Below, piece by piece: positions 1-64,000 of a stretch of DNA of 64,000 bases. How positions within the stretch are numbered: the first letter of the stretch is position 1; each line of letters opens with the position of its first letter. Both the position numbers and the translations under genes were made by a program. This DNA is from Candidatus Omnitrophota bacterium (GTDB lineage: Bacteria; Omnitrophota; Omnitrophia; Omnitrophales; Aquincolibacteriaceae), in NCBI GenBank assembly GCA_035368605.1, contig DAOSLF010000003.1, positions 889-64,888 on the forward strand, given 5' to 3'. The notes below the pieces were generated by a model. That model had not been told where the DNA came from. It did not search any database and was given only the letters and a program-made list of their open reading frames with translations.

Positions 1-3000
1 AATGTGAAGCGCCGGCGCCCGTCTCGGCACGGACAAGTTCTCCGGCCGCGTTATAAGTCATCGTGTAATCCCCGACTTTACATTGAAACCCGAGGAACCC
101 GCCCTCCTCATCCTGCACAATTTCACGCGACGTCCCTTGAGGCAGAGACTGTTCAAACAGCGAACCCTCCGCGAGCCGTCCCCGGACCGGAACGTAATCT
201 TCAATTTCAAGAATCAATCCGTTCGAAAACTGGATCTGCCCGGCTTTGATTCGCTGATCTTCATCAAACACAAGATTGACCGCCGTGGCGCCCGAGGCGA
301 GATGAACTTCGGATCCCTGATCCCCCTCAAAAATGATCCAGGAACCGTCCGGGGCCTGATACCCCTTCAGACTGACAGCCCGAAGACCTGTTTCCGCATA
401 GGCTGCATTCTTATAGTCGCCGGGGTCGGGAACCGCTCCGTCAGGAAGCGTTTGGAAATAATCGGAATATTCATAAAGGTAACCATCCCGGGTAAGATGC
501 TTGATCAGTTTGCCGTCGGCGTCATAAAACCATACCGTCCCGCGTTCATCCGTGATCCGGGTCTCTTCACCTTCATAAGAATACCGGGTGCTGTTCAAAA
601 CACGGTTCCGGTAGGTCAATTCCGCTCCGATGATCTCCTCATCGGAATAAAGGTAGTGAGTCACGATCCCGTTCGGGTCTGCCGAGGTTAAAAGTTTTCC
701 GCCCCTGAACCGGCGGACTTCCCCGCTCACAGGATCCGTGAAAACGGTGATCTCGTTTCCTTCGCTGTCAAACTCATAGGAAAGATCATATTGCCTTCCA
801 TCCGGCTGGATAATCCTCCGGAGCGCGCCGTAGCTGTAACTGACCGCCGGGGACCCGTCCGGGGAAGTATGATCCGGGCCGCCGATACTGATCTCGGCCG
901 AGTTCTCGGAAAATTCATATTCGTTGACGATCCCGTTCGGAAGCGTCACGCGGGTCACCTCGCTTCCGTTCAGTTCAACCCGGGTTCCGTCAAATCTCCG
1001 GAAGGTCACAAGCCGGTTCGCCCCGGCAGTCGTGTCCGTGTGAATCATCCGCGTGGGAATATCCAGATAAGGCAGGAGCCCCGGAAAAGTGAGCGGTGTT
1101 CCGGCGGCAATGGTCGCGCCGACCGAAGAAAGGTTCTCGGCCTCGATCTTGAGATTCCTGATCCGGGAAGCCCGAATACCCGCCTGCTCCTCCCAGAGAG
1201 GCTCTTCAAAAGTTTTCAGGCTCATGTAGGAAACATCCTTGAAATAGACGCATCCTTCCTTTCCCACGCCGTCGCTTTCCTTCACAAGTTCGAGAGTGAT
1301 CTCGCCTTCCAATCCGGCTTTGCCCGCCATGGGGAACCAGAAGGTCCGGTATTCCGGCACCAGGTTTTTCATGCTGAACGCATATAAAGTGTTGTAGCCC
1401 GTTCCTTTTATCTTGAACGTAAAATCCTGGTTCCATGTCATGGAGGGATCCTGCATGAGGGTGACCGACAAAAATCCGTAATCGGAGATCTCGAACGGAG
1501 AGTTTTGATGATTAAAAACCATCCCGAGGACGTGGCTTGTGCTCGTGCTTTGATATTGAAACATAAAATACGCCTGGGAGTCATAGCCGATATCGGCCCG
1601 CCGGGCATAGATCATTTCGCCCTGGGGGTGATCGGGATAACTGAACTCCCCGACGATCGACCCCGGGATCGCGATCACATTCAGCGTTCTTGATATAAGC
1701 TGCGCCCGTTCAGCGGCCCTCTCGGGAAGCATGAGATATTCGAAAAGAGGCATGGAAACGGGCTCGCCTTCCCGCGTAAATTCCGCGTCAACCCCGACAA
1801 CGCGGCCGGCCGCGTCGTAACGATAAACAAGATCCGTGCGGCCATTCCGGAGGGTCTCGACCGCCGTGATCTCGGTCCCCCGGTAATAAAGCCATATGCC
1901 CTCGCCGACACTCACCCGGTTACCCGCGAATTCATCAATATCCATCTCCCTTCCGTCGTTCAGAACCGCATGGGCCCGGATCAGGTTGCCGTCGTCTCCG
2001 AACTCAATCCCCGTAAGAATGGCCTGAGGGGTCGTGATCGAAATGATCCGGCCTCCTTCCATCTGAACCGTGTTCCCGTCCTGAATCATCGTCCGGAGCG
2101 TCCCGTCGGTATTGAAAATCCTCCGGCGGTCATTGTCCTGGATATTGAAGGAATGGATCGTTCCCCGGAGGTCCTGATCGTAGTAAAAACGACCCGTTTC
2201 CAGCTTCCCCCGCGCGAGATCAATGATGAAACTCGCAATCCCTTTTTCATAGAGCACCGTCCGGCCGTTACGAAAAACCCACTTTGAAAGAAGCCCGTTT
2301 TCAAAATACTGAATACTGCCGTCCGCCCGCCGGAGAATGCCGCTTACAAGTTTCCCGGACGAATCGATCGTAAAATTCTCGAGAATTTCCTCGGCATCGC
2401 GAACCCCTCCGCCGAAAGCCTCCGTGACGATCCCGTTCCGGATCAATGTCCTTATCTCCTGTTCGCTTTTACCGAGCATCATCGCCCAGTCCAGCCGGTT
2501 CGTTGTCCGGACCTTGAAGCCGGAAAGCGGTCCGATATAAATTTCTCCGGCAACAGGCTCCCCGTTCGCCGACTGAATGACCGTCGTTATCATCTCCGCC
2601 CTGCCGTCAAGCGGCCGCACCACCGGGATCGTGATGAACTGCCATCCCTGTTTTAGCGGTTCGGTCAGAAAAATATTCCCGGTCCCCTTGAATTCGAACT
2701 TCAGTCGTATGTTTTCCGGCGTGCCGTCACCGACGCGGACGGGAACCGAAAGAAAATCAAAGCGGTCCAGGTCCAGGGGCGCGGCGCTGTACTTGTTCCA
2801 AAGCCCCACAGGATGCTCCGCGTCCAGGAACTGGAACGCTATCTGGCGGACTTCCCCCAATAACGGATCGCGGATCAGTTCGCTTGCCGCGTAACCATGC
2901 AGAGGCGTATAAAAAGCTCCCTGGGAATCCGCCCTGTTGTAAACATCGAGCTCAAAACCTCCCATGAGGGCCCGGCCGAGATCGGTATGCCCCGTCAACA

Positions 3001-6000
3001 AAAGATATTCCTGGATATCCATTTCCCTGAAACTGCCGCCCTCTCCGAACTCGATCGCGCTGTGGTGGAAAGTTCCGTCCGGCTGGCGATAATTGAACAC
3101 ACGACCTTCGCCGAATCTGGAATCAAAAACGTTCGGAATAAAGCTCGGCTGTTTCACAAGGCCGGACATCTTTCCGTCGGGCATAACGCTTCCGCCGTCA
3201 TAAAGCACTTCGACGTTTTCGCCGAACGGGGGCATGGGGAGCGCGGAATCCGTCGCGGGGTTCAGATTCAACAGGAACGATCCGTAGAGGTTGTCGAAAC
3301 GCTCCGCGACACCCCGGTCCATCAGATAGCTCCGCAAATAACCCCGGCTCGTCGTGAGAAGCGAAAGAATGAATGATGCCTGGTCCACACCGAAATACTG
3401 CGACGAAAAAACAGGCTCTTCGGTCGGCAAGATCTCCCCCGTGACGGGATCCGTATGAAGAACGGTTCTTATCGAAAGAGCGTCCACAAAACCCGCTTCC
3501 GTCACGATCTCCGGAAAACTCGTTTCCAGATTCTTGAGAAACTGAAGCGTGTAATGCGGGGCCAGGCCAAAGGCCGAGGCTGTCCCGTAAATTGACCCGA
3601 TATCGCTATGGCGGACATCATCCGCTTCGGCGGCCGCGGGAAGACCGATTTTGCCTTCGTATCCGTACCCGGGATTATCGCCCGCCGACAAAAGGCCGGG
3701 ATTCCCGGTCCCGAAAGCGTATTCGGCCTGCACGTAAAGAAAATTCCGGAGCGCGACATTGAATTCGGGATACCGGGTTTCATCCACGTGGATCAGCGGC
3801 CAGAACATCTGGAAGGTCCCTCCGTCAAACGGCGCCGCGAGTTCGATTGCCCGGCCTTCTTCCGTCAAGTAACGCCGGATTGTGACATCCAGTCCGTCAA
3901 ACGCAGGTTGATACTCGGGGTAATTCGCCGCGAGCCAAACCATGCCCGGGCGAAATTCGTTGAACAGGCGGTCTATATAATAATTGTTAACAAACTCCCA
4001 TTGCCCGGTCTGCGGATTAAGTCCGTAAGCACCCCGGAAACGTTTTTTCACGGAATCATAAAAAGCCGCGTATCCCGCTTCCTGGGCTGTCAGGATCGCG
4101 TTAGCCCGTGCGACAATACTTTCCCGCAGAACCGTCATATCGGGCTCAAGAGAAAGATTTTTTACGGCCCCGAGCACACTCGAAAGGCTGACGGCAAGGT
4201 TCAGCGTGTCTCCAAAACCGTATTGATCGGAAAGGTTTTCGTAACGGTAAGTCTTTATGACCTCCCCGGTTGGCTCCCCGGATTCATCAAGGACCGGCTG
4301 CTCATTTTCAATGATCCTGAAAAAAGCGACCATACCGTTCCATCCCGCCTGACGCTGGACTTCCTGATAGACCGCCAGCAAGGCTTCCAGTTTTTCGAAA
4401 GCCTGTTTCCTTGAAACAAGCGGCGTTTCAAAATCACCGGCCGCGATCGCGGCAAGGATCTCGGCCCAGAAACCCACAAGCGTAGCCTGGCTGTAATCCG
4501 ACTGTTGATCTTCCGCGAGCAGGTAATTATCGAGAGGAAGTCCGGTGCCCGCGTGGAGCCCTTTGCCTTCCGAAAAAAATCCGAGCTGTTTTTCGACCAG
4601 ATACCGCCGGTAAGCGGCTTCGGCGGCCGTCAGAGCCTCCGGAGGGGACGCGGGACCGGGCTCTTGAAATTCGATCGCGTCCGAAAATTCGAGAAAACGA
4701 CCGGACGCGGTAATTTGTTTGACGATCTCATTGTTTTCGATCAGGCATTGGGTCCCGTCACGAAAAAGGATCTCGCCGCTGAAAATATACCCATTCTCAT
4801 CAACCGTCAGTGAACGCAGGCTCGCGTTGGGAAGTTCGATCACGGAAACAAAGTGCTTCCCGGGAAGAAGCTCGGGAACCTCATAGGGCTCGATCCGGAC
4901 CTGTCTGGATTGAACATAACGGACCGGGCGGCCCTGCTCGAATTCGATCCGTCCCCCGCCCGGGAGATCGATCTTTACAAGTTCGGTCAGCCTTTCAGTC
5001 AATCCTTCGCCGTTCGGATAGCGGATCACCCGATAGGTCATTCCGTCTTCCGTGATGAGGCTCTCGGGTTCCCGGCTGTTCCGATAATCGATGAAGATCG
5101 TCCGGACACCATCCGCCCCGATCCGTTCGATCACTTTGGAGTTTCGATAGATCTCTACCTGCCCGTCCGCGGATGTCCTCCTGAAACCCGTCAGGCTGGT
5201 CCCGTTCCAGACAAGCTCCGTTAAAACAGTTCCGTCCGAGAGCACGATACGGTCAAGCGAACTTTCGTCGATACGAAGAAGCGTCCCGTCGCTTAGCCGC
5301 AGGCCCTCCAGCGCGCCCTCCGCGTTATAGATCTGAACCACACCGCTTCCGTCATCCCAGGAAATCGAAAGAAGGTCGCCGTTTTGAGATATCTGATTCC
5401 CGATCGAAACAACCCGGTGATCCGGCCCCGTCAAGGCGACGGGCAGGCCATCCGCAAGCCGCAGAATCTCTCCTTTTCCTGAAACCGTCTGCCGGATATT
5501 TCCCGTCGCGTCGTATTCGATCCGTTCGAGAAGATCATTCTGCAGGGTCTCCCAGGCTTCAGGGAACGCGTCCTTGTTTTGGAGGAAAAGGCCGGGATCT
5601 ATTTCGGTCGAAAAACCCGCCGGCCTGACGGCAATAATCTTCGATAAATAACCCGTAAGATCATGCCCTTCCCGGCTGATACTTGTTTCATAGCGGAAAA
5701 AATCACCGTTCGCATTCCTGTAACCTTTGAGAAATCCGTCTTCATAATAGACCTGGGTCCCATCCGAACGTTTGATCCAGAGCGGTTTTCCCTGATCGTC
5801 ATAGCGGGCGGTGAGGTTCTCTTCAAAACTCAAAATCCCGGTCACGGAGCCTCCATCACCCGACCGGTAGGCGAAATCCGTTCTTTTTGAATCGGAGCCG
5901 AGAACATAGGCCACGGTCCCGTCCTCGTGGTAGATCAACTTCTCCCCCGACGGTTTCTCCAGGCAAACCGGCTTCCCGCCCTGATAAAGCATCCGGTCAC

Positions 6001-8260
6001 CGTTCTGAAAAACAAGAAGCCCTCCCGCGAGATTGTTCCCGGAATCAAATTCCGGAAGGTAAAGCGTATAAACCGAAGGCTGTTCGACCGCCGTCAGCAT
6101 ATCCCCGGCATACTTCAGCACCATGCCGTTTTGCGTGGTTAAGGTTATCGGGTCCGTGCCCAAAACGGGCACTCCGGGCACTTCGGGAACTTCGGGGGCA
6201 TTTTTCCGGAGCATCACTTCATGAGCCAGATAGGTCGAACCGCTTCCCCGGCTGCCGCTGATCAAAAGCTCGTTGAGACCCGGCCGGAGTCTCCAGGTCT
6301 CATTATGAAGCTCTCCGTCCACCGTGTAAGTCAGCGTATAGAATTCCTGATCCGTCAAAGACGGAGACGTCACGACCACAACGGGCAACACCGGGGCCGT
6401 CGTGTAAAAAATACTGTCGGAAAAAACCGTTCTGTTACCGGCCCGGTCCTCGACCTCGCACAAAACCGTTTTTAATCCGTCTCCTCCTTCCCCGGGGATC
6501 TCAACAACCTTGTTCGCTCCGTAAGTCTCCCAATCCGTCCAGCTGGACCCGTCATCCAGTGAAAACCTGACGCTGGCAACCGGGGAAAGATCGTCCTGCG
6601 CCTCGATAAAAAGAGCCAGGGCCCTCGAATCCGTCTCGGCGTCCCCCCTGTTGATCCGTAAACTCCCCCACGGCGGCACCGTATCCAGAAAAATCGTCAC
6701 GGTCTTCGTCGAAGTGCGTCCGAAAATATCGGTCGCGGAAAGAACCACCGTGTTCTCACCTTCCTGCAGGGAATAGCTCCGGGTCCGATCCTTGCCGTCC
6801 ACGGTGTAACGAAGTTCGCAGGAGCTTTCCCGGGTGTAAACCGGCTGTTCGGGTATTTCGATCTCGGGCGGAGTCGTATCAAGGACCCGGCGGCCGTCAT
6901 TGTAAAATTCTTCGACGGAACCTTCTTCGTAAAGGACCTGATAACCGGTGACGGCTTGTCCGTCCGTGATATTCCGGATAATGCTTTTGGCGGGTATCGT
7001 GCTCGCGCGGTCGAGCGCGGCTGTCAGCGATTCGGGGAGAAATGCGCCGCGGCCATAAGACTCGGAGGTCGCCCGGATACTGTAATTCCCGGTCCCGGCG
7101 TTCACGAATACCGGATCGGCCTTCAGATTTCCGGCTGTCTGCGCCGCGGCCGCGGGAGGCGTAGCGCTGCCATAAGCGGTACTCCGTTCCGTATTCTTCC
7201 AAAAGGTATTGTTCTCCACCACGGCATATCCGCGGCCTGGCTGACCGGCGGAGTGGGCGGCCCAGGAGAACTCATAGATCGATGAAAATGTGCTTCCCGT
7301 GAAAATATTATTACAGATCCGGCTCTTCGCTCCGGAAAGGACGTTTATGGCGATATCGTTCGCCACGAAGGTGTTGTACCTGATCACGGTCGTGTCCTTC
7401 GGGAGCTGGACTCCGACATGCGTCATCGAAAAATAATTCATTTCGATCAGCGTATCGGAACCGTTCCGGACATGAATGCCGTAATCCTTGTTAGCCACGA
7501 TCCGGTTATGGCGGATCACAACCCTGTCTCCTTCAACGCGGATCGCAGCGGAAGGAGTCCCCGCGTAAGGGCCGATCCCCGAGATTGTCAGTCCTTCAAT
7601 CCGGTTATTCCCCATCGCGCGAATCCCCTGGATTCCCGTTTCATAATCACCGTGAAGGATCGTCGTATCTGCATTCTCCCCCTGCAAATTCACCCCGGCT
7701 TTCAGAATCAGCCCTTGGGGACACCCAAAGGCGTCGCGTTCGTAATGATAAGTGCCGGAATGGATGAAAAGGGTCGTCCCGGCTTCGGCGTTATCGATCG
7801 CGGACTGGATCGATTGTCCTTCATAGACATGACGGAACATTCTGCCATCCGGAAGTTTTTCCGTTACGATCCGTCCGGATTCATCATAAATATTCTGGTC
7901 CGTTCCCGGACTTTCGGAAAGCGGACCGGCGTTATTAGCGAGGAACTGCGTGGTGGCATCCGCAAGAACCGGTTCATCCGGTGCCGTTGATGAAACATTT
8001 GCCGCCGCGACAACCGGTCGGACCGCGGTGAGATCATAGTCCTGCGACGGAAGACCATCGCACCAGACCGTCTGGTGCCAAACAAGACAGAATACCAGGC
8101 AAAGCGCCACCACTCTGATGGACAGCCGATGCGAGCAGCGGCAGAAACGCTTCGCGAACGCAGGAAGTGGCAAGACTCCCGAAAGAGAAGCCTCCGCTTG
8201 AACCCGCGGCAAGATCATCACATCCCGATCACTTTGGCGTTCGTCGGATATTTTCTTCAT
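1..8260 (-). CDS. giant secreted/membrane-anchored multidomain protein, partial (C-terminal end lies beyond window start); beta-helix + glucoamylase-like region + YD/RHS-type repeats
   Basis: My manual translation of the reverse strand from the ATG at 8260 finds no stop down to position 1. The ORF track shows only short overlapping plus-strand ORFs here, which is typical of the antisense of a long high-GC gene. N-terminus is MKKISDERQ... followed by a hydrophobic stretch VVALCLVFCLVWHQTVW (signal-anchor). An NNRIEGLTISG... segment resembles parallel beta-helix repeats. A central region (GFWAEILAAIAAGDFE...FQMFWPLIHVDE...) resembles glucoamylase-like alpha/alpha domains. The C-terminal portion within the window carries YD-type repeats (YRYDAAGRVVGVD, FYDADGKLIKHLTRDGYLYEYSDY, HYLYSDEEIIGAE). 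The start codon could alternatively be the second in-frame M. Confidence 0.6.
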   Translation of the reverse strand, partial: MKKISDERQSDRDVMILPRVQAEASLSGVLPLPAFAKRFCRCSHRLSIRVVALCLVFCLVWHQTVWCDGLPSQDYDLTAVRPVVAAANVSSTAPDEPVLADATTQFLANNAGPLSESPGTDQNIYDESGRIVTEKLPDGRMFRHVYEGQSIQSAIDNAEAGTTLFIHSGTYHYERDAFGCPQGLILKAGVNLQGENADTTILHGDYETGIQGIRAMGNNRIEGLTISGIGPYAGTPSAAIRVEGDRVVIRHNRIVANKDYGIHVRNGSDTLIEMNYFSMTHVGVQLPKDTTVIRYNTFVANDIAINVLSGAKSRICNNIFTGSTFSSIYEFSWAAHSAGQPGRGYAVVENNTFWKNTERSTAYGSATPPAAAAQTAGNLKADPVFVNAGTGNYSIRATSESYGRGAFLPESLTAALDRASTIPAKSIIRNITDGQAVTGYQVLYEEGSVEEFYNDGRRVLDTTPPEIEIPEQPVYTRESSCELRYTVDGKDRTRSYSLQEGENTVVLSATDIFGRTSTKTVTIFLDTVPPWGSLRINRGDAETDSRALALFIEAQDDLSPVASVRFSLDDGSSWTDWETYGANKVVEIPGEGGDGLKTVLCEVEDRAGNRTVFSDSIFYTTAPVLPVVVVTSPSLTDQEFYTLTYTVDGELHNETWRLRPGLNELLISGSRGSGSTYLAHEVMLRKNAPEVPEVPGVPVLGTDPITLTTQNGMVLKYAGDMLTAVEQPSVYTLYLPEFDSGNNLAGGLLVFQNGDRMLYQGGKPVCLEKPSGEKLIYHEDGTVAYVLGSDSKRTDFAYRSGDGGSVTGILSFEENLTARYDDQGKPLWIKRSDGTQVYYEDGFLKGYRNANGDFFRYETSISREGHDLTGYLSKIIAVRPAGFSTEIDPGLFLQNKDAFPEAWETLQNDLLERIEYDATGNIRQTVSGKGEILRLADGLPVALTGPDHRVVSIGNQISQNGDLLSISWDDGSGVVQIYNAEGALEGLRLSDGTLLRIDESSLDRIVLSDGTVLTELVWNGTSLTGFRRTSADGQVEIYRNSKVIERIGADGVRTIFIDYRNSREPESLITEDGMTYRVIRYPNGEGLTERLTELVKIDLPGGGRIEFEQGRPVRYVQSRQVRIEPYEVPELLPGKHFVSVIELPNASLRSLTVDENGYIFSGEILFRDGTQCLIENNEIVKQITASGRFLEFSDAIEFQEPGPASPPEALTAAEAAYRRYLVEKQLGFFSEGKGLHAGTGLPLDNYLLAEDQQSDYSQATLVGFWAEILAAIAAGDFETPLVSRKQAFEKLEALLAVYQEVQRQAGWNGMVAFFRIIENEQPVLDESGEPTGEVIKTYRYENLSDQYGFGDTLNLAVSLSSVLGAVKNLSLEPDMTVLRESIVARANAILTAQEAGYAAFYDSVKKRFRGAYGLNPQTGQWEFVNNYYIDRLFNEFRPGMVWLAANYPEYQPAFDGLDVTIRRYLTEEGRAIELAAPFDGGTFQMFWPLIHVDETRYPEFNVALRNFLYVQAEYAFGTGNPGLLSAGDNPGYGYEGKIGLPAAAEADDVRHSDIGSIYGTASAFGLAPHYTLQFLKNLETSFPEIVTEAGFVDALSIRTVLHTDPVTGEILPTEEPVFSSQYFGVDQASFILSLLTTSRGYLRSYLMDRGVAERFDNLYGSFLLNLNPATDSALPMPPFGENVEVLYDGGSVMPDGKMSGLVKQPSFIPNVFDSRFGEGRVFNYRQPDGTFHHSAIEFGEGGSFREMDIQEYLLLTGHTDLGRALMGGFELDVYNRADSQGAFYTPLHGYAASELIRDPLLGEVRQIAFQFLDAEHPVGLWNKYSAAPLDLDRFDFLSVPVRVGDGTPENIRLKFEFKGTGNIFLTEPLKQGWQFITIPVVRPLDGRAEMITTVIQSANGEPVAGEIYIGPLSGFKVRTTNRLDWAMMLGKSEQEIRTLIRNGIVTEAFGGGVRDAEEILENFTIDSSGKLVSGILRRADGSIQYFENGLLSKWVFRNGRTVLYEKGIASFIIDLARGKLETGRFYYDQDLRGTIHSFNIQDNDRRRIFNTDGTLRTMIQDGNTVQMEGGRIISITTPQAILTGIEFGDDGNLIRAHAVLNDGREMDIDEFAGNRVSVGEGIWLYYRGTEITAVETLRNGRTDLVYRYDAAGRVVGVDAEFTREGEPVSMPLFEYLMLPERAAERAQLISRTLNVIAIPGSIVGEFSYPDHPQGEMIYARRADIGYDSQAYFMFQYQSTSTSHVLGMVFNHQNSPFEISDYGFLSVTLMQDPSMTWNQDFTFKIKGTGYNTLYAFSMKNLVPEYRTFWFPMAGKAGLEGEITLELVKESDGVGKEGCVYFKDVSYMSLKTFEEPLWEEQAGIRASRIRNLKIEAENLSSVGATIAAGTPLTFPGLLPYLDIPTRMIHTDTTAGANRLVTFRRFDGTRVELNGSEVTRVTLPNGIVNEYEFSENSAEISIGGPDHTSPDGSPAVSYSYGALRRIIQPDGRQYDLSYEFDSEGNEITVFTDPVSGEVRRFRGGKLLTSADPNGIVTHYLYSDEEIIGAELTYRNRVLNSTRYSYEGEETRITDERGTVWFYDADGKLIKHLTRDGYLYEYSDYFQTLPDGAVPDPGDYKNAAYAETGLRAVSLKGYQAPDGSWIIFEGDQGSEVHLASGATAVNLVFDEDQRIKAGQIQFSNGLILEIEDYVPVRGRLAEGSLFEQSLPQGTSREIVQDEEGGFLGFQCKVGDYTMTYNAAGELVRAETGAGASH

Positions 8261-8856
8261 CGATCAGAAAGATATCCGCGCGAAAGATCAAAGTACACGG
8301 ATTTAAAGCTTAAATTTTTTGGTTCTATCTCATAAGACGATTCATATCGCTTATAAATAGATTTTTGGGGCCGGGCAGCAAAAACCGCTAAAAAAGGATC
8401 AGGGATGGAACGGCGAGAAAGGCAATGCTAGAAGCTGAACTTTCCTGCGCAATGTTTTTCTTCGAGGATATCAAATATCTCGTTGATGTAGCCCTGGATG
8501 TGGACAGGCGGCTGATTATCGAAGAGGAGGGACAGGTTCAGGAGGAAACGGCGGACTTCCGTGGCGAGCTTCTGGTCTTTGATCCTGGAAAGCCTTGTTT
8601 CCAATTCTTCCATCAACATTTGCTACTATCTCCCGTTTTCTTCAGGGAATATAACTCATTTTATGATAATTTGCAAGTCAATAAAGTCTTCGATATAGCA
8701 TTAAATAGCTATTGATTGCTTTGTATAGTCGATAAACCAAATAATTGATTTAAATTCACTAAGGTAAAGAAGAATCCGGTTCGATAAGTAACCATGACGT
8801 TATACACTATCCGGTGCCGGTTGCAGACTCTCAAACATAAACGAGGAGCCTCTTTC
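8261..8856. promoter_or_regulatory. AT-rich (~40% GC) divergent intergenic/promoter region between giant gene and fadL-like gene
   Basis: About 600 bp of markedly lower GC than flanking DNA, with divergent gene starts on both sides. The SD GAGGAG sits 9 nt before the fadL-like ATG at 8857. Several weak -35/-10 candidates, none convincing. Confidence 0.4.
8428..8619 (-). CDS. hypothetical small (63 aa) helical protein
   Basis: ATG start preceded by GGGAGAT (SD) about 8 nt upstream. Third-position GC bias is gene-like. Translation MLMEELETRLSRIKDQKLATEVRRFLLNLSLLFDNQ... is not recognised. It lies inside the AT-rich divergent region. Confidence 0.3.
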   Translation of the reverse strand: MLMEELETRLSRIKDQKLATEVRRFLLNLSLLFDNQPPVHIQGYINEIFDILEEKHCAGKFSF

Positions 8857-10272
8857 ATGAAAAAGACCATAGCGGTCCTTGCGATTCTCAGTATCACATT
8901 TTTGTCCCCCTTTTCCGCCTGGGCCGTCGGGTCAGGAGGCCTCGAGAACGCCTCCTTCAGCGCCCAACAGCTGAGCCTTGGCGGCGCCACGACAGCGACA
9001 CCGGATGAACCGGCCGCCATCTCCTACAATCCCGCCGGCATCGTGGACCTTCCCGGCGTCCAGGTCCAGGCCAGCCAGAACTTTATCAGCATGCTGACGT
9101 TCAAGGATAATGACGTCACAGGGGACACCCGGAGCTCGGGAACGCTCGCGTATGTCCCGACCGCGTATGTCACGATCAACCCGGGAAGGGTCTTCTGTGA
9201 CCGCCTGGCTTTCGGCATCGGAAGTGACTCCCCCTTCGGGCTCATGAACAAGTACAATTCCAGTGATCCGGCGACCCATTACACGGGCTGGCGGAACTAT
9301 CTCAAGATGTTCACGCTAAAACCGACCGTCGCCTACAAGTTCACGGACAAGCTCTCGATCGGCGGCGGCCCGATGTGGTACCGGATTTACGATTTCGGAG
9401 GCATCCAGGGTTATCCGAACAACCTCATCACGATCCCCTTCCTCGGAGTCAATACAGCTGACGGACAGATCAGGATCAACACGTCCGGCAACCATTGGGG
9501 ATGGCAGCTCGGCACACTCTATAAATTCAATGAAAAACACCGTGTCGGTTACTACTTCCGCAGTCCCGTGGTCGTGAACCTGAAAGGCCGGGTCAAGGTA
9601 GAAAACTCCAACATCTCACCACTTCTCGGCGGTCTCGGCCTCCGTAATTTTGAGACCGGTGTGCATACGAAGATGAGCCTTCCGATGAGCATGACTTGGG
9701 CCTACGCGTACCAGCCGACGAAGAAAACACACTACGAAGCCGATTTCATCTGGACCCGCTGGTCCACCATGAAACGCGTCTATTTCGTGAACGACACTTC
9801 CGGAAACGCGCTGGACGATGCGATCCTGAACGCGGTCCGCAGCGCCGACAAAGACTGGCGGGACGGCTTTGGATTACAGCTCGGGGCAAGCCACAAGCTC
9901 ACGGACAGGCTGACGCTCCGCGGCGGAAGCTGGTTCTACTGGACCCCGGTCCCGAAAACCCATTTCACACCAAGTATCCCCGATGCCAATCACCTGGTGC
10001 TTTCTCTCGGTCTCGGCTACAAGCTCAGCAAATATCTTGTCGCCGACCTCGCCTATTACAACTCGTTCTATTTCAAACGCCGGATCAATAATGACATCGC
10101 CGAGAATGCCGCGCTCCTCAACTCCTCCGTGGACGGGCATTACAAGACTTATTCGCAGGGCCTTACCGTCAGCATGACGCTCAAGTGGGATGATATCTTT
10201 CCCCGCGTGACGCGCGCGGGCGACGAGGAATCCATCGGTTCGTCCATGAGCATGAACCCGGCCGCCAGATAA
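8857..10272 (+). CDS. outer-membrane transport protein, FadL/TodX (OMPP1) family
   Basis: Start chosen at the internal ATG (MKKTIAVLAILSITFLSPFSAWA, a signal peptide) with GAGGAG SD. The N-terminal hatch-like segment includes AISYNPAG (NPA-type motif), characteristic of FadL-family proteins. Alternating aromatic residues and length are consistent with a beta-barrel. Confidence 0.6.
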   Translation: MKKTIAVLAILSITFLSPFSAWAVGSGGLENASFSAQQLSLGGATTATPDEPAAISYNPAGIVDLPGVQVQASQNFISMLTFKDNDVTGDTRSSGTLAYVPTAYVTINPGRVFCDRLAFGIGSDSPFGLMNKYNSSDPATHYTGWRNYLKMFTLKPTVAYKFTDKLSIGGGPMWYRIYDFGGIQGYPNNLITIPFLGVNTADGQIRINTSGNHWGWQLGTLYKFNEKHRVGYYFRSPVVVNLKGRVKVENSNISPLLGGLGLRNFETGVHTKMSLPMSMTWAYAYQPTKKTHYEADFIWTRWSTMKRVYFVNDTSGNALDDAILNAVRSADKDWRDGFGLQLGASHKLTDRLTLRGGSWFYWTPVPKTHFTPSIPDANHLVLSLGLGYKLSKYLVADLAYYNSFYFKRRINNDIAENAALLNSSVDGHYKTYSQGLTVSMTLKWDDIFPRVTRAGDEESIGSSMSMNPAAR

Positions 10273-10284
10273 AAAGGTCCGAAA

Positions 10285-10332
10285 AACAAAAACCCGGTAC
10301 CGGCTTTGGCCGGCACCGGGTTTTTTTATTTT
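10285..10332. terminator. bidirectional rho-independent terminator between fadL-like (+) and gpsA (-)
   Basis: aaaaa-cccggtaccggc-tttg-gccggcaccggg-tttttttatttt. A 12-bp GC stem with an A-tract on one side and a T-tract on the other. Reads as a G.U wobble on the minus-strand RNA. Confidence 0.75.
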
Positions 10333-10347
10333 GGGAACGATCAGGTC

Positions 10348-11388
10348 TTATTTCCGCCTGAACGCGGAAAGATCGAACGCCTTCCACTCGTCGTAGGGTG
10401 TGCGGGAAAGCAGGGACGAAACGGCATCCGCGGGTGACTTGCCTTCGAACAACATCTTGTAAACCTCGGTCATGATCGGGAGCTGGAGGTCCGGATACTT
10501 GCGGGAAAGTTGATGGACGCTGAGGGAGGTCCCGATGCCTTCCGCGACCATCGCCATTTTCCCGAGGATGTCCCCGGTCTTCTTCCCCTTGACGAGTTCG
10601 CGTCCGACATAAAGGTTCCGGCCGTGCTTTGAGGCACAGGTCGTGAAGAGATCGCCGATCCCCGAAAGTCCGAAAAAGGTGTCCGGGCTCGCGCCAAACT
10701 TCACGCCGAGCCGGGCGATCTCGTAGATCCCGCGCGTCATAAGACCCGCCTTGGTGTTATCACCGAACTTCAGACCATCGCAAACACCCGCGGCGATCGC
10801 AATCACGTTCTTGAGCGCGCCGCCGAGCTCCACGCCCACCACGTCCTTCTGGACATAAATACGAAAGCGCGGGTCCTGGAAATGCTCCTGGACATAAGAC
10901 GCCACGGCCGCATCGTCGGACGCCGCAACGAGCATGGTTGGTATCTTGCGCGCGACTTCTTCGGCGTGGGACGGACCCGAAAGGACAACGAGCCGGACAT
11001 CTTTCCCGAGGACCTTGTGGACGATCTCGGAGGGCCTCAGACAGGTCCCGTTCTCGATGCCCTTCGCGACATTGACGAGAATCTTTCCGCGATACGGGAG
11101 CTTCTTCAGCCTGAGAAGGACGCTCCGAAGGTGCTGGGTCGGGACCGCGAGAACAATCACATTCGCGAACTCGACGGCTGCCCTGAGATTCGAGGTGATG
11201 CGAAGGTCCTTCGGCAGTCTCACACCCGGAAGGAACCTCTCATTCACGCGTTTGCGTTCGAGCGTCTTCGCGTAATCGGGAAAGACGGACCAGAGCAGGA
11301 CTTCGTTCCCGCGCCGCAGGTTCACAAGCGCAAGCGCCGTCCCCCACCCGCCGTCACCTATAACACTTACCTTGATCGGTTCAGTCAT
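10348..11388 (-). CDS. gpsA: NAD(P)H-dependent glycerol-3-phosphate dehydrogenase
   Basis: MTEPIKVSVIGDGGWGTALA... Rossmann GxGxxG N-terminus and full-length similarity to GpsA. Start set at the internal ATG (MTEPIK) rather than the upstream in-frame extension listed in the ORF track. Confidence 0.9.
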   Translation of the reverse strand: MTEPIKVSVIGDGGWGTALALVNLRRGNEVLLWSVFPDYAKTLERKRVNERFLPGVRLPKDLRITSNLRAAVEFANVIVLAVPTQHLRSVLLRLKKLPYRGKILVNVAKGIENGTCLRPSEIVHKVLGKDVRLVVLSGPSHAEEVARKIPTMLVAASDDAAVASYVQEHFQDPRFRIYVQKDVVGVELGGALKNVIAIAAGVCDGLKFGDNTKAGLMTRGIYEIARLGVKFGASPDTFFGLSGIGDLFTTCASKHGRNLYVGRELVKGKKTGDILGKMAMVAEGIGTSLSVHQLSRKYPDLQLPIMTEVYKMLFEGKSPADAVSSLLSRTPYDEWKAFDLSAFRRK

Positions 11389-11477
11389 GTTATTCACCGC
11401 TTTAAACGTTCTCATTGCCGGTACAGCATAACAAAAATCGTGACCTGGGACTTGTTCCCGGGGACAGATCCCCGCAT

Positions 11478-11903
11478 TCAGGGTTTCCTGCTCCTCAAAA
11501 GCGTATGCACTTTCACTTTCTGCCGGATCTCGTCCGGGATGCGACACGGACGCAGCGTCTTATCGACGAACACGTGCAGCGTGTCACCGGTTGTGATGAT
11601 CTTGTCCGTCCCTTTCCGGATAACCTGATACTGGAACTTGATCGAGCTCGCGCCAAGGTGACTCACGCTGGTCCGGATGATTAACTCATCGTCGTAGGTC
11701 GAAGGGGCGATATACTTGGCGTGCGCCTCCCCGACCGGGAGGAAGAGTCCCTTTTTCTCGCATTCGGTATAGGGCAGGCCGAGCGCCCGGAAATATTCGT
11801 TGCGCGCCGCCTCGAAGAAACGGAAGTAGTGGCCGTAGTAGGTGACGCCCATCCGGTCCGTATCGGCGTAAATGACACGGTATTCGTGATCAAAATATTC
11901 CAT
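11478..11903 (-). CDS. acyl-CoA thioesterase, hotdog fold (YbgC/4HBT family)
   Basis: MEYFDHEYRVIYADTDRMGVTYYGHYFRFFEAARNEYFRALG... is typical of the 4HBT/YbgC thioesterase N-terminus. About 141 aa. Confidence 0.75.
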   Translation of the reverse strand: MEYFDHEYRVIYADTDRMGVTYYGHYFRFFEAARNEYFRALGLPYTECEKKGLFLPVGEAHAKYIAPSTYDDELIIRTSVSHLGASSIKFQYQVIRKGTDKIITTGDTLHVFVDKTLRPCRIPDEIRQKVKVHTLLRSRKP

Positions 11904-11922
11904 TTCTGTCTCCCGGACCGTT

Positions 11923-13047
11923 TCAGCCCACACGGTTGAAATGGCTAAAGAAGCCTTTCTTCGACGCGACCTTGTCGCCCCGCTCCGCCGCGAGGGCTTC
12001 GAGAAGTTCCCGCTCGGCCTTCGACGGTTTCGAAGGCACTTCGACCTGGATCCGCAGGTACAGGTCCCCGCGCCGATCCGGCATGTTGACCGCCGGCAGT
12101 CCCTCGTGGCGGACTTTCACGATCTTTCCCGAAGGCGTCCCCGGCTCGATCGTGAGCTCCGTCTTGCCGGTCAGCGTCACGGCATCGGCCTTTCCGCCGA
12201 GCACCGCGACCGTGTAAGGGATCAGCGTTTCCGCGTAGAGGTCGTGCCCCTGGCGCTCGAACACCTTGTGTTTTTCGACCGTCACATGGATGTAGAGGTC
12301 TCCGCGGCCGCCCGCACCCTGGCCGGCCTCGCCTTCCCCCGTCACCCGCAACCGGGAACCATCCTCGATCCCGGCCGGAACATTCACCTGGAGCTTGCGG
12401 ACCTTGCGGACGCGTCCTTCCCCGCGGCAGACGTGGCAAGGTTTCTCGATCGATTCCCCTTCGCCGCCACACTTCGGGCAGGTCCGCCGCATCGAGAAAA
12501 ATCCCTGCGTGATCCTGACCTCGCCCCGGCCGCCGCAATCGGCGCAAACCTTCTTCCTTGAACCTTTTTCCGCGCCACTCCCGCCGCATTCCGTGCAAGT
12601 CTCGCGCCTCGGGATCTCGAGCTCCATCGCCTTGCCCGAGAGCACCTCTTCGAGCGTGAGCGTCACCGGGTATTCGAGATCGGAACCCCGGCGCCCGCGC
12701 GCCCCGCTGCGGCGACCGCCCCCGCCTCCGCCACCGAAGAAATCCTCGAAAAGATCGCCGAAGATGTCGCTGAAGCCGCCGAAGGAGTCCTGGAAGTTCT
12801 CGAAACCCGAGAAACCGCCGCCCCCGAGGCTGTGCCCGAACTGGTCGTAACGGGCGCGTTTGTCGGAATCATTCAGAACGGCGTAGGCCTCGGCCGCCTC
12901 CTTGAATTTCTCCTCAGCCTCCTGACTGTTGGGGTTGCGGTCCGGGTGGTACCGGAGGGCGAGCTTCCGGTAGGCTTTCTTCAGTCCATCCTCCGTCACG
13001 TCACGGCTGACGCCCAACACTTCATAGTAATCGCGCTTTTGTTTCAT
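11923..13047 (-). CDS. dnaJ: molecular chaperone DnaJ
   Basis: J-domain (YYEVLGV...HPD...), a G/F-rich region, and four CxxCxGxG zinc-finger repeats. Confidence 0.95.
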
Positions 13048-13049
13048 AG

Positions 13050-13117
13050 AGTACGGGGTACGGAGTACGGGGTACGGAGTAAACGGTTTTGAGACTCCAT
13101 ACTCGGTACGCCGTACT
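13050..13117. repeat. tandem direct repeats (GTACGGRG x4, 15-nt period x2) plus imperfect inverted copy, immediately upstream of dnaJ start
   Basis: gtacggggtacggagtacggggtacggagta - aacggttttgag - actccatactcggtacgccgtact. The repeats abut the dnaJ ATG (3 nt away) and occupy the position where an SD would be. No GGAGG lies within 40 nt of the ATG. Confidence 0.6.
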
Positions 13118-13121
13118 GAAT

Positions 13122-13751
13122 TTAGGTGATCTCGTCCTGTTTTTCGGGAGGAGGGGCGGTGCGGACCCGGACCTTCGCGGCCCGCAGGAGCCGGTCGTGG
13201 AGCATATACCCGGTCTCCAGCTCGTCGACAATGACGTCCTCCTCTCCCTTTTCCTGGACGCGAGCCACAGCTTCATGGCGGTGCGGATCGAACTTCTCGC
13301 CGACCGTTTCAAGACGCGTGAGACCGTGGTTCCGGAGAATATCGGTCAGCTGTTTCTGGACCATCTGGATCCCGGTGGCGACGTTCTTGAAATTCTGGCG
13401 AAGTTTTTCCTCATCGGCCTCGGCGAGCTCACCGGCGGTCGTATGCTCGACGGCACGGCCAAAGTTATCGAGTACGGGGAGCATCTCGCGCATGATACGC
13501 TCCATGCTGAACTTGATGAATTCGTCCTTGTCGCGGAGCGCGCGTTTTTTCGCGTTCTCGAAGTCCGCCGCGGCGTGCAGGAACTTCTCGCGGAGCCCTT
13601 CGAGCTCTTCGACACGTTTTCTGAGCGCCTCGTGCTCTTCCGGGGAGATCGCGGCCTTCGGCGTCTCCGGCACCGGAGGGACGGAAGCCTTCGCGGGCTC
13701 TTCAGGATGGTCATTCTTGTGGTTATGCCTGGAGTTCGGAGTCACGATCAA
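13122..13751 (-). CDS. grpE: nucleotide exchange factor GrpE
   Basis: ...[34 protein letters not shown]... is the conserved GrpE core. The listed start is TTG and overlaps the hrcA stop (TTTGA). An in-frame GTG two codons downstream is an alternative start. Confidence 0.9.
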
Positions 13752-14530
13752 AACCCTTCCCCGGATGCAAAAAGCTCGCCGATCAGACCGGCTACCCGTG
13801 AAACAAGCGGGATCACCCGCCGGTACGGCATCCGTTTCGGGCCCAGGACCGCGATCACGCCCGTCCCGAGGTCCCCGGCCGAATACCGGGCCGTCACGAT
13901 CGCACAGTCCTCAAGGGCTTCGCTGCCGTTCTCGCGACCGACCGAGACCGAGACCTTCGACTCGTGGGCCTTCTCGAGAAGCCACTGCTTCAGGAGAATC
14001 TTCTCCTCGAGTGTCTGCAGCAACGCCTTCAGCTTGTGGATGTCACGAAACTCGGGTTTTTCGAGGATATGCGTAAGACCCTGGAGCGACAGCTTGAGCT
14101 CGTCGATCTTCCGGGAAAGATCCGGCTCGGGGGCCATCGAAAGCGAGAGACCGATCTCCCGCGTGACGGAGGAAAGAAGTCCCGAAACCCTGTCGAGGAA
14201 CGCCTCGATGGCGCGCTCCTGGCGACAACCCTGGCTGATCTCTTCCGCGACCCGGGCAGAGACAGTCTCCGGGAGCTCTTCATCAAAGGGCAAGTGGTCC
14301 AGATAATAACGGTATCCGTCATCGGTCGGGATACGTCCCGACGACGTGTGCGGATGCGACAGATAGCCCATTTCCTCAAGCACGCCCAGTTCGTTACGAA
14401 CGGTGGCCGGCGAACAGCGGAGTGAGTAGCGGCGGACGATGAACTGCGAGCCCACGGGGTCGCTCGTCTCGATATGGGACTCCACCACACTCCGGAGTAA
14501 ACCGGATTGTCTCGGGGTTAACGGTATCAT
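13748..14530 (-). CDS. hrcA: heat-inducible transcription repressor HrcA
   Basis: MIPLTPRQSGLLRSVVESHIETSDPVGSQ... has winged-helix N-terminus and full-length HrcA similarity. Start set at the ATG at 14530 (no SD). The ORF-track start at 14569 is TTG. Confidence 0.85.
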   Translation of the reverse strand: MIPLTPRQSGLLRSVVESHIETSDPVGSQFIVRRYSLRCSPATVRNELGVLEEMGYLSHPHTSSGRIPTDDGYRYYLDHLPFDEELPETVSARVAEEISQGCRQERAIEAFLDRVSGLLSSVTREIGLSLSMAPEPDLSRKIDELKLSLQGLTHILEKPEFRDIHKLKALLQTLEEKILLKQWLLEKAHESKVSVSVGRENGSEALEDCAIVTARYSAGDLGTGVIAVLGPKRMPYRRVIPLVSRVAGLIGELFASGEGF

Positions 14531-14588
14531 AGGGAGGGATATGATAGCAGAAAATGCTCCATTCCTCAATACAGTCCCGGGGTCCGGC

Positions 14589-15974
14589 TCAGGCGGCGGT
14601 GTCGCGGGAGGTAGTCAGGACGAGGGTGTCCTGAAGGGATTTTTTCTTCCTGCGGAAAAGCTCCAGGTCTTCGCGGGAGGCACGCCACGAATAGGACTTC
14701 GTCTGGGACAGGAAGAACATCAGATAATCCCAGTCCTTGTAACCGTAACCATGAAGGACATCCGCAAACTCACGGGCCGCGAGCTCCCAGAGATAAATAA
14801 CATCTGCATTGATGCCTCCGGTCGCGGAATAGACCTTCTGGCGGATGTCCTTCGAAGGGGCCGTCATATAGAGCGAATAATGGCACGGCTTTGAAGGTTC
14901 GTACTTCAGCATCACCTTGACACCGGAGAACGTGTTATAAATCCGCTCGTCCTGACCGATCAGCATCTGGATGCGCCGCGTAAGCTGAAGGGCAAGGAAT
15001 TCCCCCGTCGTCATATCCGGCACGTTGAACTCCGTATCCCACCGGTCCAGGCTTTTCAGGATCATATCCCGGTTCATCGGGAACGACGGATCGTCAAACG
15101 CGCTGGCCATCATCGCCATCGGGATGATCCGCGTGATCTTTTCCTTTTCGCCGTCGACAGACACGTGGAAAAGGTATTCAGGGGTCTCCGGAGGAATCTT
15201 CGCGCCTTTCGGCGTCACCCTGGTCTTCGCATAAACGACGACCTGCCGGTCCTGGAGTACGAGGCTCCGGATATCGAGAATCTCCCAGGACGCCTGCGCA
15301 CGTTCAAGGGGGTATCCCGTCGCGTCCTCGAAATAGAACTCTTTCATCCACTTGACGTCCTCCTGGCCTTTGAAATACCGCGGCTTGAGCTCCTGGCGGG
15401 TCATCGTGTTCAGGTCCGCGAAGAATTTCCGGACCGGCCGGTGCCAGAGGATGGGACGGTTCAGCTGGATTTCGTAAATGAGGCGTTTGCGGTATTCGCT
15501 GCGCGGAATGTCCCAGAAGCGGACCTTCTTCACATCGTCGCTCGCGCCTAGGAACATCATCTCCATCCCCGTCTTTTCGGTGTCCGCGGCCTGGAGGTAA
15601 TAAAAATCGATCTTCTTGTCGGTGGAGAGCATGACGCGCGACATCGAAAAGAGCATGTCCTCAATGCGGTCGATCGCTTTTTCGGTCGGCTGGAAAAGCT
15701 GTTCCATATCGGTCACCTGGCCGGAGAGGATGGCTTCCTTGAAATCCATCGCGAAGAGCTGATCGAGGGGGAGAAAAACGCCGAGCGTCGTTCCGTTGAT
15801 CCTCACGTCACATTGGCGGATGCCGTATTCCTTCTCGGCGATCGACGCGATCTCTTCCTTGACCTTCTCGGCCCGGTAACTGGCGGGCGTGCAACCGGCA
15901 AGGAAGAGGACCGTGAAAAGAAAAAGGGACAGGCTCGCGACCGGAGAGATCGGACCTGTCCCCTGTTTCCTCAT
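14589..15974 (-). CDS. hypothetical lipoprotein (461 aa)
   Basis: The signal peptide ends in the lipobox LAGC. No recognisable domain. The gene starts 7 nt after the ftsH-like stop, consistent with co-transcription. Confidence 0.7.
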   Translation of the reverse strand: MRKQGTGPISPVASLSLFLFTVLFLAGCTPASYRAEKVKEEIASIAEKEYGIRQCDVRINGTTLGVFLPLDQLFAMDFKEAILSGQVTDMEQLFQPTEKAIDRIEDMLFSMSRVMLSTDKKIDFYYLQAADTEKTGMEMMFLGASDDVKKVRFWDIPRSEYRKRLIYEIQLNRPILWHRPVRKFFADLNTMTRQELKPRYFKGQEDVKWMKEFYFEDATGYPLERAQASWEILDIRSLVLQDRQVVVYAKTRVTPKGAKIPPETPEYLFHVSVDGEKEKITRIIPMAMMASAFDDPSFPMNRDMILKSLDRWDTEFNVPDMTTGEFLALQLTRRIQMLIGQDERIYNTFSGVKVMLKYEPSKPCHYSLYMTAPSKDIRQKVYSATGGINADVIYLWELAAREFADVLHGYGYKDWDYLMFFLSQTKSYSWRASREDLELFRRKKKSLQDTLVLTTSRDTAA

Positions 15975-15981
15975 GATCCGC

Positions 15982-17640
15982 TTATACCGCCGGCGGGGTT
16001 CCGCCCTGCGTCAGATGGGCGCGGCGGGGATTCGCCTTGCCGTACTCCATGAAGATCGCCTCGATCTCGTCATAATCCAGTTCGTTCTTCTGAAGGAGCT
16101 CATGGGCGAAACGCTCGAAGATGTCCTTTTCCTTGCGGAGGAGCGTATCCACCTCGGCCATGCAGTCCTTCAGGATCTTGTCGACGTCCTGGTTGAGCCG
16201 GGTCTTCATCTCTTCGGAGAGGAGCTGCGGGGCGACCGTGTAGTCTCCCACGAGACCCGACGGCCCCATCCCGTATTTCCAGACCATCGCGTTGGCATAA
16301 TTCGTCGCCTGATAGAAATCACTCCCGGGCCCTCCGCCGACACCGGTCGTGGTCGTTCCGAACTTGATTTTCTCCGCGACATAACTCGCGACGCAGACCT
16401 TGATCTCGGCCAGCATCGACTCGCGGTCGTTCAGGTGCCATTCCTCGATCGGCGTGGGATGCACGACACCGAGGGACATCTTCCGCGGGATAATCGAGGC
16501 CTTGAACACGTCGTCGCGCGGATGCAAAAGGTACGTGACGATCAAATGGCCCGTCTCGTGATACGCCGTCATCTCGCGTTCCTTGACGTTTATGGTCAGC
16601 TTCTGCTTCACGCCGAGCTCGATACGCTCGATCGCTTCGGAGATATCCTTCAGCGTCACGGAATCGCGTTTATTGCGGGTCGCGATCAGGGCCGATTCCT
16701 TGACGATGTTCTCAATGTCGGCCGGCGACTTGTCCACCGCCTTGCGCGCGAGACGCTTGCAGTCAACCGAGGCCTCGTGTTTGACCTTGCCCAGATAGAA
16801 CTTGAAGAGCGCCTCGCGGCCCTCGAGATTCGGTTTCTTGATATAGACCTTCCGGTCGAAACGTCCGGGACGGAGCAGCGCGGGATCGAGTACGTCCTCG
16901 GCCGCGTTCGTGGCCCCGATCACGACGATGTTCTCGGTCTTTTCCCCGAGACCATCCATCGCGACGAGTAGCTGGTTTTGGGTGGTGTTCCCTTCCCCGC
17001 TCCCGAACTGGCTGAAGGTGCGGCGGTGCCCCATCGCGTCAAGCTCATCAATAAACACGATGCAGCCGCCGAACCCGTAGGCCATGCGGGCGGCTTTCTT
17101 GAAGAGTTGGCGAACGCGGCTTGCGCCGACGCCGACGAAAATCTCGTTGAATTCGCTCGCGGCCATCGAAAGAAACGGCAGCCCCGCTTCCGTCGCGATA
17201 GCCTTCGCGAGATATGTTTTGCCGCACCCGGGAGGCCCCATCATCAGGATGCCGCGAAGAATCTTGCCGCCGATCTTCTTGAGGCGCGCATGGTCCTTGA
17301 TAAGCTGAACGACCTCCCAGCACTCCTCTTTGGCCTCGTCGATCCCGATCACGTCCGAAAACTTCACGTTCACGTCCTTGGCCGCGATATTCTTCTTTTT
17401 CTCGAGGTTCCCGAGGTTGCCGCGGAACAGCACCATATAAATATAGGCGAAGACCACCGCATTGATGACCATGATGATCATCTGGAGCGGCAACTGCGCC
17501 AGCGTGATATTGCGGTAGTAGCTTTCAAGCGACGCCATCCCCCAGATCGAGAGGAGGATCAGGATGAGGGAGGCGGCCACGATCGCGATCTTGATCCAGT
17601 GATCCATCCAAAAAAGCTTCCAGCGACGGTATGATTTCAT
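15982..17640 (-). CDS. ftsH: FtsH-like membrane-anchored AAA+ zinc metalloprotease
   Basis: Walker A GPPGCGKT, an AAA+ core, and the HETGH (HExxH) zinc motif. Two N-terminal TM helices are separated by only ~25 residues, whereas canonical FtsH has a ~70-aa periplasmic domain. Start set at the ATG at 17640 ([11 protein letters not shown]), which has an AAAGGAG SD. The ORF-track start at 17649 is TTG. Confidence 0.85.
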
Positions 17641-17699
17641 GTCAGACAATTCTCCTTTTCATTCTTGGCCTTCAAACTTGGGAAAGCGGCCTGGGAAGG

Positions 17700-17745
17700 C
17701 GGATAGTTGGGGTATTATATCCGTAAGTATTTCCGTTTTATAGAG
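17700..17745 (-). promoter_or_regulatory. possible promoter of ftsH-like operon (perfect TATAAT -10, no clear -35)
   Basis: The minus strand reads ...cggaaatacttacggaTATAATacccc... (TATAAT at 17714-17719) about 70 nt upstream of the ATG. I could not find a -35 match. No sigma32 consensus or CIRCE was seen. Confidence 0.3.
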
Positions 17746-17801
17746 GTATTTTGCCCTTTGGCCCCTGTCTTAACCCGAAACTCCGGGAGGAAAGGACAGT
17801 C

Positions 17802-18311
17802 TCACCACCAGTAGTCTTCCGAGGGAGCGGCATTCGTCGCCGCGGTTTCCGGGGAGATCCCCGCAGAGACTCCGCCTGCATCGGTCATCTCGGCTGCGGC
17901 ATCGAATCCGGGGAGAACTTCCGTTCCAGCGGCTGTCTCCTGTTCCCAATAGCCTTCCGCAGGCTGCTCGGGGGAAACCGGCTCTTCCGGCGCGGCAAGG
18001 GCATCCGCGGGAACCGCGGGTTCATCCCACCAGTTAAGTCCGGCCGTTTCCCCGGGCATGGCTTCCCTGGCCGCTGGTTTTTCGGCCTCGGGAGCGAACG
18101 GCGGCGCCGTCAGGAAGGTATCTTTGGGATTGTATTTAACACTATAAAGAAGAGCTCCTTTTTTTCCGTCTTTTTCCTCTTCCATCTTCTGTTTATAGAG
18201 AATGCCGTCCGTTTGCGTGTCCCGGATCGGATCCTCGCTCCTCCGGATCGCGGCAAGATTCGGCACGGCAAGCACGATCACCAAGGTTAAAAACAGACAT
18301 TTTCTGCTCAT
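17802..18311 (-). CDS. hypothetical secreted acidic low-complexity protein
   Basis: MSRKCLFLTLVIVLAVPNLAA is a signal peptide. The rest is an acidic Pro/Ala/Glu-rich sequence ending in DYWW. The start could instead be the upstream in-frame codon at 18389, which would overlap the uvrA stop. Confidence 0.5.
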   Translation of the reverse strand: MSRKCLFLTLVIVLAVPNLAAIRRSEDPIRDTQTDGILYKQKMEEEKDGKKGALLYSVKYNPKDTFLTAPPFAPEAEKPAAREAMPGETAGLNWWDEPAVPADALAAPEEPVSPEQPAEGYWEQETAAGTEVLPGFDAAAEMTDAGGVSAGISPETAATNAAPSEDYWW

Positions 18312-18381
18312 GGATGCACCACGTAAAGAGTATCTGAAAAAACCGGTCCTGGCAAATCGCGCGGCGTCCGGAATACGGAGC

Positions 18382-21183
18382 TTAAACATTTATACCCTGC
18401 CCTGTGTTGTATTTCTTGAGGCACCGCCCCGTATAAGACCGCTCGCACGCGAGAAGACCCGGGACATCCCCTGCGTAGAGGACCTCGCCACCCCTGTCGC
18501 CCCCCTCGGGTCCGAGATCGATCACATGGTCCGCGAGACTGATCAGTCCCATATGGTGTTCGATCACAAAGAGCGAATGCCCGCGCGCGAGGAGCTCGTC
18601 AAAAGCCTTCAGCAAATGATGGATATCCCGCTCATGAAGACCGGTGGTCGGTTCGTCGAGGAGATAGAGGGATGGTTCCGGTCCCAATTCGGTAAGCTCC
18701 GACGCGAGCTTCAGGCGTTGCGCCTCCCCTCCCGACAACGTGAGCGTCGGCTGTCCGAGCCGGAGATAGCCGAGGCCGATCCTGCGGAGGATATCCAGTT
18801 TCTCGATGAGGCCCTTGCGATCCGCGAAGAAGACGGCCGCTTCATCCACGGTCATATTGAGGACCTGATCGATGTTCTTTCCCTGATATTCGATCTCGAG
18901 GATCTCGCCCTTGAAACGTTTCCCGCGGCAGGCTTCACAGGGGACAAAGACATCCGCGAGAAAATGCATCTCCACCTTCACGGCACCATCCCCCTTGCAG
19001 GCCGGACAGCGGCCTTTCTCGGAATTGAAGGAAAAGTGACCGGCATCGAATCCCGCGCGCCGGGCCGCCTGGGTCGCGGCAAAGAGTTTGCGGATCTCTT
19101 CGAACGCCTTCGTATAGGTCGCTGGATTGGACCGGGGAGAGCGGCCGATCGGTGACTGGTCGATCACGATCATCTTCGCGATGTGCTCGAATCCCGTGAC
19201 ACGGCCCGCTTCGCCAAGTTCTTCGCGGGAAACAGGTTCGCCGCGGGATTTCAGATAATGATGATAGAGAACATCATAGAGCAGCGTGCTTTTCCCGGAA
19301 CCTGAAACGCCGGTCAGGACCGTCAGCCGTCCGAGCGGGACCGTCACACTGATATTTTTCAGGTTATGCGCCCGCGCGTTTATGATCGTGATCGCCGCTG
19401 TTTTATTCCGGGCCGCGCGGCCGGATTCCGGAACGCGGAACGCCCGTGTCAGTTTTTCCCGTCCCGAAAGATAGCGGGCCGTGTGGGAGTCCTTCACGCC
19501 AGGGAGTCCCCGGACAGGTCCCTGATAAATGAGCCGTCCTCCTCCGGCGCCGCCGTCCGGACCGAGGTCGATCACTTCGTCGGCGGCTTCAATCATCGTC
19601 CGGTCGTGTTCGACCACAACAACCGTATTCCCGAGGTCGCGCAGTTTTTTGAGGAGATTGATCAGCATTTCGTTGTCGCGCTCGTGCAACCCGACGCTCG
19701 GCTCGTCCAGCACATACAGCGTGTCGACAAGCGCCGAACCGAGCGAGCTCGCGAGATGGATCCGCTCCACTTCCCCGCCCGAAAGGGTGCGGGACATCCG
19801 GTCAAGCGTGAGGTAGCCGAGGCCGACCTCTTTCAGAAAGCCGACACGCGCAAGAAGTTCCTCGTGCACGGGGCCGGTCTTCTCCCTTTCCGCAGGCCGG
19901 AATTCGATTCCGCGAAGGAATTCGAGCAGCCGGTCGACCGGCATCGCCTGGATTTCGGCGATCGTCTTGCCGCCGACCCGGTAATTCATCGCCTCCGGTT
20001 TCAGACGGGCGGTCCCGCAGGCCGAACACGGAATGTAGCCGCGGTAGCGGTTCAGGAAAATCCGAACGTGCATCTTGTAGATCTTCTTCGCGAGGTAATC
20101 GAAGAAATCCCGCACGCTGAAGTATTCGTCTCCTTCGCGTCCGTTAAAAATCCATTCCTGGTGCTCTTTTTTGAGTTTCGCCCAGGGCTTTTTGACAGGA
20201 ATGCGTTTCCTCGAACAGAAATCGAGCAGTTGCCCCTGCTCCCAGCGGGTGCTCGCCTTCGTCCACGGCTCGATCGCGCCGCCGCTGATCGAACGCGAAG
20301 GATCGGGAATGACGAGGTCCCGGTCGATCGTGATGACGCGTCCGAACCCCTGGCAGACGGGGCAGGCGCCGAGCGGGCTGTTGAACGAGAAAAGGTTGGA
20401 CGTGGGTTCGGGGAACGTCCGGTCGCAGGAAATACAGCGGAGCTTCTCGGAAAAGGTCAATCGCTCGCCATCGGTCCATGCCTGGACCTCGCCCTGCCCG
20501 TAACGGAACCCGGTCTCGAGCGAATCGATCAGACGTTCCCGTTCATTCGCGGCGGGGATCAGTTCGTCAATCCCCACGAAAAGTTCCTCAGGCGCCGGCT
20601 TGGCCGCGACGACCGCACTTCCCTCGCGCCATTCGCCTTTATGAAAGAACGGGCCAAACCCTTGCCGCTCGAGTTCGGCGATATTCTCCTTCAGGTATTT
20701 TTTCCCGGATCTCCCGACCGCGATCCGGATCACGATCCGGAACTTTCGGCCCGAAGCGTCCGCGATCAGCCGGTCCGCCGTGCCCGCCGGGTCGTGGCTC
20801 TCAACCTCTTTCCCGCAATCCGGACAAGTCAGGCGCCCCGCCCGGGCGAAAAGGACCCGGAGATAGTCGTTGATCTCGGTCTGGGTGCCAACCGTCGAGC
20901 GGGCATTTGTGACGATATTCTTGGCCTGGATCGCGATCGCGGGAGGGATTCCGGTGGCGCTTTCGAGATCCGGCTTCGGCATCCGCTCGAGGAATTGGCG
21001 GGCATACGCGGAAACGGACTCGAGATAGCGGCGCTGTCCCTCCGCATACAGGGTGTCAAAGGCAAGGGATGATTTTCCCGATCCGGAGACACCCGTTACG
21101 ACATAGAACTTCCGGTGCGGAAGCCTGAGGTGGAGGTTCTTGAGATTGTGGGTCCTGACCCCGCGGAGCTCGATGGAATCCAA
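18382..21183 (-). CDS. uvrA: excinuclease ABC subunit A
   Basis: Two ABC ATPase modules (GVSGSGKSSL..., second GVSGSGKSTL...) and zinc-finger Cys clusters give full-length UvrA similarity. The conserved N-terminus IELRGVRTHNLKN begins near 21170. No in-frame ATG precedes it, so the proposed start is the TTG at ~21183. The open frame continues to 21354 across the upstream lipoprotein gene. Confidence 0.9.
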   Translation of the reverse strand: MDSIELRGVRTHNLKNLHLRLPHRKFYVVTGVSGSGKSSLAFDTLYAEGQRRYLESVSAYARQFLERMPKPDLESATGIPPAIAIQAKNIVTNARSTVGTQTEINDYLRVLFARAGRLTCPDCGKEVESHDPAGTADRLIADASGRKFRIVIRIAVGRSGKKYLKENIAELERQGFGPFFHKGEWREGSAVVAAKPAPEELFVGIDELIPAANERERLIDSLETGFRYGQGEVQAWTDGERLTFSEKLRCISCDRTFPEPTSNLFSFNSPLGACPVCQGFGRVITIDRDLVIPDPSRSISGGAIEPWTKASTRWEQGQLLDFCSRKRIPVKKPWAKLKKEHQEWIFNGREGDEYFSVRDFFDYLAKKIYKMHVRIFLNRYRGYIPCSACGTARLKPEAMNYRVGGKTIAEIQAMPVDRLLEFLRGIEFRPAEREKTGPVHEELLARVGFLKEVGLGYLTLDRMSRTLSGGEVERIHLASSLGSALVDTLYVLDEPSVGLHERDNEMLINLLKKLRDLGNTVVVVEHDRTMIEAADEVIDLGPDGGAGGGRLIYQGPVRGLPGVKDSHTARYLSGREKLTRAFRVPESGRAARNKTAAITIINARAHNLKNISVTVPLGRLTVLTGVSGSGKSTLLYDVLYHHYLKSRGEPVSREELGEAGRVTGFEHIAKMIVIDQSPIGRSPRSNPATYTKAFEEIRKLFAATQAARRAGFDAGHFSFNSEKGRCPACKGDGAVKVEMHFLADVFVPCEACRGKRFKGEILEIEYQGKNIDQVLNMTVDEAAVFFADRKGLIEKLDILRRIGLGYLRLGQPTLTLSGGEAQRLKLASELTELGPEPSLYLLDEPTTGLHERDIHHLLKAFDELLARGHSLFVIEHHMGLISLADHVIDLGPEGGDRGGEVLYAGDVPGLLACERSYTGRCLKKYNTGQGINV

Positions 21184-21199
21184 GGAAATCCCGGACGAA

Positions 21200-21590
21200 C
21201 TACCTGGCGTCGCTCGGGAGCCTGTCGCCGATCCAGTCGATGATCTCGCCGCTGCTGAGCCGCTGCCGGGAGTCGGGCGCGAGAGACACCGAGGTCTGTT
21301 CCCGGTCGACCCGTTTGACGAGGATCGAGATAACGCGTTTGTCAGCGTCGTCAAAGCGGGTGTACTCGGTGTTGCGGACCGTGATGAGGCCTTTTTCCTT
21401 GTCGGTGGACTCGAGTTCCCATCCGGGCTTCGCGTTCAGAGCCATCAGGGTGTTCATGTAGGTCAGGTCATAAGGCTTGTTATAAAGAAGGACCTCGTCG
21501 TGGACCGGGAGGACCTTGTGGACCGACGAACAGCCGGGAAGATAGAGGCACGCGAGAACGGCAACACACATCAGGATTTTTTTCATCATG
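21200..21590 (-). CDS. hypothetical lipoprotein (130 aa)
   Basis: MMKKILMCVAVLACLYLPGCSS has a lipobox and follows a GGAGAT SD. Hypothetical. Confidence 0.7.
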
Positions 21591-21655
21591 GATATCTCCT
21601 TAACCCCGCAGGGTCTCGATTTGAAGCCGGCTTTTTTGTCCGTCACCGGACAGGG

Positions 21656-24600
21656 CTAGAACTTCCCCGTCATCCGCACGAACGGACCGCTGTTATGATA
21701 ATTGTTCGCGTCCCGGAGGTCATCCGTAAAATCGGTAAAATTATAACCGATCCCGATCCGCACGTAATCATAGATTTCACGATCAACCTCGAAAAGCATC
21801 CCGTGCCGTATCGTATCGAGCGCGGAGGATTGCCACAAGAGCCGATATTCGGCCGCGATATCCCATTTCCGGGTCACATGGAAATTAATGCGGCTGACAG
21901 ACAAGAAATTACCGGTATCCGTCTCATCAAGCGTGTTACGGGCCAAAGTGAACAAGTCGCGATCCTGGGTGATCAGCGTTGCCCGTTTCCACGCCAGTTT
22001 CTGTGCGAGACCGAAGAACCGATTCACGTCATAGATCGCGTCCATTGAGATAACATGCGCGATCTCATGGAACATGTTTTCGTTGTAATAAGAATTCACG
22101 TACTGAAAATCATTTCCGATGTCTCTCAAATAGCTATACTTAAAGAGAAAATTCAGGTGGTCAAGACCAATAGGGCGATAGGCAAAAGCCACGGTAAAAT
22201 CCGCAAAATTCCCAAGATTTGTTTGCTTGCTTTCATCCACGAGATCGAAAAGATAGGTGGCGCCATAATCAAATTTGGTCAGAAAAGTCAGCTCGCGATG
22301 AATTTGATATTGAAATGAATTGCGCAAGACCAGCTGATTACCCTTGGGATACGCACCATTGCTTCTCAGTTCCGCATAAGTCCGCGCACGGAGTTTTCTG
22401 CCGTCCGCGTAGGCCAGATAGCCTCCATAAACGTTGGAGCTGTTATTCTGCGCCAGGCTATTTTCAACCAATGTCAGCAGATTCCGGGCCATCGAACTGT
22501 CCAAGTGCCGCCGCTCATACTTCGCGCCGTAATCCCAGTGGTCGTTCAGCGCGCCCTCATAGCCGAGAATATCCGCAAAACCATCCACGCCCTGGTAGGA
22601 GGAGTACTCGCGTTCCGAATAAATTCGCGATTTCTCGGTAAGCGAAAAAGAGCTCCCGATCGCGGTTGAGAGTGTCCTCGAACCAATGCCGCGGTCGATC
22701 GAGCGGAGGTTCGCATAGCTTCGCGCGCCGTTGCCGTGGTTCCTTTCGAAGCCGAAGTAGGTCGAATCCCCCAGCGGACCGAACATCTGCTCGATATAAC
22801 CGAAGACATCCTTGATCAGCTCGCAACGCACACCGCCGCCAAACTGGTAATTGTCCGCCGAGTGAAGAGTCGTTTGCGCTTTCACATACGGCAAGAGGCG
22901 GTCATTGATATGGTAGCCGATCTTGGTCGCGATGCCGTGCTCATAGGGGATTTCGGAATAAAGCGAGGGCGTCAGGTTGGCAGCGTCCTGGACTTGGTCG
23001 ATGTTGCTGCGCTGGTATTCGGCCTGGGCAAGGTATTTGCCGTTATCGTAGGCAAGCTGGGCCGTGTGGGTCTGCAGGTCTTCGTAAGGGGCCATGATAT
23101 TATGCTCGGCAAGAGGCATCAACTGGCCGATCACCTCGCTTGAATCGAAACGGTAGCGGGCCGAGAAATTATCGGTGAACTTGTAACGGCTCGCGAGACC
23201 GTATTTCTTGAAACCTTCCTGGCTCGTCATGTGGCCGTTCGAAAAACTCGGCTCCACGCCCTGGACGTAACCGCTCACTTCGAGGTTCCTCACGGGTTCC
23301 GACTGCGCGCGGATCAGGTAGGCGTCCTCGCGCGGCCGCGTGTTGTCCCCGCGCAGGTTCCCTTCCGTCCCGAAGCTGAGCCCTCCGTCGAAAGAGACCG
23401 AGGAATCCATCTGCTTGTTCGCGGTGGTCGCGTACTCCGCGGTGATCTTGGTGTTGCGGCCGAACTTCATCATCAGGTCAACGCCGCGCATGTCGTAATC
23501 GTTGCCGCCGGTCCGTTTTTCCTCGACCGCCGTTGCACCGAGCCTCACGTGATCGCCGGCCCACACGTAACCGCGCAGACCGCGGTTGCCGATCTCCGGA
23601 AGGTCCGACGAGGAAGGTTCATACTCGTAGTCCACGATCAGGTAAACGGGATTGCCGTCCATGATATCGGCCGAAACGAGCGAATCCGTCGCGGCGACGG
23701 ACGAGAGCGGGCGGGAAAGAAGGATGCGGCCTTCGGCGTAGCTGATCTCGTAATCCGTCCCTTCCGTCATGTCGTGGCTCGTCAGCACCATCCCCGTAAT
23801 CTTGTCGCGGATCTCGACGCGAATCTTTTCGCTACCTTCGATCAGGTTCCGGTTGCGCGTGTAGAAAAGGGAGCCGCCCGTCGCGTAGAACTCGTTATGG
23901 TCGGCCCGTTTGTCCGAATCAGCCCAGAAAAACCGGAGACCGCGCTTCGGGTCCCCGTAGACCGTGCTCGCGACCGAATCGAAACTCCCCTTGAGGCCGG
24001 AGAGCGTCCGGTTATAGGTGGCCAGTTCGGTATCCGTGAATTCCGTCTTGAAGCTCCCCCATTTCAGATAAGACTTGTCCATCTCGACCAGCACATAGAG
24101 CCGCTGGGCCGTGTCCTGCGCCTCGTAGTCGCGTGCCGAGTAGTCGCCGTAGACCGGATAGTATTCGTCAGGGTCGAGGTTCGTGAACAGCGCGGAACGG
24201 CGATCCGAGGTGTCGTAGTGAGCCTTGACGAGGAACTTCCCCTTGAGTTTCGATTTCAGGAAAAAGGCCGCGCGGCCGTCCTCGGTGAACCCGTCGCGGT
24301 AGGCGTCGGAATCCGCGGCTTCCATCGCCCCGTTCGCGAAATTGATGCCGAGCTGCTCCTCGCCAAGGGCGACCATGAAGAACGTGCTGTCCTTGACCTT
24401 GATCTTTTCCTGGTAGGTCGTGCTTTCCCCTTTCGGATCCGCGGCCATGATGTTGAACTCGTGCTCGCCGGGCTCGACGAAGAACTCCTTCTGGAACATG
24501 CCGGTCTCGGGGTCCACTGTCACGGGGAGGTCGTTGATCATGACCTGGTACTCGGGTCTTGTCTTGCCCTGGACCCGGACCGTCGGTTTCGCGATGAGGG

Positions 24601-26419
24601 GGATGCTGCGCTTGCCGTCCTTAAAGAGGTTGAAATCCCCGACCGCCGGAAGCTCGGGCTGGTAGTTCTTCTGGGCCCTGGGATCGAGCTTGTTGTAGAC
24701 CTCGAAGAACTTGAGGGTTGTCCAATCCTCGTGGTGCTTCGCATCGCGAACCTTGAGCTGGTACGAATAGACGCCGGGCTTGATCATGAAACCATTCTCG
24801 GCCTTCCCGTCCCACGTCACCTCCGCGGGCGGCGCACCGATGCCGTAACCGGTCCAGACGGGCACGCCCATTTCGTCGCGGACCTCGATGGCCCATTTCT
24901 TGACGAACCTGGCGTAATTGGTGTCGAGCCTGAAGAGCGCGTCCTTTTCGAGGACCCCGACGCCGAGCTTCAGGAGCTCCGGTTCCATCATAATGTCAAG
25001 GTCCGGCCGGGAGATATCAACCCCCTGCGTGACCATGACCATCAGGTCCTTGCGGAACGCCTCGGGAATGCCGGAGGGCGGGAGCAGGACGGCAAAACTC
25101 GCCTTGCCCATGAGACCGGGCGTGATCTTCACGAGATAGGTCTCTTCGGTGATGAATTTCGTTCCTTCGGGAAGCGTATGCCCGTCGATCTTGACGAGAT
25201 GGCGGCCCGGCGCGACGCCGGGGATGTGATAGCGGCCGTACTCATCGGTGACAACCTTGATGCCCTCTTCCGTATAAAGCGTCACCCACGGCACGCCCTC
25301 TTCACCGCATTGCTGGACGCCGTCCTGGTTAAGATCGTTAAAGACCTTGCCGATGATGGTCCCCTCCTCAAAGATCGGATCGCCCACGACCGTGAACTGC
25401 ACGTGCGCCGTTTCGGAAAGCGTGCCGCCGCTCCCCTCCACCGTAACCTCCAGCGAATATGTCTTCCCGAGCTGGACACCGCTCGTCACGAGCGTGGCAA
25501 ACGTCACGTCATACGAGGCGCCGGGTCCGATCGTCCCGAGCGGGATGAGCAGCGAGCCGTCCTGCCCGGCGACCGACTTCCCGTTCACGCGGATCGAATG
25601 CTCGGCGTAGTCGAACCCGTTCGGAATCTTGACCCGCATGTTCGAGTTCGTGAAGGTGTTGCCGGAACTATTCCGGAAATGCGCATTAATCCCGATCGCG
25701 TCTCCTTTCTTGATGTGACGCTTGGACGCCGCAACCGTAAGCTTTGCCGGATTCACTTCCGCGTTCAGATCGTCATACAGAATATTTCCATATCGGGGAA
25801 CTGCACCGGCGCTGACACCGTTGGCATCCAAAACAAAAACAACTTTGGCCGCATTTTCAGGAACGATCGCAGTTATCGAAAAGAGCGTCCAGACGCCCAC
25901 CGGAGCGGTGGCAGCAGTGATTTTTCCCGTTTCAACGGGAGTTCCGATTTTCACCCCGGAGGCGTCCTCGAACTCGATCTTCATTCTCCCCCCCGTGTCC
26001 GCTGCCATGATGTCCGATTGGGCATAGCCCGAGAAAGTAATGTAATCTCCCGGCTTCACGTTGCTGTAGGTCTGGAACGTGAAGGTGCTTTCATAAAAAG
26101 CCGGCGCGTCAAAATAGGCCTGCAAATAAAGCGCGTAGGAGCCGTTCCTCGGGGCGAGAAAACCGGGCGGCAACCCGGCGGGATTAACCACTCCATCCCA
26201 GCGCCCCATTTTGGCGGTCGTGTTCAAAGGCCTGGTGTTATCTGCCCAGTTATTCTGCGTCCCGTCCCCAAGCGGCTGTTCAAAACTCGGGTTGCCGAGC
26301 ACGTTGGCGAAGGCGGAAGGCGTAAAAGCGAAAAACAGCCACAAACCACAAAACCATACGGCAATACGAAGCCGGGGCGCTTTCTTGGCGGGCATGTGGT
26401 GTGTGGCGCGTGACATCAT
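21656..26419 (-). CDS. giant (1587 aa) outer-membrane-associated surface protein: CBM4/9-like N-terminal domain, DUF11-like and SdrD-B-like repeats, large C-terminal beta-barrel-like region
   Basis: A signal peptide (…FAFTPSAFA) is followed by NVLGNPSFEQ..., the hallmark opening of CBM4_9-type modules. KVFNDLNQDGVQQCGEEGVPWVTLYTEEGIKVVTDEYGRYHI matches the SdrD B-type (CnaB-like) repeat. The last ~900 aa are rich in Y/G/N/D with alternating hydrophobics and end ...VRMTGKF (terminal Phe, an OMP beta-barrel signature). The ATG immediately follows the stop of the upstream OMP gene. Confidence 0.6.
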   Translation of the reverse strand: MMSRATHHMPAKKAPRLRIAVWFCGLWLFFAFTPSAFANVLGNPSFEQPLGDGTQNNWADNTRPLNTTAKMGRWDGVVNPAGLPPGFLAPRNGSYALYLQAYFDAPAFYESTFTFQTYSNVKPGDYITFSGYAQSDIMAADTGGRMKIEFEDASGVKIGTPVETGKITAATAPVGVWTLFSITAIVPENAAKVVFVLDANGVSAGAVPRYGNILYDDLNAEVNPAKLTVAASKRHIKKGDAIGINAHFRNSSGNTFTNSNMRVKIPNGFDYAEHSIRVNGKSVAGQDGSLLIPLGTIGPGASYDVTFATLVTSGVQLGKTYSLEVTVEGSGGTLSETAHVQFTVVGDPIFEEGTIIGKVFNDLNQDGVQQCGEEGVPWVTLYTEEGIKVVTDEYGRYHIPGVAPGRHLVKIDGHTLPEGTKFITEETYLVKITPGLMGKASFAVLLPPSGIPEAFRKDLMVMVTQGVDISRPDLDIMMEPELLKLGVGVLEKDALFRLDTNYARFVKKWAIEVRDEMGVPVWTGYGIGAPPAEVTWDGKAENGFMIKPGVYSYQLKVRDAKHHEDWTTLKFFEVYNKLDPRAQKNYQPELPAVGDFNLFKDGKRSIPLIAKPTVRVQGKTRPEYQVMINDLPVTVDPETGMFQKEFFVEPGEHEFNIMAADPKGESTTYQEKIKVKDSTFFMVALGEEQLGINFANGAMEAADSDAYRDGFTEDGRAAFFLKSKLKGKFLVKAHYDTSDRRSALFTNLDPDEYYPVYGDYSARDYEAQDTAQRLYVLVEMDKSYLKWGSFKTEFTDTELATYNRTLSGLKGSFDSVASTVYGDPKRGLRFFWADSDKRADHNEFYATGGSLFYTRNRNLIEGSEKIRVEIRDKITGMVLTSHDMTEGTDYEISYAEGRILLSRPLSSVAATDSLVSADIMDGNPVYLIVDYEYEPSSSDLPEIGNRGLRGYVWAGDHVRLGATAVEEKRTGGNDYDMRGVDLMMKFGRNTKITAEYATTANKQMDSSVSFDGGLSFGTEGNLRGDNTRPREDAYLIRAQSEPVRNLEVSGYVQGVEPSFSNGHMTSQEGFKKYGLASRYKFTDNFSARYRFDSSEVIGQLMPLAEHNIMAPYEDLQTHTAQLAYDNGKYLAQAEYQRSNIDQVQDAANLTPSLYSEIPYEHGIATKIGYHINDRLLPYVKAQTTLHSADNYQFGGGVRCELIKDVFGYIEQMFGPLGDSTYFGFERNHGNGARSYANLRSIDRGIGSRTLSTAIGSSFSLTEKSRIYSEREYSSYQGVDGFADILGYEGALNDHWDYGAKYERRHLDSSMARNLLTLVENSLAQNNSSNVYGGYLAYADGRKLRARTYAELRSNGAYPKGNQLVLRNSFQYQIHRELTFLTKFDYGATYLFDLVDESKQTNLGNFADFTVAFAYRPIGLDHLNFLFKYSYLRDIGNDFQYVNSYYNENMFHEIAHVISMDAIYDVNRFFGLAQKLAWKRATLITQDRDLFTLARNTLDETDTGNFLSVSRINFHVTRKWDIAAEYRLLWQSSALDTIRHGMLFEVDREIYDYVRIGIGYNFTDFTDDLRDANNYHNSGPFVRMTGKF

Positions 26420-27994
26420 TTAAAACCGCCTGTGCGAGAACTTCATTCCAAAACGGAGGTCGTAACGGATGGCATCGGGAGCTTCCCCGTCCTGCTTGGA
26501 GTGCTGAACTTTACCGATCGCAAGCCATTCCCCGAAGATCGCTATTTTGGAAAGCCACTCGTCTTCTTTCCAGCGATAGGACCTGAACGGCATCCAGCGG
26601 ATTCCGGGAGCAAGGTAATACTGGTTTTGATAATGATAAGAGTATTCGTCATTGCTTGTATGCTCAAAACGGAGGTAAGGCATCAGGACCAATTCATCGT
26701 TGATCGGGTTATGCGGGAGCGGGATAGCGGGCAGCTTGATCCCCATGATCACGGAGGAGTTCAGAATCCAGGCGTTGAAATGACGCATCTCGCTAAAATC
26801 GGTTTTATGCCACCGGTAGTCGCCGAAATATTCGCCCCACACATATTGACGGAGATAATCGGCAAAACGTTCGGGCTTTCCTTCGTCCAGAGGCGGCAAC
26901 TCCGTGCCCCATTCATAGAAAATCTGAACCCCGGCAACCAGATCGTAGTCTTTCGCGTTCTGGATCTCGTCCTTGATGTTGTAACGGTTGCCGTATTTGA
27001 TATAGAACTTGTAATTCCGGACCCATTCAAGGAGCGGGATGTCCCAGCCGAACGGGCGGAAGTTGTAAAGCCAGGGATTGCGCGCGAAGGGACGCCATTC
27101 GAATCCGGCGAAGATATCGAAGTGGCTCTTGTAATCCGCCCCGACCGCTTCGATCGTTGTCGTCTCCTCGAAGAAGGGATCGATGGTGCTGAGCGGGGCG
27201 CGGATGCCTTTAAGGACGATGCGGTTCGTCCAGTAGCCGACCTGGCTGTTGAAGTTCCTGTTCTCGAGGTTGGTCATGCGGTAGGTTGTTTCGCCGAAGG
27301 ACTGCCACAGCACCGGTTCGCCGGCCGGCTCGCCCTGGAAGGGGCCCCACATCTTTTCCCCGAGATCGAGCTGGTCCGCGAATTTAAGAACGAGCTCTTC
27401 TTCCTTCTGGTACTGGGCCTTCGTCTTCACGGGCTCCGGTTTTTCAGGCGCGACAAACACCGGCACGGCCTGGACGCTCTTTGCGAAATTCCCGCCCTGG
27501 GATTCGATCCTCGATTTGACGCGGGTCACTTCCGCGGTCGCCTGGGCGGCCGTCGGGAAGGCCTTGTCCCCGACCCAGAAAAGATCGGACGTTCCCCCGC
27601 CCGCGAGCGGGAGGGGAAGTTTGCGGATCTCTACGCCTTCGAAATTCGCGACCTGCAGGTTCTTCTTGATGTATTCGTCGATCGCCTTGATGTCTTTCAG
27701 GCCGGGAAGGAAACGCGATCGGAGCGCGCCGCCCCCGAAATCTGTCACGATGGAATATTCGGCGTTCTGCGGCCGCGAGCGGGTCTTGATCACGGGAAAG
27801 CCGCGGACCCCGGAGACCTTCAGGTCGAGTTTCTGGCCGGACGGGGCGTAGAAATGCTCGGCGTAGAGATTTCTCCCGGGAGTTTCGGCCGGAGCGGCTT
27901 CAGGCTCGGTCGTCAGGATGCCCGCAAACGCAGGGGAGGAACAGAAAAGAACCGCGCTTGCCAAAACAGGGGGTATGAAATTTTTAAGTATCAT
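26420..27994 (-). CDS. outer-membrane beta-barrel protein (524 aa), hypothetical
   Basis: Signal peptide (…SSPAFAG), aromatic-rich alternating pattern, C-terminal ...KFSHRRF. The stop codon abuts the start of the giant surface-protein gene (TAA ATG ATG). Confidence 0.6.
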   Translation of the reverse strand: MILKNFIPPVLASAVLFCSSPAFAGILTTEPEAAPAETPGRNLYAEHFYAPSGQKLDLKVSGVRGFPVIKTRSRPQNAEYSIVTDFGGGALRSRFLPGLKDIKAIDEYIKKNLQVANFEGVEIRKLPLPLAGGGTSDLFWVGDKAFPTAAQATAEVTRVKSRIESQGGNFAKSVQAVPVFVAPEKPEPVKTKAQYQKEEELVLKFADQLDLGEKMWGPFQGEPAGEPVLWQSFGETTYRMTNLENRNFNSQVGYWTNRIVLKGIRAPLSTIDPFFEETTTIEAVGADYKSHFDIFAGFEWRPFARNPWLYNFRPFGWDIPLLEWVRNYKFYIKYGNRYNIKDEIQNAKDYDLVAGVQIFYEWGTELPPLDEGKPERFADYLRQYVWGEYFGDYRWHKTDFSEMRHFNAWILNSSVIMGIKLPAIPLPHNPINDELVLMPYLRFEHTSNDEYSYHYQNQYYLAPGIRWMPFRSYRWKEDEWLSKIAIFGEWLAIGKVQHSKQDGEAPDAIRYDLRFGMKFSHRRF

Positions 27995-28059
27995 TAAAAA
28001 TTTTTAGTTTTTGGCTTTCGGCTTTTGCAAAACTTTAATGAACAAGGTCCCGCCAAAAC

Positions 28060-28863
28060 TTACATCATTCCGAGAACATGGCCCATATGATAGAGACCCG
28101 TCTTCTTTTTCGCAAGGAATTTTGCCGCCAGAAGCGCGCCCCGGGCCAAAGCTTCGCGGGAAGTAGCCTTGTGGACCAGTTCGACACGCTCCCCATCCCC
28201 GAAAAACGACACCGTATGTTCACCGACCACGTCGCCGCCCCGCATGGCGAATACGCCGATCTTCCCTTGCTGCCGGGCGCCGGTGTCCCCTTCGCGGCCA
28301 CAGACCAGATCCTTCGCCGGGTCCCTGCCTCTTGCATCGGCCAGAATTTCGGCCAGTTTAAGAGCGGTGCCGCTCGGCGCGTCCTTTTTCATCCGGTGGT
28401 GGATTTCCATGATCTCGAGGTCGTAGCTTTCGTCGAGGACCTTGCCCGCGAACGCCGCGAGGCGGAACAGGAGGTTCACCCCCACGCTCATGTTGGGCGA
28501 CTGGACGATCGGTATCTTCTTTGAAGCGAGGGCGATTTTTTTCATCATCCCGGGAGGAATCGCGGTGGTCCCGATCACATACTTCTTCTTCGCCGCGACA
28601 CAGGCCGCAAGGTTATCCGGCAGCGCCGAAAAATGACTGAAATCGATCAGGACATCCGACGTCTTCATGACCGCGACCGGACTGGAATCAATCCGGACAT
28701 TAAGGAGATCGCCGCCGATCAAGGAACCGATATCCATGTCCAGTGTCGCGTGGCCGCGCTGTTCGATGCCGCCCGTGATCCTGAACGCCCTGTCCTTCGC
28801 AGCGAGCTTCAGGATGATCTTTCCCATCCTGCCCGCCGCGCCCGCCACCGCCAATCTGATCAT
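28060..28863 (-). CDS. dapB: 4-hydroxy-tetrahydrodipicolinate reductase
   Basis: MIRLAVAGAAGRMGK... gives full-length DapB similarity. Start set at the internal ATG with a strong AAGGAGAAGGG SD. The ORF-track upstream extension has no support. Confidence 0.9.
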   Translation of the reverse strand: MIRLAVAGAAGRMGKIILKLAAKDRAFRITGGIEQRGHATLDMDIGSLIGGDLLNVRIDSSPVAVMKTSDVLIDFSHFSALPDNLAACVAAKKKYVIGTTAIPPGMMKKIALASKKIPIVQSPNMSVGVNLLFRLAAFAGKVLDESYDLEIMEIHHRMKKDAPSGTALKLAEILADARGRDPAKDLVCGREGDTGARQQGKIGVFAMRGGDVVGEHTVSFFGDGERVELVHKATSREALARGALLAAKFLAKKKTGLYHMGHVLGMM

Positions 28864-28877
28864 ACCCTTCTCCTTAT

Positions 28878-28901
28878 ACCACTCCAACCTACGAGGTTGG
28901 A
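28878..28901. repeat. element A copy 1: 24-nt repeat containing perfect 8-3-8 palindrome TCCAACCT-ACG-AGGTTGGA
   Basis: accactccaacctacgaggttgga is identical to 34999-35022. It lies in the dapA-dapB intercistronic region, directly 5' of the dapB SD on the mRNA. Confidence 0.8.
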
Positions 28902-28907
28902 TTTTGG

Positions 28908-29792
28908 TTAAACGATTTTCAACGTTTTGAGAACTGCCCGCAGTTTCTTCACGTTCTCCGGTTTCATCTCGCAGAGCGGAAGCCGCAGCTCCGGCTTGAT
29001 CATCCCCATCATCCCGAGCGCCGTCTTGGCCGGAATGGGATTCGTCTCGATGAAGACCGCTTTGGAAAGAGGATAGTGTTTCTTGTGGAGTTCCCGCGCC
29101 TTCGCCATATTGCCGTCGAGCGCCGCCCACACCATGTCATGAACGAGCTTCGGCGCGACGTTCGCCGACACCGAGATCACACCCACCGCCCCGGCCGCGA
29201 TCAGCGGGAAGGTCAGGCTGTCCTCGCCCGAAATGACGGGAAGGTCGCAGAGCTGCATGATCTGGTCCGCCTGGTCCATGCTCCCGCTCGCTTCCTTGAT
29301 CGCGACAATATTGTCGATCTTCGAAAGCCGCGCCACGGTCTCAGGCGCGATCGACACTCCGGTACGCCCCGGCACGTTATAAAGGACGATCGGGATGTCA
29401 ACCCGGCCCGCGAGGTATTCGTAGTGGCGGTAGAGACCTTCCTGCGTCGGCTTGTTATAGTACGGCGTCACGATCAGCGCCGCGTCCGCGCCGGTTCGCT
29501 TCGCATGCTGGACAAGGCCGAACGCCTCCGCGGTATTGTTCGACCCGCACCCCGCAATCACGGGGACGCGCCCGTTCACGTAATCGACGACGAACGACAT
29601 TGTGTCACGGTGTTCCTCATGCGACATCGTTGCGGACTCCCCCGTCGTGCCGCAGGGAATGATCACGTCCGTCCCGGCCTTCAGGTGGAAATCGATGAGC
29701 CCCGCCATCGCCTTGCGATCGACCTTACCGCTCCTGAACGGCGTGACAAGCGCAACCATGGAACCCGCGAACCTTATTTTCTTTTTAGCCAT
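28908..29792 (-). CDS. dapA: 4-hydroxy-tetrahydrodipicolinate synthase
   Basis: MAKKKIRFAGSMVALVTPF... has DapA/NAL-family TIM-barrel similarity throughout. Confidence 0.9.
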   Translation of the reverse strand: MAKKKIRFAGSMVALVTPFRSGKVDRKAMAGLIDFHLKAGTDVIIPCGTTGESATMSHEEHRDTMSFVVDYVNGRVPVIAGCGSNNTAEAFGLVQHAKRTGADAALIVTPYYNKPTQEGLYRHYEYLAGRVDIPIVLYNVPGRTGVSIAPETVARLSKIDNIVAIKEASGSMDQADQIMQLCDLPVISGEDSLTFPLIAAGAVGVISVSANVAPKLVHDMVWAALDGNMAKARELHKKHYPLSKAVFIETNPIPAKTALGMMGMIKPELRLPLCEMKPENVKKLRAVLKTLKIV

Positions 29793-29816
29793 GTTCTCTT
29801 CCTTCTCCCTGCCTGA

Positions 29817-30629
29817 TTAAAGAAAATATTCGCCCCGATAGACAACCTGCGCCTTCCCCTGAAGGAAGGCCTTTGTGACGACGGTACCTTTGCGCTCCAG
29901 ATCGATCACAAGCTTCTCGCCGCCCCTCGTGTGGACCGTGACCGGTGTCGCGACATACCCCTTGAGCACGCTCACGACGGAAGAAGCCGTCGATCCCGTC
30001 CCGCACGCGAGCGTCTCGTTCTCGACACCGCGCTCGTACGTCCGGACCATGATCTCGCGCTTGCTCTTCACCTCGACAAAATTCACGTTCGTTCCCGCCG
30101 GCTTGAACTTCGCATGCGTGCGGACTGCCCGTCCGACGGTGGCAACATCGATCTTCCCGAGCCCCTCCACAAAGATCACGATATGCGGGACACCGGTGTC
30201 GACGAACGCGTAGTGGAGCCGGTGGCCGGAGACCTCAAGCATGCCGCTCATCTCAAAAATCCTCGGCTTCACAAGCTGGACCTTCACGTCACCGCTTTGT
30301 CCGACTGCGGCCTCAATGAGTCCGGAGCCCGACTCAAAGATCATCTTTGGGGGCAGTTTGATAACTTCGCGCGCATACAGGGCAATACAACGGAAACCGT
30401 TCCCGCAGGCCGCGGCCTCGGAACCGTCCAGGTTGATGATCCGCATCCTAAAATCCGCCTTCGCGGACTTTTCATAAAGCAGGACGCCGTCCGCGCCCAC
30501 TCCCTGATGAAGCTCGCAGACCCGCTTCGAGAAAGCGGCGGCGTTCTTTACGACCCCCCGTCGGTTGTCCACAACCACGAAATCGTTCCCCGAGGCGACC
30601 ATTTTATAGAAGGGTATTGTTTTTCTCAT
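29817..30629 (-). CDS. dapF: diaminopimelate epimerase
   Basis: ...SGNDFVVVD..., and catalytic Cys motifs (ACGNG, CGTG). Confidence 0.9.
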   Translation of the reverse strand: MRKTIPFYKMVASGNDFVVVDNRRGVVKNAAAFSKRVCELHQGVGADGVLLYEKSAKADFRMRIINLDGSEAAACGNGFRCIALYAREVIKLPPKMIFESGSGLIEAAVGQSGDVKVQLVKPRIFEMSGMLEVSGHRLHYAFVDTGVPHIVIFVEGLGKIDVATVGRAVRTHAKFKPAGTNVNFVEVKSKREIMVRTYERGVENETLACGTGSTASSVVSVLKGYVATPVTVHTRGGEKLVIDLERKGTVVTKAFLQGKAQVVYRGEYFL

Positions 30630-30788
30630 GATAACGTCTTGATAAACCTGCGGTTAGGCGGGCGTATTCTATCAAATCCCCCCCGGGAATCCAAAAGGAT
30701 TGATTGGAAAGGAGCCGGGGAACCGCACGAAGAGTTTTGCGGCCTCTTTCCGGGCCCCCGGATCAAAACTTCGCGAAGGCGGGACAAA

Positions 30789-31013
30789 TCAGGTCTGATT
30801 GTCGCTTTCGGGATTCGTTTTATCGAGTTTCTTGCACACGTCCCTCTTACAGATGCATCCCGTCAACTCCTTCACAATGACGGCCACACCTAGCACGGTC
30901 AGGGCAATCGGGGCCCAGGAGACATTCCACCAGGCGAACACGATCACAAGCACTCCGGCGAGCGCGGAACAGCAACAACACGGACTCTTGTGACTTTCTT
31001 TCTTTTTTTCCAT
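30789..31013 (-). CDS. small (74 aa) cysteine-rich membrane protein, hypothetical
   Basis: Internal ATG with a strong SD (AAAGGGAGGGG). MEKKKESHKSPCCCCSALAGVLVIVFAWWNVSWAPIALTVLGVAVIVKELTGCICKRDVC... has a CCCC motif plus two predicted TM helices. Confidence 0.55.
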   Translation of the reverse strand: MEKKKESHKSPCCCCSALAGVLVIVFAWWNVSWAPIALTVLGVAVIVKELTGCICKRDVCKKLDKTNPESDNQT

Positions 31014-31202
31014 GACCCCCTCCCTTTCTCGGTTAAGCGGCTCAGGCCGGCATCGTCTCACTCATGTTCATGCCGCCCCCTTTCACTTTTATCCACGGGC
31101 ATTCCTTCTGTTGTTTCATTTCTTTCCACTGCTCGGCCGTTGGGATGGCCTTGCGTTCGGCGTCCTTATGGATCGCAATCCACTTGGCCTGCGCCTTGAG
31201 AA

Positions 31203-31245
31203 ATGGGGTCAGTCACCATTTCCCTGAAATGGTGACTGACCCCAT
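31203..31245. repeat. element B copy 1: 43-nt perfect hairpin (19-bp stem, loop CCCTG); terminator-like, 8 nt past the decarboxylase stop
   Basis: atggggtcagtcaccattt-ccctg-aaatggtgactgaccccat, followed by a U-rich tract on both strands. Near-identical to 46915-46957. Confidence 0.8.
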
Positions 31246-31252
31246 TATTTAT

Positions 31253-32434
31253 TTATACGAGAATGACCTTGGCAGGTTCGAAGCCGTTGAAATTGGGGAC
31301 AGCGCTCGCGCAGGAGTAGGCGCCGATATTCTTGACGTAAACAACATCCCCGACGAACAACTCGGGGAACTCTTCGTTCGATGTGAGGATATCAAGCGAA
31401 TCGCAGGTCGGGCCCGCGATCACGCTCATGGTCTTCTGCCCGCGTCGCAAGGTCTTGAACTCGTACTTGCAGTGATCGAACATCATCCCTGAAAAATCCT
31501 GGTAGATGCCATCATTGATGTAGTAGAAGTTCTTGTTGTCGCGGAAGGCCTTCCCCACCACCTGCGTCACGAGCACGCCGGAGGGACCCGCGAAAAACCG
31601 CCCCGGCTCGGCGATAAAATGAGTGGATTTCGGAAAGAGCTCCTTCATCTGCTTGCGGATCTGCGCGGCCATCCGCTCAAAGTTGATGCCGATCTCGTTT
31701 TCAAAGTGAGGTATCGGGAACCCGCCTCCGATATCGACGATCGAAAGCGGCATGCCGTTCTCTTTGGCCTCCCTGAAAATCCCGGCCGTGAGCTCGAGCG
31801 CCTGCAAATAATTTTCGACGTTCGTCGACTGCGAACCGACGTGAAAGCTCACGCCTTTCGGCACGAGCCCGAGGCTTTTCGCCTTCCGCAAGAGACAAAA
31901 CCCCTGGTCCGGTTCCGCGCCGAACTTAAGCGACAGCTGGACGACCGAGCCGCGGTTCTCGACGCGGATCCTCAAGATCACGTGCGCTCCGGGGAAACTC
32001 TCCGCGATCTTGTAAAGCTCGGCTTCGTTGTCGAAGGTCATGAGCCGGACGCGGCGCTTGCGGGCGGTGACGATATCCTCTTTCGACTTGATCGTATTCG
32101 CGAAGATGATGTGGCTCGGTTTCGCGCCCTGCTTGAGGACGAGTTTCATCTCGGCCGCGCTCGCGACGTCGAAGCAGGCCCCGAGCTTCGCGAAATATTT
32201 GACGATCCGCGGATGCGGATTGGCCTTGATCGCGTAATAAGGCGTCACTTCCGGCAGGGCCTTTCGAAAGCGGTTGAACTGCTTCTCGAGGACACTCTTG
32301 CGGATCAAGAGAAAGGGCGTCTTATGCTTTTTCAGCATTTGCCGGATCAGATTCTCGATACCCGAGGACTCCGTCGGCCTGACCGCCTTGTTTAAAAACG
32401 AAATGCTCCCACTCTCAAGAAGGGGCTGTTTCAT
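31253..32434 (-). CDS. PLP-dependent fold-III decarboxylase (ornithine/lysine decarboxylase-like)
   Basis: 393 aa. YAIKANP (PLP-lysine region), FHVGSQ, GGGFP, EPGRF and GPTCDSLD motifs are characteristic of eukaryotic-type ODC/DapDC-family enzymes. The GPTCD active-site Cys is ODC-like. The ATG lies 6 nt after the hss stop. Confidence 0.8.
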   Translation of the reverse strand: MKQPLLESGSISFLNKAVRPTESSGIENLIRQMLKKHKTPFLLIRKSVLEKQFNRFRKALPEVTPYYAIKANPHPRIVKYFAKLGACFDVASAAEMKLVLKQGAKPSHIIFANTIKSKEDIVTARKRRVRLMTFDNEAELYKIAESFPGAHVILRIRVENRGSVVQLSLKFGAEPDQGFCLLRKAKSLGLVPKGVSFHVGSQSTNVENYLQALELTAGIFREAKENGMPLSIVDIGGGFPIPHFENEIGINFERMAAQIRKQMKELFPKSTHFIAEPGRFFAGPSGVLVTQVVGKAFRDNKNFYYINDGIYQDFSGMMFDHCKYEFKTLRRGQKTMSVIAGPTCDSLDILTSNEEFPELFVGDVVYVKNIGAYSCASAVPNFNGFEPAKVILV

Positions 32435-32440
32435 TCCGGA

Positions 32441-33943
32441 TCAACCCCTGTCGTCCACGAGGAAGGAGTTGAACTGCCAAAGCTCGTCCTTTTTCGGCGC
32501 CTTGGCCCCGAACCTCAGGTACTTCGTGTTGAGATTCTGAAGCGGCGTCCAGTCCGAGGGGATCGAAACGAACGGGACGATGTAAGGGGTCGCGAACTTC
32601 AGGATGAACTCGTGATCGATATCATCCGGGAGCAGAAAACCCTTGCGCGGATTGTCGATCATCCAGAGCGCCGCGGCGACCACGGAGACCGCCACCTGGA
32701 GAGTCGTCGCCTGCTGGTGCGCGACCAGTTTGCGCGTCGTGTGGATGTCGAGAAGCGAACCGCACCACCAGGACGTGAAATCATGTCCCATCAGGAGCAC
32801 ACCGAGCTCGTCGCGACCGTCAATGATATCGTCCGAAAGGATGCGCTGGTCCTCGTGCAGCTTGTACTGGCGCATCCGGAGCTCCTGCATCGAAAGGACC
32901 GCGGAATCGCAGGGGCAGTACGCGTAATGCACGGTCGGGCGGTACACGGCCTTGCCGTTCTTCCATACCGTGAGACGGTCGGAGATCGAAAACGCCTCGC
33001 CGTGGCGGATCACCATGCCGTTGATCTCCCCACAGGGCACCCACGAACGAACAAACGTGTTCATGCCAAGCGTGCCGAGGCAAATCTGGTTCTTCGGCCC
33101 CGTCCTGTGCTCATAGCCGTCCCTGGGAAGTTTCTTCTCGTGAGTCCCCCAGCCGAGTTCGGCCGGCGCGACACCCTCCTCATAGAACCCTTCGATCGAC
33201 CAGGTGTTCACGAACTCGTTGACGCGTTTCGGAACGTCCGTGACCTGCGTGTCTCGTTCGCTGATATGGATAACCTTGACGCCTGTTGTCTGCGCGAGCT
33301 TCGCGAAGTTCTTCCCGGCAAGAAAGCGCTCGAGGTTCTTCGCGCGCGGATCCCGCGGCTTTTCCTTCAGAATCTTCTTCGCGATATCGATCAGGGCCTT
33401 CTTTGTGAAATGGGACACAAGGCCGGGATTCGCGCCGTGGTCGACGATCGAAGTCGCGCCCTTCTCGTCGCCCCACTTCTCCTTCATGAGCTTGCGAAGC
33501 TTCATGTGGCGATAGTAGAGCGTGTATTGGGTCGGGTCAGTTCGCTTGTCGTCACGGTAAGGGTCCCATTCCTCGATCGAGGTGTTGACATAGAGGATGT
33601 TGTTTGCGCGACACCAGTCGAGGATCTCCCATGCGTCGATATTCCAGGCGAGGTCGATGATCATATCGCCGCACCCGACGTATTTCGCAAGAAGCTTCCT
33701 GTAATTGTCCCTCGTGACGCGATCGAAGACGTAGCGGACGCCTTTCTTCAGCGCGTCTTTTACACGGTGGCGGTTGTCGACGAAGTCCATAATCGTGATG
33801 TTCTTCGCGGGCATGTCGAAGTGACGCAGGATCAGCGGTGTCGCACATTGCGACACACCCCCGCACCCGATAATCAAGACCTTTCCGTTGAACTTCACGC
33901 GGGTCTCGGGGATGCTGGCTTTGACCTTAGGGTATTTGAACAC
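32441..33943 (-). CDS. hss: homospermidine synthase
   Basis: 500 aa. N-terminal NAD-binding GKVLIIGCGGVSQ, then VFVNTWSIEGF, AELGWGTHE, VRSW, AVYRPTVHYAYCPCDSAVLS, DELGVLLMGH, TGLQV, DWTPL and ELWQFNSFLVDD. All match, from memory, conserved blocks of characterised bacterial homospermidine synthase. GTG start with GGAGGG SD. Confidence 0.8.
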   Translation of the reverse strand: MFKYPKVKASIPETRVKFNGKVLIIGCGGVSQCATPLILRHFDMPAKNITIMDFVDNRHRVKDALKKGVRYVFDRVTRDNYRKLLAKYVGCGDMIIDLAWNIDAWEILDWCRANNILYVNTSIEEWDPYRDDKRTDPTQYTLYYRHMKLRKLMKEKWGDEKGATSIVDHGANPGLVSHFTKKALIDIAKKILKEKPRDPRAKNLERFLAGKNFAKLAQTTGVKVIHISERDTQVTDVPKRVNEFVNTWSIEGFYEEGVAPAELGWGTHEKKLPRDGYEHRTGPKNQICLGTLGMNTFVRSWVPCGEINGMVIRHGEAFSISDRLTVWKNGKAVYRPTVHYAYCPCDSAVLSMQELRMRQYKLHEDQRILSDDIIDGRDELGVLLMGHDFTSWWCGSLLDIHTTRKLVAHQQATTLQVAVSVVAAALWMIDNPRKGFLLPDDIDHEFILKFATPYIVPFVSIPSDWTPLQNLNTKYLRFGAKAPKKDELWQFNSFLVDDRG

Positions 33944-34018
33944 GATCGCTCACCCTCCATTGTTTGAAATTTGACAATAACCGTCACAAAAAACTTTTTC
34001 CCGTGAATCGGAAACCGG

Positions 34019-34047
34019 ATATTACATCATATCGTTTTCTGCATCAA
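34019..34047 (-). promoter_or_regulatory. putative sigma70 promoter of hss-decarboxylase operon (TTGATG-17-TAATAT)
   Basis: The minus strand reads TTGATGcagaaaacgatatgatgTAATAT about 75 nt upstream of the hss GTG. Confidence 0.45.
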
Positions 34048-34191
34048 CCACTAAACCCCGAAAAAACATATTTTTTTAAAAATTCCCCGCCGAAGGCCGA
34101 GAGCCAGGCCTTCAGCCCCAAGCCGCCATTGCGCCTTGACGGAAGCGGGCTTTACGTGGAGAATCTTCCCGCTGTCCAAAAAGGAGCCTTT

Positions 34192-34527
34192 ATGAAAAAA
34201 ATTCTTTGCGCGTTCCTCGCCCTTTCTGTTCTGACATCCGCGACGCCGGTCTTCGCGAATTTCGACAATTTTCAGAAGAGCCCCTGGACCGAAGAGAAGA
34301 CCTATGTCGATAAATCGGTCGGCAAGCTCGCCTTCGGTCTCACGAACATCACAGCCGGCTGGACGGCCCTCTTCTTCGAAACCGCGAAACACGGCAACAT
34401 CTTCGCGGGCATCGCAAAGGGTGTCTGGCGCACCGGGACCAACACCGTGGGCGGCGTTCTCCATGCGGCTACCTTCCCCGTCGCGGTGGATATCCCCCTT
34501 CCTGACGGAGGCGTGAAATTCGAATGA
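34192..34527 (+). CDS. small secreted protein, paralog A (111 aa), K-L-A-F-G-L-x-N-x-x-x-G-W motif family
   Basis: ATG with AAAGGAG SD. Signal peptide MKKILCAFLALSVLTSATPVFA. Shares GKLAFGLTNITAGWTALFFE with the downstream paralog. The stop overlaps the next start (ATGA). Confidence 0.65.
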   Translation: MKKILCAFLALSVLTSATPVFANFDNFQKSPWTEEKTYVDKSVGKLAFGLTNITAGWTALFFETAKHGNIFAGIAKGVWRTGTNTVGGVLHAATFPVAVDIPLPDGGVKFE

Positions 34528-35135
34528 AACGCTTCCTCGCGCTCGCCCTTCTATTGATGATCGCTCTCGCTCCCTCCGCGGTCGCAACGCCATGGGCCGA
34601 AAAGGAAGGTTACGGCGAAAAGACCAAAGGGAAGCTTGCGTTCGGTCTCCGCAACACGTTCCTCGGCTGGACCGAAATGTTCTCGGAGCCGAAGCGCTAC
34701 AAGTTCGACCTCAAGAAGAGCGAATGGGAAGGGTTCTGCATGGGAATCTCGAAGTTCGTCTTTTACACGGCGGACGGTCTGATCCAGCTCGCGACCTTTC
34801 CCATTCCCGTCGACTTCCCCGACTTCGGGGAGGGAGCGGTCCCGGACCTCGGAAAGAAAAAGGAAGGGCCGCCGAAACCGTGGGAGGTTCACGGAAAATC
34901 AAGGTACAGCGTAATTCCCGCCTCGGAAGTCCCGGCCACGATCCGCGTCACCAAAGCGAAGTCACCCGCTCCCGTTCCGCCGCCGATCCAGACTCCCCCG
35001 ACCACTCCAACCTACGAGGTTGGAATGGTTCCCACGACTTCTCTAGCGGAAACCGCGGCCCAGGATACTTCCGGGGTTCCCGAACCGCCGACTCTTGTCG
35101 CGACGCCGGTCCCCGACCTGCCCTACTCGAAATAA
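34524..35135 (+). CDS. small secreted protein, paralog B (203 aa) with Pro/Thr-rich C-terminal tail
   Basis: Signal peptide MKRFLALALLLMIALAPSAVA. GKLAFGLRNTFLGWTEMFSE is paralogous to gene A. Low-complexity PT-rich tail. Element A copy 2 lies inside the tail-coding region. Confidence 0.6.
   Translation: MKRFLALALLLMIALAPSAVATPWAEKEGYGEKTKGKLAFGLRNTFLGWTEMFSEPKRYKFDLKKSEWEGFCMGISKFVFYTADGLIQLATFPIPVDFPDFGEGAVPDLGKKKEGPPKPWEVHGKSRYSVIPASEVPATIRVTKAKSPAPVPPPIQTPPTTPTYEVGMVPTTSLAETAAQDTSGVPEPPTLVATPVPDLPYSK
34999..35022. repeat. element A copy 2 (identical 24-mer with 8-3-8 palindrome), inside coding sequence of paralog B
   Basis: accactccaacctacgaggttgga, identical to 28878-28901. Translated in-frame as PTTPTYEVG. 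Confidence 0.8.
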
Positions 35136-35412
35136 AAACCGCACCCGGGGTTACCCGTTGCGGCGTTTGACTCACGAATCCTGTTCAGCTTCGGACCTGA
35201 TACTCGCGGGCGGAATTCCCTTCGCATTCCACAAAGGCATGCTTCAAGCATTCTCGATCACAACCTGGCAACAACCCTCCGATCCCCGATCCTCCGCCCG
35301 CGCGTGAACATACCCCGAGAAGACCAGGTCAGGGATCAGCACAGGCAGGAAAAAGCTCTGCGGGGACCGTTTGCACCGCATCACACCGATGCGATGTTCG
35401 CTCTTTTCCCTA

Positions 35413-36237
35413 TTACTCCGCCGCCAGAAATCCGTGGACGATGTTGACGAACACCTCGCGCTCTTCCATATGGATCGAGTGGGCCACGGCGGGGATGCAC
35501 CGGTAAACGCTGCCAGGGATCATCTTCGAAAGCGCCTCCGCTTCTTCCGGAAGGATCAGCACGTCCTCCCCGCCCTCGAGAACAAGCGTCCGGGCCTTGA
35601 TCCCTCCGAGACGCCCGCGTGCGTCGAACGAAGCGACCGCGTCAATCTGCCCCTTGAATCCGGGAAGCTGCTGCCGGTAACGATCGCGGATGCCCCGTTT
35701 CACGAGCGCCGCAACGAAACTTTCCCGGGAAAGAACGCTCGGCGAAAAAAGCCAGCGGGTCCATTCGCGGAGCCACGCCTCGAGATCCCCCCCCTGCGCA
35801 AGGTCCCTGTAAAATTTCAGGAAAAGCTCGTTGTTCCTCCCGGAAGAAACGGCCGCGGTGCTCGACAGGACGAGCCGGTCGACGCGCTCCGGATACCGGA
35901 TCGCAAGCTCCTGGGCAATAAAACCTCCGAGGGAATGACCCAGAACATGCGCCCGCCCGACCTTGAAATGATCGAGCACCCGCAGGACGTCCTCCGCCAT
36001 TTCGATGACGCTGTACGGCTTTCCCGGAATCGAACTGCGCCCCGCGCCCCGGTTGTCGAGCGTCAGGATGCGGTACTGCTTCGGAAGTCTCGCGATCACC
36101 CCGTTCCAGTTCGAGCTGTCGGTCCCAAGCCCCGCGATCAAAAGAAGCGGCGCCCCCTCCCCGCGCGACTCGCAGTAGATCGCGACCTCGCCCGGAAGTT
36201 TCTCCCCCTTATGCGTTCGTCGTTCGTGAGTGGTCAT
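35413..36237 (-). CDS. alpha/beta-fold hydrolase
   Basis: GHSLGG nucleophile elbow (GxSxG), ...LLLIAGLG... and a C-terminal His region. Start chosen at the ATG (MTTHERR). The ORF-track start at 36291 is TTG. Confidence 0.7.
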   Translation of the reverse strand: MTTHERRTHKGEKLPGEVAIYCESRGEGAPLLLIAGLGTDSSNWNGVIARLPKQYRILTLDNRGAGRSSIPGKPYSVIEMAEDVLRVLDHFKVGRAHVLGHSLGGFIAQELAIRYPERVDRLVLSSTAAVSSGRNNELFLKFYRDLAQGGDLEAWLREWTRWLFSPSVLSRESFVAALVKRGIRDRYRQQLPGFKGQIDAVASFDARGRLGGIKARTLVLEGGEDVLILPEEAEALSKMIPGSVYRCIPAVAHSIHMEEREVFVNIVHGFLAAE

Positions 36238-36446
36238 GGGTTTCACAGTCTGTCTTTTAGACTCTAGTCCCGCTAATTCCCGGTCGATCAAGTTCGTTTT
36301 TCAACAAAAACAATCCTGTTTTTGGAAAAATCCCGGATCAATGGCTAACAACCAGTTTCTGCCGGAAAACCACAAAGAATATCTACTATGGTTTCAACAA
36401 AAAAGGCCGTGCCGAAACGCCGGCACGGCCCCGATTTTCAAAAACC

Positions 36447-37727
36447 CTAAACACATTCACCCCGAACCAGGTCCTGGTAGGTCTCGCGTTTGCGGACGAT
36501 CCTGAAGGAGCTTCCCTTCACCATCACCTCGCAGGCGCGACCGCGGGAATTGTAGTTGGAACTCATCGTAAAACCGTAGGCACCCGCGGTCATAATCGTG
36601 AGGCATTCGCCGGGCCGCATTTCGGGAAGCTCCCGATCCTTCGCAAAAAAGTCCCCGCTTTCGCAGATGGGACCAACCACATCGTACACCCAGCGCCGGG
36701 CATCCGGGCGTTTCTGGACGGGCCAGATCGCGTGGTAGGCGTTGTAGAACGCGGGACGGATCAGGTCGTTCATACCCGCGTCCGTAATAAAAAATTTTTT
36801 CACGTTCGTTTCCTTCACATAGAGGATCTTCGCGGCGAGCACACCCGCGTTCCCCACGATGAAACGCCCGGGTTCGAAGATGACCTGGAACTTGCGTTTC
36901 CTGAGCAGGGGGAGGATCTTCGACGCGAACTCGTCTGCCGTCTGCGGGTCCTCGTCGCTATAGATGATGCCAAGGCCGCCGCCGAGGTTGAGGAACCTTA
37001 TCTTCATGCCCGCCGCCTCGATCTCATCGATAAATTCCAGTATCTTGCGGAATGCCTCGACAAAGGGCTCCCCCGTTTCGATCTGGGAACCGATATGGAC
37101 ATGAACACCCGTGAGCCGGGCGTGCGCGAGCGTCTTGCTCGCGAGGTAGATCGCACGCGCGCGTTCAAAGTCGATGCCGAACTTGGTCTCGGCCTTGCCG
37201 GTCGTGATGTAGTCGTGCGTGTGCGGGTCGACGTTCGGGTTGATGCGCAGCGACACATTCACTTTCTTTCGCATCTTCTTCGCGAGCGCGTTGATGCGCT
37301 CGAGCTCGGGCACGGACTCGACGTTGAAAAGGAGGATGCGAGCCCTGATCGCCTCGCGAATCTCCTCGTCCTTTTTTCCGACGCCGGCGTAGACGATCTT
37401 CCGGCCCTGGCATTTCACCTTCCTCGCGCGGAAGAGCTCGCCGCCTGAGACAATGTCGAGGCCGGAGCCCTTCGCGACGAGCGCCCTCAGGACCGCAAGG
37501 TTCGAATTGGCCTTCACGGAATAACAGATCAGGGGCCGCACGGAGCGGAACGCGCGCTGGAGCTTCGCGAGGTGGTCGGTGAGCGTCTTCGAGCTGTAGA
37601 TATACGCGGGCGTGCCGGTCTTCTCCAGGATCTTCCTGAGCGGGACATTCTCGCAGCAGAGCTCGCCCTTCCGGTTATAGCAGAAATCGTGCATCCGGGA
37701 TTCTTCTTCGAAATCGATTCGTGACAT
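36447..37727 (-). CDS. lysA: diaminopimelate decarboxylase
   Basis: YSVKANSN, HIGSQ, GGGLG, EPGR and GPICESGD motifs of fold-III DapDC. ATG with GAGGT SD. Last gene of the arg operon. Confidence 0.9.
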   Translation of the reverse strand: MSRIDFEEESRMHDFCYNRKGELCCENVPLRKILEKTGTPAYIYSSKTLTDHLAKLQRAFRSVRPLICYSVKANSNLAVLRALVAKGSGLDIVSGGELFRARKVKCQGRKIVYAGVGKKDEEIREAIRARILLFNVESVPELERINALAKKMRKKVNVSLRINPNVDPHTHDYITTGKAETKFGIDFERARAIYLASKTLAHARLTGVHVHIGSQIETGEPFVEAFRKILEFIDEIEAAGMKIRFLNLGGGLGIIYSDEDPQTADEFASKILPLLRKRKFQVIFEPGRFIVGNAGVLAAKILYVKETNVKKFFITDAGMNDLIRPAFYNAYHAIWPVQKRPDARRWVYDVVGPICESGDFFAKDRELPEMRPGECLTIMTAGAYGFTMSSNYNSRGRACEVMVKGSSFRIVRKRETYQDLVRGECV

Positions 37728-37833
37728 AATCGTTACCTCGATTTTCCAGGATAGTTAACTCCCCTCTTTCCTGGGAGGGGCCGGGGGAGATTTCAGATTC
37801 CCCTGGATTCCCCCTTGGCCGAAGGGGGAACGT

Positions 37834-39213
37834 TCAAGCAAGCAGTCTCGTCCAATAGTCCATCTGCTGACGGACCTTGAGGGGATGCGTGCTGCCGATG
37901 GTCTTCTTGCCACGGACCGAAGTCTCGGGGTCGAAGAGATCGTAAATATCCGCGCCGATCCCGGGGGAGAACCTCTTCCACTCCCTGAGCGAAAGTTCCC
38001 GCAGCCCCTTGCCCGACTCCGCGGCGAAGCGCACGGCCTGGCCGACGGTCGAGTGGGCCTCCGAGAACGGGACCTTCTTGCGGACGAGGTACTCAAGGAT
38101 GTCCGTGGCGAAGAGCGTGTCGTCCGCGACCGCTTTCGCCATCGCCTTTTTCTGCCAGGTTGCGGACGCGACCGTGAGTGCGAGCACTTCAAGGGCGATC
38201 GTCGTCTTGTGGACCGCATCGAATGCGCCGGGCTTATCCTCCTGGAGGTCCCGGTTATAAGAAAGCGGCAGTCCCTTCTGGACGGTCAGGATCGACTGCA
38301 GATGCCCGAAGATCACCCCGGCCCTGCCCCGCACGAGCTCAAAGACATCAGGGTTCTTCTTCTGCGGCATCAGGCTGGAGCCCGTCGCGAACGCGTCGTC
38401 GAGCTCGACATACCCGAATGCCTCCGAGTTCCAGAGGATGAAATCCTCGGCGAGCCTCGAAAGATGCATCCAGAGGATCGAAAGGTTCGCCAGAAATTCC
38501 GCAAGGAACCCCCGGTCGCTCACGGCGGTCATGCTGTTTCGGGCGATTTTTTCGAAGCCGAGCTCCTTCGCGAGGAATTTTTGATCGATCGGAAGCGCGG
38601 AACCCGCGAGCGCCGCGGAACCGATCGGGAGGATATTGACGCGCTTCAAGGTGTCGGCAAGTCGGGCCTTGTCCTCCTCGAGCATCTCGACATAGGCGAG
38701 GAGGTGATGCGCGAGCAGCACCGGCTGGGCCTTCCTCAGATGCGTCATGCCGGGGACAATGGCCCCCTGGGCTTTTTCCGCCGCGGCGACGAGCGCCTTC
38801 TGGAGACGCGAGGTTTCATACCGTATCACCGCGATCTTTTCCCGGAGGCAGACCCGGGTGGACGTGACGACGAGGTCGTTCCGGCTGCGGCCCGTGTGGA
38901 GTTTCTTCGCGACCGCGCCTGAGCGCTTTTCGAGTTCGCTTTGGATCAGGGTGTGAATGTCTTCGACCTCCGCGACATAGCGGGCGATGTCTTTTCCCTC
39001 GAGGTCCTTCTCGATCCGCGCGAGGCCTTTCAGGATCGCCTTCGATTCGGCCTGTGTGATGATCGCGGTCCGCGCGAGCATCTTCGCCCACGCCGCGTTT
39101 ACGGCGAGTTCCGCGTCAAAGAGCTCTTTGTCGACGGCGAGCGAATAGCTGAAGCATCTCAACGCCGGATGCATTTCCTTCTTGAACCGACCGCCCCAGA
39201 GTTTTTTGGACAT
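37834..39213 (-). CDS. argH: argininosuccinate lyase
   Basis: MSKKLWGGRF... and full-length fumarase/ASL-family similarity. Confidence 0.95.
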   Translation of the reverse strand: MSKKLWGGRFKKEMHPALRCFSYSLAVDKELFDAELAVNAAWAKMLARTAIITQAESKAILKGLARIEKDLEGKDIARYVAEVEDIHTLIQSELEKRSGAVAKKLHTGRSRNDLVVTSTRVCLREKIAVIRYETSRLQKALVAAAEKAQGAIVPGMTHLRKAQPVLLAHHLLAYVEMLEEDKARLADTLKRVNILPIGSAALAGSALPIDQKFLAKELGFEKIARNSMTAVSDRGFLAEFLANLSILWMHLSRLAEDFILWNSEAFGYVELDDAFATGSSLMPQKKNPDVFELVRGRAGVIFGHLQSILTVQKGLPLSYNRDLQEDKPGAFDAVHKTTIALEVLALTVASATWQKKAMAKAVADDTLFATDILEYLVRKKVPFSEAHSTVGQAVRFAAESGKGLRELSLREWKRFSPGIGADIYDLFDPETSVRGKKTIGSTHPLKVRQQMDYWTRLLA

Positions 39214-39287
39214 ATTTACCCCCAGCTTGGAGCCCAGCGACGAGAGCCAAGAGCTGTTCCAGGCTCTTCGTTTTTCGCCCTTCGCGC

Positions 39288-40472
39288 TTAGCTTTTATAC
39301 ATTCCCTCGTACGGAAGGCCCCAGAGTTTCATGAACCCCGTCGCGGCCGTCCGGTCGAAGAGATCGCCCTTTGAATACGTCGCGAGTTTTTCCCGGTAGA
39401 GCGCAAACTTTGATTCGCGGCCCACGCAGATCGCGTGGCCCCGGTCGAGCTTGATCCTCACTTTTCCCGTGACACGCGCCTGGTTGGAGGCAAAGAAGGC
39501 GTCGAGGGCTTTTCTCAGGGGCGAGAACCAGAGCCCGAAATAGACAAGCTCGGCATATTTTTCGCTGAGCACGCGCTTGTAATGGATGAACTCGCGGTCC
39601 ATGACGAAGCCCTCGAGCTCGTCGTGGGCCTTCAGGAGCACATCCGCGGCCGGGGCCTCGTAGACCTCGCGGCTCTTGATCCCGACCAGGCGATTCTCGA
39701 TCATGTCAAAACGCCCGACGCCGTAGGCGCCCGCGACTGCATTGAGCCTGTCGATCAGCGTCACGAGCGGCATCTTCTTTCCGTCAAGGCTGACCGGCAC
39801 GCCCTTCACGAAACCGATCTCGATGTAGCGCGGCTTCTTCGGCGTCTTGTCACAGGCCTTTGTCATCACGTACGCGTCTTCCGGCGGCTCGAGCATGGGG
39901 TCTTCCAAAATCCCGGCCTCGATCGCGATCCCCCAGATGTTCTTGTCGATCGAGTAGATGCTTTTTTTCGTCACATCGATCGGGATACATTTCTCCCGCG
40001 CGTATTCGATCTCTTCTTCGCGGGTCTTAAACTCCCACTCGCGGAGCGGGGCAATGATCTTGAGATCCGGATTGAGCGCCCTCACCCCCACTTCAAGGCG
40101 GACCTGATCGTTGCCCTTGCCCGTGCAACCGTGCGCCACGGCCTCGGCGCCCTCGCGTTCAGCGACCTCGACCAGGTGCTTCGCGATCATGGGACGCCCG
40201 AGCGCGGTCGCGAGCGGATATTTCCCCTCGTAACGCGCGTGGGCCCAGATCGCGGGAAGGATGTAGTCCTTCGCGAACTCGTCCTTGAGATCGACGATGA
40301 AGGTCTTGAGCGCGCCGGCGGCTTTCGCGCGCTTGATCAGCTTGGTCTTGTCCTTGACTTCCCCGATGAACGCGGAAAAACAGATGACCTCGTAGCCGTA
40401 ATGTTCCTGCAGCCATTTCACGGCGCAGGAAGTGTCAAGTCCGCCTGAATATGCCAGCACTATTTTTTTCAT
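39288..40472 (-). CDS. argG: argininosuccinate synthase
   Basis: MKKIVLAYSGGLDTS... (PP-loop) and full-length ArgG similarity. Confidence 0.95.
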   Translation of the reverse strand: MKKIVLAYSGGLDTSCAVKWLQEHYGYEVICFSAFIGEVKDKTKLIKRAKAAGALKTFIVDLKDEFAKDYILPAIWAHARYEGKYPLATALGRPMIAKHLVEVAEREGAEAVAHGCTGKGNDQVRLEVGVRALNPDLKIIAPLREWEFKTREEEIEYAREKCIPIDVTKKSIYSIDKNIWGIAIEAGILEDPMLEPPEDAYVMTKACDKTPKKPRYIEIGFVKGVPVSLDGKKMPLVTLIDRLNAVAGAYGVGRFDMIENRLVGIKSREVYEAPAADVLLKAHDELEGFVMDREFIHYKRVLSEKYAELVYFGLWFSPLRKALDAFFASNQARVTGKVRIKLDRGHAICVGRESKFALYREKLATYSKGDLFDRTAATGFMKLWGLPYEGMYKS

Positions 40473-40541
40473 TGTTTCATCCTTTTCAATGACTGAAGGC
40501 CGGAAATGTTCCGGTTTTTCAAAAATCGATCGTCCCCAGCC

Positions 40542-41471
40542 TTATTGGATCGCTCCTTCGTTAAAGAGATGAAGCAAAACGGCCTTCTGGATGTGAAGCC
40601 GGTTCTCGGTTTCGTCGAATACGATGCAGTTCTTGCTTTCCATGACACTGTCGGTGATCTCCTCGCCGCGGTGCGCCGGCAGGCAGTGCATGATGAGCAC
40701 GTTTTTCCTGGCCTTCGCGACGAGCTCCCTATTGACCTGCATGCCCTGAAAGTCCTTCAGCTTCTTCTTCCGCATCGCCTCTTCGCCCATACTGACCCAG
40801 ACATCGGTGTAAATCGCATCCGCTCCGGCCACGGCCCTGGCGGGGTCAAAGAACCCTTCGATCACGGCCCCCGTCTTTTTCGCGATTTCCCGCGCGGTCC
40901 TCACGATCTTGGCGTCGGGCTGGTATTTCTTCGGCGTCGCGTAACGGATCTTCGCGCCCAGTTTCGCCGCGACAAGGATCAGCGAGTGCAGGACATTGTT
41001 GCCATCCCCTACGAACGCGAGGACGGGGTCTTTTTCGGCGGGGATCTTCTCATACAGCGTCATGTAATCCGCAAGCGCCTGGCAGGGATGCTCCTTGTCG
41101 CTCAAGCCGTTGATGACGGGTTTGTCGAAGTAGTCCCGGAACTCGGTAATTGTCCAGTGCGAAAAGGTTCGCATGACGACCCCCGCGAGGTACCGGTTGA
41201 GGACGCGCGCGACATCCCGCACCTCTTCCCGCACGCCGAGCTGGATGTCCTCGGGTCCGAGGTAGATCACACCGCCTCCCATCGCAAAGATGCCCGCCTG
41301 GAACGAAACCCAGGTCCTGGTCGACGGTTTCTCGAAAATGAAACCGAACATGCGTCCCTCGAGAACGTTCCGGAAATCCTGCGGCCGGGCCTTGAGATCC
41401 GCCGCAAGTGCGAACAACTTTTTGATCTCGTCCGTGCTGAGGTCGTTGATCGAGATCAATGAGTCGAACAT
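40542..41471 (-). CDS. argF: ornithine carbamoyltransferase
   Basis: STRTWVSFQ carbamoyl-phosphate motif and HCLP ornithine-binding motif. Confidence 0.9.
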   Translation of the reverse strand: MFDSLISINDLSTDEIKKLFALAADLKARPQDFRNVLEGRMFGFIFEKPSTRTWVSFQAGIFAMGGGVIYLGPEDIQLGVREEVRDVARVLNRYLAGVVMRTFSHWTITEFRDYFDKPVINGLSDKEHPCQALADYMTLYEKIPAEKDPVLAFVGDGNNVLHSLILVAAKLGAKIRYATPKKYQPDAKIVRTAREIAKKTGAVIEGFFDPARAVAGADAIYTDVWVSMGEEAMRKKKLKDFQGMQVNRELVAKARKNVLIMHCLPAHRGEEITDSVMESKNCIVFDETENRLHIQKAVLLHLFNEGAIQ

Positions 41472-42679
41472 GAGCAGTCTTCCTGTTTTTTCGACAGCTT
41501 CGCGAATACCTGGTCAAGGATCGCGACGGCCCTGCGGACCTCTTTCGCGGTCACGTTGAGCGCCGGCAGGAACCGTAGCACGTCGCCCTGGGTCGAATTG
41601 ACCAGAAGCCCCCGGTCGCGCGCCTCCTGGGCGTAGGGCGCGGACGGTGCGCTGAGCTTGAGGGCGCACATAAGGGCCATGCCGCGATATTCCTCGATCA
41701 CGGGATACTTTTCCCGGAGCTTCTCGAACTCGATCTTGAGGAGTTCCCCCATCCGGACCGTATTCGTGAGCAGTTTTTCCTTGCGAATCGCCTTAAAAAC
41801 GGCCAGGGACGCCGCGCACACGAGCGGGCTCCCGCCGAAGGTCGAGCCGTGCATGCCGGCCGTCAGAACCTCTTTTCTGATCCGTTTGTTCACGACAAAC
41901 GCACCGATCGGAACACCGCCGCCCAAAGCCTTCGAAAGCGTCATAATATCCGGTTCGACGCCGTGGTAATGCTGGTAGGCGAACATCTTGCCCGTCCGCC
42001 CCATACCGGTCTGCACTTCATCCAGGATGAGAAGCATATCCCGCTCGTCGCAAAGCTGGCGCAGGCCCTGCATGAATTCCGGCTTCGCGACGTGGATTCC
42101 GCCCTCCCCCTGGATCGGCTCGAGCATGATCGCCACAGTCTTCGGCGTGAGAAGTTTTTTCACGGACTCAAGATCGTTGAACTCGGCGTAGTGGAACTTC
42201 TCGATCAGCGGCTCGAAACCCTGATGAAACTTGTCCTGGCCGGTCGCGGTCATCGCTGCGATCGTCCTTCCGTGGAAGGACCGCTTCATCGTGATGATCT
42301 CGTAGCGACCGGTCTCGCCACCGTACTTTTTGGCGAACTTGATGGCACCCTCGTTCGCCTCGGCGCCGGAATTGCCGAAGAATACGCGTCCCGGGAAGGA
42401 GGCTTTCACAATCTCGCTGGCGAGCTCCGACTGCTTGATGTTGAGGAAGTTGTTCGGGATGTGGAGCATCGTCCGGGACTGGTGTTTGATCGCGTTGATC
42501 ACGGCCGGATGGCAGTGCCCCAGGCACGACACGCCCCAGCCCGGGAAGAAATCAAGATACTCCTTGCCTTCCAGGTCCCAGACCCGCGATCCTTTCCCCT
42601 TCACGAGACAGACCGGCAGCCGCGTGTAAGTGGGCATCACGTATTCGTTATAAAGTTTCTGGACGTCTGTGGTTTTCAT
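41456..42679 (-). CDS. argD: acetylornithine aminotransferase
   Basis: Class-III aminotransferase (GNSGAEANE..., PLP-lysine region). Overlaps the argF start by 16 nt. Confidence 0.9.
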   Translation of the reverse strand: MKTTDVQKLYNEYVMPTYTRLPVCLVKGKGSRVWDLEGKEYLDFFPGWGVSCLGHCHPAVINAIKHQSRTMLHIPNNFLNIKQSELASEIVKASFPGRVFFGNSGAEANEGAIKFAKKYGGETGRYEIITMKRSFHGRTIAAMTATGQDKFHQGFEPLIEKFHYAEFNDLESVKKLLTPKTVAIMLEPIQGEGGIHVAKPEFMQGLRQLCDERDMLLILDEVQTGMGRTGKMFAYQHYHGVEPDIMTLSKALGGGVPIGAFVVNKRIRKEVLTAGMHGSTFGGSPLVCAASLAVFKAIRKEKLLTNTVRMGELLKIEFEKLREKYPVIEEYRGMALMCALKLSAPSAPYAQEARDRGLLVNSTQGDVLRFLPALNVTAKEVRRAVAILDQVFAKLSKKQEDCSCSTH

Positions 42680-42748
42680 AGCCCTGTGTTCAGTTCTCAG
42701 CCCTCGGCATTCAGCCTTTACTGATAGCTGATCGCTGATGGCTGATCC

Positions 42749-43603
42749 CTATAGAGTTATTTCCGTTCCGATTCCCTGATCGGTAAAAATCTCGAGTAGC
42801 AACGCGTGCGGGATGCGCCCGTCGATGATGTGCGCTTTGGGGACACCGCCCTCAAGCGCGTCGATGCAGGCCTTCACCTTCGGGATCATGCCTCCCGAGA
42901 TGATCTGCTGGTCGATCAGCCTCTGCGTGTCGCCCACGCACAGTGACGGGATCAGGGTGCTTTCATCCTTGAAATCGCGCAGGATGCCCCTCACGTTCGT
43001 AAGCACCATGAACTTCTGGACTTGCATGGCGGCCGCGATGTTGGCCGCCGCCTCGTCCGCGTTCACGTTGTATATTTCGCCGTCCGGCCCCTTACCGACC
43101 GGAAAGATCACGGGAATCTTTCCGAACCCCGTCAGTTCCTTGATCGGGACCGTGTTGACCGAGGACACGTCGCCGACGAAACCGATGTCCCCGTGTTCCG
43201 TGTTCTTCACGACACTCAGGACCTTTGCGTCGTAACCGGAAAGACCGACCGCCGAACCGCCGAGCCGTTCGATGTCGTGAACGATGCCGCGGTTGAGCTC
43301 GGCCAGCGTTTCGTTGACAACCGAAATCGCGGGTTTGTCCGTCACGCGCAGTCCGTTGATAAACTGGCTCTGGATGCCCTTTTTCTTCATGTTCTCGGTG
43401 ATGTACTTGCCGCCGCCGTGAATCAGGACCGGACGGATACCGACGTAGCTCATGAACACGAGATCCTGGAGCACCATGTCCCGCACTTCCTGGTACGTGA
43501 GCGCGGCACCGCCATACTTGATGAGAACTTCCTTGCCGCGGAATTTCTGAATGTACGGAAGCGCTTCGATGAGGACGCCGGCCTTTTTGATCAGTTCCTG
43601 CAT
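42749..43603 (-). CDS. argB: acetylglutamate kinase
   Basis: ...LIKYGGAAL... amino-acid-kinase fold with full-length similarity. No SD upstream (A-rich leader). Confidence 0.9.
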   Translation of the reverse strand: MQELIKKAGVLIEALPYIQKFRGKEVLIKYGGAALTYQEVRDMVLQDLVFMSYVGIRPVLIHGGGKYITENMKKKGIQSQFINGLRVTDKPAISVVNETLAELNRGIVHDIERLGGSAVGLSGYDAKVLSVVKNTEHGDIGFVGDVSSVNTVPIKELTGFGKIPVIFPVGKGPDGEIYNVNADEAAANIAAAMQVQKFMVLTNVRGILRDFKDESTLIPSLCVGDTQRLIDQQIISGGMIPKVKACIDALEGGVPKAHIIDGRIPHALLLEIFTDQGIGTEITL

Positions 43604-43677
43604 TTTTTCGTGTGGAGCGCAGCGTGTTCGGCGTGGAGTTTTCCCCTACGCTCTACACTGCACGCTCTTCCCTTTCT

Positions 43678-44898
43678 CTAGGAATATGCCGCGTTAATGA
43701 GAACGTACTTCGTCGTGAGGTCGGACGTGATAAACTCCGCCCGGCCGCGGCCTTTGCCGATCTTGACATCGATCGTGTACTCTTTTTTCTGGAGGATCCG
43801 CCGCGCCTTCGGGATGTTGAGGACGCGAAGCTTCCCGAGGTGCACGACTTCGGCGTCACCGAACGAGATACTCAGGTGGTTCGGGTTGAAATCCACGCCG
43901 CTCGCGCCAACCGCGGCCGCGATGCGCCCCCAGTTCGGGTTCGAACCCGCGAGCATGGTCTTGAAAAGCATCGAGTTGGCGATCTGCCGCGCCGCGCGCT
44001 CGGCGTCCGTCGGGGTTTTCGCCCCCGAGAGACGCAGTTTGCAGACGTGCGTCACGCCCTCGCCGTCCTTCACCATTTCATAGGCGATGTACCGCATAAC
44101 CTCTTCGAGGGCCTCACGGAACATCCAGTAGTCGCGGTCGACCTTCGCGATCGTTGGGTTGCCGGCCAGGCCGTTCGCGAGGCAAAGCACCATGTCGTTG
44201 GTGCTCATATCGTTGTCGATCGCCATGCTGTTGAACGTGTCGTCCGCCGCGTGGCGCACCGCACGCCGCAGCATCGGTTTCGTGATCGCGCAATCGGTCG
44301 TGATGAAACAAAGCATCGTCGCCATATTCGGGTGCACCATACCCGCGCCCTTCGCGCAGGCCGCGATCGTCACTTTCTTCCCGCCGAGCTCGATCGAAAG
44401 CGCGATCTCCTTGTTGGAAAGGTCCGTTGTCAGAATCCCTTTCGCCGCGCCGTGACCGCCCGTGTCGGAGAGCTTCGCGACCAGTTTCGGGATCGCCCGT
44501 TTGACGCGCGTGACCGGGAACGGCACGCCGATAATTCCCGTCTGGGCGATGAGGACCTCGTTCGGGAGCACCTCGAGGGCCTTCGCGGTCTCCCATGTGA
44601 TTTCGTCAACCGCCTTCTTGCCGATCGCCCCATTCAGGCAATTTGCGTTCCCGCTCGTCCCGAGAATGGCGTGGTGCCTCGCATTGTTGATAACCTTCAT
44701 GGAATACAGCACGGGCCACGCCTTCGCGCGGTTGGTTGTGAACGTTCCCGCCGCGACACACGGAATCTTCGAGAAGATCAGCGACATGTCATATTTTTTT
44801 TTCTTCTTTTTGATGCCCGCGTGAATGCCGCCCGCCACGAAACCGCGCGGGGAAGTCACCGAACCGTTTTTTTCTCTCTTCCAAAAAGGTTTTTTCAT
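43678..44898 (-). CDS. argJ: bifunctional glutamate N-acetyltransferase/amino-acid acetyltransferase
   Basis: ArgJ family: the autocatalytic ATML/TxxxC region (NMATMLCFITTDC) is present. Contains a KKKKKK run encoded by an (A/T)8 homopolymer. Confidence 0.9.
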   Translation of the reverse strand: MKKPFWKREKNGSVTSPRGFVAGGIHAGIKKKKKKYDMSLIFSKIPCVAAGTFTTNRAKAWPVLYSMKVINNARHHAILGTSGNANCLNGAIGKKAVDEITWETAKALEVLPNEVLIAQTGIIGVPFPVTRVKRAIPKLVAKLSDTGGHGAAKGILTTDLSNKEIALSIELGGKKVTIAACAKGAGMVHPNMATMLCFITTDCAITKPMLRRAVRHAADDTFNSMAIDNDMSTNDMVLCLANGLAGNPTIAKVDRDYWMFREALEEVMRYIAYEMVKDGEGVTHVCKLRLSGAKTPTDAERAARQIANSMLFKTMLAGSNPNWGRIAAAVGASGVDFNPNHLSISFGDAEVVHLGKLRVLNIPKARRILQKKEYTIDVKIGKGRGRAEFITSDLTTKYVLINAAYS

Positions 44899-44976
44899 CG
44901 AGAACTGCTCTCCCTTAGATTGACTTGCATAGCGGTTTTCGCACTTCGTTCACAGCGATCATATCGTGAAGCGGTT

Positions 44977-46002
44977 TCAGATGAGCCCCGCACCCTCGGG
45001 GAAACCGAACCGGATGTTCATGTTCTGGACCGCCTGACCGGAGGCGCCCTTTAAAAGATTGTCGATGGCCGTAATGATGACAAGCCGCCCCGTGCGGGCG
45101 TCGAGCGAAACGCCGATGTCGCAGAAATTCGTGTTCCGGACGTCCTTCAGGCTCGGGAACTGTCCCGCAGGCTTGACCCGCACGAACGGGTCCTTGCCAT
45201 ACGCGGTCACGAGCGCCCGCCGCACTTCATCCTCCGTCACCGTCTTTTTGGCGGGCTCGACATAGATCGTCGCGAGAATACCGCGGTACACGGGAAGAAG
45301 ATGCGGGATGAACGTGATCGCAACCTCGCGGCCGGCCGCCAACGAAAGATTCTGCTCGATCTCGGGAATATGCTGGTGTTTATTGACCTTGTACGCGTTG
45401 TAGTTCCCGTCCACTTCGCAGAACTGTGTCGAGGTGACAAGCTTCTTCCCCGCGCCGCTCACGCCGGACGCGGCATTGATGATGACGGGATCATGCTTGA
45501 TAAGCTTCTTCTCCAAGAGCGGAATGAGCGCGAGCGAAGGGCCTGTCGGATAACACCCGGGATTGGAAATAAGCTCGGCCTTCCTGATCTTCTTCCGGTT
45601 CACTTCGCAAAGTCCGTAAACGGCCTGCCGGAGCCGCGCCGGGAACGCATGGTCGATTCCGTACCACTTCGGATAAAGCGTCGCGTCTTTCAGCCGGAAA
45701 TCCGCGGAGAGATCAATCACAACCTTTCCCGCCTGCAGAAACAGGTCCCCGGTCGTCATCGCCTCCGTGTGGGGCAGGCAGAGAAAAACCATGTCGGCCT
45801 TCTTCCTGAGATCTTCAAAATCATACGGGGTGATCTGGAGTTGCACGCCCCTGGGAACGGACGGAAGGACCTCAGAAAGCGGGATCGGCTTTTCCTGCCG
45901 AGTGGTGAGATGAGTGATCCGAACATCCGGATGGGAAAGCAACAACCTCGTGAGTTCAGCGCCTGTGTAACCCGTAGCGCCCAAGACAGCGCAGTTCAAC
46001 AT
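44977..46002 (-). CDS. argC: N-acetyl-gamma-glutamyl-phosphate reductase
   Basis: MLNCAVLGATGYTGAELTRLL... N-terminal NAD(P)-binding segment, with the catalytic Cys region (NPGCYPT). Confidence 0.9.
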   Translation of the reverse strand: MLNCAVLGATGYTGAELTRLLLSHPDVRITHLTTRQEKPIPLSEVLPSVPRGVQLQITPYDFEDLRKKADMVFLCLPHTEAMTTGDLFLQAGKVVIDLSADFRLKDATLYPKWYGIDHAFPARLRQAVYGLCEVNRKKIRKAELISNPGCYPTGPSLALIPLLEKKLIKHDPVIINAASGVSGAGKKLVTSTQFCEVDGNYNAYKVNKHQHIPEIEQNLSLAAGREVAITFIPHLLPVYRGILATIYVEPAKKTVTEDEVRRALVTAYGKDPFVRVKPAGQFPSLKDVRNTNFCDIGVSLDARTGRLVIITAIDNLLKGASGQAVQNMNIRFGFPEGAGLI

Positions 46003-46058
46003 CTGACGTCGGTTTCTCCTTTGCGGGAATAAAGGGACAGCCTCCTTGAGAACGCGTT

Positions 46059-46087
46059 ATTATAGGAATAGCTCTATCCTTTGTCAA
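46059..46087 (-). promoter_or_regulatory. consensus sigma70 promoter of the arg operon (TTGACA-17-TATAAT)
   Basis: The minus strand reads TTGACAaaggatagagctattccTATAAT, about 55 nt upstream of the argC ATG. Both hexamers are perfect consensus. Confidence 0.6.
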
Positions 46088-46175
46088 TTTAAGAAGTTAC
46101 GTCAAAAACCGGGGATGGACCGCGGCTCAAAACACTCATAACTCCATACCACGAATCAGGTTACGTGTATTTTGA

Positions 46176-46204
46176 TTGACATTCAGAGGTTAAATCTCTA
46201 TCTT
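46176..46204 (+). promoter_or_regulatory. putative sigma70 promoter of rnc (TTGACA-17-TATCTT) abutting the first ATGs
   Basis: TTGACAttcagaggttaaatctcTATCTT, directly followed by ATG (46205) and ATG (46214). The predicted TSS falls at about 46211-46214. Confidence 0.4.
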
Positions 46205-46213
46205 ATGAAATCC

Positions 46214-46915
46214 ATGAAAAAGACACCTCAGATCACCAAGTCCCTTCTCAAGAAGTCATTCGGCCTGACGGTCAAAAAAGTCCCTCTTTACGAAGCCGCG
46301 CTGACACACCCTTCCTTCCGGCATGAAAACCAGATCAAGGCCAAACTCGAGGATTTCGACCGTCTGGAATTTCTCGGGGACTCGATCCTGAACGAAGTGA
46401 TCTGCCAGAGGATCTACGCGGATTTTCCGGACGCCGACGAGGGCATGCTTTCGAAGCTCCGGTCGATACTCGTTTCGCAGAAGATCCTCAGCCGCATCGC
46501 AGCAAAATTCAAGCTTCACAATCTGATCCGGCTCGGGAACAGCCTGGGCCAGGCCATGAAAACGCCGTATAAATTCAAACTGATGACAGACTCGATGGAA
46601 TCGATCTTTGCGGCGGTCTTTTTCGATCTCGGCCGGAAAAAAACGGAGGCATTCATCCTGAAACATTACGCGGAATATATCGACGCCAAACGGCTATTCC
46701 GCCTTGATCCCAACCCGAAGAGCACGCTCCAGGAACTGACGCTCAAGAAATGGCAGAAACTTCCCCAATACACCCACAAGTTCGGTCCGAAAGGCGTGAC
46801 TACGACAGTGTCCATAGACCGCCGGCGCAAGGCTTCGGGATTTCACAAGATCAAGAAGGAATCGGAGCTGAAGGCGGCACGGGCCCTTCTGAAACTTCTC
46901 CGGCAGGAACAATAA
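46214..46915 (+). CDS. rnc: ribonuclease III
   Basis: RNase III signature ERLEFLGDSILN, the catalytic domain and a C-terminal dsRBD. Start ambiguous. The ORF track starts at TTG 46172, and ATGs sit at 46205 and 46214. 46214 (MKKTPQITKSLLKK...) is chosen because the predicted promoter lies inside the longer frame and there is no SD. The resulting N-terminal length matches typical RNase III. Confidence 0.8.
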   Translation: MKKTPQITKSLLKKSFGLTVKKVPLYEAALTHPSFRHENQIKAKLEDFDRLEFLGDSILNEVICQRIYADFPDADEGMLSKLRSILVSQKILSRIAAKFKLHNLIRLGNSLGQAMKTPYKFKLMTDSMESIFAAVFFDLGRKKTEAFILKHYAEYIDAKRLFRLDPNPKSTLQELTLKKWQKLPQYTHKFGPKGVTTTVSIDRRRKASGFHKIKKESELKAARALLKLLRQEQ

Positions 46916-46957
46916 TGGGGTCAGTCACCGTTTCCCTAAAACGGTGACTGACCCCAT
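46915..46957. repeat. element B copy 2: 43-nt hairpin (19-bp stem, loop CCCTA) between convergent rnc and asmA-like stops; bidirectional terminator-like
   Basis: atggggtcagtcaccgttt-cccta-aaacggtgactgaccccat. It differs from copy 1 by a compensatory A:T to G:C change in the stem and one loop substitution. It overlaps the rnc stop codon by 1 nt and ends 4 nt before the asmA-like stop. Confidence 0.8.
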
Positions 46958-46961
46958 TATT

Positions 46962-49445
46962 CTAATCCAGAACGAGTTCGAAAAGGAGAGCGCGGGCTTT
47001 TTTGTTCCGGATCTTTTCGACGAGTTCTTCGACTTGCGCGGGGTCCGGTTTGATTTCGGGAGCGGATAAGGGGCCCGTGACCAGCATCGTGATCGGCCCC
47101 AGATGGGCACGCGTTTCCCTCCGAAAGGTTCCAGCCATCTCCGGAAAAATCTCCGCGGCAAGGGTCGTCGGAAAAAAAACATCCCACCGGAAATTCGTCA
47201 GGCCATCGAAACCAAGCGTACCTTCCCCAGCCACGACATAATCGGAACCCCTGGTCAGGAAGTTATCCGTCATGACCTTGCCGTCGAACAGACTCCAATT
47301 GAAATCCAGTTCGCTGAACGCGCCCGGGTCTTTCAACCGTTCACGGATACCGGAGAAAGGCGTAATAGTCGCCACAGCGCCGGGCAGATCAATGAAATTG
47401 ACCCGGCCGTTCGAAAGAGTAAAACGACCCTTTCCGCCGAGCAAACCAGCCCAGTTGTCTTTCCCCCAGCCATTTCCATGCAATGAGAACTTCAGGGTAA
47501 GCGATCCCGTCATCGGCGGCTGTTCCTGGCCCGAGCGGGTCAGAAAGGATGCAAAGTCCAGCCCCTTGGCCTCGCCTTCACAAAGGTACCCGATCGGTTT
47601 GGCTGAAAGGTCCAGCGACCCCGCCAGATCCAGCATTCCGCCATAAACCTGGGCGTGGAACTTGGGAACATCCCATTGCCCGTCCGAATAAGCCAGTTCC
47701 GCCGAAAAATCCTTGAGCGTCTGCCCCGAGGGGAACAAGTCTCCGATCGAGGTCTTCACATGGTCGAGCACGTCCCTGCCGGAGGCGAGATCGGCCTTTT
47801 TCCGGAAAAGCGCCATGACCGCGTCCCAGAATTCTTCCACTCGCAATTCCCCCGAAGAAAGACGGGCCCAGACCGCACTCTTCACACCCGGCTGGGTGAC
47901 CTTCAGGTCCGCGACCAGAGCGCTCCCTCCGATCTCGAACTTCATCTCCCGCCCTTCGAGCATGAGCGGGCTGTAATCGAAGGAAAAATTCGCGTTCCCG
48001 ACGCCCTTGCCGTCCTTGCCCGTCAAAGCGCCGTTCTCGATCGTCACATGAAAGATCTGCTCGGTCTTGTCAAAATGCCGGAGGTCCCCTTTCCAGTTCG
48101 CAAGCAACTTGGCATCACCGCGGACCTGGTATCCCTGGAGGGCGGGAACGAATTTCTCCCAGCCCGTCATGGAGAATTTGTTGGTCAGGAGATTCAACTG
48201 GCCGATGGCCGTCGCCATATCAAGGTCGGTCAGGTTCCCTTTGAGCGACATCTCCTGGAACCGCACGGAGAAATCTCCCGAAAGCACCGATCCCTTTTGG
48301 ACAAGATAATCAAAGGTCACGAGGAACGGAACATCCTTTGGCTTCGCGAAATAATTCCCGTATGTAAGAAGCGCAGGGCCGAAATCGAGATTAAGGTGGA
48401 GCGAAAGATGATCGAGGGTTCCTTCCAGGCTCAGGTTCCATTGGCTCATCCCCGAAAAACCAATCTGGAGCGGGAGGGCGTTCTCGACTCCGGGCCAGCA
48501 GGTGACGAGCTTTTCAAGCGCCACTTCCCTGGATGTAAAAAAGAGGCTTGGAATCTCACCCGTCCCGAGCTTGACGGTGCCGTTCGACTCGACCACCCCG
48601 AACGGGAAACGGAAAGAGGATTGGCTGACGGTCAGTTCCTCTGCCGACGCATTCCAGGCGCCGGTGATGTCCATATCGAGATCAAAAGGTTCCGGAGCAT
48701 TCCATAGTTGGCCGTTCAAAACCTCATAACTCAGCCCCACGATCCGCCCGGTCCCCGAGAAATTCATCGCGGCAACCTCGGGCTGTTTTTTGACCTCAAA
48801 GGAACCGTCCAGGATACCGTTCTTGAAAGCAAAAAAACGTCCCGCCTCACCCGCCATTTTTCCGGGGTTCACAAGCGGAAGTCCCTTGAAATCGATCAAT
48901 AACCGGACATTCGTTTTATTCCAGTCCGGTTTTTCGACCGACGGAATGACCACATGGCCTTTGACGCCAAGCGCTTCGGCCCGGTCACCGACATCGCTGG
49001 TCATCTGGACCGGGATGGGAAGGTTCGGGCGGATCGCACCCATTTTCAGCGCGACGTTGCGGAACTGGAGCGGACCGAGCACCGGGAACCAGGGAATGCC
49101 GGCATCAGCCTGGCCGCCGAAGACACAGATGCCGGACGGCTCAACCCTGCCCCACGCCATCGGGATGATATTGAAATCAAAACGTATCGAATCCGCGCGG
49201 ATCGTCGCGGATCCGTCCGTGAACGTCAGGGAAGGTTTCAAGAGAGAAATGGCCGGCTGCGGAAGGAATTTGATCTCGATCCCGTCATGGGAGACGAGCC
49301 CGCCGGAGACATTCTGGATTTTCTGGATGAGATAATCCTGAACCCTGGGCGAGCGGAGGAGACGATCGGACTGGAACCAGACAAAAGCGGCAAAGGCGAC
49401 CGCGGCGAGGAAAAGTAACAGGAAAAAGCGTGCGCCTTTCTTCAT
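46962..49445 (-). CDS. AsmA-family outer-membrane assembly/lipid-transport-like protein
   Basis: 827 aa. Single N-terminal TM (MKKGARFFLLLFLAAVAFAAFVWF) followed by a long beta-rich periplasmic region with AsmA-like N- and C-terminal segments. Confidence 0.6.
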   Translation of the reverse strand: MKKGARFFLLLFLAAVAFAAFVWFQSDRLLRSPRVQDYLIQKIQNVSGGLVSHDGIEIKFLPQPAISLLKPSLTFTDGSATIRADSIRFDFNIIPMAWGRVEPSGICVFGGQADAGIPWFPVLGPLQFRNVALKMGAIRPNLPIPVQMTSDVGDRAEALGVKGHVVIPSVEKPDWNKTNVRLLIDFKGLPLVNPGKMAGEAGRFFAFKNGILDGSFEVKKQPEVAAMNFSGTGRIVGLSYEVLNGQLWNAPEPFDLDMDITGAWNASAEELTVSQSSFRFPFGVVESNGTVKLGTGEIPSLFFTSREVALEKLVTCWPGVENALPLQIGFSGMSQWNLSLEGTLDHLSLHLNLDFGPALLTYGNYFAKPKDVPFLVTFDYLVQKGSVLSGDFSVRFQEMSLKGNLTDLDMATAIGQLNLLTNKFSMTGWEKFVPALQGYQVRGDAKLLANWKGDLRHFDKTEQIFHVTIENGALTGKDGKGVGNANFSFDYSPLMLEGREMKFEIGGSALVADLKVTQPGVKSAVWARLSSGELRVEEFWDAVMALFRKKADLASGRDVLDHVKTSIGDLFPSGQTLKDFSAELAYSDGQWDVPKFHAQVYGGMLDLAGSLDLSAKPIGYLCEGEAKGLDFASFLTRSGQEQPPMTGSLTLKFSLHGNGWGKDNWAGLLGGKGRFTLSNGRVNFIDLPGAVATITPFSGIRERLKDPGAFSELDFNWSLFDGKVMTDNFLTRGSDYVVAGEGTLGFDGLTNFRWDVFFPTTLAAEIFPEMAGTFRRETRAHLGPITMLVTGPLSAPEIKPDPAQVEELVEKIRNKKARALLFELVLD

Positions 49446-49496
49446 GCGGGCCGTCCTCGTATTAAATGACCGGTGACCTTCCGGAGCCAGCGACGG

Positions 49497-49627
49497 GCAT
49501 CAATAAGCGTTGCTGCTCATCTGGGACCCGCCGAGCGGCGAATAATTGTAATCCTGCAAAAACTGCTGGCAACCTGAACAGACCCATCCCAGCAGAACAA
49601 TCAGGGACAGGATCAGGAACTGACGCA
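49497..49627 (-). CDS. possible small lipoprotein (43 aa) immediately downstream of rpsI
   Basis: My translation is MRQFLILSLIVLLGWVCSGCQQFLQDYNYSPLGGSQMSSNAY. The ATG overlaps the rpsI TAA by 1 nt (TAATG). Lipobox-like VCSGC. Below the ORF-track length cutoff. Coordinates are approximate. Confidence 0.3.
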
Positions 49628-50020
49628 TTAACGCTTCGTATACTGGAAGCGACGGCGAGCGCCTTTGCGGCCAGCCTTTTTGCGCTCTTTTTCGCGGGGG
49701 TCGCGAGTAAGATAACCACCCTGACGCAACGTCGAGCGGCTGTCGGCGTTCAGTTCAAGAAGCGCTCTGGCGATCCCGAGACGGACCGCACCCGCCTGGC
49801 CCGCCGTTCCGCCGCCATCAACACGGGCACGGATGCGGACCTGGCCGAGGAGGTTCACCGCCTTGAGCGGCTGCTCCACGACCATCTGCAAATTGGCGCG
49901 TTTGAGATATTTATCAGAATCCTGGCCGTTGATCTTGAACCCTTTCTGTCCGGGGAAAATCCAGACACGGGCGATCGCGGATTTTCTGCGGCCGGTCGCG
50001 TAAATGGGAGCTGTTGCCAT
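49628..50020 (-). CDS. rpsI: 30S ribosomal protein S9
   Basis: ...GGGTAGQAGAVRLGIARAL... with a C-terminal RRFQYTKR. Confidence 0.95.
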   Translation of the reverse strand: MATAPIYATGRRKSAIARVWIFPGQKGFKINGQDSDKYLKRANLQMVVEQPLKAVNLLGQVRIRARVDGGGTAGQAGAVRLGIARALLELNADSRSTLRQGGYLTRDPREKERKKAGRKGARRRFQYTKR

Positions 50021-50022
50021 CT

Positions 50023-50454
50023 TCAGGAAACCTCGATTTGAATCGGCTTTTGAGCCTTGTGGTTATAGTCAGGACCGGCGAACACGCGAAGACGTTTGGC
50101 CATCACATCCCCGTTCCGGGTCTTGGGAAGCATGCGGGTCACGGCCTTCGTGATAACATCGGCCGGCTTTTTCTCCATGAGCTCTTCGAGCGTCACTGAG
50201 TGAAAGCCGCCGGAATACCCGGACCAGCGGGTGTAGACCTTCTGTTCTTTTTTTTTGCCGGTCACGCGGATTTTCGCGGCATTGATCACGATGACCTGAT
50301 CGCCCGTAATCTGATCTTTCGCAAAGCAAGCCTTGCCTTTCCCGATCAGAAGGGACGCTGCCTTCGTGGCCAGACGCCCGAGGGTCTTCCCCGATGCGTC
50401 GATGAGATAAACCTTGCGGTTGATGTCCTTTTCCTTAGGAATAAACGTTTTCAT
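50023..50454 (-). CDS. rplM: 50S ribosomal protein L13
   Basis: MKTFIPKEKDINRKVYLIDASGKTLGRLAT... is the canonical L13 N-terminus. Confidence 0.95.
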   Translation of the reverse strand: MKTFIPKEKDINRKVYLIDASGKTLGRLATKAASLLIGKGKACFAKDQITGDQVIVINAAKIRVTGKKKEQKVYTRWSGYSGGFHSVTLEELMEKKPADVITKAVTRMLPKTRNGDVMAKRLRVFAGPDYNHKAQKPIQIEVS

Positions 50455-50613
50455 AACTCTCTTCTCTTGAATGAATTGGCACCGCTTCTCCTGTTCTACA
50501 GGCTAGCGTCGCAACGCCATTTACCCATAAAATCACACGGAAAACAGTGTTAGGGAAAAATCACTACGGAGGAAATCTTCCCGCGACTCGAAGTGTCCCG
50601 AAAAAGTTCGCAG

Positions 50614-50642
50614 AGTATACCAAAGCACCCCTGCGGTGTCAA
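50614..50642 (-). promoter_or_regulatory. putative sigma70 promoter of rplM-rpsI (TTGACA-17-TATACT)
   Basis: The minus strand reads TTGACAccgcaggggtgctttggTATACT about 160 nt upstream of the rplM ATG. Confidence 0.5.
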
Positions 50643-50699
50643 ACGTTTACCCTCTTTTTTTTATTGGACGGACCGGAAGACACGACCGCCAAAAACTCC

Positions 50700-50742
50700 C
50701 GGAAATATTCGCAAATGACCCCGAACCCGAAGGTCCGGGGTC
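50700..50742 (-). terminator. rho-independent terminator of the giant repeat-protein gene (UUCG-loop hairpin)
   Basis: Minus-strand RNA: gaccccggacc-UUCG-gguucgggguc (one G.U), followed by auuugcgaauauuu. It begins ~33 nt after the stop at 50775. Confidence 0.6.
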
Positions 50743-50774
50743 ATTCACAGCCGTCCCGTCCGAAGATCCCACCA

Positions 50775-53700
50775 TTACTGTTTAAAGGAAGCCCACTTCC
50801 TCGTGACCGGATCATAGCTTTTCAGCACGGATCTCCTTCCGGACTTAACCGTATAGATCTCTTTCAGGCCGGTAGCCGTCATGACGTAATAGAGCCCCGA
50901 GCGGTATCCCCTCCGGTCCTGCGAGCTCGGCTTCTCGGAAACCGCGCCCGTCGTAAGGTTCATGACCCGGACCTTGTTTCCTGAGATCGTCTGATACGCC
51001 AACGTCGCAAGCGACGGAACGGCGGTCCATCCCGCAGGGATGGGCCGCGGCACGATCTTGAGCGTGTTCATGTCGACCCAGGTCTGCGAGCCGTTCGTTT
51101 TGGTGATCACTGCGTTCATTCCTTCAAAAACAACCGACTTTGCCGCTCCGGAGACCCTCAGCTTTTGGGTCGCGTCCGCGATCTTTTGCACATAGATACT
51201 TCTCGGAGCAATGCCGTAGACCACGGTTGCGCCGTCAGGAGAAACGTCATAGACGCTGCTGACCGGAACCGTCGAATACCGCCCCCCTTTATAAACCTTG
51301 AATAGTACCTTCGACTCTCCTGTCTTCAGATCCAGCAGGATCAGCTTGCTATATCTATTCACGGTCTCGATCTTGAACGCGTAGTTCACGTTCGATGCCG
51401 CCCGAGTCCAGCCGGCGGGCAAAGGAGGATCCATCAACTGCAGCGTGTCGAGATCCACATACTTTGTTTCCACCGCTCCGCCCGAATGCGTGACCGTGCA
51501 GACCGCGACACTTCCCCGGTACTCCACAGCGGTTACGGCTCCCGAAAGCGTCATTTGCGCGGCAGTTCCCAGATTGATGATGAAGGTCTTGCTGTAATCC
51601 GCATCCCCGTTGCCGGTCGCGGAAACACCGACCGTCAGAACGGTCTTCCCGGAGGGCGTCCGGTACACATCGATCGTTCGATACGAACCCGACCCCGAAC
51701 TCCCGCCCGCCGCCTGGCTCGCCGGATAAAAAATCTTGACCGGCGTCAGAACCAGGTGCTCCGTCCCGGCGGAAGCATCATAGACAAACACTTCGTAGGT
51801 GTTGCTGTAGGTGATCTTCGTCGGAACAATGAGATACCCCTCATCCAGCACCGCATCCGCCTGCTCGAGAAGCGTGTGGTGAGACAAAGTGCTTGCGAGG
51901 GTCGTTTGATCCACCACATAAACATCCCCGATCCGGGTGCCGTTCCGGTAAGCCGTAGCCATTACCACCGAAACATTCCCGTCAGAGAGAAAACCGACGC
52001 TCTGGGGAATACCCGTGATGTCCGCATGTTTCGTGGCATCACCAACCTGCTGAACACGCAGCCAGCCCGTTGCCGGGGTGGCGTAATCGTTCCGCACGCC
52101 GAAATAAACCAGCTCGCCGCTCGGGGAAATGTCCATCGAGGTATAACTGTTCGGCGGCGATTGGAGAGAATAGAGTTCCCGGATCTCGCCGGTCCCGAGG
52201 TCCTGGATTTTTAATCTCGTGTAGTTGCCATGATTGTCCGGATTGATCCAATCCTCGGTCATAAACGCATAATTCGCATTACCCGCCGCCCGAGTCCAGC
52301 CGGCGGGCAAAGGAGGATCCATCAACTGCAGCGTGTCGAGATCCACATACTTTGTTTCCACCGCTCCGCCCGAATGCGTGACCGTGCAGACCGCGACACT
52401 TCCCCGGTACTCCACAGCGGTTACGGCTCCCGAAAGCGTCATTTGCGCGGCAGTTCCCAGATTGATGATGAAGGTCTTGCTGTAATCCGCATCCCCGTTG
52501 CCGGTCGCGGAAACACCGACCGTCAGAACGGTCTTCCCGGAGGGCGTCCGGTACACATCGATCGTTCGATACGAACCCGACCCCGAACTCCCGCCCGCCG
52601 CCTGGCTCGCCGGATAAAAAATCTTGACCGGCGTCAGAACCAGGTGCTCCGTCCCGGCGGAAGCATCATAGACAAACACTTCGTAGGTGTTGCTGTAGGT
52701 GATCTTCGTCGGAACAATGAGATACCCCTCATCCAGCACCGCATCCGCCTGCTCGAGAAGCGTGTGGTGAGACAAAGTGCTTGCGAGGGTCGTTTGATCC
52801 ACCACATAAACATCCCCGATCCGGGTGCCGTTCCGGTAAGCCGTAGCCATTACCACCGAAACATTCCCGTCAGAGAGAAAACCGACGCTCTGGGGAATAC
52901 CCGTGATGTCCGCATGTTTCGTGGCATCACCAACCTGCTGAACACGCAGCCAGCCCGTTGCCGGGGTGGCGTAATCGTTCCGCACGCCGAAATAAACCAG
53001 CTCGCCGCTCGGGGAAATGTCCATCGAGGTATAACTGTTCGGCGGCGATTGGAGAGAATAGAGTTCCCGGATCTCGCCGGTCCCGAGGTCCTGGATTTTT
53101 AATCTCGTGTAGTTGTTACGATTGTCCGGATTGATCCAATCCTCGGTCGCAAAAGCATAATTCGCATTACTCGCCGCTCGAGTCCAGCCCTGGGGGATTG
53201 CCGGGACATGATAAAGGTCCATCGTCCCCTGGAGGCCTATCCCCTCAATGATGACATAGATCGTTCGCACTTTCGAAAGATCGACCTGCTGGAACAGTGT
53301 CGCGGGAATCCGGTAAATGTTTTCCTCGCCGGATTCGATACCCGTCAAATGGACAAAAGCCTTCTGGTCATTTGCGTCCACAAATTCCAGTTTGATGGTT
53401 CCGGCGGTTCCCTTGAGCCCGAAAACAAACTCACTGAAACCGCTGAGGTCGTTCGTTTCAATCTCCGGAGTTCCGTAATGGTCGAACGTCAATCCCCCGC
53501 CAGCCCAACCGAATATGCCTGTGTTGTAGGTGAAAGAGCCCCCTCGGCCGTGCGCCGTCGCGGCGGCATTCGCATCCCCTCCATAAATCACCGTGATCAC
53601 CGGATTCCCGGGCAGGGGCGTCAGATTCTCGGAGGTCAGGAAAGTATCCGGGAGGATTTTCGGCTTGTAAGGATGTTCTCCCAACCGCACCTGGAGTTCC

Positions 53701-54917
53701 CCTGTCGGCTGCGAGACGCCATGGCTCTCCACGACCACGTTGATGTTCGTGATCCGGTGGAGGTCGAGCCCGGGATTGTTCGCGAGAAGTTCGCTCATCG
53801 GTATCGCGTAAAACTGCTCCGATGTTCCGACATCCGCCAGATGGACGACCCCCTTGTTCCGGGCCGCATCCTCAAATTCCACCTTGATCCGCCCGCTACC
53901 GCTCGACAGCCTGAGGCCCAGCACAAGGTTCGCCATTCCGGTCAAATCCCTGGACTCCACCGCCGGCGTCCTGTAATCATCGAATGACGTCACCCCCGCC
54001 GCCCAGCCGGCGCTCGGCGGCAGAGCGTAAGAGAGCGTGTAAAGCGATGAACTCTGCTGCGAAACCTCTCCAAAGGCGCCTTCGGGGCCCGCGACATCGA
54101 TCAGATGATGGATTCCGGAAAAAGTGCTCACGTCTGCCGGTGTCAGGGCCGGATTGGAAACGACCACCGGCGTATACGCCAAGCCCGCGGTCTCGATCTC
54201 GACCGTGCCGCTGGATCCCGCGTTCGCCTTATCCGCAACAAAAACGATCTCGCGAATCCGGGTCGCATCAAGCTGCGGGGAAAGCGTCTGGAGCGTGGTG
54301 GAAGAAATAACGTAATTTTTGAAATCGCTGGTGAGGGTGAGCGGAACAGTGGCCACATGATTCGAGACATCTTTGATCTCCAGCTTGAGCGTGGCGTCCG
54401 GGGTCCCTTTAGCCGCGACCGTCAGCCCGGAGGCTGAAAGATTCATCGGAGCCGACCCGGAGAGATAAACGAACGCGAAATCATCGCTGTCCAGGTTGCT
54501 GTATTGCATCTGGATGTTTCGGGAAGAGGTCTGATGGACCTGAAGAGTCCCGCTCACCACAGTTTCCCCGCTGCCGACGCCGGATCCGATCACCGGTCTG
54601 TCAGGCAACACGGTAATCCGGGAAGGATCATAGGCGGCCGTTGTGAAATTCTGCGTATCGCTTGCTGCCGACAAGGGGCTAACGCTTTGAGTAACAGAAC
54701 CGGAAGGAACGGCTTTCGTATCAGAAACCGTTTTTGAATTCGCCTCCGCAAGGGTCCTCGTCCGGATATGGTCGCGCCCGGTCAAATACCCATGGGCCGC
54801 GAAGGAAGTGGGCACAGGAATCCCGTTAAAAATAAAAAGGACGGTTACGAGATACGCAACCGTCCTTTGCATAAGTCCGTTTTTGACACCTCTAATTTCA
54901 TTTTTCTGTGCGTCCAT
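50775..54917 (-). CDS. giant (1380 aa) secreted protein with beta-propeller-like (TolB/WD40-like) repeats and ~296-aa tandem repeat units
   Basis: Signal peptide (…VAYLVTVLFIFNGIPVPTSFAAHG). AAGGGGTG SD. Contains two nearly identical ~296-aa units (PAGWTRAA.NANYAF.TEDWINPDN...SMDISPSGELVYFGVRNDYATPATGWLRVQQ...) followed by diverged copies 3 and 4. DISPSGELVYF and DVSPDGATVVYG resemble TolB-type propeller blades. Confidence 0.6.
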   Translation of the reverse strand: MDAQKNEIRGVKNGLMQRTVAYLVTVLFIFNGIPVPTSFAAHGYLTGRDHIRTRTLAEANSKTVSDTKAVPSGSVTQSVSPLSAASDTQNFTTAAYDPSRITVLPDRPVIGSGVGSGETVVSGTLQVHQTSSRNIQMQYSNLDSDDFAFVYLSGSAPMNLSASGLTVAAKGTPDATLKLEIKDVSNHVATVPLTLTSDFKNYVISSTTLQTLSPQLDATRIREIVFVADKANAGSSGTVEIETAGLAYTPVVVSNPALTPADVSTFSGIHHLIDVAGPEGAFGEVSQQSSSLYTLSYALPPSAGWAAGVTSFDDYRTPAVESRDLTGMANLVLGLRLSSGSGRIKVEFEDAARNKGVVHLADVGTSEQFYAIPMSELLANNPGLDLHRITNINVVVESHGVSQPTGELQVRLGEHPYKPKILPDTFLTSENLTPLPGNPVITVIYGGDANAAATAHGRGGSFTYNTGIFGWAGGGLTFDHYGTPEIETNDLSGFSEFVFGLKGTAGTIKLEFVDANDQKAFVHLTGIESGEENIYRIPATLFQQVDLSKVRTIYVIIEGIGLQGTMDLYHVPAIPQGWTRAASNANYAFATEDWINPDNRNNYTRLKIQDLGTGEIRELYSLQSPPNSYTSMDISPSGELVYFGVRNDYATPATGWLRVQQVGDATKHADITGIPQSVGFLSDGNVSVVMATAYRNGTRIGDVYVVDQTTLASTLSHHTLLEQADAVLDEGYLIVPTKITYSNTYEVFVYDASAGTEHLVLTPVKIFYPASQAAGGSSGSGSYRTIDVYRTPSGKTVLTVGVSATGNGDADYSKTFIINLGTAAQMTLSGAVTAVEYRGSVAVCTVTHSGGAVETKYVDLDTLQLMDPPLPAGWTRAAGNANYAFMTEDWINPDNHGNYTRLKIQDLGTGEIRELYSLQSPPNSYTSMDISPSGELVYFGVRNDYATPATGWLRVQQVGDATKHADITGIPQSVGFLSDGNVSVVMATAYRNGTRIGDVYVVDQTTLASTLSHHTLLEQADAVLDEGYLIVPTKITYSNTYEVFVYDASAGTEHLVLTPVKIFYPASQAAGGSSGSGSYRTIDVYRTPSGKTVLTVGVSATGNGDADYSKTFIINLGTAAQMTLSGAVTAVEYRGSVAVCTVTHSGGAVETKYVDLDTLQLMDPPLPAGWTRAASNVNYAFKIETVNRYSKLILLDLKTGESKVLFKVYKGGRYSTVPVSSVYDVSPDGATVVYGIAPRSIYVQKIADATQKLRVSGAAKSVVFEGMNAVITKTNGSQTWVDMNTLKIVPRPIPAGWTAVPSLATLAYQTISGNKVRVMNLTTGAVSEKPSSQDRRGYRSGLYYVMTATGLKEIYTVKSGRRSVLKSYDPVTRKWASFKQ
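51401..53176. repeat. two tandem copies of an 888-bp unit (near-100% identical) inside the giant propeller-repeat gene
   Basis: Period 888 nt (cccgagtccagcc... begins at 51401, 52289 and, diverged, at 53177). The antisense ORFs 51486..52214 and 52374..53102 translate identically over 242 aa, which means at least 726 nt of exact identity. A few substitutions lie near one unit edge. Confidence 0.85.
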
Positions 54918-55021
54918 GACCGCACCCCCTTGTTTTCATTTTTTTATATCCTTAAAGCTCATCATTAAATTCTTTTTTAAATATCTTTAAAAGTATTCCA
55001 AAAAAACCGTCGGCAAGCCGA

Positions 55022-55049
55022 ATATTAACACATTTTAATCCAATGTCAA
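55022..55049 (-). promoter_or_regulatory. putative strong sigma70 promoter (TTGACA-16-TGtTAATAT, extended -10) in AT-rich region upstream of giant repeat-protein gene
   Basis: The minus strand reads TTGACAttggattaaaatgtgtTAATAT about 100 nt upstream of the ATG at 54917. It lies within a 170-bp AT-rich intergenic stretch (54918-55087). Confidence 0.5.
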
Positions 55050-55087
55050 GGCGCGGATATTTCTTGCTATGAAAAACACCACTTCCG

Positions 55088-55846
55088 CTAGTAGAAAACC
55101 TTTATCAGGGTGAGCCCGCAGGAGGGTATTGTTTGCCCGGAAAAACAGCGGGATTTCGCCTTTAGCATGGAAGGGATATCGGAGGGTTGACGTTTCCCCC
55201 TCCCTACTTCGAGAAGGGTCCCCATAATGTTGCGGACCATGTGATAGAGAAAGCCGTCGCCTTCAAAGCGGAAGACCAGAAGACCATTCTCCTTTTTGAT
55301 CCGGATGGGCCTGAGCGTCCTGGTAAAGCTGACTTTCCTGGAACTTCTGCCTTTAAGAACGGCCGCCTCTGAAGTGAAGGACCGGAAGTCGTGACGACCG
55401 GACAGATGTCTCGCGGCTTTACGCATCGCGGCAAGGTCCAAGCGGAACGGAACGTGGTAGGCTCGGCCGGCAAGGAGGGGCGCGCGAAAAGGGCTGTTCC
55501 AGACGCGATATTCATAAACTTTGGACCGGGCACTGTAGCGCGCGTGAAAATCCGCTGGAACTTCCACGGCTGACTTTACAACGATGGCGGACGGGAGATA
55601 GGCATTCACGCCCCTCTGGATATGCGAAAGCTCGCGTCCGCTGCCGGTCCTGAAATTGACGACCTGCCCTTCCGCGTGAACGCCGGTATCCGTGCGACCG
55701 CTCGCGGCGGAGATCTTCACCGGATGGTCGAAAAACGCGGAAAGGGCCTTTTCGAGGGCTTCCTGGACCGTCGGCTTGCCGGGCTGGCGCTGAAATCCGA
55801 AAAACGCGGCGCCGTCGTATTCCAATACCAGTTTGATGTTTCTCAT
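55088..55846 (-). CDS. truA: tRNA pseudouridine(38-40) synthase
   Basis: MRNIKLVLEYDGAAFFGFQRQ...RTDTGVHAEGQV is the TruA catalytic Asp region. Confidence 0.9.
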   Translation of the reverse strand: MRNIKLVLEYDGAAFFGFQRQPGKPTVQEALEKALSAFFDHPVKISAASGRTDTGVHAEGQVVNFRTGSGRELSHIQRGVNAYLPSAIVVKSAVEVPADFHARYSARSKVYEYRVWNSPFRAPLLAGRAYHVPFRLDLAAMRKAARHLSGRHDFRSFTSEAAVLKGRSSRKVSFTRTLRPIRIKKENGLLVFRFEGDGFLYHMVRNIMGTLLEVGRGKRQPSDIPSMLKAKSRCFSGQTIPSCGLTLIKVFY

Positions 55847-55894
55847 ATTGTTGCGGGAAGCGCGGGGAAAATTTCGATCTGGCTATTCCACACT

Positions 55895-56911
55895 TTACGC
55901 TAACCGCCAGTCCTTAAAAAGAACTTCCGCAATCTGGACCGCGTTCGTCGCCGCGCCTTTACGGATCTGGTCGCCGGAGACGAACATCGCCAGCCCGTTC
56001 GTCACGCTTGAATCGACGCGCAGTCGGCCGACATGGATATCGTCCTGACCCGTCGTTTCAAGCGGCATCGGGAAATAATTCCTCTCGCGGTCGTCAACGA
56101 TCTTCACGCCCGGCGCTTTCGCGAGAAGGACGCGTGCGTCATCCGGCGTGATGGGTTTTTCGGTCTCGATATGCAGCGCTTCGGAATGCGCCCGGAGTAC
56201 CGGAACACGCACACAGGTCGCCGAGATCCGGATATCGGAATCGTGGAAGATCTTTTTGGTCTCCTTGATCATCTTGGTCTCTTCCTCGTTGTAGCCGTCG
56301 GGCCCGATCCCGGAGTTGTGCGAGAATACGTTGAATGCGATCTGGTGCGGCAGGACATTTTTCTGAACGGGACGTCCCGCCAGGAAATCCCGGGCCTGGA
56401 TCCGGAGCTCTTCCATCGCCTTCGCGCCGGCACCGCTCGCGGCCTGATAGGTCACTGCGACAAAGCGCTTGATCTTCACGGCCTTGTGGATCGGCCAAAG
56501 CGGAACAAGTGCGATGATCGTGGAGCAGTTCGGGTTCGCGATGATCCCTTTGTGCTTCGCAATGTCCTCGGGGTTGATCTCAGGGATCACAAGCGGAACC
56601 TCCGGATCCATCCGGAACGCGCTTGTGTTATCCACGACCACCGCGCCCGCCTTCACGGCGTACGGCGCGAGGGCTTTCGAGATCGATCCGCCCGCACTCG
56701 CGAACACGAGGTCGATTCCCTCGAAAGAATCCGGTGTCGCTTCTTCGATCTTGTACGTCTTCCCCATGAATTTCTGCTCTTTCCCCGCCGAACGACCGGA
56801 CGCGAGCAGTTTGAGCGACGCGAACGGGAACTTTCGTTCCTCAAGGATGGCCAAAAGTTCCTGACCGACAGCGCCGGTGACGCCGAGAATTGCAATATCG
56901 GGTTTTTTCAT
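55895..56911 (-). CDS. asd: aspartate-semialdehyde dehydrogenase
   Basis: MKKPDIAILGVTGAVGQELL... N-terminal Rossmann segment, the catalytic Cys region (NPNCSTI) and full-length Asd similarity. Confidence 0.9.
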   Translation of the reverse strand: MKKPDIAILGVTGAVGQELLAILEERKFPFASLKLLASGRSAGKEQKFMGKTYKIEEATPDSFEGIDLVFASAGGSISKALAPYAVKAGAVVVDNTSAFRMDPEVPLVIPEINPEDIAKHKGIIANPNCSTIIALVPLWPIHKAVKIKRFVAVTYQAASGAGAKAMEELRIQARDFLAGRPVQKNVLPHQIAFNVFSHNSGIGPDGYNEEETKMIKETKKIFHDSDIRISATCVRVPVLRAHSEALHIETEKPITPDDARVLLAKAPGVKIVDDRERNYFPMPLETTGQDDIHVGRLRVDSSVTNGLAMFVSGDQIRKGAATNAVQIAEVLFKDWRLA

Positions 56912-57118
56912 ATTAACGCACAGCGTAGAGCGTTTGGCGCTCGGGATTCAGCATCCGCCACGGCACGCTCCCCGCCTCCTTTATCAGTTATTCAGCGATT
57001 CTGCTTTCACCGAAACCCAAATCGACGCTGATTCGGCATTGAGCTTCCATTTCACGAAGGAATCCGCGGGCGATCGACAAGAAATGGCTCTGTTCTTTTA
57101 TAAAACTTCGCCCGCCCC

Positions 57119-58201
57119 CTACGATATACGTTCCGTTACAAGATCACCCATTTTCACACAACCGACCCTGGTCGTGCCTTCCGCGTAAATATCCGCGGTG
57201 CGATAGCCGTCGGCAAGGACCTTCTCGACCGCCGCCTCGATCGCGCGCGCGGCCTTCGGCTGGTCAAAACTGTGTTCCATCATCATCGCGACCGAGAGGA
57301 TCGTCGCGAGAGGATTCGCGATGTCCTTGCCCGCGATGTCGGGCGCCGAACCGTGTACCGGTTCGTACATCGCCACCTTGTCGCCGACCGAAGCCGACGG
57401 CAGCATCCCGATCGAGCCCGTGAGCATCGCGGATTCGTCGCTCAGGATGTCCCCGAAGAGATTGCTTGTGACGATCACGTCGAACTGTTTCGGGTCGCGG
57501 ATCAGCTGCATCGCGCAATCATCCACATAACGATGTGAGAGTTCGACATCCGGGAAACCATTCGCAACCTCGATCACCACCTTGCGCCAGAGCTGACTCA
57601 CGTCGAGGACATTGGCCTTGTCAACCGAAGTCACTTTTTTCCGCCGCTTCCGGGCGAATTCGAAGGCCCTCCGCGCGATCCGCGCGATTTCAGGCGTCGT
57701 GTAGCTCATCGTATTGAAACCCCGCTCCGTGCCGTCGGGAAGTTTTTCGATCCCGCGAGGCGAACCGAAATAAACGCCGCTCACGAGCTCTCGCAGGATG
57801 ATGAAATCGAGGCCCTCGACGATCTCTTCCCTGATCGGCGAACGGGATGCGAGCTGCGGGAACATCTTCACGGGACGGACGTTCGCATAGGCGTTAAGCC
57901 CCTTGCGGAGCCCGAGCAATCCTTTTTCCGGACGCTTATCCGAGGGCAGGCTGTCCCATTTCGGGCCGCCGACCGCGCCGAGAAAAACCGCGTCGGCTTT
58001 CTGGGCCTTCGCAAGGGTCTCGGGCGTGAGAGGGACGCCAAATTGATCGATGGAAGCACCACCGGCCAGAAGTTCCTCGGTCTCGAATCTGAGACCGGTC
58101 TTGGGCTCGACCTTCCGCAGGACCTTCATGGCCTGCGCCGTTACTTCGACTCCGATACCGTCACCGGGAAATACTGCTATTTTGTACATGGGATGGGTCA
58201 C
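57119..58201 (-). CDS. leuB: 3-isopropylmalate dehydrogenase
   Basis: [16 protein letters not shown]..., the [11 protein letters not shown] motif and GSAPDIAGK are LeuB-type signatures of the isocitrate/isopropylmalate DH family. Confidence 0.85.
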
Positions 58202-58228
58202 CTTTCGAGCGTGGACTCTTTAAAACGC

Positions 58229-59698
58229 TCAGACCTTGCTGATCTTGAAATGCCTGCGTTTGACACTTTCGTAGATTTTGGAATATTTCTTCGCGGTCGA
58301 GGACCAGGAGAAGTCACTTTCCATGGCATTCTTCACGAGTGTTCTCCACGGCTTATCCTGCCGGAAAACCGTGACCGCCCCGGCGACCGCGTCCGAGAGA
58401 GCCTCGACCGTGTAATCCTCGAAAACAAACCCGTTTCCCTTACCGGACTCCGCGTCAAACGGCTCCAGAGCGTCGGCAAGGCCACCGGTCGCGCGGGCGA
58501 CCGGCACCGCCCCGTAGCGGAGGCCGATGATGTGCCCGAGCCCCGCGGGCTCGTGATAGGCCGGAAAAAGAAGCATGTCGGCCCCGGCATAGATCCGTTT
58601 CGCCATCCTGGGGTCGAAAAGGATATGCACGCTCAGCCATTTCTTGTTGCGCCTGGCCAGATCACGCAGAATCTGATGATACCGTTCCTCGCCGGTCCCG
58701 AGCAGGACACACTGGACACCCAGACCGGCCATTTTTTCGAAAGCCGGGATCAGGATATCGAGCCCCTTCTGCGCCGTGAGGTGGGACACGAAACCGATCA
58801 GGGGCACAGCCTCATCCGCGGCGAAACCATTTTCCTTCTGGAGCACCGTTTTGTTGACCTTTTTCCCGGAAGCGGCAGCGGCGCTGAAATTCGCCTCGAT
58901 CTCTTTATCGGTCGCCGGATCCCATTCCGCGGGATCGATCCCGTTCAGGACTCCCGTCACGGTCTCCTTTCGCGCGGCGATCACCCCTTCCATCCCGCAG
59001 CCGAATTCTTTCTTCTGGATCTCGCGACTGTAATGTTCGGACGCAGCCACCACGCGATCGGCGAACACGAGCCCGCCTTTGAGGAAACTGAACTTGCTGT
59101 AGAACTCAAGAAGGTCCGACTTGTAAAACTCCCATCCGAACCCGGTGGACGGAAAAGAGTCGGGCGGGAAATTTCCCTGGTAAGCGAGGTTGTGGACCGT
59201 GAAGACACTTCGCGCTTTCGCGAACGGGGCGTAGCCGGTCTCGATCGACTTGATATAGACCGGAATCAGACCCGTCTGCCAATCATGACAGTGGATGATC
59301 TCGGGGCTCAGCTTGAGCTGCTCGATGGCCTTGAGGGTCGCTCGCTGAAAATACGTGAACCGCCGGTCATTATCCTGGTAATCCCCGATCGCGTTGCCGT
59401 AGAGCTCGTCCCGCTGGAAATAATCAGGATGCTCGATAAAGTAGACCTTGATCCCGTTATCGAGCTTCTTGTAGAAGACCCGGGTCGCTTCGAGGGTATT
59501 GCCGATTATCACCTCGAAATAATTGATCGCGATCTCGAGACCCAGCCTGCGAATATCGACGCATTTGTAGCGGGGCATGAATACCGTAACATCGTGACCT
59601 TCCGCGCGGACGGCGGCTGTCAGAGAAGCGAGGGTATCCCCCAATCCCCCCGTTCGTGCGAACGGGGAGATCTCGGACGTAACGAAGAGAATCTTCAC
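58229..59698 (-). CDS. glgA: glycogen (starch) synthase, GT5
   Basis: (GTG start) KILFVTSEISPFARTGGLGDTLASL... is the K-x-GGL motif of GlgA, with full-length similarity. Confidence 0.9.
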   Translation of the reverse strand: MKILFVTSEISPFARTGGLGDTLASLTAAVRAEGHDVTVFMPRYKCVDIRRLGLEIAINYFEVIIGNTLEATRVFYKKLDNGIKVYFIEHPDYFQRDELYGNAIGDYQDNDRRFTYFQRATLKAIEQLKLSPEIIHCHDWQTGLIPVYIKSIETGYAPFAKARSVFTVHNLAYQGNFPPDSFPSTGFGWEFYKSDLLEFYSKFSFLKGGLVFADRVVAASEHYSREIQKKEFGCGMEGVIAARKETVTGVLNGIDPAEWDPATDKEIEANFSAAAASGKKVNKTVLQKENGFAADEAVPLIGFVSHLTAQKGLDILIPAFEKMAGLGVQCVLLGTGEERYHQILRDLARRNKKWLSVHILFDPRMAKRIYAGADMLLFPAYHEPAGLGHIIGLRYGAVPVARATGGLADALEPFDAESGKGNGFVFEDYTVEALSDAVAGAVTVFRQDKPWRTLVKNAMESDFSWSSTAKKYSKIYESVKRRHFKISKV

Positions 59699-59736
59699 AA
59701 GACTTTTGAGGACGGGTACCGGAACTTCGTGATGGC

Positions 59737-60069
59737 TTAACGGACCTGAAGAACGCAGTTCCAGCTGCCGAAGGCGTTCGGAACGCGCTCGCCGGCCTCC
59801 TGGGCATCCTGCCAGTCACCGTCGACCAGATAGCGGTACTCATAGCGGCCCAGACCAAGCACGACGGAGGCTTTCCAGTTGCCGTTCGCGTCCTTTTTCA
59901 GGGGCGTTTTCCCGGGATTCCAGCCGTTAAAACTCCCGCCAACGGAAACTTTCTTCGCTTGCGGAGCATAGAACTTGAATTCGACGGTCTTGTCGCAGGA
60001 TTTGGAACAGGTCTGGGAAACGGATTTAGCGGGTTTTTTGACGGAAATTTTGGTTGATGGTCTCGACAT
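59737..60069 (-). CDS. small CBM48-like (glycogen-binding, E-set) domain protein
   Basis: 110 aa. VEFKFYAPQAKKVSVGGSFNGWN...KKDANGNWKASVVLGLGRYEYRYLVDGDW matches the AMPK-beta/isoamylase-N CBM48 pattern (G.FN.W, Y.Y...DG.W). GAAGGAG SD. Confidence 0.65.
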   Translation of the reverse strand: MSRPSTKISVKKPAKSVSQTCSKSCDKTVEFKFYAPQAKKVSVGGSFNGWNPGKTPLKKDANGNWKASVVLGLGRYEYRYLVDGDWQDAQEAGERVPNAFGSWNCVLQVR

Positions 60070-60163
60070 GATAGAAACTCCTTCTGATTGTCTGGCTGGT
60101 TAGTTCACATTCCGTAGATCAAATGACGCGGAAGTGGGGGCAGTATATATCAGAAAAAACAAC

Positions 60164-60191
60164 TTGCCAAGAAGCATCTGGCCCATATAAT
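60164..60191 (+). promoter_or_regulatory. putative sigma70 promoter of rpmB (TTGCCA-16-TATAAT), very short leader
   Basis: TTGCCAagaagcatctggcccaTATAAT. The rpmB ATG lies 10 nt after the -10, so the leader is 3-5 nt and there is no SD. Confidence 0.5.
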
Positions 60192-60200
60192 ACCGCCTCT

Positions 60201-60464
60201 ATGAAAATCTGCGTCATCTGCAATAAGAAGCCGATTGTCGGCAATACTATCGCTCGCCGTGGTCTTCCTAAAAAGACCGGCGGTATCGGTGTCAAGACTA
60301 CCGGCATTTCCCGCCGTCGCTTCATGCCGAACCTCCAGAGGGTCAAGATCAGGTTCCCGAACGGAACGGTGCGGCGCGTCAACGTTTGCGCCAGCTGTCT
60401 CCAGTCGGGCAAGGTCACCAAGGCGCCCGTTCGGCGGAAAACCGAAGTCCAGGCGGGCGCTTAA
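60201..60464 (+). CDS. rpmB: 50S ribosomal protein L28
   Basis: MKICVICNKKPIVGNTIARRGL...RRRFMPNLQRVKI...CASCL matches the L28 family with a four-Cys zinc ribbon. The ORF-track N-terminal extension is discarded. Confidence 0.8.
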   Translation: MKICVICNKKPIVGNTIARRGLPKKTGGIGVKTTGISRRRFMPNLQRVKIRFPNGTVRRVNVCASCLQSGKVTKAPVRRKTEVQAGA

Positions 60465-62110
60465 TCCGGGTCCGCCGGCTCCTTCATTTCCTTCGCGTCC
60501 AGGCTGAGTGTTTCTATGCCGTTCCAGACCCTGGTCTTCACGGTATAGGCAAAATCGTATTTCGACCCCGGACGTGCCGTGGCGAGTCGGAACATTTGCT
60601 TTTCATTGATGAGGGCGGGATAGTTCGCTGATCCGTCGCCGACCACGATCTCGTAAGTTTCCCCGTAGATTTTCCTGGGTCTGGTTTTGACCGAAAGTCC
60701 CCGCGTCAGGAATACCGGCCGCGGGTTCCCCACCCCGAAAGGTTCCAGCAATTCCAGTTCACGGAGAAACACCGTCGTGAGGTCTCCGAATCCGATCTCG
60801 AGATCAACCGGGACTTTCCTGACCATGATCGCGGGGTCCAGGTTCTCAAGGGCATAGGCGTTGATCTCCTCGCGGAACGCCTTGAGATTCCCCGCCCGGA
60901 TCGAAAGCCCCGCCGCCTGTTCGTGTCCGCCGAATTCCTCCAGAAGTCCGGCGCAGGATTGAAGGGCGTTGAATAAATGAAATCCTTTGATCGAGCGCCC
61001 TGAACCCTTGCCTTTGTCACCCTCGACAGCAATGACGATCGCGGGCCGGCAGTATTTCTCGACAAGCCGCGACGCCACGATCCCGATGACGCCCTGATGC
61101 CATCCTTCTCCGGCCGCAACGATGATACGGTCCCGGTTGAAATTAACCGTCCGTTCGACCTTCGCGATCGCTTCTTTCGTGATCTCCCGTTCCTGCTGCT
61201 GCCGGGCCCGGTTCTCCTCGTTCAGGATATTCGCGAGGCTCATCGCCTCCCGTTGCGAATCCGTCAGGAGAAGCCTGAGCGCGGTATCCGGGGAACTCAT
61301 CCTGCCGGCCGCGTTGATCCGGGGGCCCAGGATGAATCCCACATGACCGGTATCGATCTTTTGGCTCCTGATCTTCGCGACCTCGGCCAGGCATTTAACC
61401 CCCATCCGCCGGCGCGCAGAAAGTTCCGCGAGCCCGCATCGAACAAGCGCGCGATTCTCGGAAACGAGCGGCGCGATATCGCTGATCGTCGAGATCGCAA
61501 CAAGGTCCAGGAGCGCGATCGACTCTTCCCCGATCATCGCCTGCGCGAGCTTGAAGGCAAGACCCGCCGCCGAAAGCTCCTTGAAGGGATAAACACAATC
61601 TTCCTGGAGCGGGTTCAGGATCAGGTGCGTGTCGGGAAGTCCCTCCGGCGGCAGCCGGTGGTGGTCGATCACGATCACCTCCATCCCGAGGCTCCGCGCG
61701 AGGCGGATTTCCTCCCGGGCCGTGATCCCGCAATCAATCGTGATAACGAGTTTCGCGCCTTCCCTGTGCGCCTTGAGGATCGCTTCTTCGCTCACGCCGT
61801 AACCGTGCCGCTCCCTTTCGGGAAGGAACGTCAGGAAATCACCGCCGAGCTTTTCAAGGACCTTGACCATGACCGCGACGCCGGTAATGCCATCTGCGTC
61901 ATAATCCCCGTGCAGGAGCATCCGTTCCTTTTTCCGGATCGCCTCTTCGAGGCGCGATTTCACCTCTCGCATATTTTTCATCAGAAACGGATCGTGCAGA
62001 GCGGAAAGATCGGCGGAAAGGAAACTTTCGATGGCGGCAGAATCCGTCAGCCCACGCCCGGCAAGAAGCCTGAGAAAAGCAGGAGAATAGTTTTTTATCC
62101 GTTCCGCCAT
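60461..62110 (-). CDS. recJ: single-stranded-DNA-specific exonuclease RecJ
   Basis: DHH family motifs (LLHGDYDADGITG, DHH at ...IVIDHH...) and a DHHA1 region. 549 aa. Confidence 0.9.
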   Translation of the reverse strand: MAERIKNYSPAFLRLLAGRGLTDSAAIESFLSADLSALHDPFLMKNMREVKSRLEEAIRKKERMLLHGDYDADGITGVAVMVKVLEKLGGDFLTFLPERERHGYGVSEEAILKAHREGAKLVITIDCGITAREEIRLARSLGMEVIVIDHHRLPPEGLPDTHLILNPLQEDCVYPFKELSAAGLAFKLAQAMIGEESIALLDLVAISTISDIAPLVSENRALVRCGLAELSARRRMGVKCLAEVAKIRSQKIDTGHVGFILGPRINAAGRMSSPDTALRLLLTDSQREAMSLANILNEENRARQQQEREITKEAIAKVERTVNFNRDRIIVAAGEGWHQGVIGIVASRLVEKYCRPAIVIAVEGDKGKGSGRSIKGFHLFNALQSCAGLLEEFGGHEQAAGLSIRAGNLKAFREEINAYALENLDPAIMVRKVPVDLEIGFGDLTTVFLRELELLEPFGVGNPRPVFLTRGLSVKTRPRKIYGETYEIVVGDGSANYPALINEKQMFRLATARPGSKYDFAYTVKTRVWNGIETLSLDAKEMKEPADPD

Positions 62111-62123
62111 AACTTCACCCTGA

Positions 62124-62171
62124 CAAAAAAAGAGGACAGGCCGACATCCAGGGGAAACCGGCCTGCCCTCT
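62124..62171 (-). terminator. rho-independent terminator after secDF
   Basis: Minus-strand RNA: agagggcaggccg-15 nt loop-cggccugucc ucu (13-bp stem, 1 mismatch) followed by U7. Located between the secDF stop and the recJ start. Confidence 0.65.
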
Positions 62172-62207
62172 TCGAATGCTCCAAACTTACCACTTACAGC
62201 TTATCGC

Positions 62208-64000
62208 TTATTTATGCGCCTTCCAGTCCACCACAAGCGCCGTCGCGATAAAGATCGTCGAATAGATACCGACGCCGAACCCGACCAGCATCGCGAACGC
62301 AAAGTCGTTGATGCTCGATCCGCCAAAGAGGAACAGCGCCAGGGTCGCGAGGATCGTCGTGAAGCTCGTGAGGAACGTCCGGCTCAGCGTCTGGTTGATG
62401 CTGAGGTTCACGATTTCCGCGAACGGGGTCTTGCGCATCAGTTTTATGTTGTCGCGGACGCGGTCGAACGTCACAATCGTGTCATTGACCGAAAAACCCA
62501 TGATCGTCAGAACCGCCGCAATCGTGGGCAGGTTGATCTCGCGCCCGGAGAGCGCATACACACCGAACGTGAATATCGTATCGTGCATGATAGCGATCAC
62601 GGCCGCCAGCGAGAACTTCCATTCAAAGCGGAGCGCCAGATAAACGAGAATCCCGATCGCGGACCACAAAACCGCCCAAAGGGCTTTTTTTGTAAGGTCC
62701 TTGCTGACCGAAGGTCCCACATGATCAACACGAAGGATCTCGTAGCCTTTGTCACCGGCAAAGTTTTTGATCGCGGTTTCCACCTTCTGGGCCTCATTCC
62801 CGGCGATCCTGATGATGTACTGGTTGTCCTTAGTCTCGCCATACCGCTGGAGCGTGATGCTTTTCAGGTCTTCCTCCTCAAGCGCATCCCGGACCGCGCC
62901 GGCATCGACCGCATTCCTGAAACCGACCTGGACCAGTGTCCCGCCGGTGAATTCCACGCCATAATTTTGACCGCCCCGCATCGCGAATGCCGCGATCCCG
63001 ATCCCGAGCGTGATAATCGAGAACCCGTACGCCCAGACACGCCCCTTCAGGAACTGGATATTCGTTTTTTTGAAGAACTGATGCATGCGAAGGTTGAGGT
63101 TCGGGTTTCTCTTTGAAAGGAAATCAAAGATGACCCGCGTCACGACAATGGCGGAGAACATGCTGGCAATGATACCGATGGACAGCGTCACCGCGAACCC
63201 CTGCACCGGGCCCGTCCCGAATATGAACAGAAGAACCGACGTGATAAGCGTCGTCACGTTCGAATCAAGGATGGCCGAAAACGCCTTGTGATACCCCGCC
63301 GAAATGGCGGCCTTGGAACCCTTCCCCATCGCGACCTCTTCGCGCATCCGCTCCGAGATGAGGACGTTCGCGTCGACGGCCATCCCGACCGAGAGGATAA
63401 AGCCGGCGATACCGGGAAGCGTCAGCGTTGCGCCAAGCGCCCCGAGCGAACCGACCATGAAGATGATATAGAAAGTAAGGCCAATCACCGCCACAACCCC
63501 CGAGAGGAGGTAATAGATCGGCATAAAAAGGAAAATAAAAAGAACGCCCAAAAGACCCGCCCTGACGCCCTTTTCGATCGAATCTTTTCCAAGCCCCGGA
63601 CCGACCGTCCGCTCTTCGACGATACTCACGGGCGCGGGCAGGGCGCCGGCGCGGAGTACGAGCGCGAGATCGCTTGCTTCGGCGGCCTTGAAGTTCCCGG
63701 ATATCTGGGCCTTGCCGTTCGGAATCCTGTCGCGGATCACCGGCGCGGAATGCACCGTGCCATCCAGCACGATCGCGAGACGCTTGCCGATATTCTGGAA
63801 CGTGGCCCTGTCGAAAATCTTCGCGCCCTCGTCGTCAAAACTCAGCTGAACGATGGCCTGCCCGTAATTGTCAAAACCCACGGACGCGGTCGTCAGATGC
63901 CCGCCGGTGAGGATCGCCTCTTTGGAGAGAAGGACCATATCCTCCGCCATGTCGGATTTGACCTTTTTATATTCATACCCTTCCGGCACCTGTCCTTCCG
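62208..64000 (-). CDS. secDF: protein translocase subunit SecDF (fused), partial: N-terminus beyond window end
   Basis: SecD periplasmic and TM regions (…LAIVLDGTVHSAPVIRDRI…), and a SecF-like C-terminal TM bundle. The frame is open to the window edge. Confidence 0.85.
   Translation of the reverse strand, partial: EGQVPEGYEYKKVKSDMAEDMVLLSKEAILTGGHLTTASVGFDNYGQAIVQLSFDDEGAKIFDRATFQNIGKRLAIVLDGTVHSAPVIRDRIPNGKAQISGNFKAAEASDLALVLRAGALPAPVSIVEERTVGPGLGKDSIEKGVRAGLLGVLFIFLFMPIYYLLSGVVAVIGLTFYIIFMVGSLGALGATLTLPGIAGFILSVGMAVDANVLISERMREEVAMGKGSKAAISAGYHKAFSAILDSNVTTLITSVLLFIFGTGPVQGFAVTLSIGIIASMFSAIVVTRVIFDFLSKRNPNLNLRMHQFFKKTNIQFLKGRVWAYGFSIITLGIGIAAFAMRGGQNYGVEFTGGTLVQVGFRNAVDAGAVRDALEEEDLKSITLQRYGETKDNQYIIRIAGNEAQKVETAIKNFAGDKGYEILRVDHVGPSVSKDLTKKALWAVLWSAIGILVYLALRFEWKFSLAAVIAIMHDTIFTFGVYALSGREINLPTIAAVLTIMGFSVNDTIVTFDRVRDNIKLMRKTPFAEIVNLSINQTLSRTFLTSFTTILATLALFLFGGSSINDFAFAMLVGFGVGIYSTIFIATALVVDWKAHK

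Follow-up and report, generated by a model that had tools for sequence, protein, structure and literature searches.

A GH192-like glucanase-clan domain embedded among YD/Rhs-type hairpin blocks in a large, putative surface protein of an uncultured Omnitrophota bacterium

Omnitrophota are ultra-small bacteria thought to be parasites or predators. A predatory or parasitic lifestyle has been proposed for the phylum (PMC10066038), and its giant proteins are described as largely extracellular, combining adhesion and carbohydrate-active domains with C39-like domains and C-terminal TM anchors (bioRxiv 10.1101/2023.11.21.568195). Their proposed role is attachment to, and degradation of, the surface polymers of other cells. 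The 'Dockerin-type' and 'Archaeovorin' giants (West-Roberts et al. 2023, bioRxiv 10.1101/2023.11.21.568195), as well as a set of long-protein architecture clusters (bioRxiv 10.64898/2026.06.07.730766), share both phylum and design logic with the protein described here; in term searches, beta-1,2-glucanase is mentioned in neither preprint, and West-Roberts 2023 does not mention YD repeats and mentions 'RHS' only twice, without data shown. Two further systems are relevant for comparison. The first is the beta-1,2-glucanase EeSGL1 from Endozoicomonas elysicola (PDB 8XUJ), a GH192 enzyme of clan GH-S, which also includes GH144, GH162 and GH193-194, and for which mutagenesis (Protein Sci 2025) identified E221 as the general acid and D149 as the candidate general base, the former corresponding to the clan-defining Glu that acts as general acid E239 in XcSGL (PMC12102758). 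The second comprises the Rhs/YD toxins and their relatives (T6SS RhsA 7Q97, Tse5 8CP6, TcB-TcC 4IGL and the teneurins), with which our protein has the YD-type beta-hairpin repeat in common.

We analysed a 64,000-nucleotide stretch of a Candidatus Omnitrophota contig (hereafter the window), in which a minus-strand frame is free of stops from the stop codon at 8264-8266 to base 2 (2,754 codons). Counted from the ATG at 8260, the frame spans 2,753 codons and runs off the left window edge, which bears out a sequence-only reading that had described the reverse strand as open across the first 8.26 kb. The other two minus-strand frames carry 108 and 118 stops within the same 9 kb, the second-longest open stretch anywhere in the window is 1,089 codons, and GC at codon positions 1, 2 and 3 (0.59/0.43/0.64) follows a coding-frame pattern. 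The product is colinear with proteins of 4,267-4,436 aa over 98% of its length at 41-62% identity, the orthologs spanning 4,267-4,468 aa overall; as the orthologs are about 4,300 aa long and colinear, the window holds the N-terminal two-thirds (~64%) of the protein. An independent assembly, the MAG UR.bin134 (L009), matches window positions 1108-6985 at 96.6% DNA identity with the same frame open, before its contig breaks off within the giant gene, leaving about 1.1 kb up to the window edge uncovered. These agreements make a sequencing frameshift very unlikely, and the frame-breaking stop or frameshift that the earlier reading had allowed for is not seen there. The ~97% amino acid identity to UR.bin134, set against 96.6% at the nucleotide level, indicates purifying selection. 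That the gene is nonetheless an artefact or pseudogene, arising from a chance frame, mis-assembly or decay, would be favoured by the lack of an exact match to the contig in public collections (an exact 40-mer from window positions 61-100 has none among public genome and metagenome contigs) and by a mosaic join near residue 440 relative to the closest MAG, which could in principle reflect a chimeric assembly. We assign this a negligible chance: 2,754 stop-free codons have a probability of ~1e-50 given the base composition, codon-position GC is of coding type, the alignment to many orthologs is full-length and colinear, domain cores and catalytic residues are kept, and the N-terminal module is that of a normal family member, 61% identical to that of P0004. 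The sequence data thus confirm the frame as the first two-thirds of an exported protein of ~4,300 residues from an uncultured Candidatus Omnitrophota. Its features, in the order of the protein and preceded by an upstream small ORF, are as follows.

8428..8619, minus strand: conserved small ORF of 63 aa upstream of the giant gene (tblastn)
2..8260, minus strand: truncated giant ORF (stop-free frame, orthologs, UR.bin134)
8060..8173, minus strand: probable N-terminus and Sec signal peptide or signal-anchor, residues 30-67, LPLPAFAKRFCRCSHRLSIRVVALCLVFCLVWHQTVWC (hydrophobicity, ortholog alignment)
7031..7843, minus strand: right-handed parallel beta-helix head module of NosD/CASH type, residues ~140-410 (Pfam)
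6940..6985, no strand: mosaic breakpoint relative to MAG UR.bin134 (identity shift)
6161..6853, minus strand: three probable Ig-like beta-sandwich domains, residues ~470-700 (weak matches, tentative)
4676..6160, minus strand: beta-hairpin block 1, residues 701-1195, locally YD/Rhs-like (model, Foldseek)
3251..4633, minus strand: GH192-like (alpha/alpha)6 domain, residues ~1210-1670 (sequence, profile and fold matches to 8XUJ)
4208..4210, minus strand: Asp1351, equivalent of EeSGL1 D149 (alignment; codon verified)
3956..3958, minus strand: Glu1435, equivalent of EeSGL1 E221, the clan-defining Glu (alignment; codon verified)
3812-3814, minus strand: Phe1483 in DGGTFQ, invariant and aligned with the Phe of EeSGL1 DGAYFQ
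2486..2920, minus strand: beta-rich domain after the glucanase, residues ~1781-1925 (BLASTP, tentative)
1748..2386, minus strand: YD/RHS-type hairpin block 2, residues 1959-2171 (Pfam, motif, model)
1214..1696, minus strand: carbohydrate-binding-module-like beta-jelly-roll, residues ~2189-2349
1064..1198, minus strand: helical linker, residues ~2355-2399 (helices at model residues 416-460)
2..1051, minus strand: YD/RHS-type hairpin block 3, residues 2404-2753, cut by the window edge (Pfam, model)

Three start codons are candidates for the giant gene (ATG 8260, ATG 8218 and TTG 8173). Window residue 50 aligns with residue 11 of ortholog P0001, and because of this ortholog alignment the true start is probably nearer TTG 8173 than ATG 8260, the choice among them being uncertain. 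The signal-anchor proposed earlier is recovered as a hydrophobic segment at residues 42-60, and ortholog N-termini run from basic through hydrophobic residues to a site of small residues (for example VTWA|DS), from which we infer signal-peptide cleavage. The head module that follows scores above Pfam thresholds for both Beta_helix (PF13229; E 2.6e-9, 37.3 bits against a cut-off of 25.9) and NosD (PF05048; E 4.4e-9, 36.5 bits against 23.6), with a DUF1565 match at residues 150-357, in agreement with the pectate-lyase-like parallel beta-helix previously suggested. Its likeness to NosD/CASH beta-helix proteins does not extend to the NosD equivalog, TIGR04247, which is matched only in part (E 2.4e-10, 39.5 bits against a cut-off of 300), and a role in nitrous-oxide reductase maturation does not apply to this protein; the same module also stands at the head of several other large Omnitrophota proteins (P0012-P0020). 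The Ig-like region is kept in all orthologs and its assignment is tentative, based on sub-threshold Pfam matches to Big_13 and Glucodextran_B and on an OmpL47-type domain match (E 1e-4).

The N-terminal head is a mosaic between two strains that are otherwise ~97% identical. To the right of the breakpoint, over the N-terminal module and the upstream region, identity to UR.bin134 is 22-74% for amino acids and 72-81% for nucleotides, and to its left the remaining gene is 96.6% identical at the nucleotide level.

The alpha/alpha region earlier called glucoamylase-like is real, and its affiliation has to be revised: it is a domain of the beta-1,2-glucanase clan, by sequence comparison nearest to GH192. 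The window protein matches 8XUJ directly (phmmer E 1.5e-12), and a profile built from 25 relatives, with relatives of the domain collected by exhaustive HMMER search, ranks 8XUJ (E 4.8e-118) ahead of GH189 (1.6e-30), Cgs (5.7e-24) and GH144 (1.6e-4). Filing under Pfam PF10091 'Glycoamylase' or GH144 was considered and set aside, the score being sub-threshold (17.8 against a cut-off of 27). By Foldseek, the model resembles 8XUJ at E 7.5e-11 and, relative to the target, a TM of 0.62; half of the domain is at low pLDDT, the C-terminal half being the poorly modelled one. Likeness to EeSGL1 in sequence, profile and fold extends to the active site, which keeps the Glu that serves as general acid, the Asp that is the candidate base and the Phe close to the nucleophilic water, and Asp1351 and Glu1435 are invariant in all 12 family members compared. 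For the clan Tyr (Y367 of XcSGL; the clan Phe is F286), the pairwise alignment yields no counterpart, since 8XUJ has a His opposite the Tyr of the conserved motif GSIYGTA. The domain is probably an active beta-1,2-glucanase, and we infer beta-1,2-glucan as its substrate at an identity to the characterised GH192 enzyme of only about 20-25%. The context also differs: EeSGL1 is a stand-alone enzyme of 447 residues, whereas the domain described here lies in the middle of ~4,300 residues, flanked by YD-type hairpin blocks and CBM-like domains. Of the latter, the beta-rich domain at ~1781-1925 has no Pfam match and appears weakly related to the CBM-like insert at ~2189-2349 (pairwise BLASTP, E 9e-7, 21% identity over 153 aa, colinear), its fold being assigned tentatively.

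The claim of C-terminal YD/RHS repeats holds in that RHS_repeat (PF05593) scores above threshold over the whole window protein (37.2 bits against a cut-off of 22), and fails in that the repeats are not confined to the C-terminus: three hairpin blocks are interrupted by the glucanase and two CBM-like sandwiches. Repeats too few to score had been foreseen as a possible outcome; they do score, if sparsely, with about five in total. Block 3 holds four of these stretches (E 2.2e-10, 41.1 bits; a TIGR01643 match at residues 2560-2593 is sub-threshold at 13 against 15.8) and block 2 holds one (E 2.3e-6, 28.3 bits), with the canonical motif YRYDAAGR at residue 2146 and a model of beta-hairpins (pLDDT 68-91) that finds local Rhs and teneurin matches. 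Block 1 does not score (RHS_repeat E 9.2; weak Tcp10_C and MORN_2 matches). In an AlphaFold model of residues 741-1940 (mean pLDDT 60, residues ~1680-1940 poor), its residues 741-950 form beta-hairpins (pLDDT 72-91), and Foldseek relates the block to Rhs cores and teneurins at E 2e-11 to 1e-7 with TM ~0.1. Across the blocks, similarity to Rhs and teneurin structures is local at the 3Di level (E 1e-13 to 1e-7).

The ~1,550 residues missing from the window were read from eight full-length orthologs at the syntenic locus (six with DNA, two from gene lists only), in which an ILEI-like domain, a coiled coil, a weak C39-like domain, a TM hairpin and a C-terminal domain follow in that order. The C39-like match (E 0.009, 16.3 bits against a cut-off of 22, profile positions 46-121) covers a region with the motif HFGQSAFLSL that by eye lacks a Cys at the expected place, and the domain is at best C39-like and probably non-catalytic. 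In a diderm, a hairpin anchored in the inner membrane would keep the ectodomain within the periplasm unless a further export step exists, and no such step emerged. Conservation among the orthologs is lowest over the C-terminal ~450 residues, where about four end types can be told apart; an all-against-all BLAST relates three of these (A, B and C) distantly to each other. The ends have no Pfam or PDB match, profile searches included, and share the motifs ..H/YSG.. and ..GAxHxD/N.. with conserved Ser and His. An alpha/beta-hydrolase reading of ..HSG../..GAxHxD.. was considered and finds no supporting match.

These C-termini bear on whether the protein is a classical RHS/YD polymorphic toxin, that is, a cocoon with an RHS core that cleaves off and encapsulates a variable toxin, accompanied by a cognate immunity gene. 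The above-threshold RHS repeats, the ranking of Rhs effectors, teneurins and TcB/TcC as best Foldseek matches, and the variable ortholog ends are what one would expect of such a toxin, and the window protein's own C-terminus falls beyond the edge, for which reason the verdict rests on the syntenic orthologs. Full-length relatives do not support it. The core motif PxxxxDPxGL, for which a search had been recommended, occurs neither in the window protein nor in any of 11 relatives (0/11), and the TIGR03696 RHS-associated core finds no match at E<=1 in P0001 and P0002. Furthermore, the few scoring repeats have enzyme and CBM-like domains between them, Pfam and NCBIfam scans of the window protein, P0001 and P0002 reveal no PAAR, VgrG, TcA-binding beta-propeller or other delivery marker, the ortholog C-termini match no toxin in Pfam or PDB and are related to one another across types A, B and C, and the gene belongs to the core set, at one syntenic locus beside housekeeping genes. 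Nor do the genes behind the ortholog stop resemble cognate immunity genes: the first of them encodes a TPR-type protein with an N-terminal signal or anchor and shows homology between end types at 26-40% identity, and a protein of ~200 aa is kept at 61-82% identity. The products are exported accessory proteins of TPR type, conserved across end types, rather than type-specific immunity proteins; gene lengths had hinted that the downstream gene co-varies with end type, a possibility dismissed by the homology across types (all-against-all BLAST). The toxin and immunity gene once predicted from the repeats accordingly find no counterpart in the orthologs, we regard a classical RHS toxin as highly improbable, and the protein is best read as something other than a cocoon-plus-toxin RHS effector.

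A core-less mode of effector delivery, analogous in logic and not in ancestry to large clostridial and MARTX toxins, would have the N-terminal part bind a target cell, the hydrophobic region insert into its membrane, the C39-like domain act in processing and the divergent C-terminal domain serve as effector. The ortholog order of binding modules, C39-like domain, hydrophobic and Gly/Ala-rich segments and divergent end is compatible with this, as is the much faster divergence of the ends than of the body (P0001 and P0002 are 22% identical there, and their N-terminal parts match the window about equally, at 62% and 61%), and the conserved Ser/His motifs might mark a hydrolase. We consider it distinctly unlikely, given the sub-threshold C39-like match with no obvious catalytic Cys, an end domain with no toxin or hydrolase match, and downstream genes that are not type-specific; the evidence for it comes from orthologs. 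More speculative, and improbable in our view, is an extension in which the ~1,085 YD-hairpin residues, about one Rhs cocoon's worth, might form a teneurin/Rhs-like shell decorated with or enclosing the glucanase and CBM domains, with the C39-like domain, hydrophobic region and diverging C-terminal domain as a core-less self-translocating effector by which ultra-small Omnitrophota would breach the periplasm of a Gram-negative host, the compartment in which beta-1,2-glucans are located. If true, this would be a new contact-dependent weapon made of RHS parts without RHS core or immunity logic.

On balance, we lean towards a membrane-anchored envelope or surface protein that binds and cuts glycans, plausibly the beta-1,2-glucans of a host or prey. 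Behind a signal peptide for Sec export, it carries a NosD-type beta-helix head and probable Ig-like domains, then three runs of YD/Rhs-like hairpins split by the GH192-like glucanase, with its Asp/Glu pair kept, and by the two CBM-like sandwiches; past the window, as suggested by the orthologs, would come a lectin-like domain of ILEI type, an extended coiled coil, the weak C39-like domain, a two-helix membrane hairpin as anchor and a fast-diverging C-terminal domain. The hairpin blocks could act as rigid spacers that project the glycan-binding modules and one hydrolytic domain, such that the protein would bind a polysaccharide-rich surface and cleave polymers of beta-1,2-glucan type. In Gram-negative bacteria, polymers of this kind occur as the cyclic and osmoregulated glucans of the periplasm. 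The likeliest target would be the envelope of a host or prey cell, because Omnitrophota have been proposed to be parasitic or predatory, a link drawn by analogy.

The genomic context marks the giant gene as a conserved core gene, which fits the envelope-protein reading, and it also bears on a self-directed role, in which an inner-membrane-anchored enzyme or scaffold with a periplasmic ectodomain would remodel the cell's own beta-1,2-glucans (of OPG or cyclic-glucan type) or other envelope polysaccharides. Eight ortholog loci share an identical synteny (HrcA-GrpE-DnaJ-GpsA-FadL-small ORF-giant-TPR), and the arrangement of block 1, glucanase and sandwich recurs in about 30 Omnitrophota species representatives. 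The small ORF has no Pfam match, is 65% identical (tblastn E 9e-22) to a 69-aa ORF at the same position in L001 and L003, has a 65-70-aa counterpart there in every ortholog locus looked up, and probably belongs to the same locus as the giant gene; a promoter and terminator scan of 8000-8900 found sites no more numerous than in shuffled sequence. The gene's conservation, vertical inheritance and housekeeping synteny, the TM hairpin of the orthologs, the envelope genes FadL, AsmA and SecDF within the window, and a GH162-type beta-1,2-glucanase gene ~8.5 kb upstream in two ortholog loci, which hints at endogenous beta-1,2-glucan metabolism, all speak for this role. However, periplasmic housekeeping glycosidases do not typically have an ectodomain of ~3,400 residues that combines long hairpin spacers with modules of adhesin type (beta-helix, Ig-like, CBM-like, ILEI), the head swap between near-identical strains and the fast C-terminal divergence fit diversifying surface-exposed proteins, and no beta-1,2-glucan synthase occurs among the ORFs scanned in the window, so that we hold a self-directed function to be rather unlikely.

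As a glycan-binding and glycan-cutting surface protein, it is best read as a variant, new in its architecture, of the large surface proteins already known from Omnitrophota. It has in common with the giants a TM-free N-terminal bulk with adhesion and carbohydrate-active domains and, near the C-terminus, a C39-like domain and a TM anchor; at 4.3 kaa it is roughly seven- to twenty-fold smaller than they are (>30 kaa), and SecA-DEAD, dockerin and TSP3 find no match in the orthologs scanned (P0001, P0002). The sharp swap of the head module between two genes of ~97% identity points to recombination of modules, for which selection on a surface-exposed binding head may be the driving force. The protein is also a cautionary case: YD/RHS repeats can be structural spacers without RHS core, toxin or immunity gene, and 'RHS repeat' by itself should not prompt annotation as a polymorphic toxin. 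Finally, the beta-1,2-glucanase families GH192-194 date only from 2025 and were established on small stand-alone enzymes, and here a GH192-like domain with its catalytic pair intact occurs inside a conserved 4.3-kaa surface-type protein, which provides a concrete, testable hypothesis for what large Omnitrophota proteins may attack or bind, in a protein far more tractable than the 30-85-kaa giants.

The reverse strand of the first 8.26 kb had been read from sequence as a single giant open frame, and this was borne out: between the stop codon at 8264-8266 and window base 2 lie 2,754 codons free of stops (2,753 counted from the ATG at 8260), and the remaining two frames of the minus strand contain 108 and 118 stops over the same 9 kb. 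Estimated from the segment's base composition, the chance that such a frame meets no stop is ~1e-50. GC is 0.59/0.43/0.64 at codon positions 1/2/3, and the longest other open stretch anywhere in the window reaches 1,089 codons. For 98% of its length the product aligns colinearly to proteins that are 4,267-4,436 residues long (41-62% identity), and the same frame is open in an independent assembly, the MAG Candidatus Omnitrophota bacterium UR.bin134 (contig L009; 96.6% nucleotide identity over 5.9 kb), making a frameshift artefact very unlikely. By comparison with these proteins, roughly the N-terminal 64% of the giant protein lies within the window. Residues are numbered here from ATG 8260, residue n occupying window positions 8261-3n to 8263-3n (verified). 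In the alignment to the closest ortholog, residue 50 falls opposite residue 11, and the frame is open ~30-50 codons upstream of the ortholog starts (window 8113-8260, minus strand); the true start is probably internal, ATG 8260 not being the real one. Initiation at TTG 8173 would start the protein with a signal sequence of the usual basic-hydrophobic kind (...AKRFCRCSHRLSIRVVALCLVFCLVWHQTVWC/DG), resembling ortholog N-termini, and suits the ortholog signal peptides better than ATG 8260 does. In three ortholog loci on other contigs (L001, L003 and L007) an 81-aa ORF overlaps the start of the giant gene; the window lacks such an ORF.

Domain layout of the giant protein inside the window (minus strand)
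Residues ~140-410: right-handed parallel beta-helix
Residues ~470-700: putative Ig-like region, with only weak matches (Big_13, Glucodextran_B, OmpL47-type domain)
Residues 701-1195: hairpin block 1, beta-hairpin repeats not recognised by Pfam RHS (E 9.2)
Residues ~1210-1670: beta-1,2-glucanase-clan domain (the 'glucoamylase-like' region of the sequence-only reading)
Residues ~1781-1925: beta-rich domain, with a weak but colinear relationship to the CBM-like domain at residues 2189-2349
Residues 1959-2171: hairpin block 2, one scoring RHS repeat and a canonical YRYDAAGR motif
Residues 2189-2349: CBM-like domain
Residues 2355-2399: helical linker
Residues 2404-2753: hairpin block 3, four scoring RHS repeats (E 2.2e-10)

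The parallel beta-helix that had also been proposed is recognised by Beta_helix and NosD above their Pfam gathering thresholds, and the proposed YD/RHS repeats are real YD-type hairpins, numerous and regular enough to score. In block 1, residues 741-950 form confident AlphaFold hairpins (pLDDT 72-91), and Foldseek finds local matches to Rhs cores and teneurins (E 2e-11 to 1e-7, TM about 0.1).

Of the 'glucoamylase-like' description, the alpha/alpha glycosidase-type domain stands and the family does not: the PF10091 match is below the Pfam threshold, and the domain instead matches EeSGL1 of Endozoicomonas elysicola (PDB 8XUJ; E 1.5e-12), the founding structure of GH192, a beta-1,2-glucanase family of clan GH-S defined in 2025 (PMC12102758). 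The general acid E221 and candidate base D149 of EeSGL1, validated by mutagenesis with activity losses of more than 1,000-fold (PMC12102758), align with E1435 and D1351 of the giant protein, both invariant in 12 of 12 family members. Phe1483 of the DGGxFQ motif is invariant as well, and its aligned counterpart in EeSGL1 is the Phe of DGAYFQ. A profile built from 25 more distant and stand-alone relatives matches 8XUJ at E 4.8e-118, its next matches being the GH189 domain, cyclic beta-1,2-glucan synthases and, weakly, GH144, and Foldseek superposes a partly confident model on 8XUJ (TM 0.62 on target). On these alignments we place the domain in the beta-1,2-glucanase clan, as a GH192-like member whose predicted catalytic pair is intact, an assignment in which the substrate is putative and the clan Tyr unmapped. 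Among 1.84 billion representatives searched exhaustively with HMMER, only 200 relatives reached E<=0.001, mostly within proteins of 600-8,000 residues; the domain seems to recur as a module in large proteins. A protein homologue search with the 459-aa alpha/alpha domain gave no match despite 52-64% identical ortholog domains in the same database, so its negatives are not to be read as absence. A second UR.bin134 contig (L050, JAKJDL010000005.1) carries a paralogous GH192-like domain, 31% identical to residues ~1193-1678.

A polymorphic toxin at the C-terminus, with an immunity gene after it, had been suspected as well. The PxxxxDPxGL motif is absent from all 11 relatives, no TIGR03696 core occurs in the two closest full-length orthologs, and domain scans returned no PAAR, VgrG or Tc markers. 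The part of the orthologs past the window end holds an ILEI-type domain (E 7e-6, just below threshold), a long coiled coil, a DUF4214-like motif (by eye, unscored), a weak C39-like segment (E 0.009) and exactly two strongly hydrophobic helices, ~30 residues apart at about 3426-3474, which form a membrane hairpin that, extrapolating from the orthologs, would anchor the giant protein. The orthologs close with Gly/Ala-rich segments of weak hydrophobicity and a terminal domain of ~450 residues. This domain is the least conserved part of the protein; it comes in about four types, of which A, B and C are distantly homologous to one another (22-28% identity, E 1e-5 to 1e-25), and no type has a match in Pfam or PDB.

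Accessory gene region after the giant gene in ortholog loci
L001 22797-25127
L003 22938-25182
L006 18206-20829
L007 18074-19960
L008 17959-19001

The first gene of this region, often overlapping the giant stop, encodes a TPR-repeat protein with an N-terminal signal or anchor (26-40% identity across end types); it is followed by a ~100-140-aa module, separate in some loci and fused to its neighbour in others, and then by a highly conserved ~200-residue protein (61-82% identity; motif VVEDIQYPFEKGGGL) present in every ortholog locus with DNA. Gene lengths had suggested a type-specific gene abutting or overlapping the giant stop, a candidate rejected by all-against-all comparison, which placed these genes in one family across end types. 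The downstream genes encode conserved, exported accessory proteins rather than cognate immunity proteins. A MazE/PIN pair is present among the accessory genes of some ortholog loci; the window stops before that region. With no core, no toxin match and conserved downstream genes, the polymorphic-toxin reading is not supported, a verdict drawn from orthologs as the window's own C-terminus lies beyond its edge. The more exotic proposal of a core-less effector-delivery protein, which would use the hydrophobic region and the divergent C-terminal domain, strikes us as distinctly improbable.

The genomic setting is that of ordinary chromosome. A divergent FadL-type outer-membrane gene adjoins the giant gene, and beyond it lie GpsA, DnaJ, HrcA, FtsH, UvrA, DapB, an AsmA-like protein, glycogen synthase, RecJ and SecDF; all eight ortholog loci looked up (six with DNA) share the order HrcA-GrpE-DnaJ-(thioesterase)-GpsA-FadL (opposite strand)-small ORF-giant gene. 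All named relatives are Candidatus Omnitrophota. When one genome from each GTDB species was scanned by pattern, 44 loci came up, ~30 covering the whole 1,200-residue query, all labelled Omnitrophota or Omnitrophica except some 'uncultured bacterium' MAGs and one Elusimicrobia-labelled MAG. The giant gene is conserved and under purifying selection; it belongs to the core genes of a clade, passed on by vertical descent, rather than being a mobile toxin locus.

Features at the head of the giant gene
8428-8619, minus strand: conserved small ORF of 63 aa (MLMEELETRLSRIKDQKLATEVRRFLL...), between FadL and the giant gene
~6940-6985 (L009 1-2053): sharp mosaic breakpoint against UR.bin134, with 96.6% nucleotide identity to its left

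An ORF of 65-70 aa is called between FadL and the giant gene in every ortholog locus looked up; the window copy shares 65% identity with its 69-aa positional equivalent in L001 and L003, has no match in a Pfam scan, and may be a regulator or co-translated partner. Upstream of the giant gene by ~8.5 kb, L001 (1-1556) and L003 (1-1555) carry a GH162-type beta-1,2-glucanase gene (PF26157, ~930 aa), so that two enzymes of beta-1,2-glucan type are neighbours there; the corresponding place in the window holds a 461-aa ORF (14589-15974, no Pfam match) and FtsH. Other large window ORFs, all on the minus strand, encode a possible further surface protein of 1,587 aa (21656-26419; SdrD_B and FlgD-Ig-like matches), a 1,380-aa protein whose only match is a marginal TOBE_2 (50775-54917), and a 524-aa protein without Pfam match (26420-27994).

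Against UR.bin134, its closest relative, the giant gene is a mosaic. Identity is 92-100% per 50-residue bin from residue ~450 to ~2350, contig L009 ending at residue ~2384, whereas residues 1-440 (signal peptide and beta-helix head) show only 22-74% and the region upstream of the gene, upstream ORF and FadL end included, only 72-81% at the DNA level. The head modules of the two are ~55% identical, no closer than they are to the heads of distant orthologs; the window head is nearest to those of the related proteins P0004, whose body is only 50% identical, and P0012, whose architecture differs, and several other large Omnitrophota proteins (P0012-P0020) have only the head in common with the giant protein. 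A ~100-residue insertion in the beta-helix head (e.g. ...GFQLEIQDPQGAYSYYMEYSNDYGASWIRAK...), found at residues ~250-400 in P0005-P0008 and P0010 and missing from the window protein, P0001-P0004, P0009 and P0011, likewise points to the head as the variable and modular part of the protein. The mosaic points to a cassette-like exchange of heads or to a recent transfer of the gene body between lineages; a chimeric assembly of the UR.bin134 MAG could also produce it.

Judged from its domains, the giant protein is an exported, multidomain protein in which glycan-binding-type modules and one glycoside hydrolase, probably active, are spaced by YD hairpin blocks. We cautiously favour a surface or envelope 'multitool' that would bind a polysaccharide-rich target and, through its hydrolase domain, cleave beta-1,2-glucan-type polymers. 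Such polymers are the periplasmic glucans of Gram-negative bacteria. The main rival, a self-directed role in the producer's own periplasm, seems unlikely to us; the GH162 gene that two ortholog loci carry ~8.5 kb upstream would be in keeping with an endogenous metabolism of glucans. A literature search found no paper naming both Omnitrophota and a beta-1,2-glucanase, and by term search neither giant-protein preprint mentions the enzyme; in the 2023 West-Roberts preprint, term searches gave no YD repeats and just two mentions of 'RHS'.

Large multidomain surface proteins are already a known feature of Omnitrophota, a group proposed to be parasites or predators (PMC10066038). Its giant proteins are described as mostly extracellular, combining adhesion, carbohydrate-active and C39-like domains with C-terminal anchors, and a role in processing polymers on the surface of other cells has been proposed for them (bioRxiv 10.1101/2023.11.21.568195). 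Given this precedent, we read the envelope 'multitool' described here as a smaller relative in design. It warns that RHS repeats should not be equated with toxins, and offers a tractable, testable handle on what such Omnitrophota proteins do.

Follow-up and report, generated by a model that had tools for sequence, protein, structure and literature searches.

Architecture of the locus

The window, a stretch of 64,000 nucleotides from a Candidatus Omnitrophota bacterium (GCA_035368605.1, contig DAOSLF010000003.1), carries three neighbouring minus-strand genes for envelope proteins, here called geneA, geneB and geneC. The initial annotation had described a two-gene module. Its two open reading frames, their coordinates and the TAA followed by ATGATG at their junction were all confirmed, with translations ending in SHRRF (geneA, 26420-27994, 524 aa) and MTGKF (geneB, 21656-26419, 1587 aa), but the module is in fact a three-gene cluster, with a conserved lipoprotein gene downstream of geneB.

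26420..27994, minus strand: geneA, predicted secreted outer-membrane protein of 524 aa with signal peptide, alpha/beta domain, linker helix and a barrel of ~12 strands with terminal Phe
26414..26422, minus strand: junction of the geneA stop and geneB start, TAA-ATG-ATG, read from the sequence
21656..26419, minus strand: geneB, predicted secreted protein of 1587 aa in which a beta-sandwich array at the N-terminus precedes a giant C-terminal barrel
21200..21589, minus strand: geneC, lipoprotein of 129 aa (signal peptide and lipobox, MMKKILMCVAVLACLYLPG followed by Cys)

Public gene callers place the start of geneB at Met9, 24 nt downstream, and that of geneA 10 codons later, so that the coupling distance between the two genes is 0 or 24 nt depending on which geneB start is used. 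Both translations begin with Sec-type signal peptides ending in AFA. The geneC reading frame lies 66 nt past the geneB stop and is preceded by a ribosome-binding site (AAGGAG, 21596-21601); its signal peptide ends, as in bacterial lipoproteins, in a lipobox L-x-[GAS]-C, which is LPGC in the window. Homologs of geneC were found in 37 loci, 34 of them matching the lipobox and the other three carrying variant boxes, and in most of these loci the gap between geneB and geneC is 9-120 nt. No Pfam or PDB match was obtained for geneC, which had been overlooked in the initial annotation.

Conservation of the cluster

Both geneA and geneB are real genes, not chance open reading frames. More than 230 homologs were found for each, with identities of 50-100% among the matches listed for geneA and 40-100% among the 120 listed for geneB. 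The pair is conserved in related genomes, as had been suggested: A-B-C adjacency holds in 55/55 loci where the contig reaches past geneA. Of 51 related loci, 35 have the first in-frame geneB ATG at -4 to +34 nt relative to the stop of geneA. The gene order dapA-dapB-A-B-C-uvrA-ftsH recurs in 62 Omnitrophota genomes as far as the contigs reach; among loci that extend past the cluster, all but a few have the dapA/dapB and uvrA/ftsH flanks. Since these housekeeping genes are equally syntenic, adjacency alone is no proof of a functional module, and we take it as weak evidence for a complex. A promoter and terminator scan gave no operon-defining signal above chance. The cluster is bordered by the dap genes on one side and by uvrA and ftsH on the other, and contains no energising or inner-membrane component. 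It adjoins no cargo gene in the Omnitrophota loci, and its neighbourhood lacks SusD-like and glycoside hydrolase genes.

The geneB gene behaves as a core gene, being single-copy and syntenic, while geneA and geneC share the same phyletic range and appear, from these searches, to be restricted to Omnitrophota. Profile HMMs of geneA and geneC found nothing in five loci that carry barrel homologs from outside the ortholog group. An initial suggestion that the module may be lineage-specific holds for geneA and geneC, but not for the giant barrel of geneB, which belongs to a multi-phylum family.

The small barrel protein, geneA

Two separate outer-membrane barrels had been proposed at the locus, and AlphaFold2 predicts both at a usable level of confidence. 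In geneA, however, only residues 228-524 are modelled as barrel, and a separate alpha/beta domain precedes it.

27461..27820, minus strand: geneA N-terminal alpha/beta domain, aa ~59-178, order bbbb-a-bbbb-a, not POTRA-like (DSSP of the AF2 model, pLDDT ~85-93)
26423..27313, minus strand: geneA C-terminal beta-barrel of ~12 strands, aa 228-524 (AlphaFold2 prediction)

The barrel is unusually conserved, with a mean pairwise identity of 61%. There is no Pfam or NCBIfam match to geneA, scanning its domains singly against Pfam at E<=10 gave nothing informative and left the alpha/beta domain without a family, and sequence and profile searches of the PDB returned no relevant match for the barrel. 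A comparison of alignments by hhalign showed no relationship between the geneA and geneB barrels (probability 0.1). The possibility that geneA is an OMPLA-like enzyme was ruled out, because its alignment contains no invariant histidine.

The N-terminal array of geneB

The Ig-repeat array proposed for the N-terminal part of the larger protein was borne out by Pfam searches of the window protein and 31 orthologs, which found Ig-type domains.

25745..26305, minus strand: CBM4/9/22-like jelly-roll domain, aa 39-225, 36% identity among orthologs (profile against PDB; Pfam in one ortholog)
25382..25744, minus strand: DUF11/CLIPPER-like Ig domain, aa 226-346, variable, 32% identity (Pfam, ortholog alignment)
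25079..25381, minus strand: SdrD-B-like domain, aa 347-447, with loop motif D-x-N-x-N/D-G (Pfam, PDB)
24695..24949, minus strand: FlgD_ig-like Ig domain, aa 491-575 (Pfam, 18/31 orthologs)
24392..24583, minus strand: Glucodextran_B-like Ig domain, aa 613-676, abutting barrel strand 1 (AF2 strands at pLDDT ~85; Pfam in 18/31 orthologs)

The individual domain names fared unequally. SdrD_B is supported, scoring 29.7 bits at residues 358-422, exactly the gathering cut-off of PF17210 (29.7), with matches in 31/31 orthologs and to SdrD itself in the PDB (E 3.4e-6). The DUF11 match of the window protein is a weak one (E 0.028), and 12/31 orthologs also match this family. The CBM4/9 likeness of the first domain is weakly supported: its profile matched 1gui, the CBM4-2 of T. 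maritima laminarinase, at E 0.0066 and the xylanase Y chain 2w5f at E 0.21, and one of the 31 orthologs has a CBM_4_9 match (E 1.5e-4), but Pfam gave no match to this domain in the window protein, even with residues 39-225 scanned alone at E<=10. Matches to CarboxypepD_reg are weak, and those to CHU_C reflect weak Ig-fold similarity alone. Neither the window protein nor the 31 orthologs gave a match to OmpA, SLH or any other domain that binds the wall.

Conservation varies widely along the protein. The SdrD-B-like domain is the most conserved part (70% identity among orthologs), followed by a 77-aa insert in the barrel (64%) and the barrel's own N-terminal portion (60%), whereas the two distal domains are the most variable (32-36%).

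The predicted giant barrel

The C-terminal region of geneB, some 900 aa ending in Phe, had been read as a very large beta-barrel, and AlphaFold2 predicts that residues 677-1587 (911 aa) form one such barrel, with a mean pLDDT of 75 and a pTM of 0.71.

21659..24391, minus strand: giant beta-barrel, aa 677-1587, with C-terminal Phe; DSSP counts 42 strand segments, of which ~38 are confidently modelled (AlphaFold2 model)
24137..24178, minus strand: family-wide invariant loop motif LDPDxYYPxYGDxS, aa 748-761, in a segment of low pLDDT (<50) (no variation in each of three alignments, A2 to A4)
23654..23884, minus strand: 77-aa small beta domain between barrel strands 8 and 9, aa 846-922, periplasmic by parity (AF2 model, loop parity)

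Long loops and short turns alternate throughout the 42 strands, and indels occur in 9 of 21 long loops versus none of 20 short turns, a loop parity that is consistent with one continuous meander in the model. Coevolution analysis by mean-field DCA, run on 283 sequences of the barrel (effective number 237), gave enrichment for neighbouring hairpins (0.079 vs 0.044) and no closure signal between strands 1 and 42 (0.044); pLDDT is low at the seam, in strands S1-S3 and S42. Strand parity would place the N-terminal end of the barrel at the periplasmic face, strand 1 starts ~5 residues past the last Ig domain, and no lumen-spanning linker is evident.

Sequence searches of Pfam, NCBIfam and the PDB found no match spanning either barrel of the locus. 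The 77-aa insert and N-terminal barrel part, scanned singly against Pfam at E<=10, gave nothing informative, and the geneB barrel and a barrel-only profile found nothing relevant in the PDB. Structure searches returned partial, generic matches with TM-scores of at most 0.25, the best Foldseek hits being Deinococcus SlpA chains (TM 0.23-0.25), with SprA at TM 0.16 and an alignment to SusC covering 254 residues only. Both points on which the initial annotation depended, a predicted C-terminal barrel in geneB and a gene pair lying outside any described family with known domain boundaries, stood.

The giant-barrel family beyond Omnitrophota

Clustered at 50% identity, the family to which the barrel belongs comprises 2717 protein clusters from multiple phyla. 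The barrel is always C-terminal, in proteins of 900-7612 aa, and 219 of 282 members end in F, Y or W. N-terminal extensions range from nothing, as in barrel-only members such as P0328 (906 aa), to >6700 aa, and include right-handed beta-helix, PKD, Chlam_PMP, DUF11, SdrD_B and Big modules, with DUF11-SdrD_B-barrel as the core common to the family. Three relatives have OmpA peptidoglycan-binding domains in the extension, N-terminal to the barrel in both that were mapped. Outside Omnitrophota, barrel genes adjoin those for giant cadherin/Big_9, PKD, RHS or fibre-like proteins. The 611-aa gene upstream of an Omnitrophota barrel paralog encodes a Gly/Thr/Ser-rich fibre-like protein and is not geneA.

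No NCBIfam model covers the barrel in 15 diverse barrel proteins scanned, and the family goes unmentioned in the papers on Omnitrophota that were consulted. Outer-membrane barrels of 38 and 40 strands have, however, been predicted computationally by Solan et al. (PNAS 2021, families 002/003; PMC8346858), and the giant barrel is probably a member of their "38/40-strand" superfamily, judged by predicted strand count (38 confident and 42 in total for geneB). That superfamily, too, is predicted to be single-chain and larger than the 36-strand SprA, is known from computational prediction only and has no known function; the paper contains no account of a DUF11-SdrD_B core, of a three-gene cluster in Omnitrophota or of partner proteins. 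GeneA, geneB and geneC themselves belong to no described family and have no known function, although giant barrels of 38-40 strands as such have been predicted before.

Possible roles of the A-B-C proteins

The impression that the pair follows no classical layout was upheld, since POTRA, TPS, autotransporter, intimin and usher signatures were not found. For type Vb two-partner secretion, geneA would need POTRA domains and a 16-strand Omp85 barrel, but is predicted to have ~12 strands and an N-terminal domain unlike POTRA, and Pfam finds no TPS (haemagglutination activity) domain in geneB. In intimin and invasin (type Ve) the barrel comes first and the Ig passenger lies C-terminal to it, the opposite order to geneB. 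LptD has 26 strands, compared to ~40 predicted in geneB; Pfam and NCBIfam give no OstA/LptD signature, and geneC matches no known family, hence nothing ties it to LptE.

Our preferred reading, to which we give a probability of about 0.4, is that A, B and C make up a self-anchored surface-display complex of the outer membrane, vertically inherited in Omnitrophota. GeneB would leave the cytoplasm through Sec, and its C-terminal 911 residues would enter the outer membrane as one very wide barrel of ~40 strands, the lumen being filled or closed by the SdrD-B, FlgD-Ig-like and Glucodextran-B-like Ig domains, the 77-aa insert and the invariant DPDxYYPxYGD loop, while the variable distal modules, a CBM4/22-like lectin tip and the DUF11-like Ig domain, would protrude as a glycan-binding adhesin. 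GeneA, with its alpha/beta domain probably periplasmic, and geneC may act as co-expressed accessory subunits that assemble, seal or gate the barrel. What the analysis shows is the genes with their conservation and close spacing, the signal peptides and lipobox, the predicted folds and the lack of signatures of known families; the three-protein complex, the stalk through the lumen, the exposed tip and the glycan binding are inferred. Display would resemble that of type Va autotransporters with a giant barrel in place of the 12-strand one: geneB shares with them a signal peptide, passenger-like N-terminal modules and a C-terminal barrel with an aromatic end, and its relatives share passenger modules such as beta-helix and Chlam_PMP. 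It differs in having ~40 predicted strands over 911 aa, no evident helical linker, no Pfam Autotransporter match, and a separate barrel protein and lipoprotein alongside. A bolder proposal, which we consider doubtful, is that residues 677-1587 are the largest single-chain transmembrane beta-barrel seen so far (~40-42 strands) and form, with a dedicated 12-strand partner and a lipoprotein, a hitherto unrecognised display or secretion machine, a 'giant-barrel autotransporter' whose module is reused across many phyla for anchoring or exporting passengers of up to ~6700 residues.

Surface display is favoured because the longest extensions in the family, with their passenger modules, hardly fit the periplasm, and variable distal domains above a conserved SdrD_B domain, insert and N-terminal barrel part fit an exposed tip on a buried stalk; the CBM4/22 resemblance lends it weak support. 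Yet 'surface protein' was an assumption of the initial annotation, and the predicted position of strand 1 at the periplasmic face, just after the last Ig domain, and the OmpA domains of three relatives argue against it. These same points suggest that geneB may instead be a periplasm-facing major outer-membrane protein whose array is a spacer or tether to the cell wall, in the manner of SlpA/OmpM or OmpA, a possible but rather unlikely reading. Its core-gene behaviour would suit that role, five to six beta-sandwich modules could plausibly cross a periplasm (a rough, uncomputed estimate), and SlpA and OmpM-type tethers likewise combine an N-terminal binding domain, a stalk and a large C-terminal barrel. 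SlpA, the best Foldseek match, is nonetheless very distant and has 30 strands, and no coiled coil is present; geneB and its orthologs also lack an SLH or other wall-binding domain. Wall-binding domains in known tethers are usually well conserved, whereas the putative tip of geneB is its least conserved part (36% identity), and passengers of thousands of residues (beta-helix, PKD, PMP) are implausible in a periplasm. By analogy with the type IX system, geneB could also be a wide-bore translocon that exports other large surface proteins, with geneA PorV-like and geneC a plug or accessory, though we think this improbable. SprA is a 36-strand barrel, to our knowledge the largest solved, that works with PorV and a plug/PPI (PDB 6h3i, 6h3j), and A-B-C has the like set, with a giant single-chain barrel next to a small one and a small lipoprotein; a lumen of such width must be capped or plugged. 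The barrel-only relatives, the giant neighbours of barrel genes in other phyla and the presence of SprA among the structural matches fit such a role, as does the exit route needed by the giant putative adhesins encoded by Omnitrophota (PMC10066038). Against it, Pfam and NCBIfam find no SprA, PorV or other secretion-system signature in geneA or geneB, the CHU_C matches are mere Ig-fold similarity, and the cluster contains no energising component and adjoins no cargo gene.

A further question is whether the three proteins act together at all. Independent envelope proteins could be neighbours merely through a frozen, phylum-wide gene order, as the flanking genes show and as might be expected from the scan for promoters and terminators and from the five loci where barrel homologs lie without geneA and geneC. 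We regard this as quite unlikely given the A-to-B spacing of 0-34 nt in most loci, the short B-to-C gaps, and the finding that each of the three is an envelope protein without a known family, A and C having the same phyletic range. Least probable of all is a SusC-like glycan-uptake channel, in which the CBM-like domain would catch polysaccharide for passage through the barrel; this domain and the weak CarboxypepD_reg matches point that way, but Pfam and NCBIfam give no Plug or TonB-dependent receptor signature, the SusC alignment is short, ~40 strands are predicted compared to the 22 typical of the class, and the neighbourhood has no SusD-like or glycoside hydrolase gene.

Omnitrophota are ultra-small bacteria thought to be host-dependent. 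As a conserved core envelope component of this phylum with two dedicated partners, geneB is a strong candidate for a role in surface building or cell attachment. The giant-barrel family as a whole comprises thousands of proteins without a Pfam or NCBIfam model or a solved relative. If the prediction is true, the geneB barrel exceeds the 36-strand SprA, and the folding and sealing of a ~40-strand barrel present a concrete problem for outer-membrane biogenesis, for which the locus supplies a defined three-protein set for structural work.

The gene trio and its conservation

Three adjacent genes on the minus strand make up a genuine envelope gene set that is conserved and so far uncharacterised:

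26420-27994 (-): geneA, a 524-aa ORF with stop codon TAA and a predicted C-terminal barrel of about 12 strands (aa 228-524)
21656-26419 (-): geneB, a 1587-aa ORF starting ATGATG immediately after the geneA TAA; a beta-sandwich array followed by a predicted giant barrel (aa 677-1587)
21200-21589 (-): geneC, encoding a small lipoprotein of 129 aa, with an AAGGAG site ahead and a start 66 nt past the geneB stop

The initial annotation had treated geneA and geneB as a two-gene module; its reading of their architecture was right, and both ORFs and the TAA/ATGATG junction stand, but the third gene was overlooked. Alternative public gene calls, from identical metagenome contigs, start geneB at Met9, 24 nt downstream, so that the spacing between the two genes is either 0 or 24 nt, and start geneA 10 codons further in. 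The geneA and geneB products both carry Sec-type signal peptides ending in AFA and both finish in Phe, while the geneC product opens with a lipoprotein signal, MMKKILMCVAVLACLYLPG|C. Housekeeping genes flank the trio on the same strand, namely dapB, dapA, dapF, lysA and a saccharopine-dehydrogenase-like gene upstream, and uvrA and ftsH downstream. Antisense ORFs of 1060 aa (23231-26413, +) and 521 aa (26432-27997, +) lie opposite geneB and geneA, respectively; as all homologs back the minus-strand genes, these are taken as shadow ORFs without coding evidence.

A genome scan returned 62 loci, whose record titles, where they name a taxon, always give Omnitrophota or Omnitrophica, the others reading ‘uncultured bacterium’. 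Conservation of the pair in related genomes, proposed as a check in the initial annotation, holds: geneA is followed by geneB in 55/55 loci with a contig extending beyond geneA, and the distance from the geneA stop to the first in-frame geneB ATG lies between -4 and +34 nt in 35 of 51. A geneC homolog is present in 37 loci, 34 of them with a matched lipobox, mostly 9-120 nt after geneB. The order dapA-dapB-A-B-C-uvrA-ftsH (window ~15982-30629) is retained across loci L001-L062 at 42-82% geneA protein identity to the window, with dapA/dapB on one side and uvrA/ftsH on the other missing from only a handful of loci with flanking sequence.

Mean pairwise identity among orthologs is lowest in distal geneB (CBM-like tip 36%, DUF11-like domain 32%) and higher in SdrD_B (70%), the N-terminal part of the barrel (60%) and a domain inserted within it (64%). 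The geneA barrel, at 61%, is unusually conserved for a membrane barrel. According to DSSP of its model (26423-27313, -), the longer, helix-containing loops share a side with the chain termini. Conventionally that side is periplasmic, and the arrangement would then be the opposite of the usual outer-membrane protein pattern.

Domain content and the predicted giant barrel

Pfam searches gave no match to geneA or to the last ~900 residues of geneB, and NCBIfam gave no meaningful match to either. Elsewhere in geneB, SdrD_B was matched at 358-422 with a score exactly equal to the cut-off, alongside weak matches to FlgD_ig, DUF11, CarboxypepD_reg and CHU_C; among its orthologs Pfam finds SdrD_B in 31/31, Glucodextran_B and FlgD_ig in 18/31 each, DUF11 in 12/31 and CBM_4_9 in 1/31. 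The CBM4/9-like start first suggested for geneB gains slight backing from that single ortholog and from a profile of the N-terminal domain, which in the PDB matches the Thermotoga maritima laminarinase CBM4-2 at E 0.0066 and, more weakly, a chain of xylanase Y (2w5f, E 0.21), but the window's own domain, scanned alone, matches nothing. PDB sequence and profile searches returned no relative of the geneA barrel, the geneB barrel or geneC.

A structure model of geneB residues 600-1587, built from 57 sequences (mean pLDDT 75.3, pTM 0.71), places an Ig domain at 613-676 before 42 strand segments reaching the C-terminus, with a small beta domain (846-922) between barrel strands 8 and 9. Around 38 strands are confident, since the first three and the last sit in low-pLDDT blocks. 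Foldseek ranks SlpA, LptD, FimD, MtrB and SprA highest, every TM being <=0.25, and the region is therefore taken as a predicted outer-membrane-type barrel without a close solved relative; by our own geometric estimate its lumen would measure roughly 6-7 nm. An independent check on a 283-sequence barrel alignment supports a regular meander: period-2 hydrophobicity exceeds the threshold of 1.2 in 40/42 strands, long loops (median 10 residues) alternate with short ones (median 3.5), and indels are confined to the former (9/21 long versus 0/20 short turns). Coevolution analysis was too weak to reveal barrel closure. Strand parity, counted from the C-terminus, has the first strand begin on the periplasmic face and assigns the inserted domain to the periplasmic side and the invariant LDPDxYYPxYGDxS loop to the outer side. 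This motif (24137-24178, -; geneB aa 748-761) is invariant throughout the barrel family although its segment has pLDDT below 50, and it may serve to bind a ligand, a metal or a partner.

A large unnamed barrel family

The centrepiece of the trio is a predicted barrel of ~40 strands belonging to a large unnamed family. An exhaustive search with geneB residues 678-1587, clustered at 50% identity, recovered 2717 clusters at E<=1e-3; tightening the limit to E<=1e-30 leaves 840. Proteins with this barrel range from 900 to 7612 aa and carry it C-terminally; among 282 full-barrel relatives its end is the exact protein C-terminus in 191, and 219 finish in F, Y or W. A DUF11-SdrD_B-barrel core with variable modules (beta-helix, PKD, Chlam_PMP, Big) ahead of it is common to many members, while others, e.g. 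P0328 (906 aa), consist of the barrel alone. Where the source is named, members belong to Omnitrophota, Planctomycetota, Wallbacteria, Chlamydiae and Sedimenticola, and their annotations go no further than hypothetical, DUF11 or SdrD-B-like protein. Three family members carry OmpA peptidoglycan-binding domains in the N-terminal extension, N-terminal to the barrel in both mapped cases.

Outer-membrane barrels are a known kind and giant ones have been predicted previously. The largest known barrel, according to a 2026 preprint, is the 36-strand SprA (10.64898/2026.03.07.710327), and a superfamily of single 38- and 40-strand barrels, without a function, was predicted by Solan et al. (2021) on the basis of contact maps (PMC8346858); it is probably the geneB family. 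Among the Omnitrophota papers covered, passages on envelopes and adhesins treat giant adhesin-like ORFs, with nothing on the trio.

Homologs of geneA and geneC were not found at five other barrel loci examined, where the neighbours are cadherin/Big_9, PKD, RHS or fibre-like genes. Outside Omnitrophota, giant-barrel homologs adjoin large cadherin/Big_9, PKD or RHS/YD-shell proteins (loci L066, 1-6986; L064, 6950-10242; L068, 1-5273), a tentative sign that the barrel is associated with repeat proteins that are secreted or on the cell surface.

Possible roles of the trio

The absence of a clean fit to autotransporter, intimin or two-partner layouts, noted at the outset, is borne out on the features tested, and usher, TonB-dependent/SusC-like transporter, LptD and SprA layouts fit no better. 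We favour, tentatively (probability about 0.4), a self-anchored surface-display complex, because passenger-like extensions of such length, and so typical of surface proteins, do not suit the periplasm, the variable domains are the distal ones, and the best-conserved parts could occupy or seal the barrel lumen. The chief evidence against surface display is topological: judging from strand parity and from the relatives with OmpA domains, the barrel's N-terminal end lies in the periplasm, and no lumen-spanning linker is visible in geneB.

That same topology favours a periplasmic tether or structural protein, a reading we consider rather unlikely overall, the length and character of the extensions counting against it. 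An SprA-like translocon, in which geneA and geneC would supply accessory subunits, is improbable; SprA is among the top Foldseek ranks, and its layout is among those that do not fit. Less probable again is that three unrelated neighbours have been kept adjacent by frozen synteny alone, the flanking housekeeping genes being retained along with them. A glycan importer, set beside the CBM-like tip and the poor fit to a SusC-like layout, is the most doubtful proposal.

Other features of the window

50775-54917 (-): 1380-aa ORF in which a stretch of about 296 aa is duplicated almost identically
46962-49445 (-): AsmA-family protein, 827 aa, a further envelope gene
55895-56911 (-): semialdehyde-dehydrogenase-family gene
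44977-46002 (-): second semialdehyde-dehydrogenase-family gene, adjoining an ArgJ gene (43678-44898)

The 1380-aa ORF has no Pfam match and contains a direct DNA repeat (51366-51665 and 52254-52553, 96% identical, 888 nt apart). Amino-acid biosynthesis genes are plentiful in the window, which has dap genes and lysA as well as the two semialdehyde-dehydrogenase-family genes; the position of the 44977-46002 gene suggests an arginine-pathway role, and it may therefore be ArgC-like.

Follow-up and report, generated by a model that had tools for sequence, protein, structure and literature searches.

The exact repeat found twice in the 64,000-nucleotide stretch of DNA analyzed here (the window) most probably represents two copies of a REP-type (repetitive extragenic palindrome) element of a REP/RAYT system, the RAYT of which is encoded in the same genome; we put the probability of this reading at roughly 85%. 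REP elements belong to a familiar class of selfish or domesticated DNA. A puzzling exact repeat would hereby be explained as ordinary REP/RAYT biology, and therefore no new regulatory mechanism would be needed for dapB.

The 24-mer ACCACTCCAACCTACGAGGTTGGA has two exact occurrences in the 64-kb window, at positions 28878-28901 (copy 1) and 35001-35024 (copy 2), and includes an invariant 19-mer core (TCCAACCTACGAGGTTGGA) that is exact at 28883-28901 and 35006-35024. The initial annotation had given the span as 28878-35022, of which the start was correct and the true end lies 2 nt further, at 35024. No third site matching the 19-mer with up to three mismatches was detected in the window, nor were more diverged hairpin copies with up to four arm mismatches or with compensated arms. 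Chance as the origin of the 24-mer repeat, already dismissed in that annotation, was ruled out: about 1e-5 occurrences are expected per 64 kb, and none of 100 dinucleotide shuffles of the window reached the observed number of 19-mer matches. Both copies recurred in approximately 20 assemblies from this species (metagenomes or MAGs) that are independent of each other, and an assembly artifact was therefore rejected. Local duplication or gene conversion between the two sites, which lie 6.1 kb apart, was rejected given that other contigs of this species carry more copies. The copies were likewise rejected as direct repeats bounding a 6.1-kb island, the interval being made up of dapA, dapF and polyamine genes without an integrase. 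A phage origin of the 19-mer was also considered, and no exact match was found in IMG/VR.

When a 2-nt indel was allowed, the likeness of the two copies ran beyond the 24-mer (...GGA TTTTGGTT versus ...GGA ATGGTT), and both are therefore longer imperfect hairpins. The 24-mer proposed initially as the repeat unit was not borne out; the unit is a hairpin of approximately 31 nt, with the invariant 19 nt as its top (8-3-8, i.e., 8 bp and a 3-nt loop, with GTAG on one strand) and a variable outer stem. This lower stem varies in sequence yet stays paired by compensatory changes, with the consensus ACC-N1-3 / N1-3-GGT, and the ACCAC shared by both window copies is mostly the outer-stem consensus (ACC) of the hairpin family. 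Across 87 distinct contexts the flanks of the 19-mer prolonged the palindrome by 3.54 of 6 pairs versus 2.20 ± 0.13 with shuffled partners, and the observed pairing was reached in none of 1000 shuffles. The GTAG is positioned at the apex (CCT-CGT-AGG), where it overlaps the loop and the two stem pairs next to it, and there is no unpaired foot tag. Both window copies are singlets and not REPIN doublets; inverted doublets were found outside the window, at L059 10139/10162 and L022 3650/3745.

Copy 1 as a full hairpin (28878-28908, annotated without a strand; ACCAC-TCCAACCT-ACG-AGGTTGGA-TTTTGGT, with the ACG loop on the plus strand) is located between dapA upstream (28908-29792, minus strand, 294 aa, Pfam DHDPS) and dapB downstream (28060-28863, minus strand, 267 aa, Pfam DapB_N and DapB_C). 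The minus-strand spacer between the dapA stop codon (28908-28910) and the dapB ATG (28861-28863) measures 44 nt (28864-28907); the hairpin occupies 30 of these, and its outer arm overlaps the final base of the stop codon. As the initial annotation had stated, copy 1 lies on the mRNA just 5' of the dapB Shine-Dalgarno sequence (SD; AAGGAGA, 28869-28875), with the core ending 7 nt and the extended hairpin 2 nt ahead of it on the minus-strand mRNA. A fold of -17.6 kcal/mol was obtained for the minus-strand RNA of copy 1, made up of the 8-bp stem and an outer ACCA/UGGU stem. Copy 1 does not qualify as an intrinsic terminator, for which a GC-rich hairpin with a U-tract behind it on the transcribed strand would be expected, since on the dap strand the hairpin is followed by GUGGUAUAAGG and a T-run is present solely on the antisense plus strand. 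An effect of copy 1 on dapA/dapB expression, dapB translation or mRNA processing is plausible; the anatomy permits copy 1 to modulate dapB because the hairpin, which would be stable on the dapA-dapB mRNA, spans the gap between the dapA stop codon and a point 2 nt short of the dapB SD. It could secondarily stabilize the dapA-proximal message or change termination/re-initiation. Any control of dapB by copy 1 would be a side effect of REP insertion and not the reason for the existence of the repeat.

The opposite order of causes, in which the hairpin is first and foremost an RNA element acting in cis (mRNA stabilizer, processing site or translational coupling) selected for dapA/dapB control and the other copies share this RNA function, is improbable. 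It would agree with the stable minus-strand fold, which starts exactly at the dapA stop and reaches almost to the dapB SD, and two hairpins elsewhere (L028, L034) likewise lie just upstream of an SD and ATG. Most copies are located between co-directional or convergent genes and would thus be transcribed, and in E. coli REPs reportedly stabilize upstream mRNA and, when near the stop codon of the upstream gene, affect its translation. However, copies point both with and against transcription and also lie inside ORFs, and they consistently bracket a transposase gene (see below). No match to the Rfam 15 covariance models was obtained at gathering thresholds across the whole window, the local fold z-scores were modest (-1.7 to -2.6), and an RNA element would leave unexplained the identical 19-nt core beside unrelated genes in several phyla.

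Copy 2 (35001-35029, also without a strand; ACCAC-TCCAACCT-ACG-AGGTTGGA-ATGGT) has arms of 13 nt with one mismatch and is located inside the plus-strand ORF at 34524-35135, which encodes the secreted paralog B (203 aa). The N-terminal domain of this protein is conserved, and its C-terminal tail is hypervariable and P/T/A-rich. The in-frame position of copy 2 within this low-complexity tail, as annotated initially, was confirmed: in the P/T-rich C-terminal tail the core codes for PTYEVG. The basic C-terminal end of paralog B is conserved (SK here, SRIK in the orthologs), which implies read-through of the REP-coded segment, and no T-run follows copy 2. The closest ortholog of paralog B (P0003, 56% identity) is without such a hairpin, but its tail is unalignable, and no empty site was found for either window copy, the insertion of which is accordingly inferred.

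The species of the window is 'Ca. Omnitrophica bacterium ADurb.Bin314'. Contig Ga0116243_10000152 shows 100% identity to the window, and the dapB of the window is present in the NCBI assemblies GCA_002068945.1 and GCA_022705965.1. Repeat behavior elsewhere in the genome, to be judged according to the initial annotation by counting copies, was evident from at least 10 hairpin copies at 7 loci in approximately 115-120 kb of sequence from this species, a sample that is biased because several of the extra loci were found via the repeat itself; the 71 kb that were not so chosen hold 3 copies. Beyond the window, exact copies are located inside queA, 3.8 kb past the window end (L135 4346), inside a 3591-aa ORF (L127 7085), inside a pabC-like ORF, a pabC remnant (L116 10194), near a transposase gene at 10001-10660 (L127 9855, 9958 and 10667) and at L059 10139, with a degenerate partner at 10162. 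Four of the ten copies are in-frame within ORFs (the paralog B tail, queA, the 3591-aa protein and the pabC remnant). Together with the RAYT-like Y1 gene flanked by the repeat, these dispersed and partly in-frame copies uphold the earlier suggestion of a small mobile palindrome tolerated in coding DNA. The three species compared at the pabC site each have a different palindrome there.

The transposase gene (L127 10001-10660, GCA_022705965.1) is bracketed by the same hairpin at distances of 25 nt on the upstream and 7 nt on the downstream side, and encodes P0144, a 219-aa single-domain Y1/HUH tyrosine transposase assigned by NCBI to ADurb.Bin314; no RAYT gene was found by tblastn inside the 64-kb window. 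P0144 matches Pfam Y1_Tnp, and its top NCBIfam model was the REP-associated tyrosine transposase (E 1e-16). The RAYT-like proteins score under the equivalog cutoff of this REP-associated model (58-70 bits versus 80), which is still their best-scoring model, and the NCBIfam IS200 model gave 17.7-20 bits versus a cutoff of 55. The best PDB sequence match of P0144 was E. coli TnpA-REP (4er8), with the HUH (PTHIHLF) and Tyr (RYIHLNP) motifs aligned, and the residues H87, H89 and Y147 are invariant in 39 homologs. A Foldseek search with the AF2 model of P0144 (pLDDT 86.5) also returned 4er8 as the top match (E 2.7e-7, TM 0.62 normalized to the target), with the IS200/IS605 TnpA structures ranking after it. 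The RAYT gene has a conserved chromosomal context in all assemblies, and the loop has no fixed orientation with respect to the gene.

Since P0144 belongs to Pfam Y1_Tnp and IS200/IS605 TnpA structures are its next-best fold matches, the gene and its hairpins could alternatively be an ordinary insertion sequence of the IS200/IS605 type, whose decayed ends or MITE-like derivatives would be seen as solo hairpins, instead of a domesticated RAYT/REP system. The direct orientation of the flanking hairpins at two loci (L051, L081) points the same way, and a core that is identical among RAYTs of 34-63% identity could reflect horizontal spread. We regard this origin as very improbable: the scores of the IS200 and RAYT models, the first rank of 4er8 in both sequence and fold and the conserved context of the RAYT gene all argue against it, the same hairpin sequence stands on both sides in place of distinct left and right ends, and the solo units are just ~31 nt long, with the exact 19-mer not found in IMG/VR.

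The exact 19-mer was found in approximately 90 further contexts, mostly intergenic, in Omnitrophota, Berkelbacteria, Saccharibacteria and Desantisbacteria; because the window's own contigs did not turn up in the pattern scans of genomes and metagenomes, the scanned collections are subsets and these counts are lower bounds. According to a crude ORF caller, 32 gene contexts were co-directional, 11 convergent and 8 divergent, with the rest being intragenic or at contig edges, and this bias toward co-directional and convergent contexts fits published REP distributions. A match in Euryarchaeota UBA256 (L031, L066, L093), inside an ORF and without an extended palindrome, was treated as chance. The exact 19-mer is present on both sides of RAYT-like genes at L022, L026, L051 and L081 and adjoins such genes at L035, L075 and L100. 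RAYT homologs sampled independently of the 19-mer (L132, L133, L134) were also bracketed by hairpins, with the apex CCTACG(A/C)GG being common to L133 and L134 and not found in L132.

The initial annotation had called the palindrome a plausible binding site for a dimeric regulator, which would then be common to dapB and paralog B, and an operator for such a DNA-binding protein, or a binding site of an architectural protein of the host, would suit the perfect 8-bp inverted repeat; the REP/BIMEs of E. coli bind IHF, gyrase and Pol I. This proposal fared badly, as copies adjoin or sit in unrelated genes both here and in other phyla, and we consider it scarcely credible. Any dapA promoter would lie upstream of copy 1, which occupies a spacer inside an operon, four copies are buried deep within ORFs, and the neighboring genes are functionally unrelated across the ~90 contexts. 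The 3-nt center and the compensatory changes in the outer stem favor hairpin extrusion over duplex recognition.

The 19-nt core is identical in different phyla among RAYTs that are only 34-63% identical to each other. Tentatively, its hairpin top might serve a large clade of RAYTs (>3,000 protein clusters) of ultra-small bacteria (Omnitrophota, Patescibacteria) as a recognition module, either deeply conserved or shared horizontally, and kept identical as the enzymes diverged to this degree. The elements would be recurrently built in-frame into proteins of these compact genomes (queA, pabC, a giant surface protein, a secreted tail), and the differing palindromes at the pabC site would then point to concerted REP replacement at fixed hot spots within genes. 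We consider this broader proposal doubtful.

By analogy with E. coli TnpA-REP and the IS200/IS605 TnpA enzymes, the hairpin, once extruded on single-stranded DNA, would be bound by the RAYT, which would cleave and rejoin beside it, thereby spreading or maintaining the units. Copies would persist where they are harmless, for example in short spacers between co-directional genes such as that of copy 1, and in-frame copies would survive in tolerant loops and tails of proteins such as that of copy 2 (PTYEVG), because five of the six reading frames of the core are free of stops and the genome is tightly packed. A REP/RAYT system would hereby be documented in Omnitrophota and candidate-phyla-radiation bacteria, with no earlier description found in the searchable literature. 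For the study of REPIN/RAYT systems its interest lies in the apical GTAG, in a core identical across phyla with divergent enzymes and in the high share of in-frame copies, one of which lies in the gene of QueA, a conserved enzyme. How much palindromic DNA proteins in streamlined genomes can absorb is put to a natural test by the intragenic copies.

Among known systems, the Rickettsia palindromic elements (RPE) differ in length, RPE-1 measuring roughly 100-150 bp and thus being longer than the unit described here, and no dedicated transposase is known to serve them, in contrast to the cognate RAYT that accompanies the present hairpins. Their sequence is also unrelated to that of our unit. What they share with it, as do the intragenic REPs of Opitutus terrae (PMC3733652), is that palindromes lie in-frame in coding genes, including housekeeping genes, and add short peptide segments in tolerant regions. 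The IS200/IS605 elements (IS608, ISDra2) resemble the present system in a Y1 HUH enzyme of the same fold that recognizes hairpins on single-stranded DNA, a recognition that would by analogy apply here as well. In contrast, the left and right ends of the IS200/IS605 elements carry distinct hairpins, and these elements move as a whole IS and are multi-copy, whereas here the same hairpin stands on both sides and solo units of ~31 nt dominate.

The closest correspondence is to the REP/REPIN and RAYT systems of E. coli, Pseudomonas and Stenotrophomonas (4er8; PMC3116915, PMC5581495, PMC3733652), which likewise consist of a dispersed palindrome of ~30 nt with GTAG present, located mostly between co-directional or convergent genes, with occasional inverted doublets (here L059 and L022 3650/3745) and with the unit on both sides of a gene for a Y1/HUH transposase, of which TnpA-REP is the closest relative with a solved structure. 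Intragenic copies have been documented for classical REPs as well (PMC3733652), yet their share is unusually high here, at 4 of the 10 copies seen in ADurb.Bin314. The hosts are Omnitrophota and Patescibacteria and not the Proteobacteria of the classical systems, and the enzyme, of ~220 aa versus 165 aa, falls below the NCBIfam RAYT cutoff. In classical REP palindromes one end, the foot, is tagged by an unpaired GTAG (or CGTC) (PMC3733652), whereas here the GTAG lies in the loop and the top of the stem, the top of the hairpin is invariant and its foot variable, and one 19-nt core serves RAYTs that are 34-63% identical across phyla.

An exact 19-mer, TCCAACCTACGAGGTTGGA, with 8-bp arms and a 3-nt loop, is present twice in the window, at 28883-28901 in the dapA-dapB spacer (copy 1) and at 35006-35024 inside the gene of the small secreted protein paralog B (copy 2), a count that was reached in none of 100 dinucleotide-preserving shuffles. 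No other site was found in the window with up to three mismatches. The exact recurrence of a 24-mer reported in the initial annotation was confirmed for both copies (28878-28901 and 35001-35024), its end coordinate having been placed 2 nt short of the true end at 35024. With a 2-nt indel allowed for, the two copies run on as ...GGA(TT)(T/A)TGGTT; copy 1 then makes the longer imperfect hairpin ACCA(C)-core-(TTT)TGGT and copy 2 makes ACCA(C)-core-(A)TGGT. An assembly artefact was excluded because the two copies recur without change in two NCBI MAGs and in about 20 independent anaerobic-digester assemblies of the window organism.

When GTDB genomes, one for each species, were scanned, the exact 19-mer gave 21 matches on 19 contigs versus about four expected by chance, with hosts among the Omnitrophota, Berkelbacteria, Saccharibacteria, Desantisbacteria and unclassified MAGs and with several copies in some MAGs. 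A metagenome scan provided 76 additional matches on 73 contigs; none was found in IMG/VR. In almost every case the flanks lengthen the palindrome with differing, mutually complementary bases (e.g., aaccaaaa/ttttggtt, acctccaaa/tttggaggt, and ggcctgta/tgtaggcc). Outward pairing over 87 distinct contexts amounted to 3.54 of 6 positions versus 2.20 ± 0.13 for shuffled partners, and the observed value was reached in 0 of 1000 shuffles. From these paired but varying flanks it follows that the repeat unit is a hairpin about 31 nt long, with an invariant top (the invariance being built into the exact 19-mer search) and a variable but paired foot of consensus ACC-N1-3 / N1-3-GGT. The extra ACCAC common to copies 1 and 2 is largely this outer-stem consensus, and the two copies therefore need not be specially related. 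The 19-mer inside a 477-aa ORF of Euryarchaeota UBA256 (L031 2309), which also has two metagenome copies (L066 9264; L093 3115), is probably a chance match since it lies within an ORF and no extended palindrome was found at any of these three sites.

Genes resembling REP-associated tyrosine transposases (RAYTs; REP, repetitive extragenic palindrome) accompany the hairpin in other genomes. Across all loci retrieved, such a gene has the exact 19-mer on both sides at L022, L026, L051, and L081 and next to it at L035, L075, and L100. The bracketed ORF of L022 was listed with 236 aa (218 aa for the called protein, P0142), and at the two Berkelbacteria loci, L026 and L035, the hairpin directly adjoins ORFs of 224 and 225 aa. 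Each of the three matched Pfam Y1_Tnp, and their best NCBIfam model was 'REP-associated tyrosine transposase' at 58-70 bits, below the equivalog cutoff of 80 bits. Of these three, the L026 enzyme was searched against the PDB; E. coli TnpA-REP (4er8) was its best match, and the alignment includes both the HUH and the Tyr motif.

Contig Ga0116243_10000152 matches the window at 100% identity, and the window's proteins are present in GCA_002068945.1 and GCA_022705965.1, with the NCBI organism name 'Candidatus Omnitrophica bacterium ADurb.Bin314'. No RAYT-like gene is located inside the window. Under the same organism name a 219-aa homolog of the L022 enzyme (P0144; 61% identity) is encoded on JAKJDM010000004.1 of GCA_022705965.1. 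Its gene (L127 10001-10660) has three flanking hairpins, namely TCCAACCTGTGAGGTTGGA at L127 9855, an exact core at L127 9958, 25 nt before the ATG, and another exact core at L127 10667, 7 nt after the stop codon, with its loop oriented the other way. P0144 aligns with 4er8 across the HUH (PTHIHLF) and catalytic Tyr (RYIHLNP) motifs, the residues of which are invariant among 39 homologs, and its AlphaFold model (pLDDT 86.5) had 4er8 as best PDB match (E 2.7e-7), with IS200/IS605 TnpA structures next.

Further exact copies of the window species are located in a 3591-aa ORF (L127 7085, read IQPTRLD), in a 176-aa class-IV aminotransferase remnant (L116/L114 10194, read IQPRRLD), in the interval separating an rluA-like gene from the gene of a small basic protein (L059 10139, accompanied at 10162 by a degenerate partner in inverted orientation), and in-frame in the tRNA ribosyltransferase-isomerase gene queA (L135 4346-4364), on the window's contig about 3.8 kb past the window end. 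The queA core is read as PTYEVG within TDPTYEVG, which is missing from T. maritima QueA (1vky), where the alignment has an 8-residue gap. As the sequence itself shows, the core can be translated without a stop codon in five of its six reading frames. With at least ten dispersed copies at seven loci, four of them in-frame inside ORFs, and a RAYT-like gene in the same genome, the earlier proposal of a mobile palindrome tolerated in coding DNA is supported. The window and a further 7.2 kb, 71 kb in all, were not selected by means of the repeat; two of the three copies there are intragenic.

Paralog B, the host of copy 2 (34524-35135, plus strand), is a secreted protein of 203 aa; its N-terminal domain is conserved, and its P/T/A-rich tail, in which the core is translated as PTYEVG, is hypervariable. 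The basic C-terminal end is conserved (SK in the window species, SRIK in orthologs), which implies that translation runs on through the repeat. An empty site was found for neither copy 1 nor copy 2; the nearest paralog B ortholog (P0003, from the sister species Bin277) has no such hairpin, but its tail is unalignable. The tandem paralogs A and B adjoin rplM-rpsI and an AsmA-like gene in Bin277 (L040 5108-10648), whereas they adjoin polyamine and dap genes in the window species (33964-35135), and from these differing neighbors it follows that the pair moved as a unit.

The aminotransferase remnant is pabC-like, and its insertion site is common to other Omnitrophota with different palindromes. 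The window species has an exact core followed by a degenerate second unit (L116 10194-10235), and its relatives have a direct doublet of TCCGACCCCGGAGGTCGGA (L130 3533-3574) or GCACCCCGGAGGTGTG followed by ACACCCCCGGGGTGTG (L131 3535-3575). These doublets at the same position in three Omnitrophota species differ in sequence with compensatory arm changes, which suggests a candidate intragenic REP hot spot where units may be replaced or homogenized. The window species lacks pabB, and its pabC-like gene, reduced to the C-terminal 176 aa (L116 10001-10531), is probably decaying; the relatives retain the arrangement DUF1015-pabB-pabC-purH-folC (L130 3001-3897; L131 3001-3888).

Copy 1 lies among minus-strand genes, dapF (29817-30629), dapA (28908-29792), and dapB (28060-28863). 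In the 44-nt dapA-dapB spacer (28864-28907) its extended hairpin (28878-28908) spans from the final nucleotide of the dapA stop to 2 nt short of the dapB Shine-Dalgarno sequence AAGGAGA (28869-28875), with a predicted folding energy of about -17 kcal/mol. No U-tract follows the hairpin on the transcribed strand; a T-run occurs on the antisense strand only. REPs of E. coli stabilize upstream mRNA and can alter translation of an upstream gene with a nearby stop codon, and copy 1 would probably affect dapA and dapB secondarily at the RNA level. The alternative function put forward in the initial annotation, an operator bound by a dimeric regulator, is unsupported because copies are located within ORFs and next to unrelated genes, and compensatory changes in the foot favor extrusion of a hairpin over recognition of the duplex.

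The window also contains another palindromic repeat, 48 nt long and unrelated to the first (AATAATGGGGTCAGTCACC...GGTGACTGACCCCATTATT; 21-23-bp arms, A/T-rich flanks on both sides), which among the loci compared was found in the window species only. It is located at 31202-31249, just past the stop codon of a decarboxylase-like gene (31253-32434, minus strand), and at 46914-46961, where it fits exactly between the convergent ORFs 46172-46915 (plus) and 46962-49445 (minus); it looks like a repeated bidirectional terminator. A 300-nt direct repeat (51366-51665 and 52254-52553; 96% identical, 888-nt spacing) probably reflects tandem duplication of a gene or domain.

We consider the 19-mer repeat to be a REP-type element of a REP/RAYT system, with a probability of roughly 0.85. 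This reading draws on the directly observed dispersal within the genome and hairpin architecture, on the RAYT-like genes associated with it in the window genome and in others, and on the catalytic motifs and modeled fold of the enzyme. On the model of E. coli TnpA-REP and of IS200/IS605 elements, the enzyme would act on the hairpin in single-stranded DNA and would spread or maintain REP units, and copies 1 and 2 would have arisen by insertion. The finding would be of wider interest if cross-phylum conservation and recurrent in-frame incorporation held true in complete genomes.

REPs are found mainly between co-directional and convergent ORFs, with intragenic REPs in several species (Di Nocera et al., PMC3733652), and the copies here fit the published picture with 32 co-directional, 11 convergent, and 8 divergent contexts as classified by a crude ORF caller, the rest being intragenic or at contig edges. 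GTAG- and CGTC-tagged REPs were defined with an unpaired tag at one end, and GTAG REPs flank RAYT genes (Di Nocera et al., PMC3733652), whereas the GTAG here is at the apex and overlaps the loop. This was confirmed with RAYT homologs sampled regardless of the 19-mer, because the bracketing hairpins of L133 (TTATCACCtacgcGGTGATAA) and L134 (CCACCTACGAGGTGG) both have the apex CCTACG(A/C)GG; that of L132 (CCTCACTTccgAAGTGAGG), sampled likewise, differs in lacking it. The hosts, Omnitrophota and Patescibacteria, also differ from those of known REP systems, and no paper linking REPs to either group was found. The enzyme, at about 220 aa, scores under the cutoff of the NCBIfam RAYT model. In further contrast to known systems, the loop has no constant orientation with respect to the gene, all four combinations occurring, and enzymes with an identical flanking 19-mer (L127, L022, L026, L035, L075, and L081) are only 34-63% identical and resemble one another no more than they resemble those flanked by different hairpins (L132-L134), a comparison biased by the choice of loci through the 19-mer.
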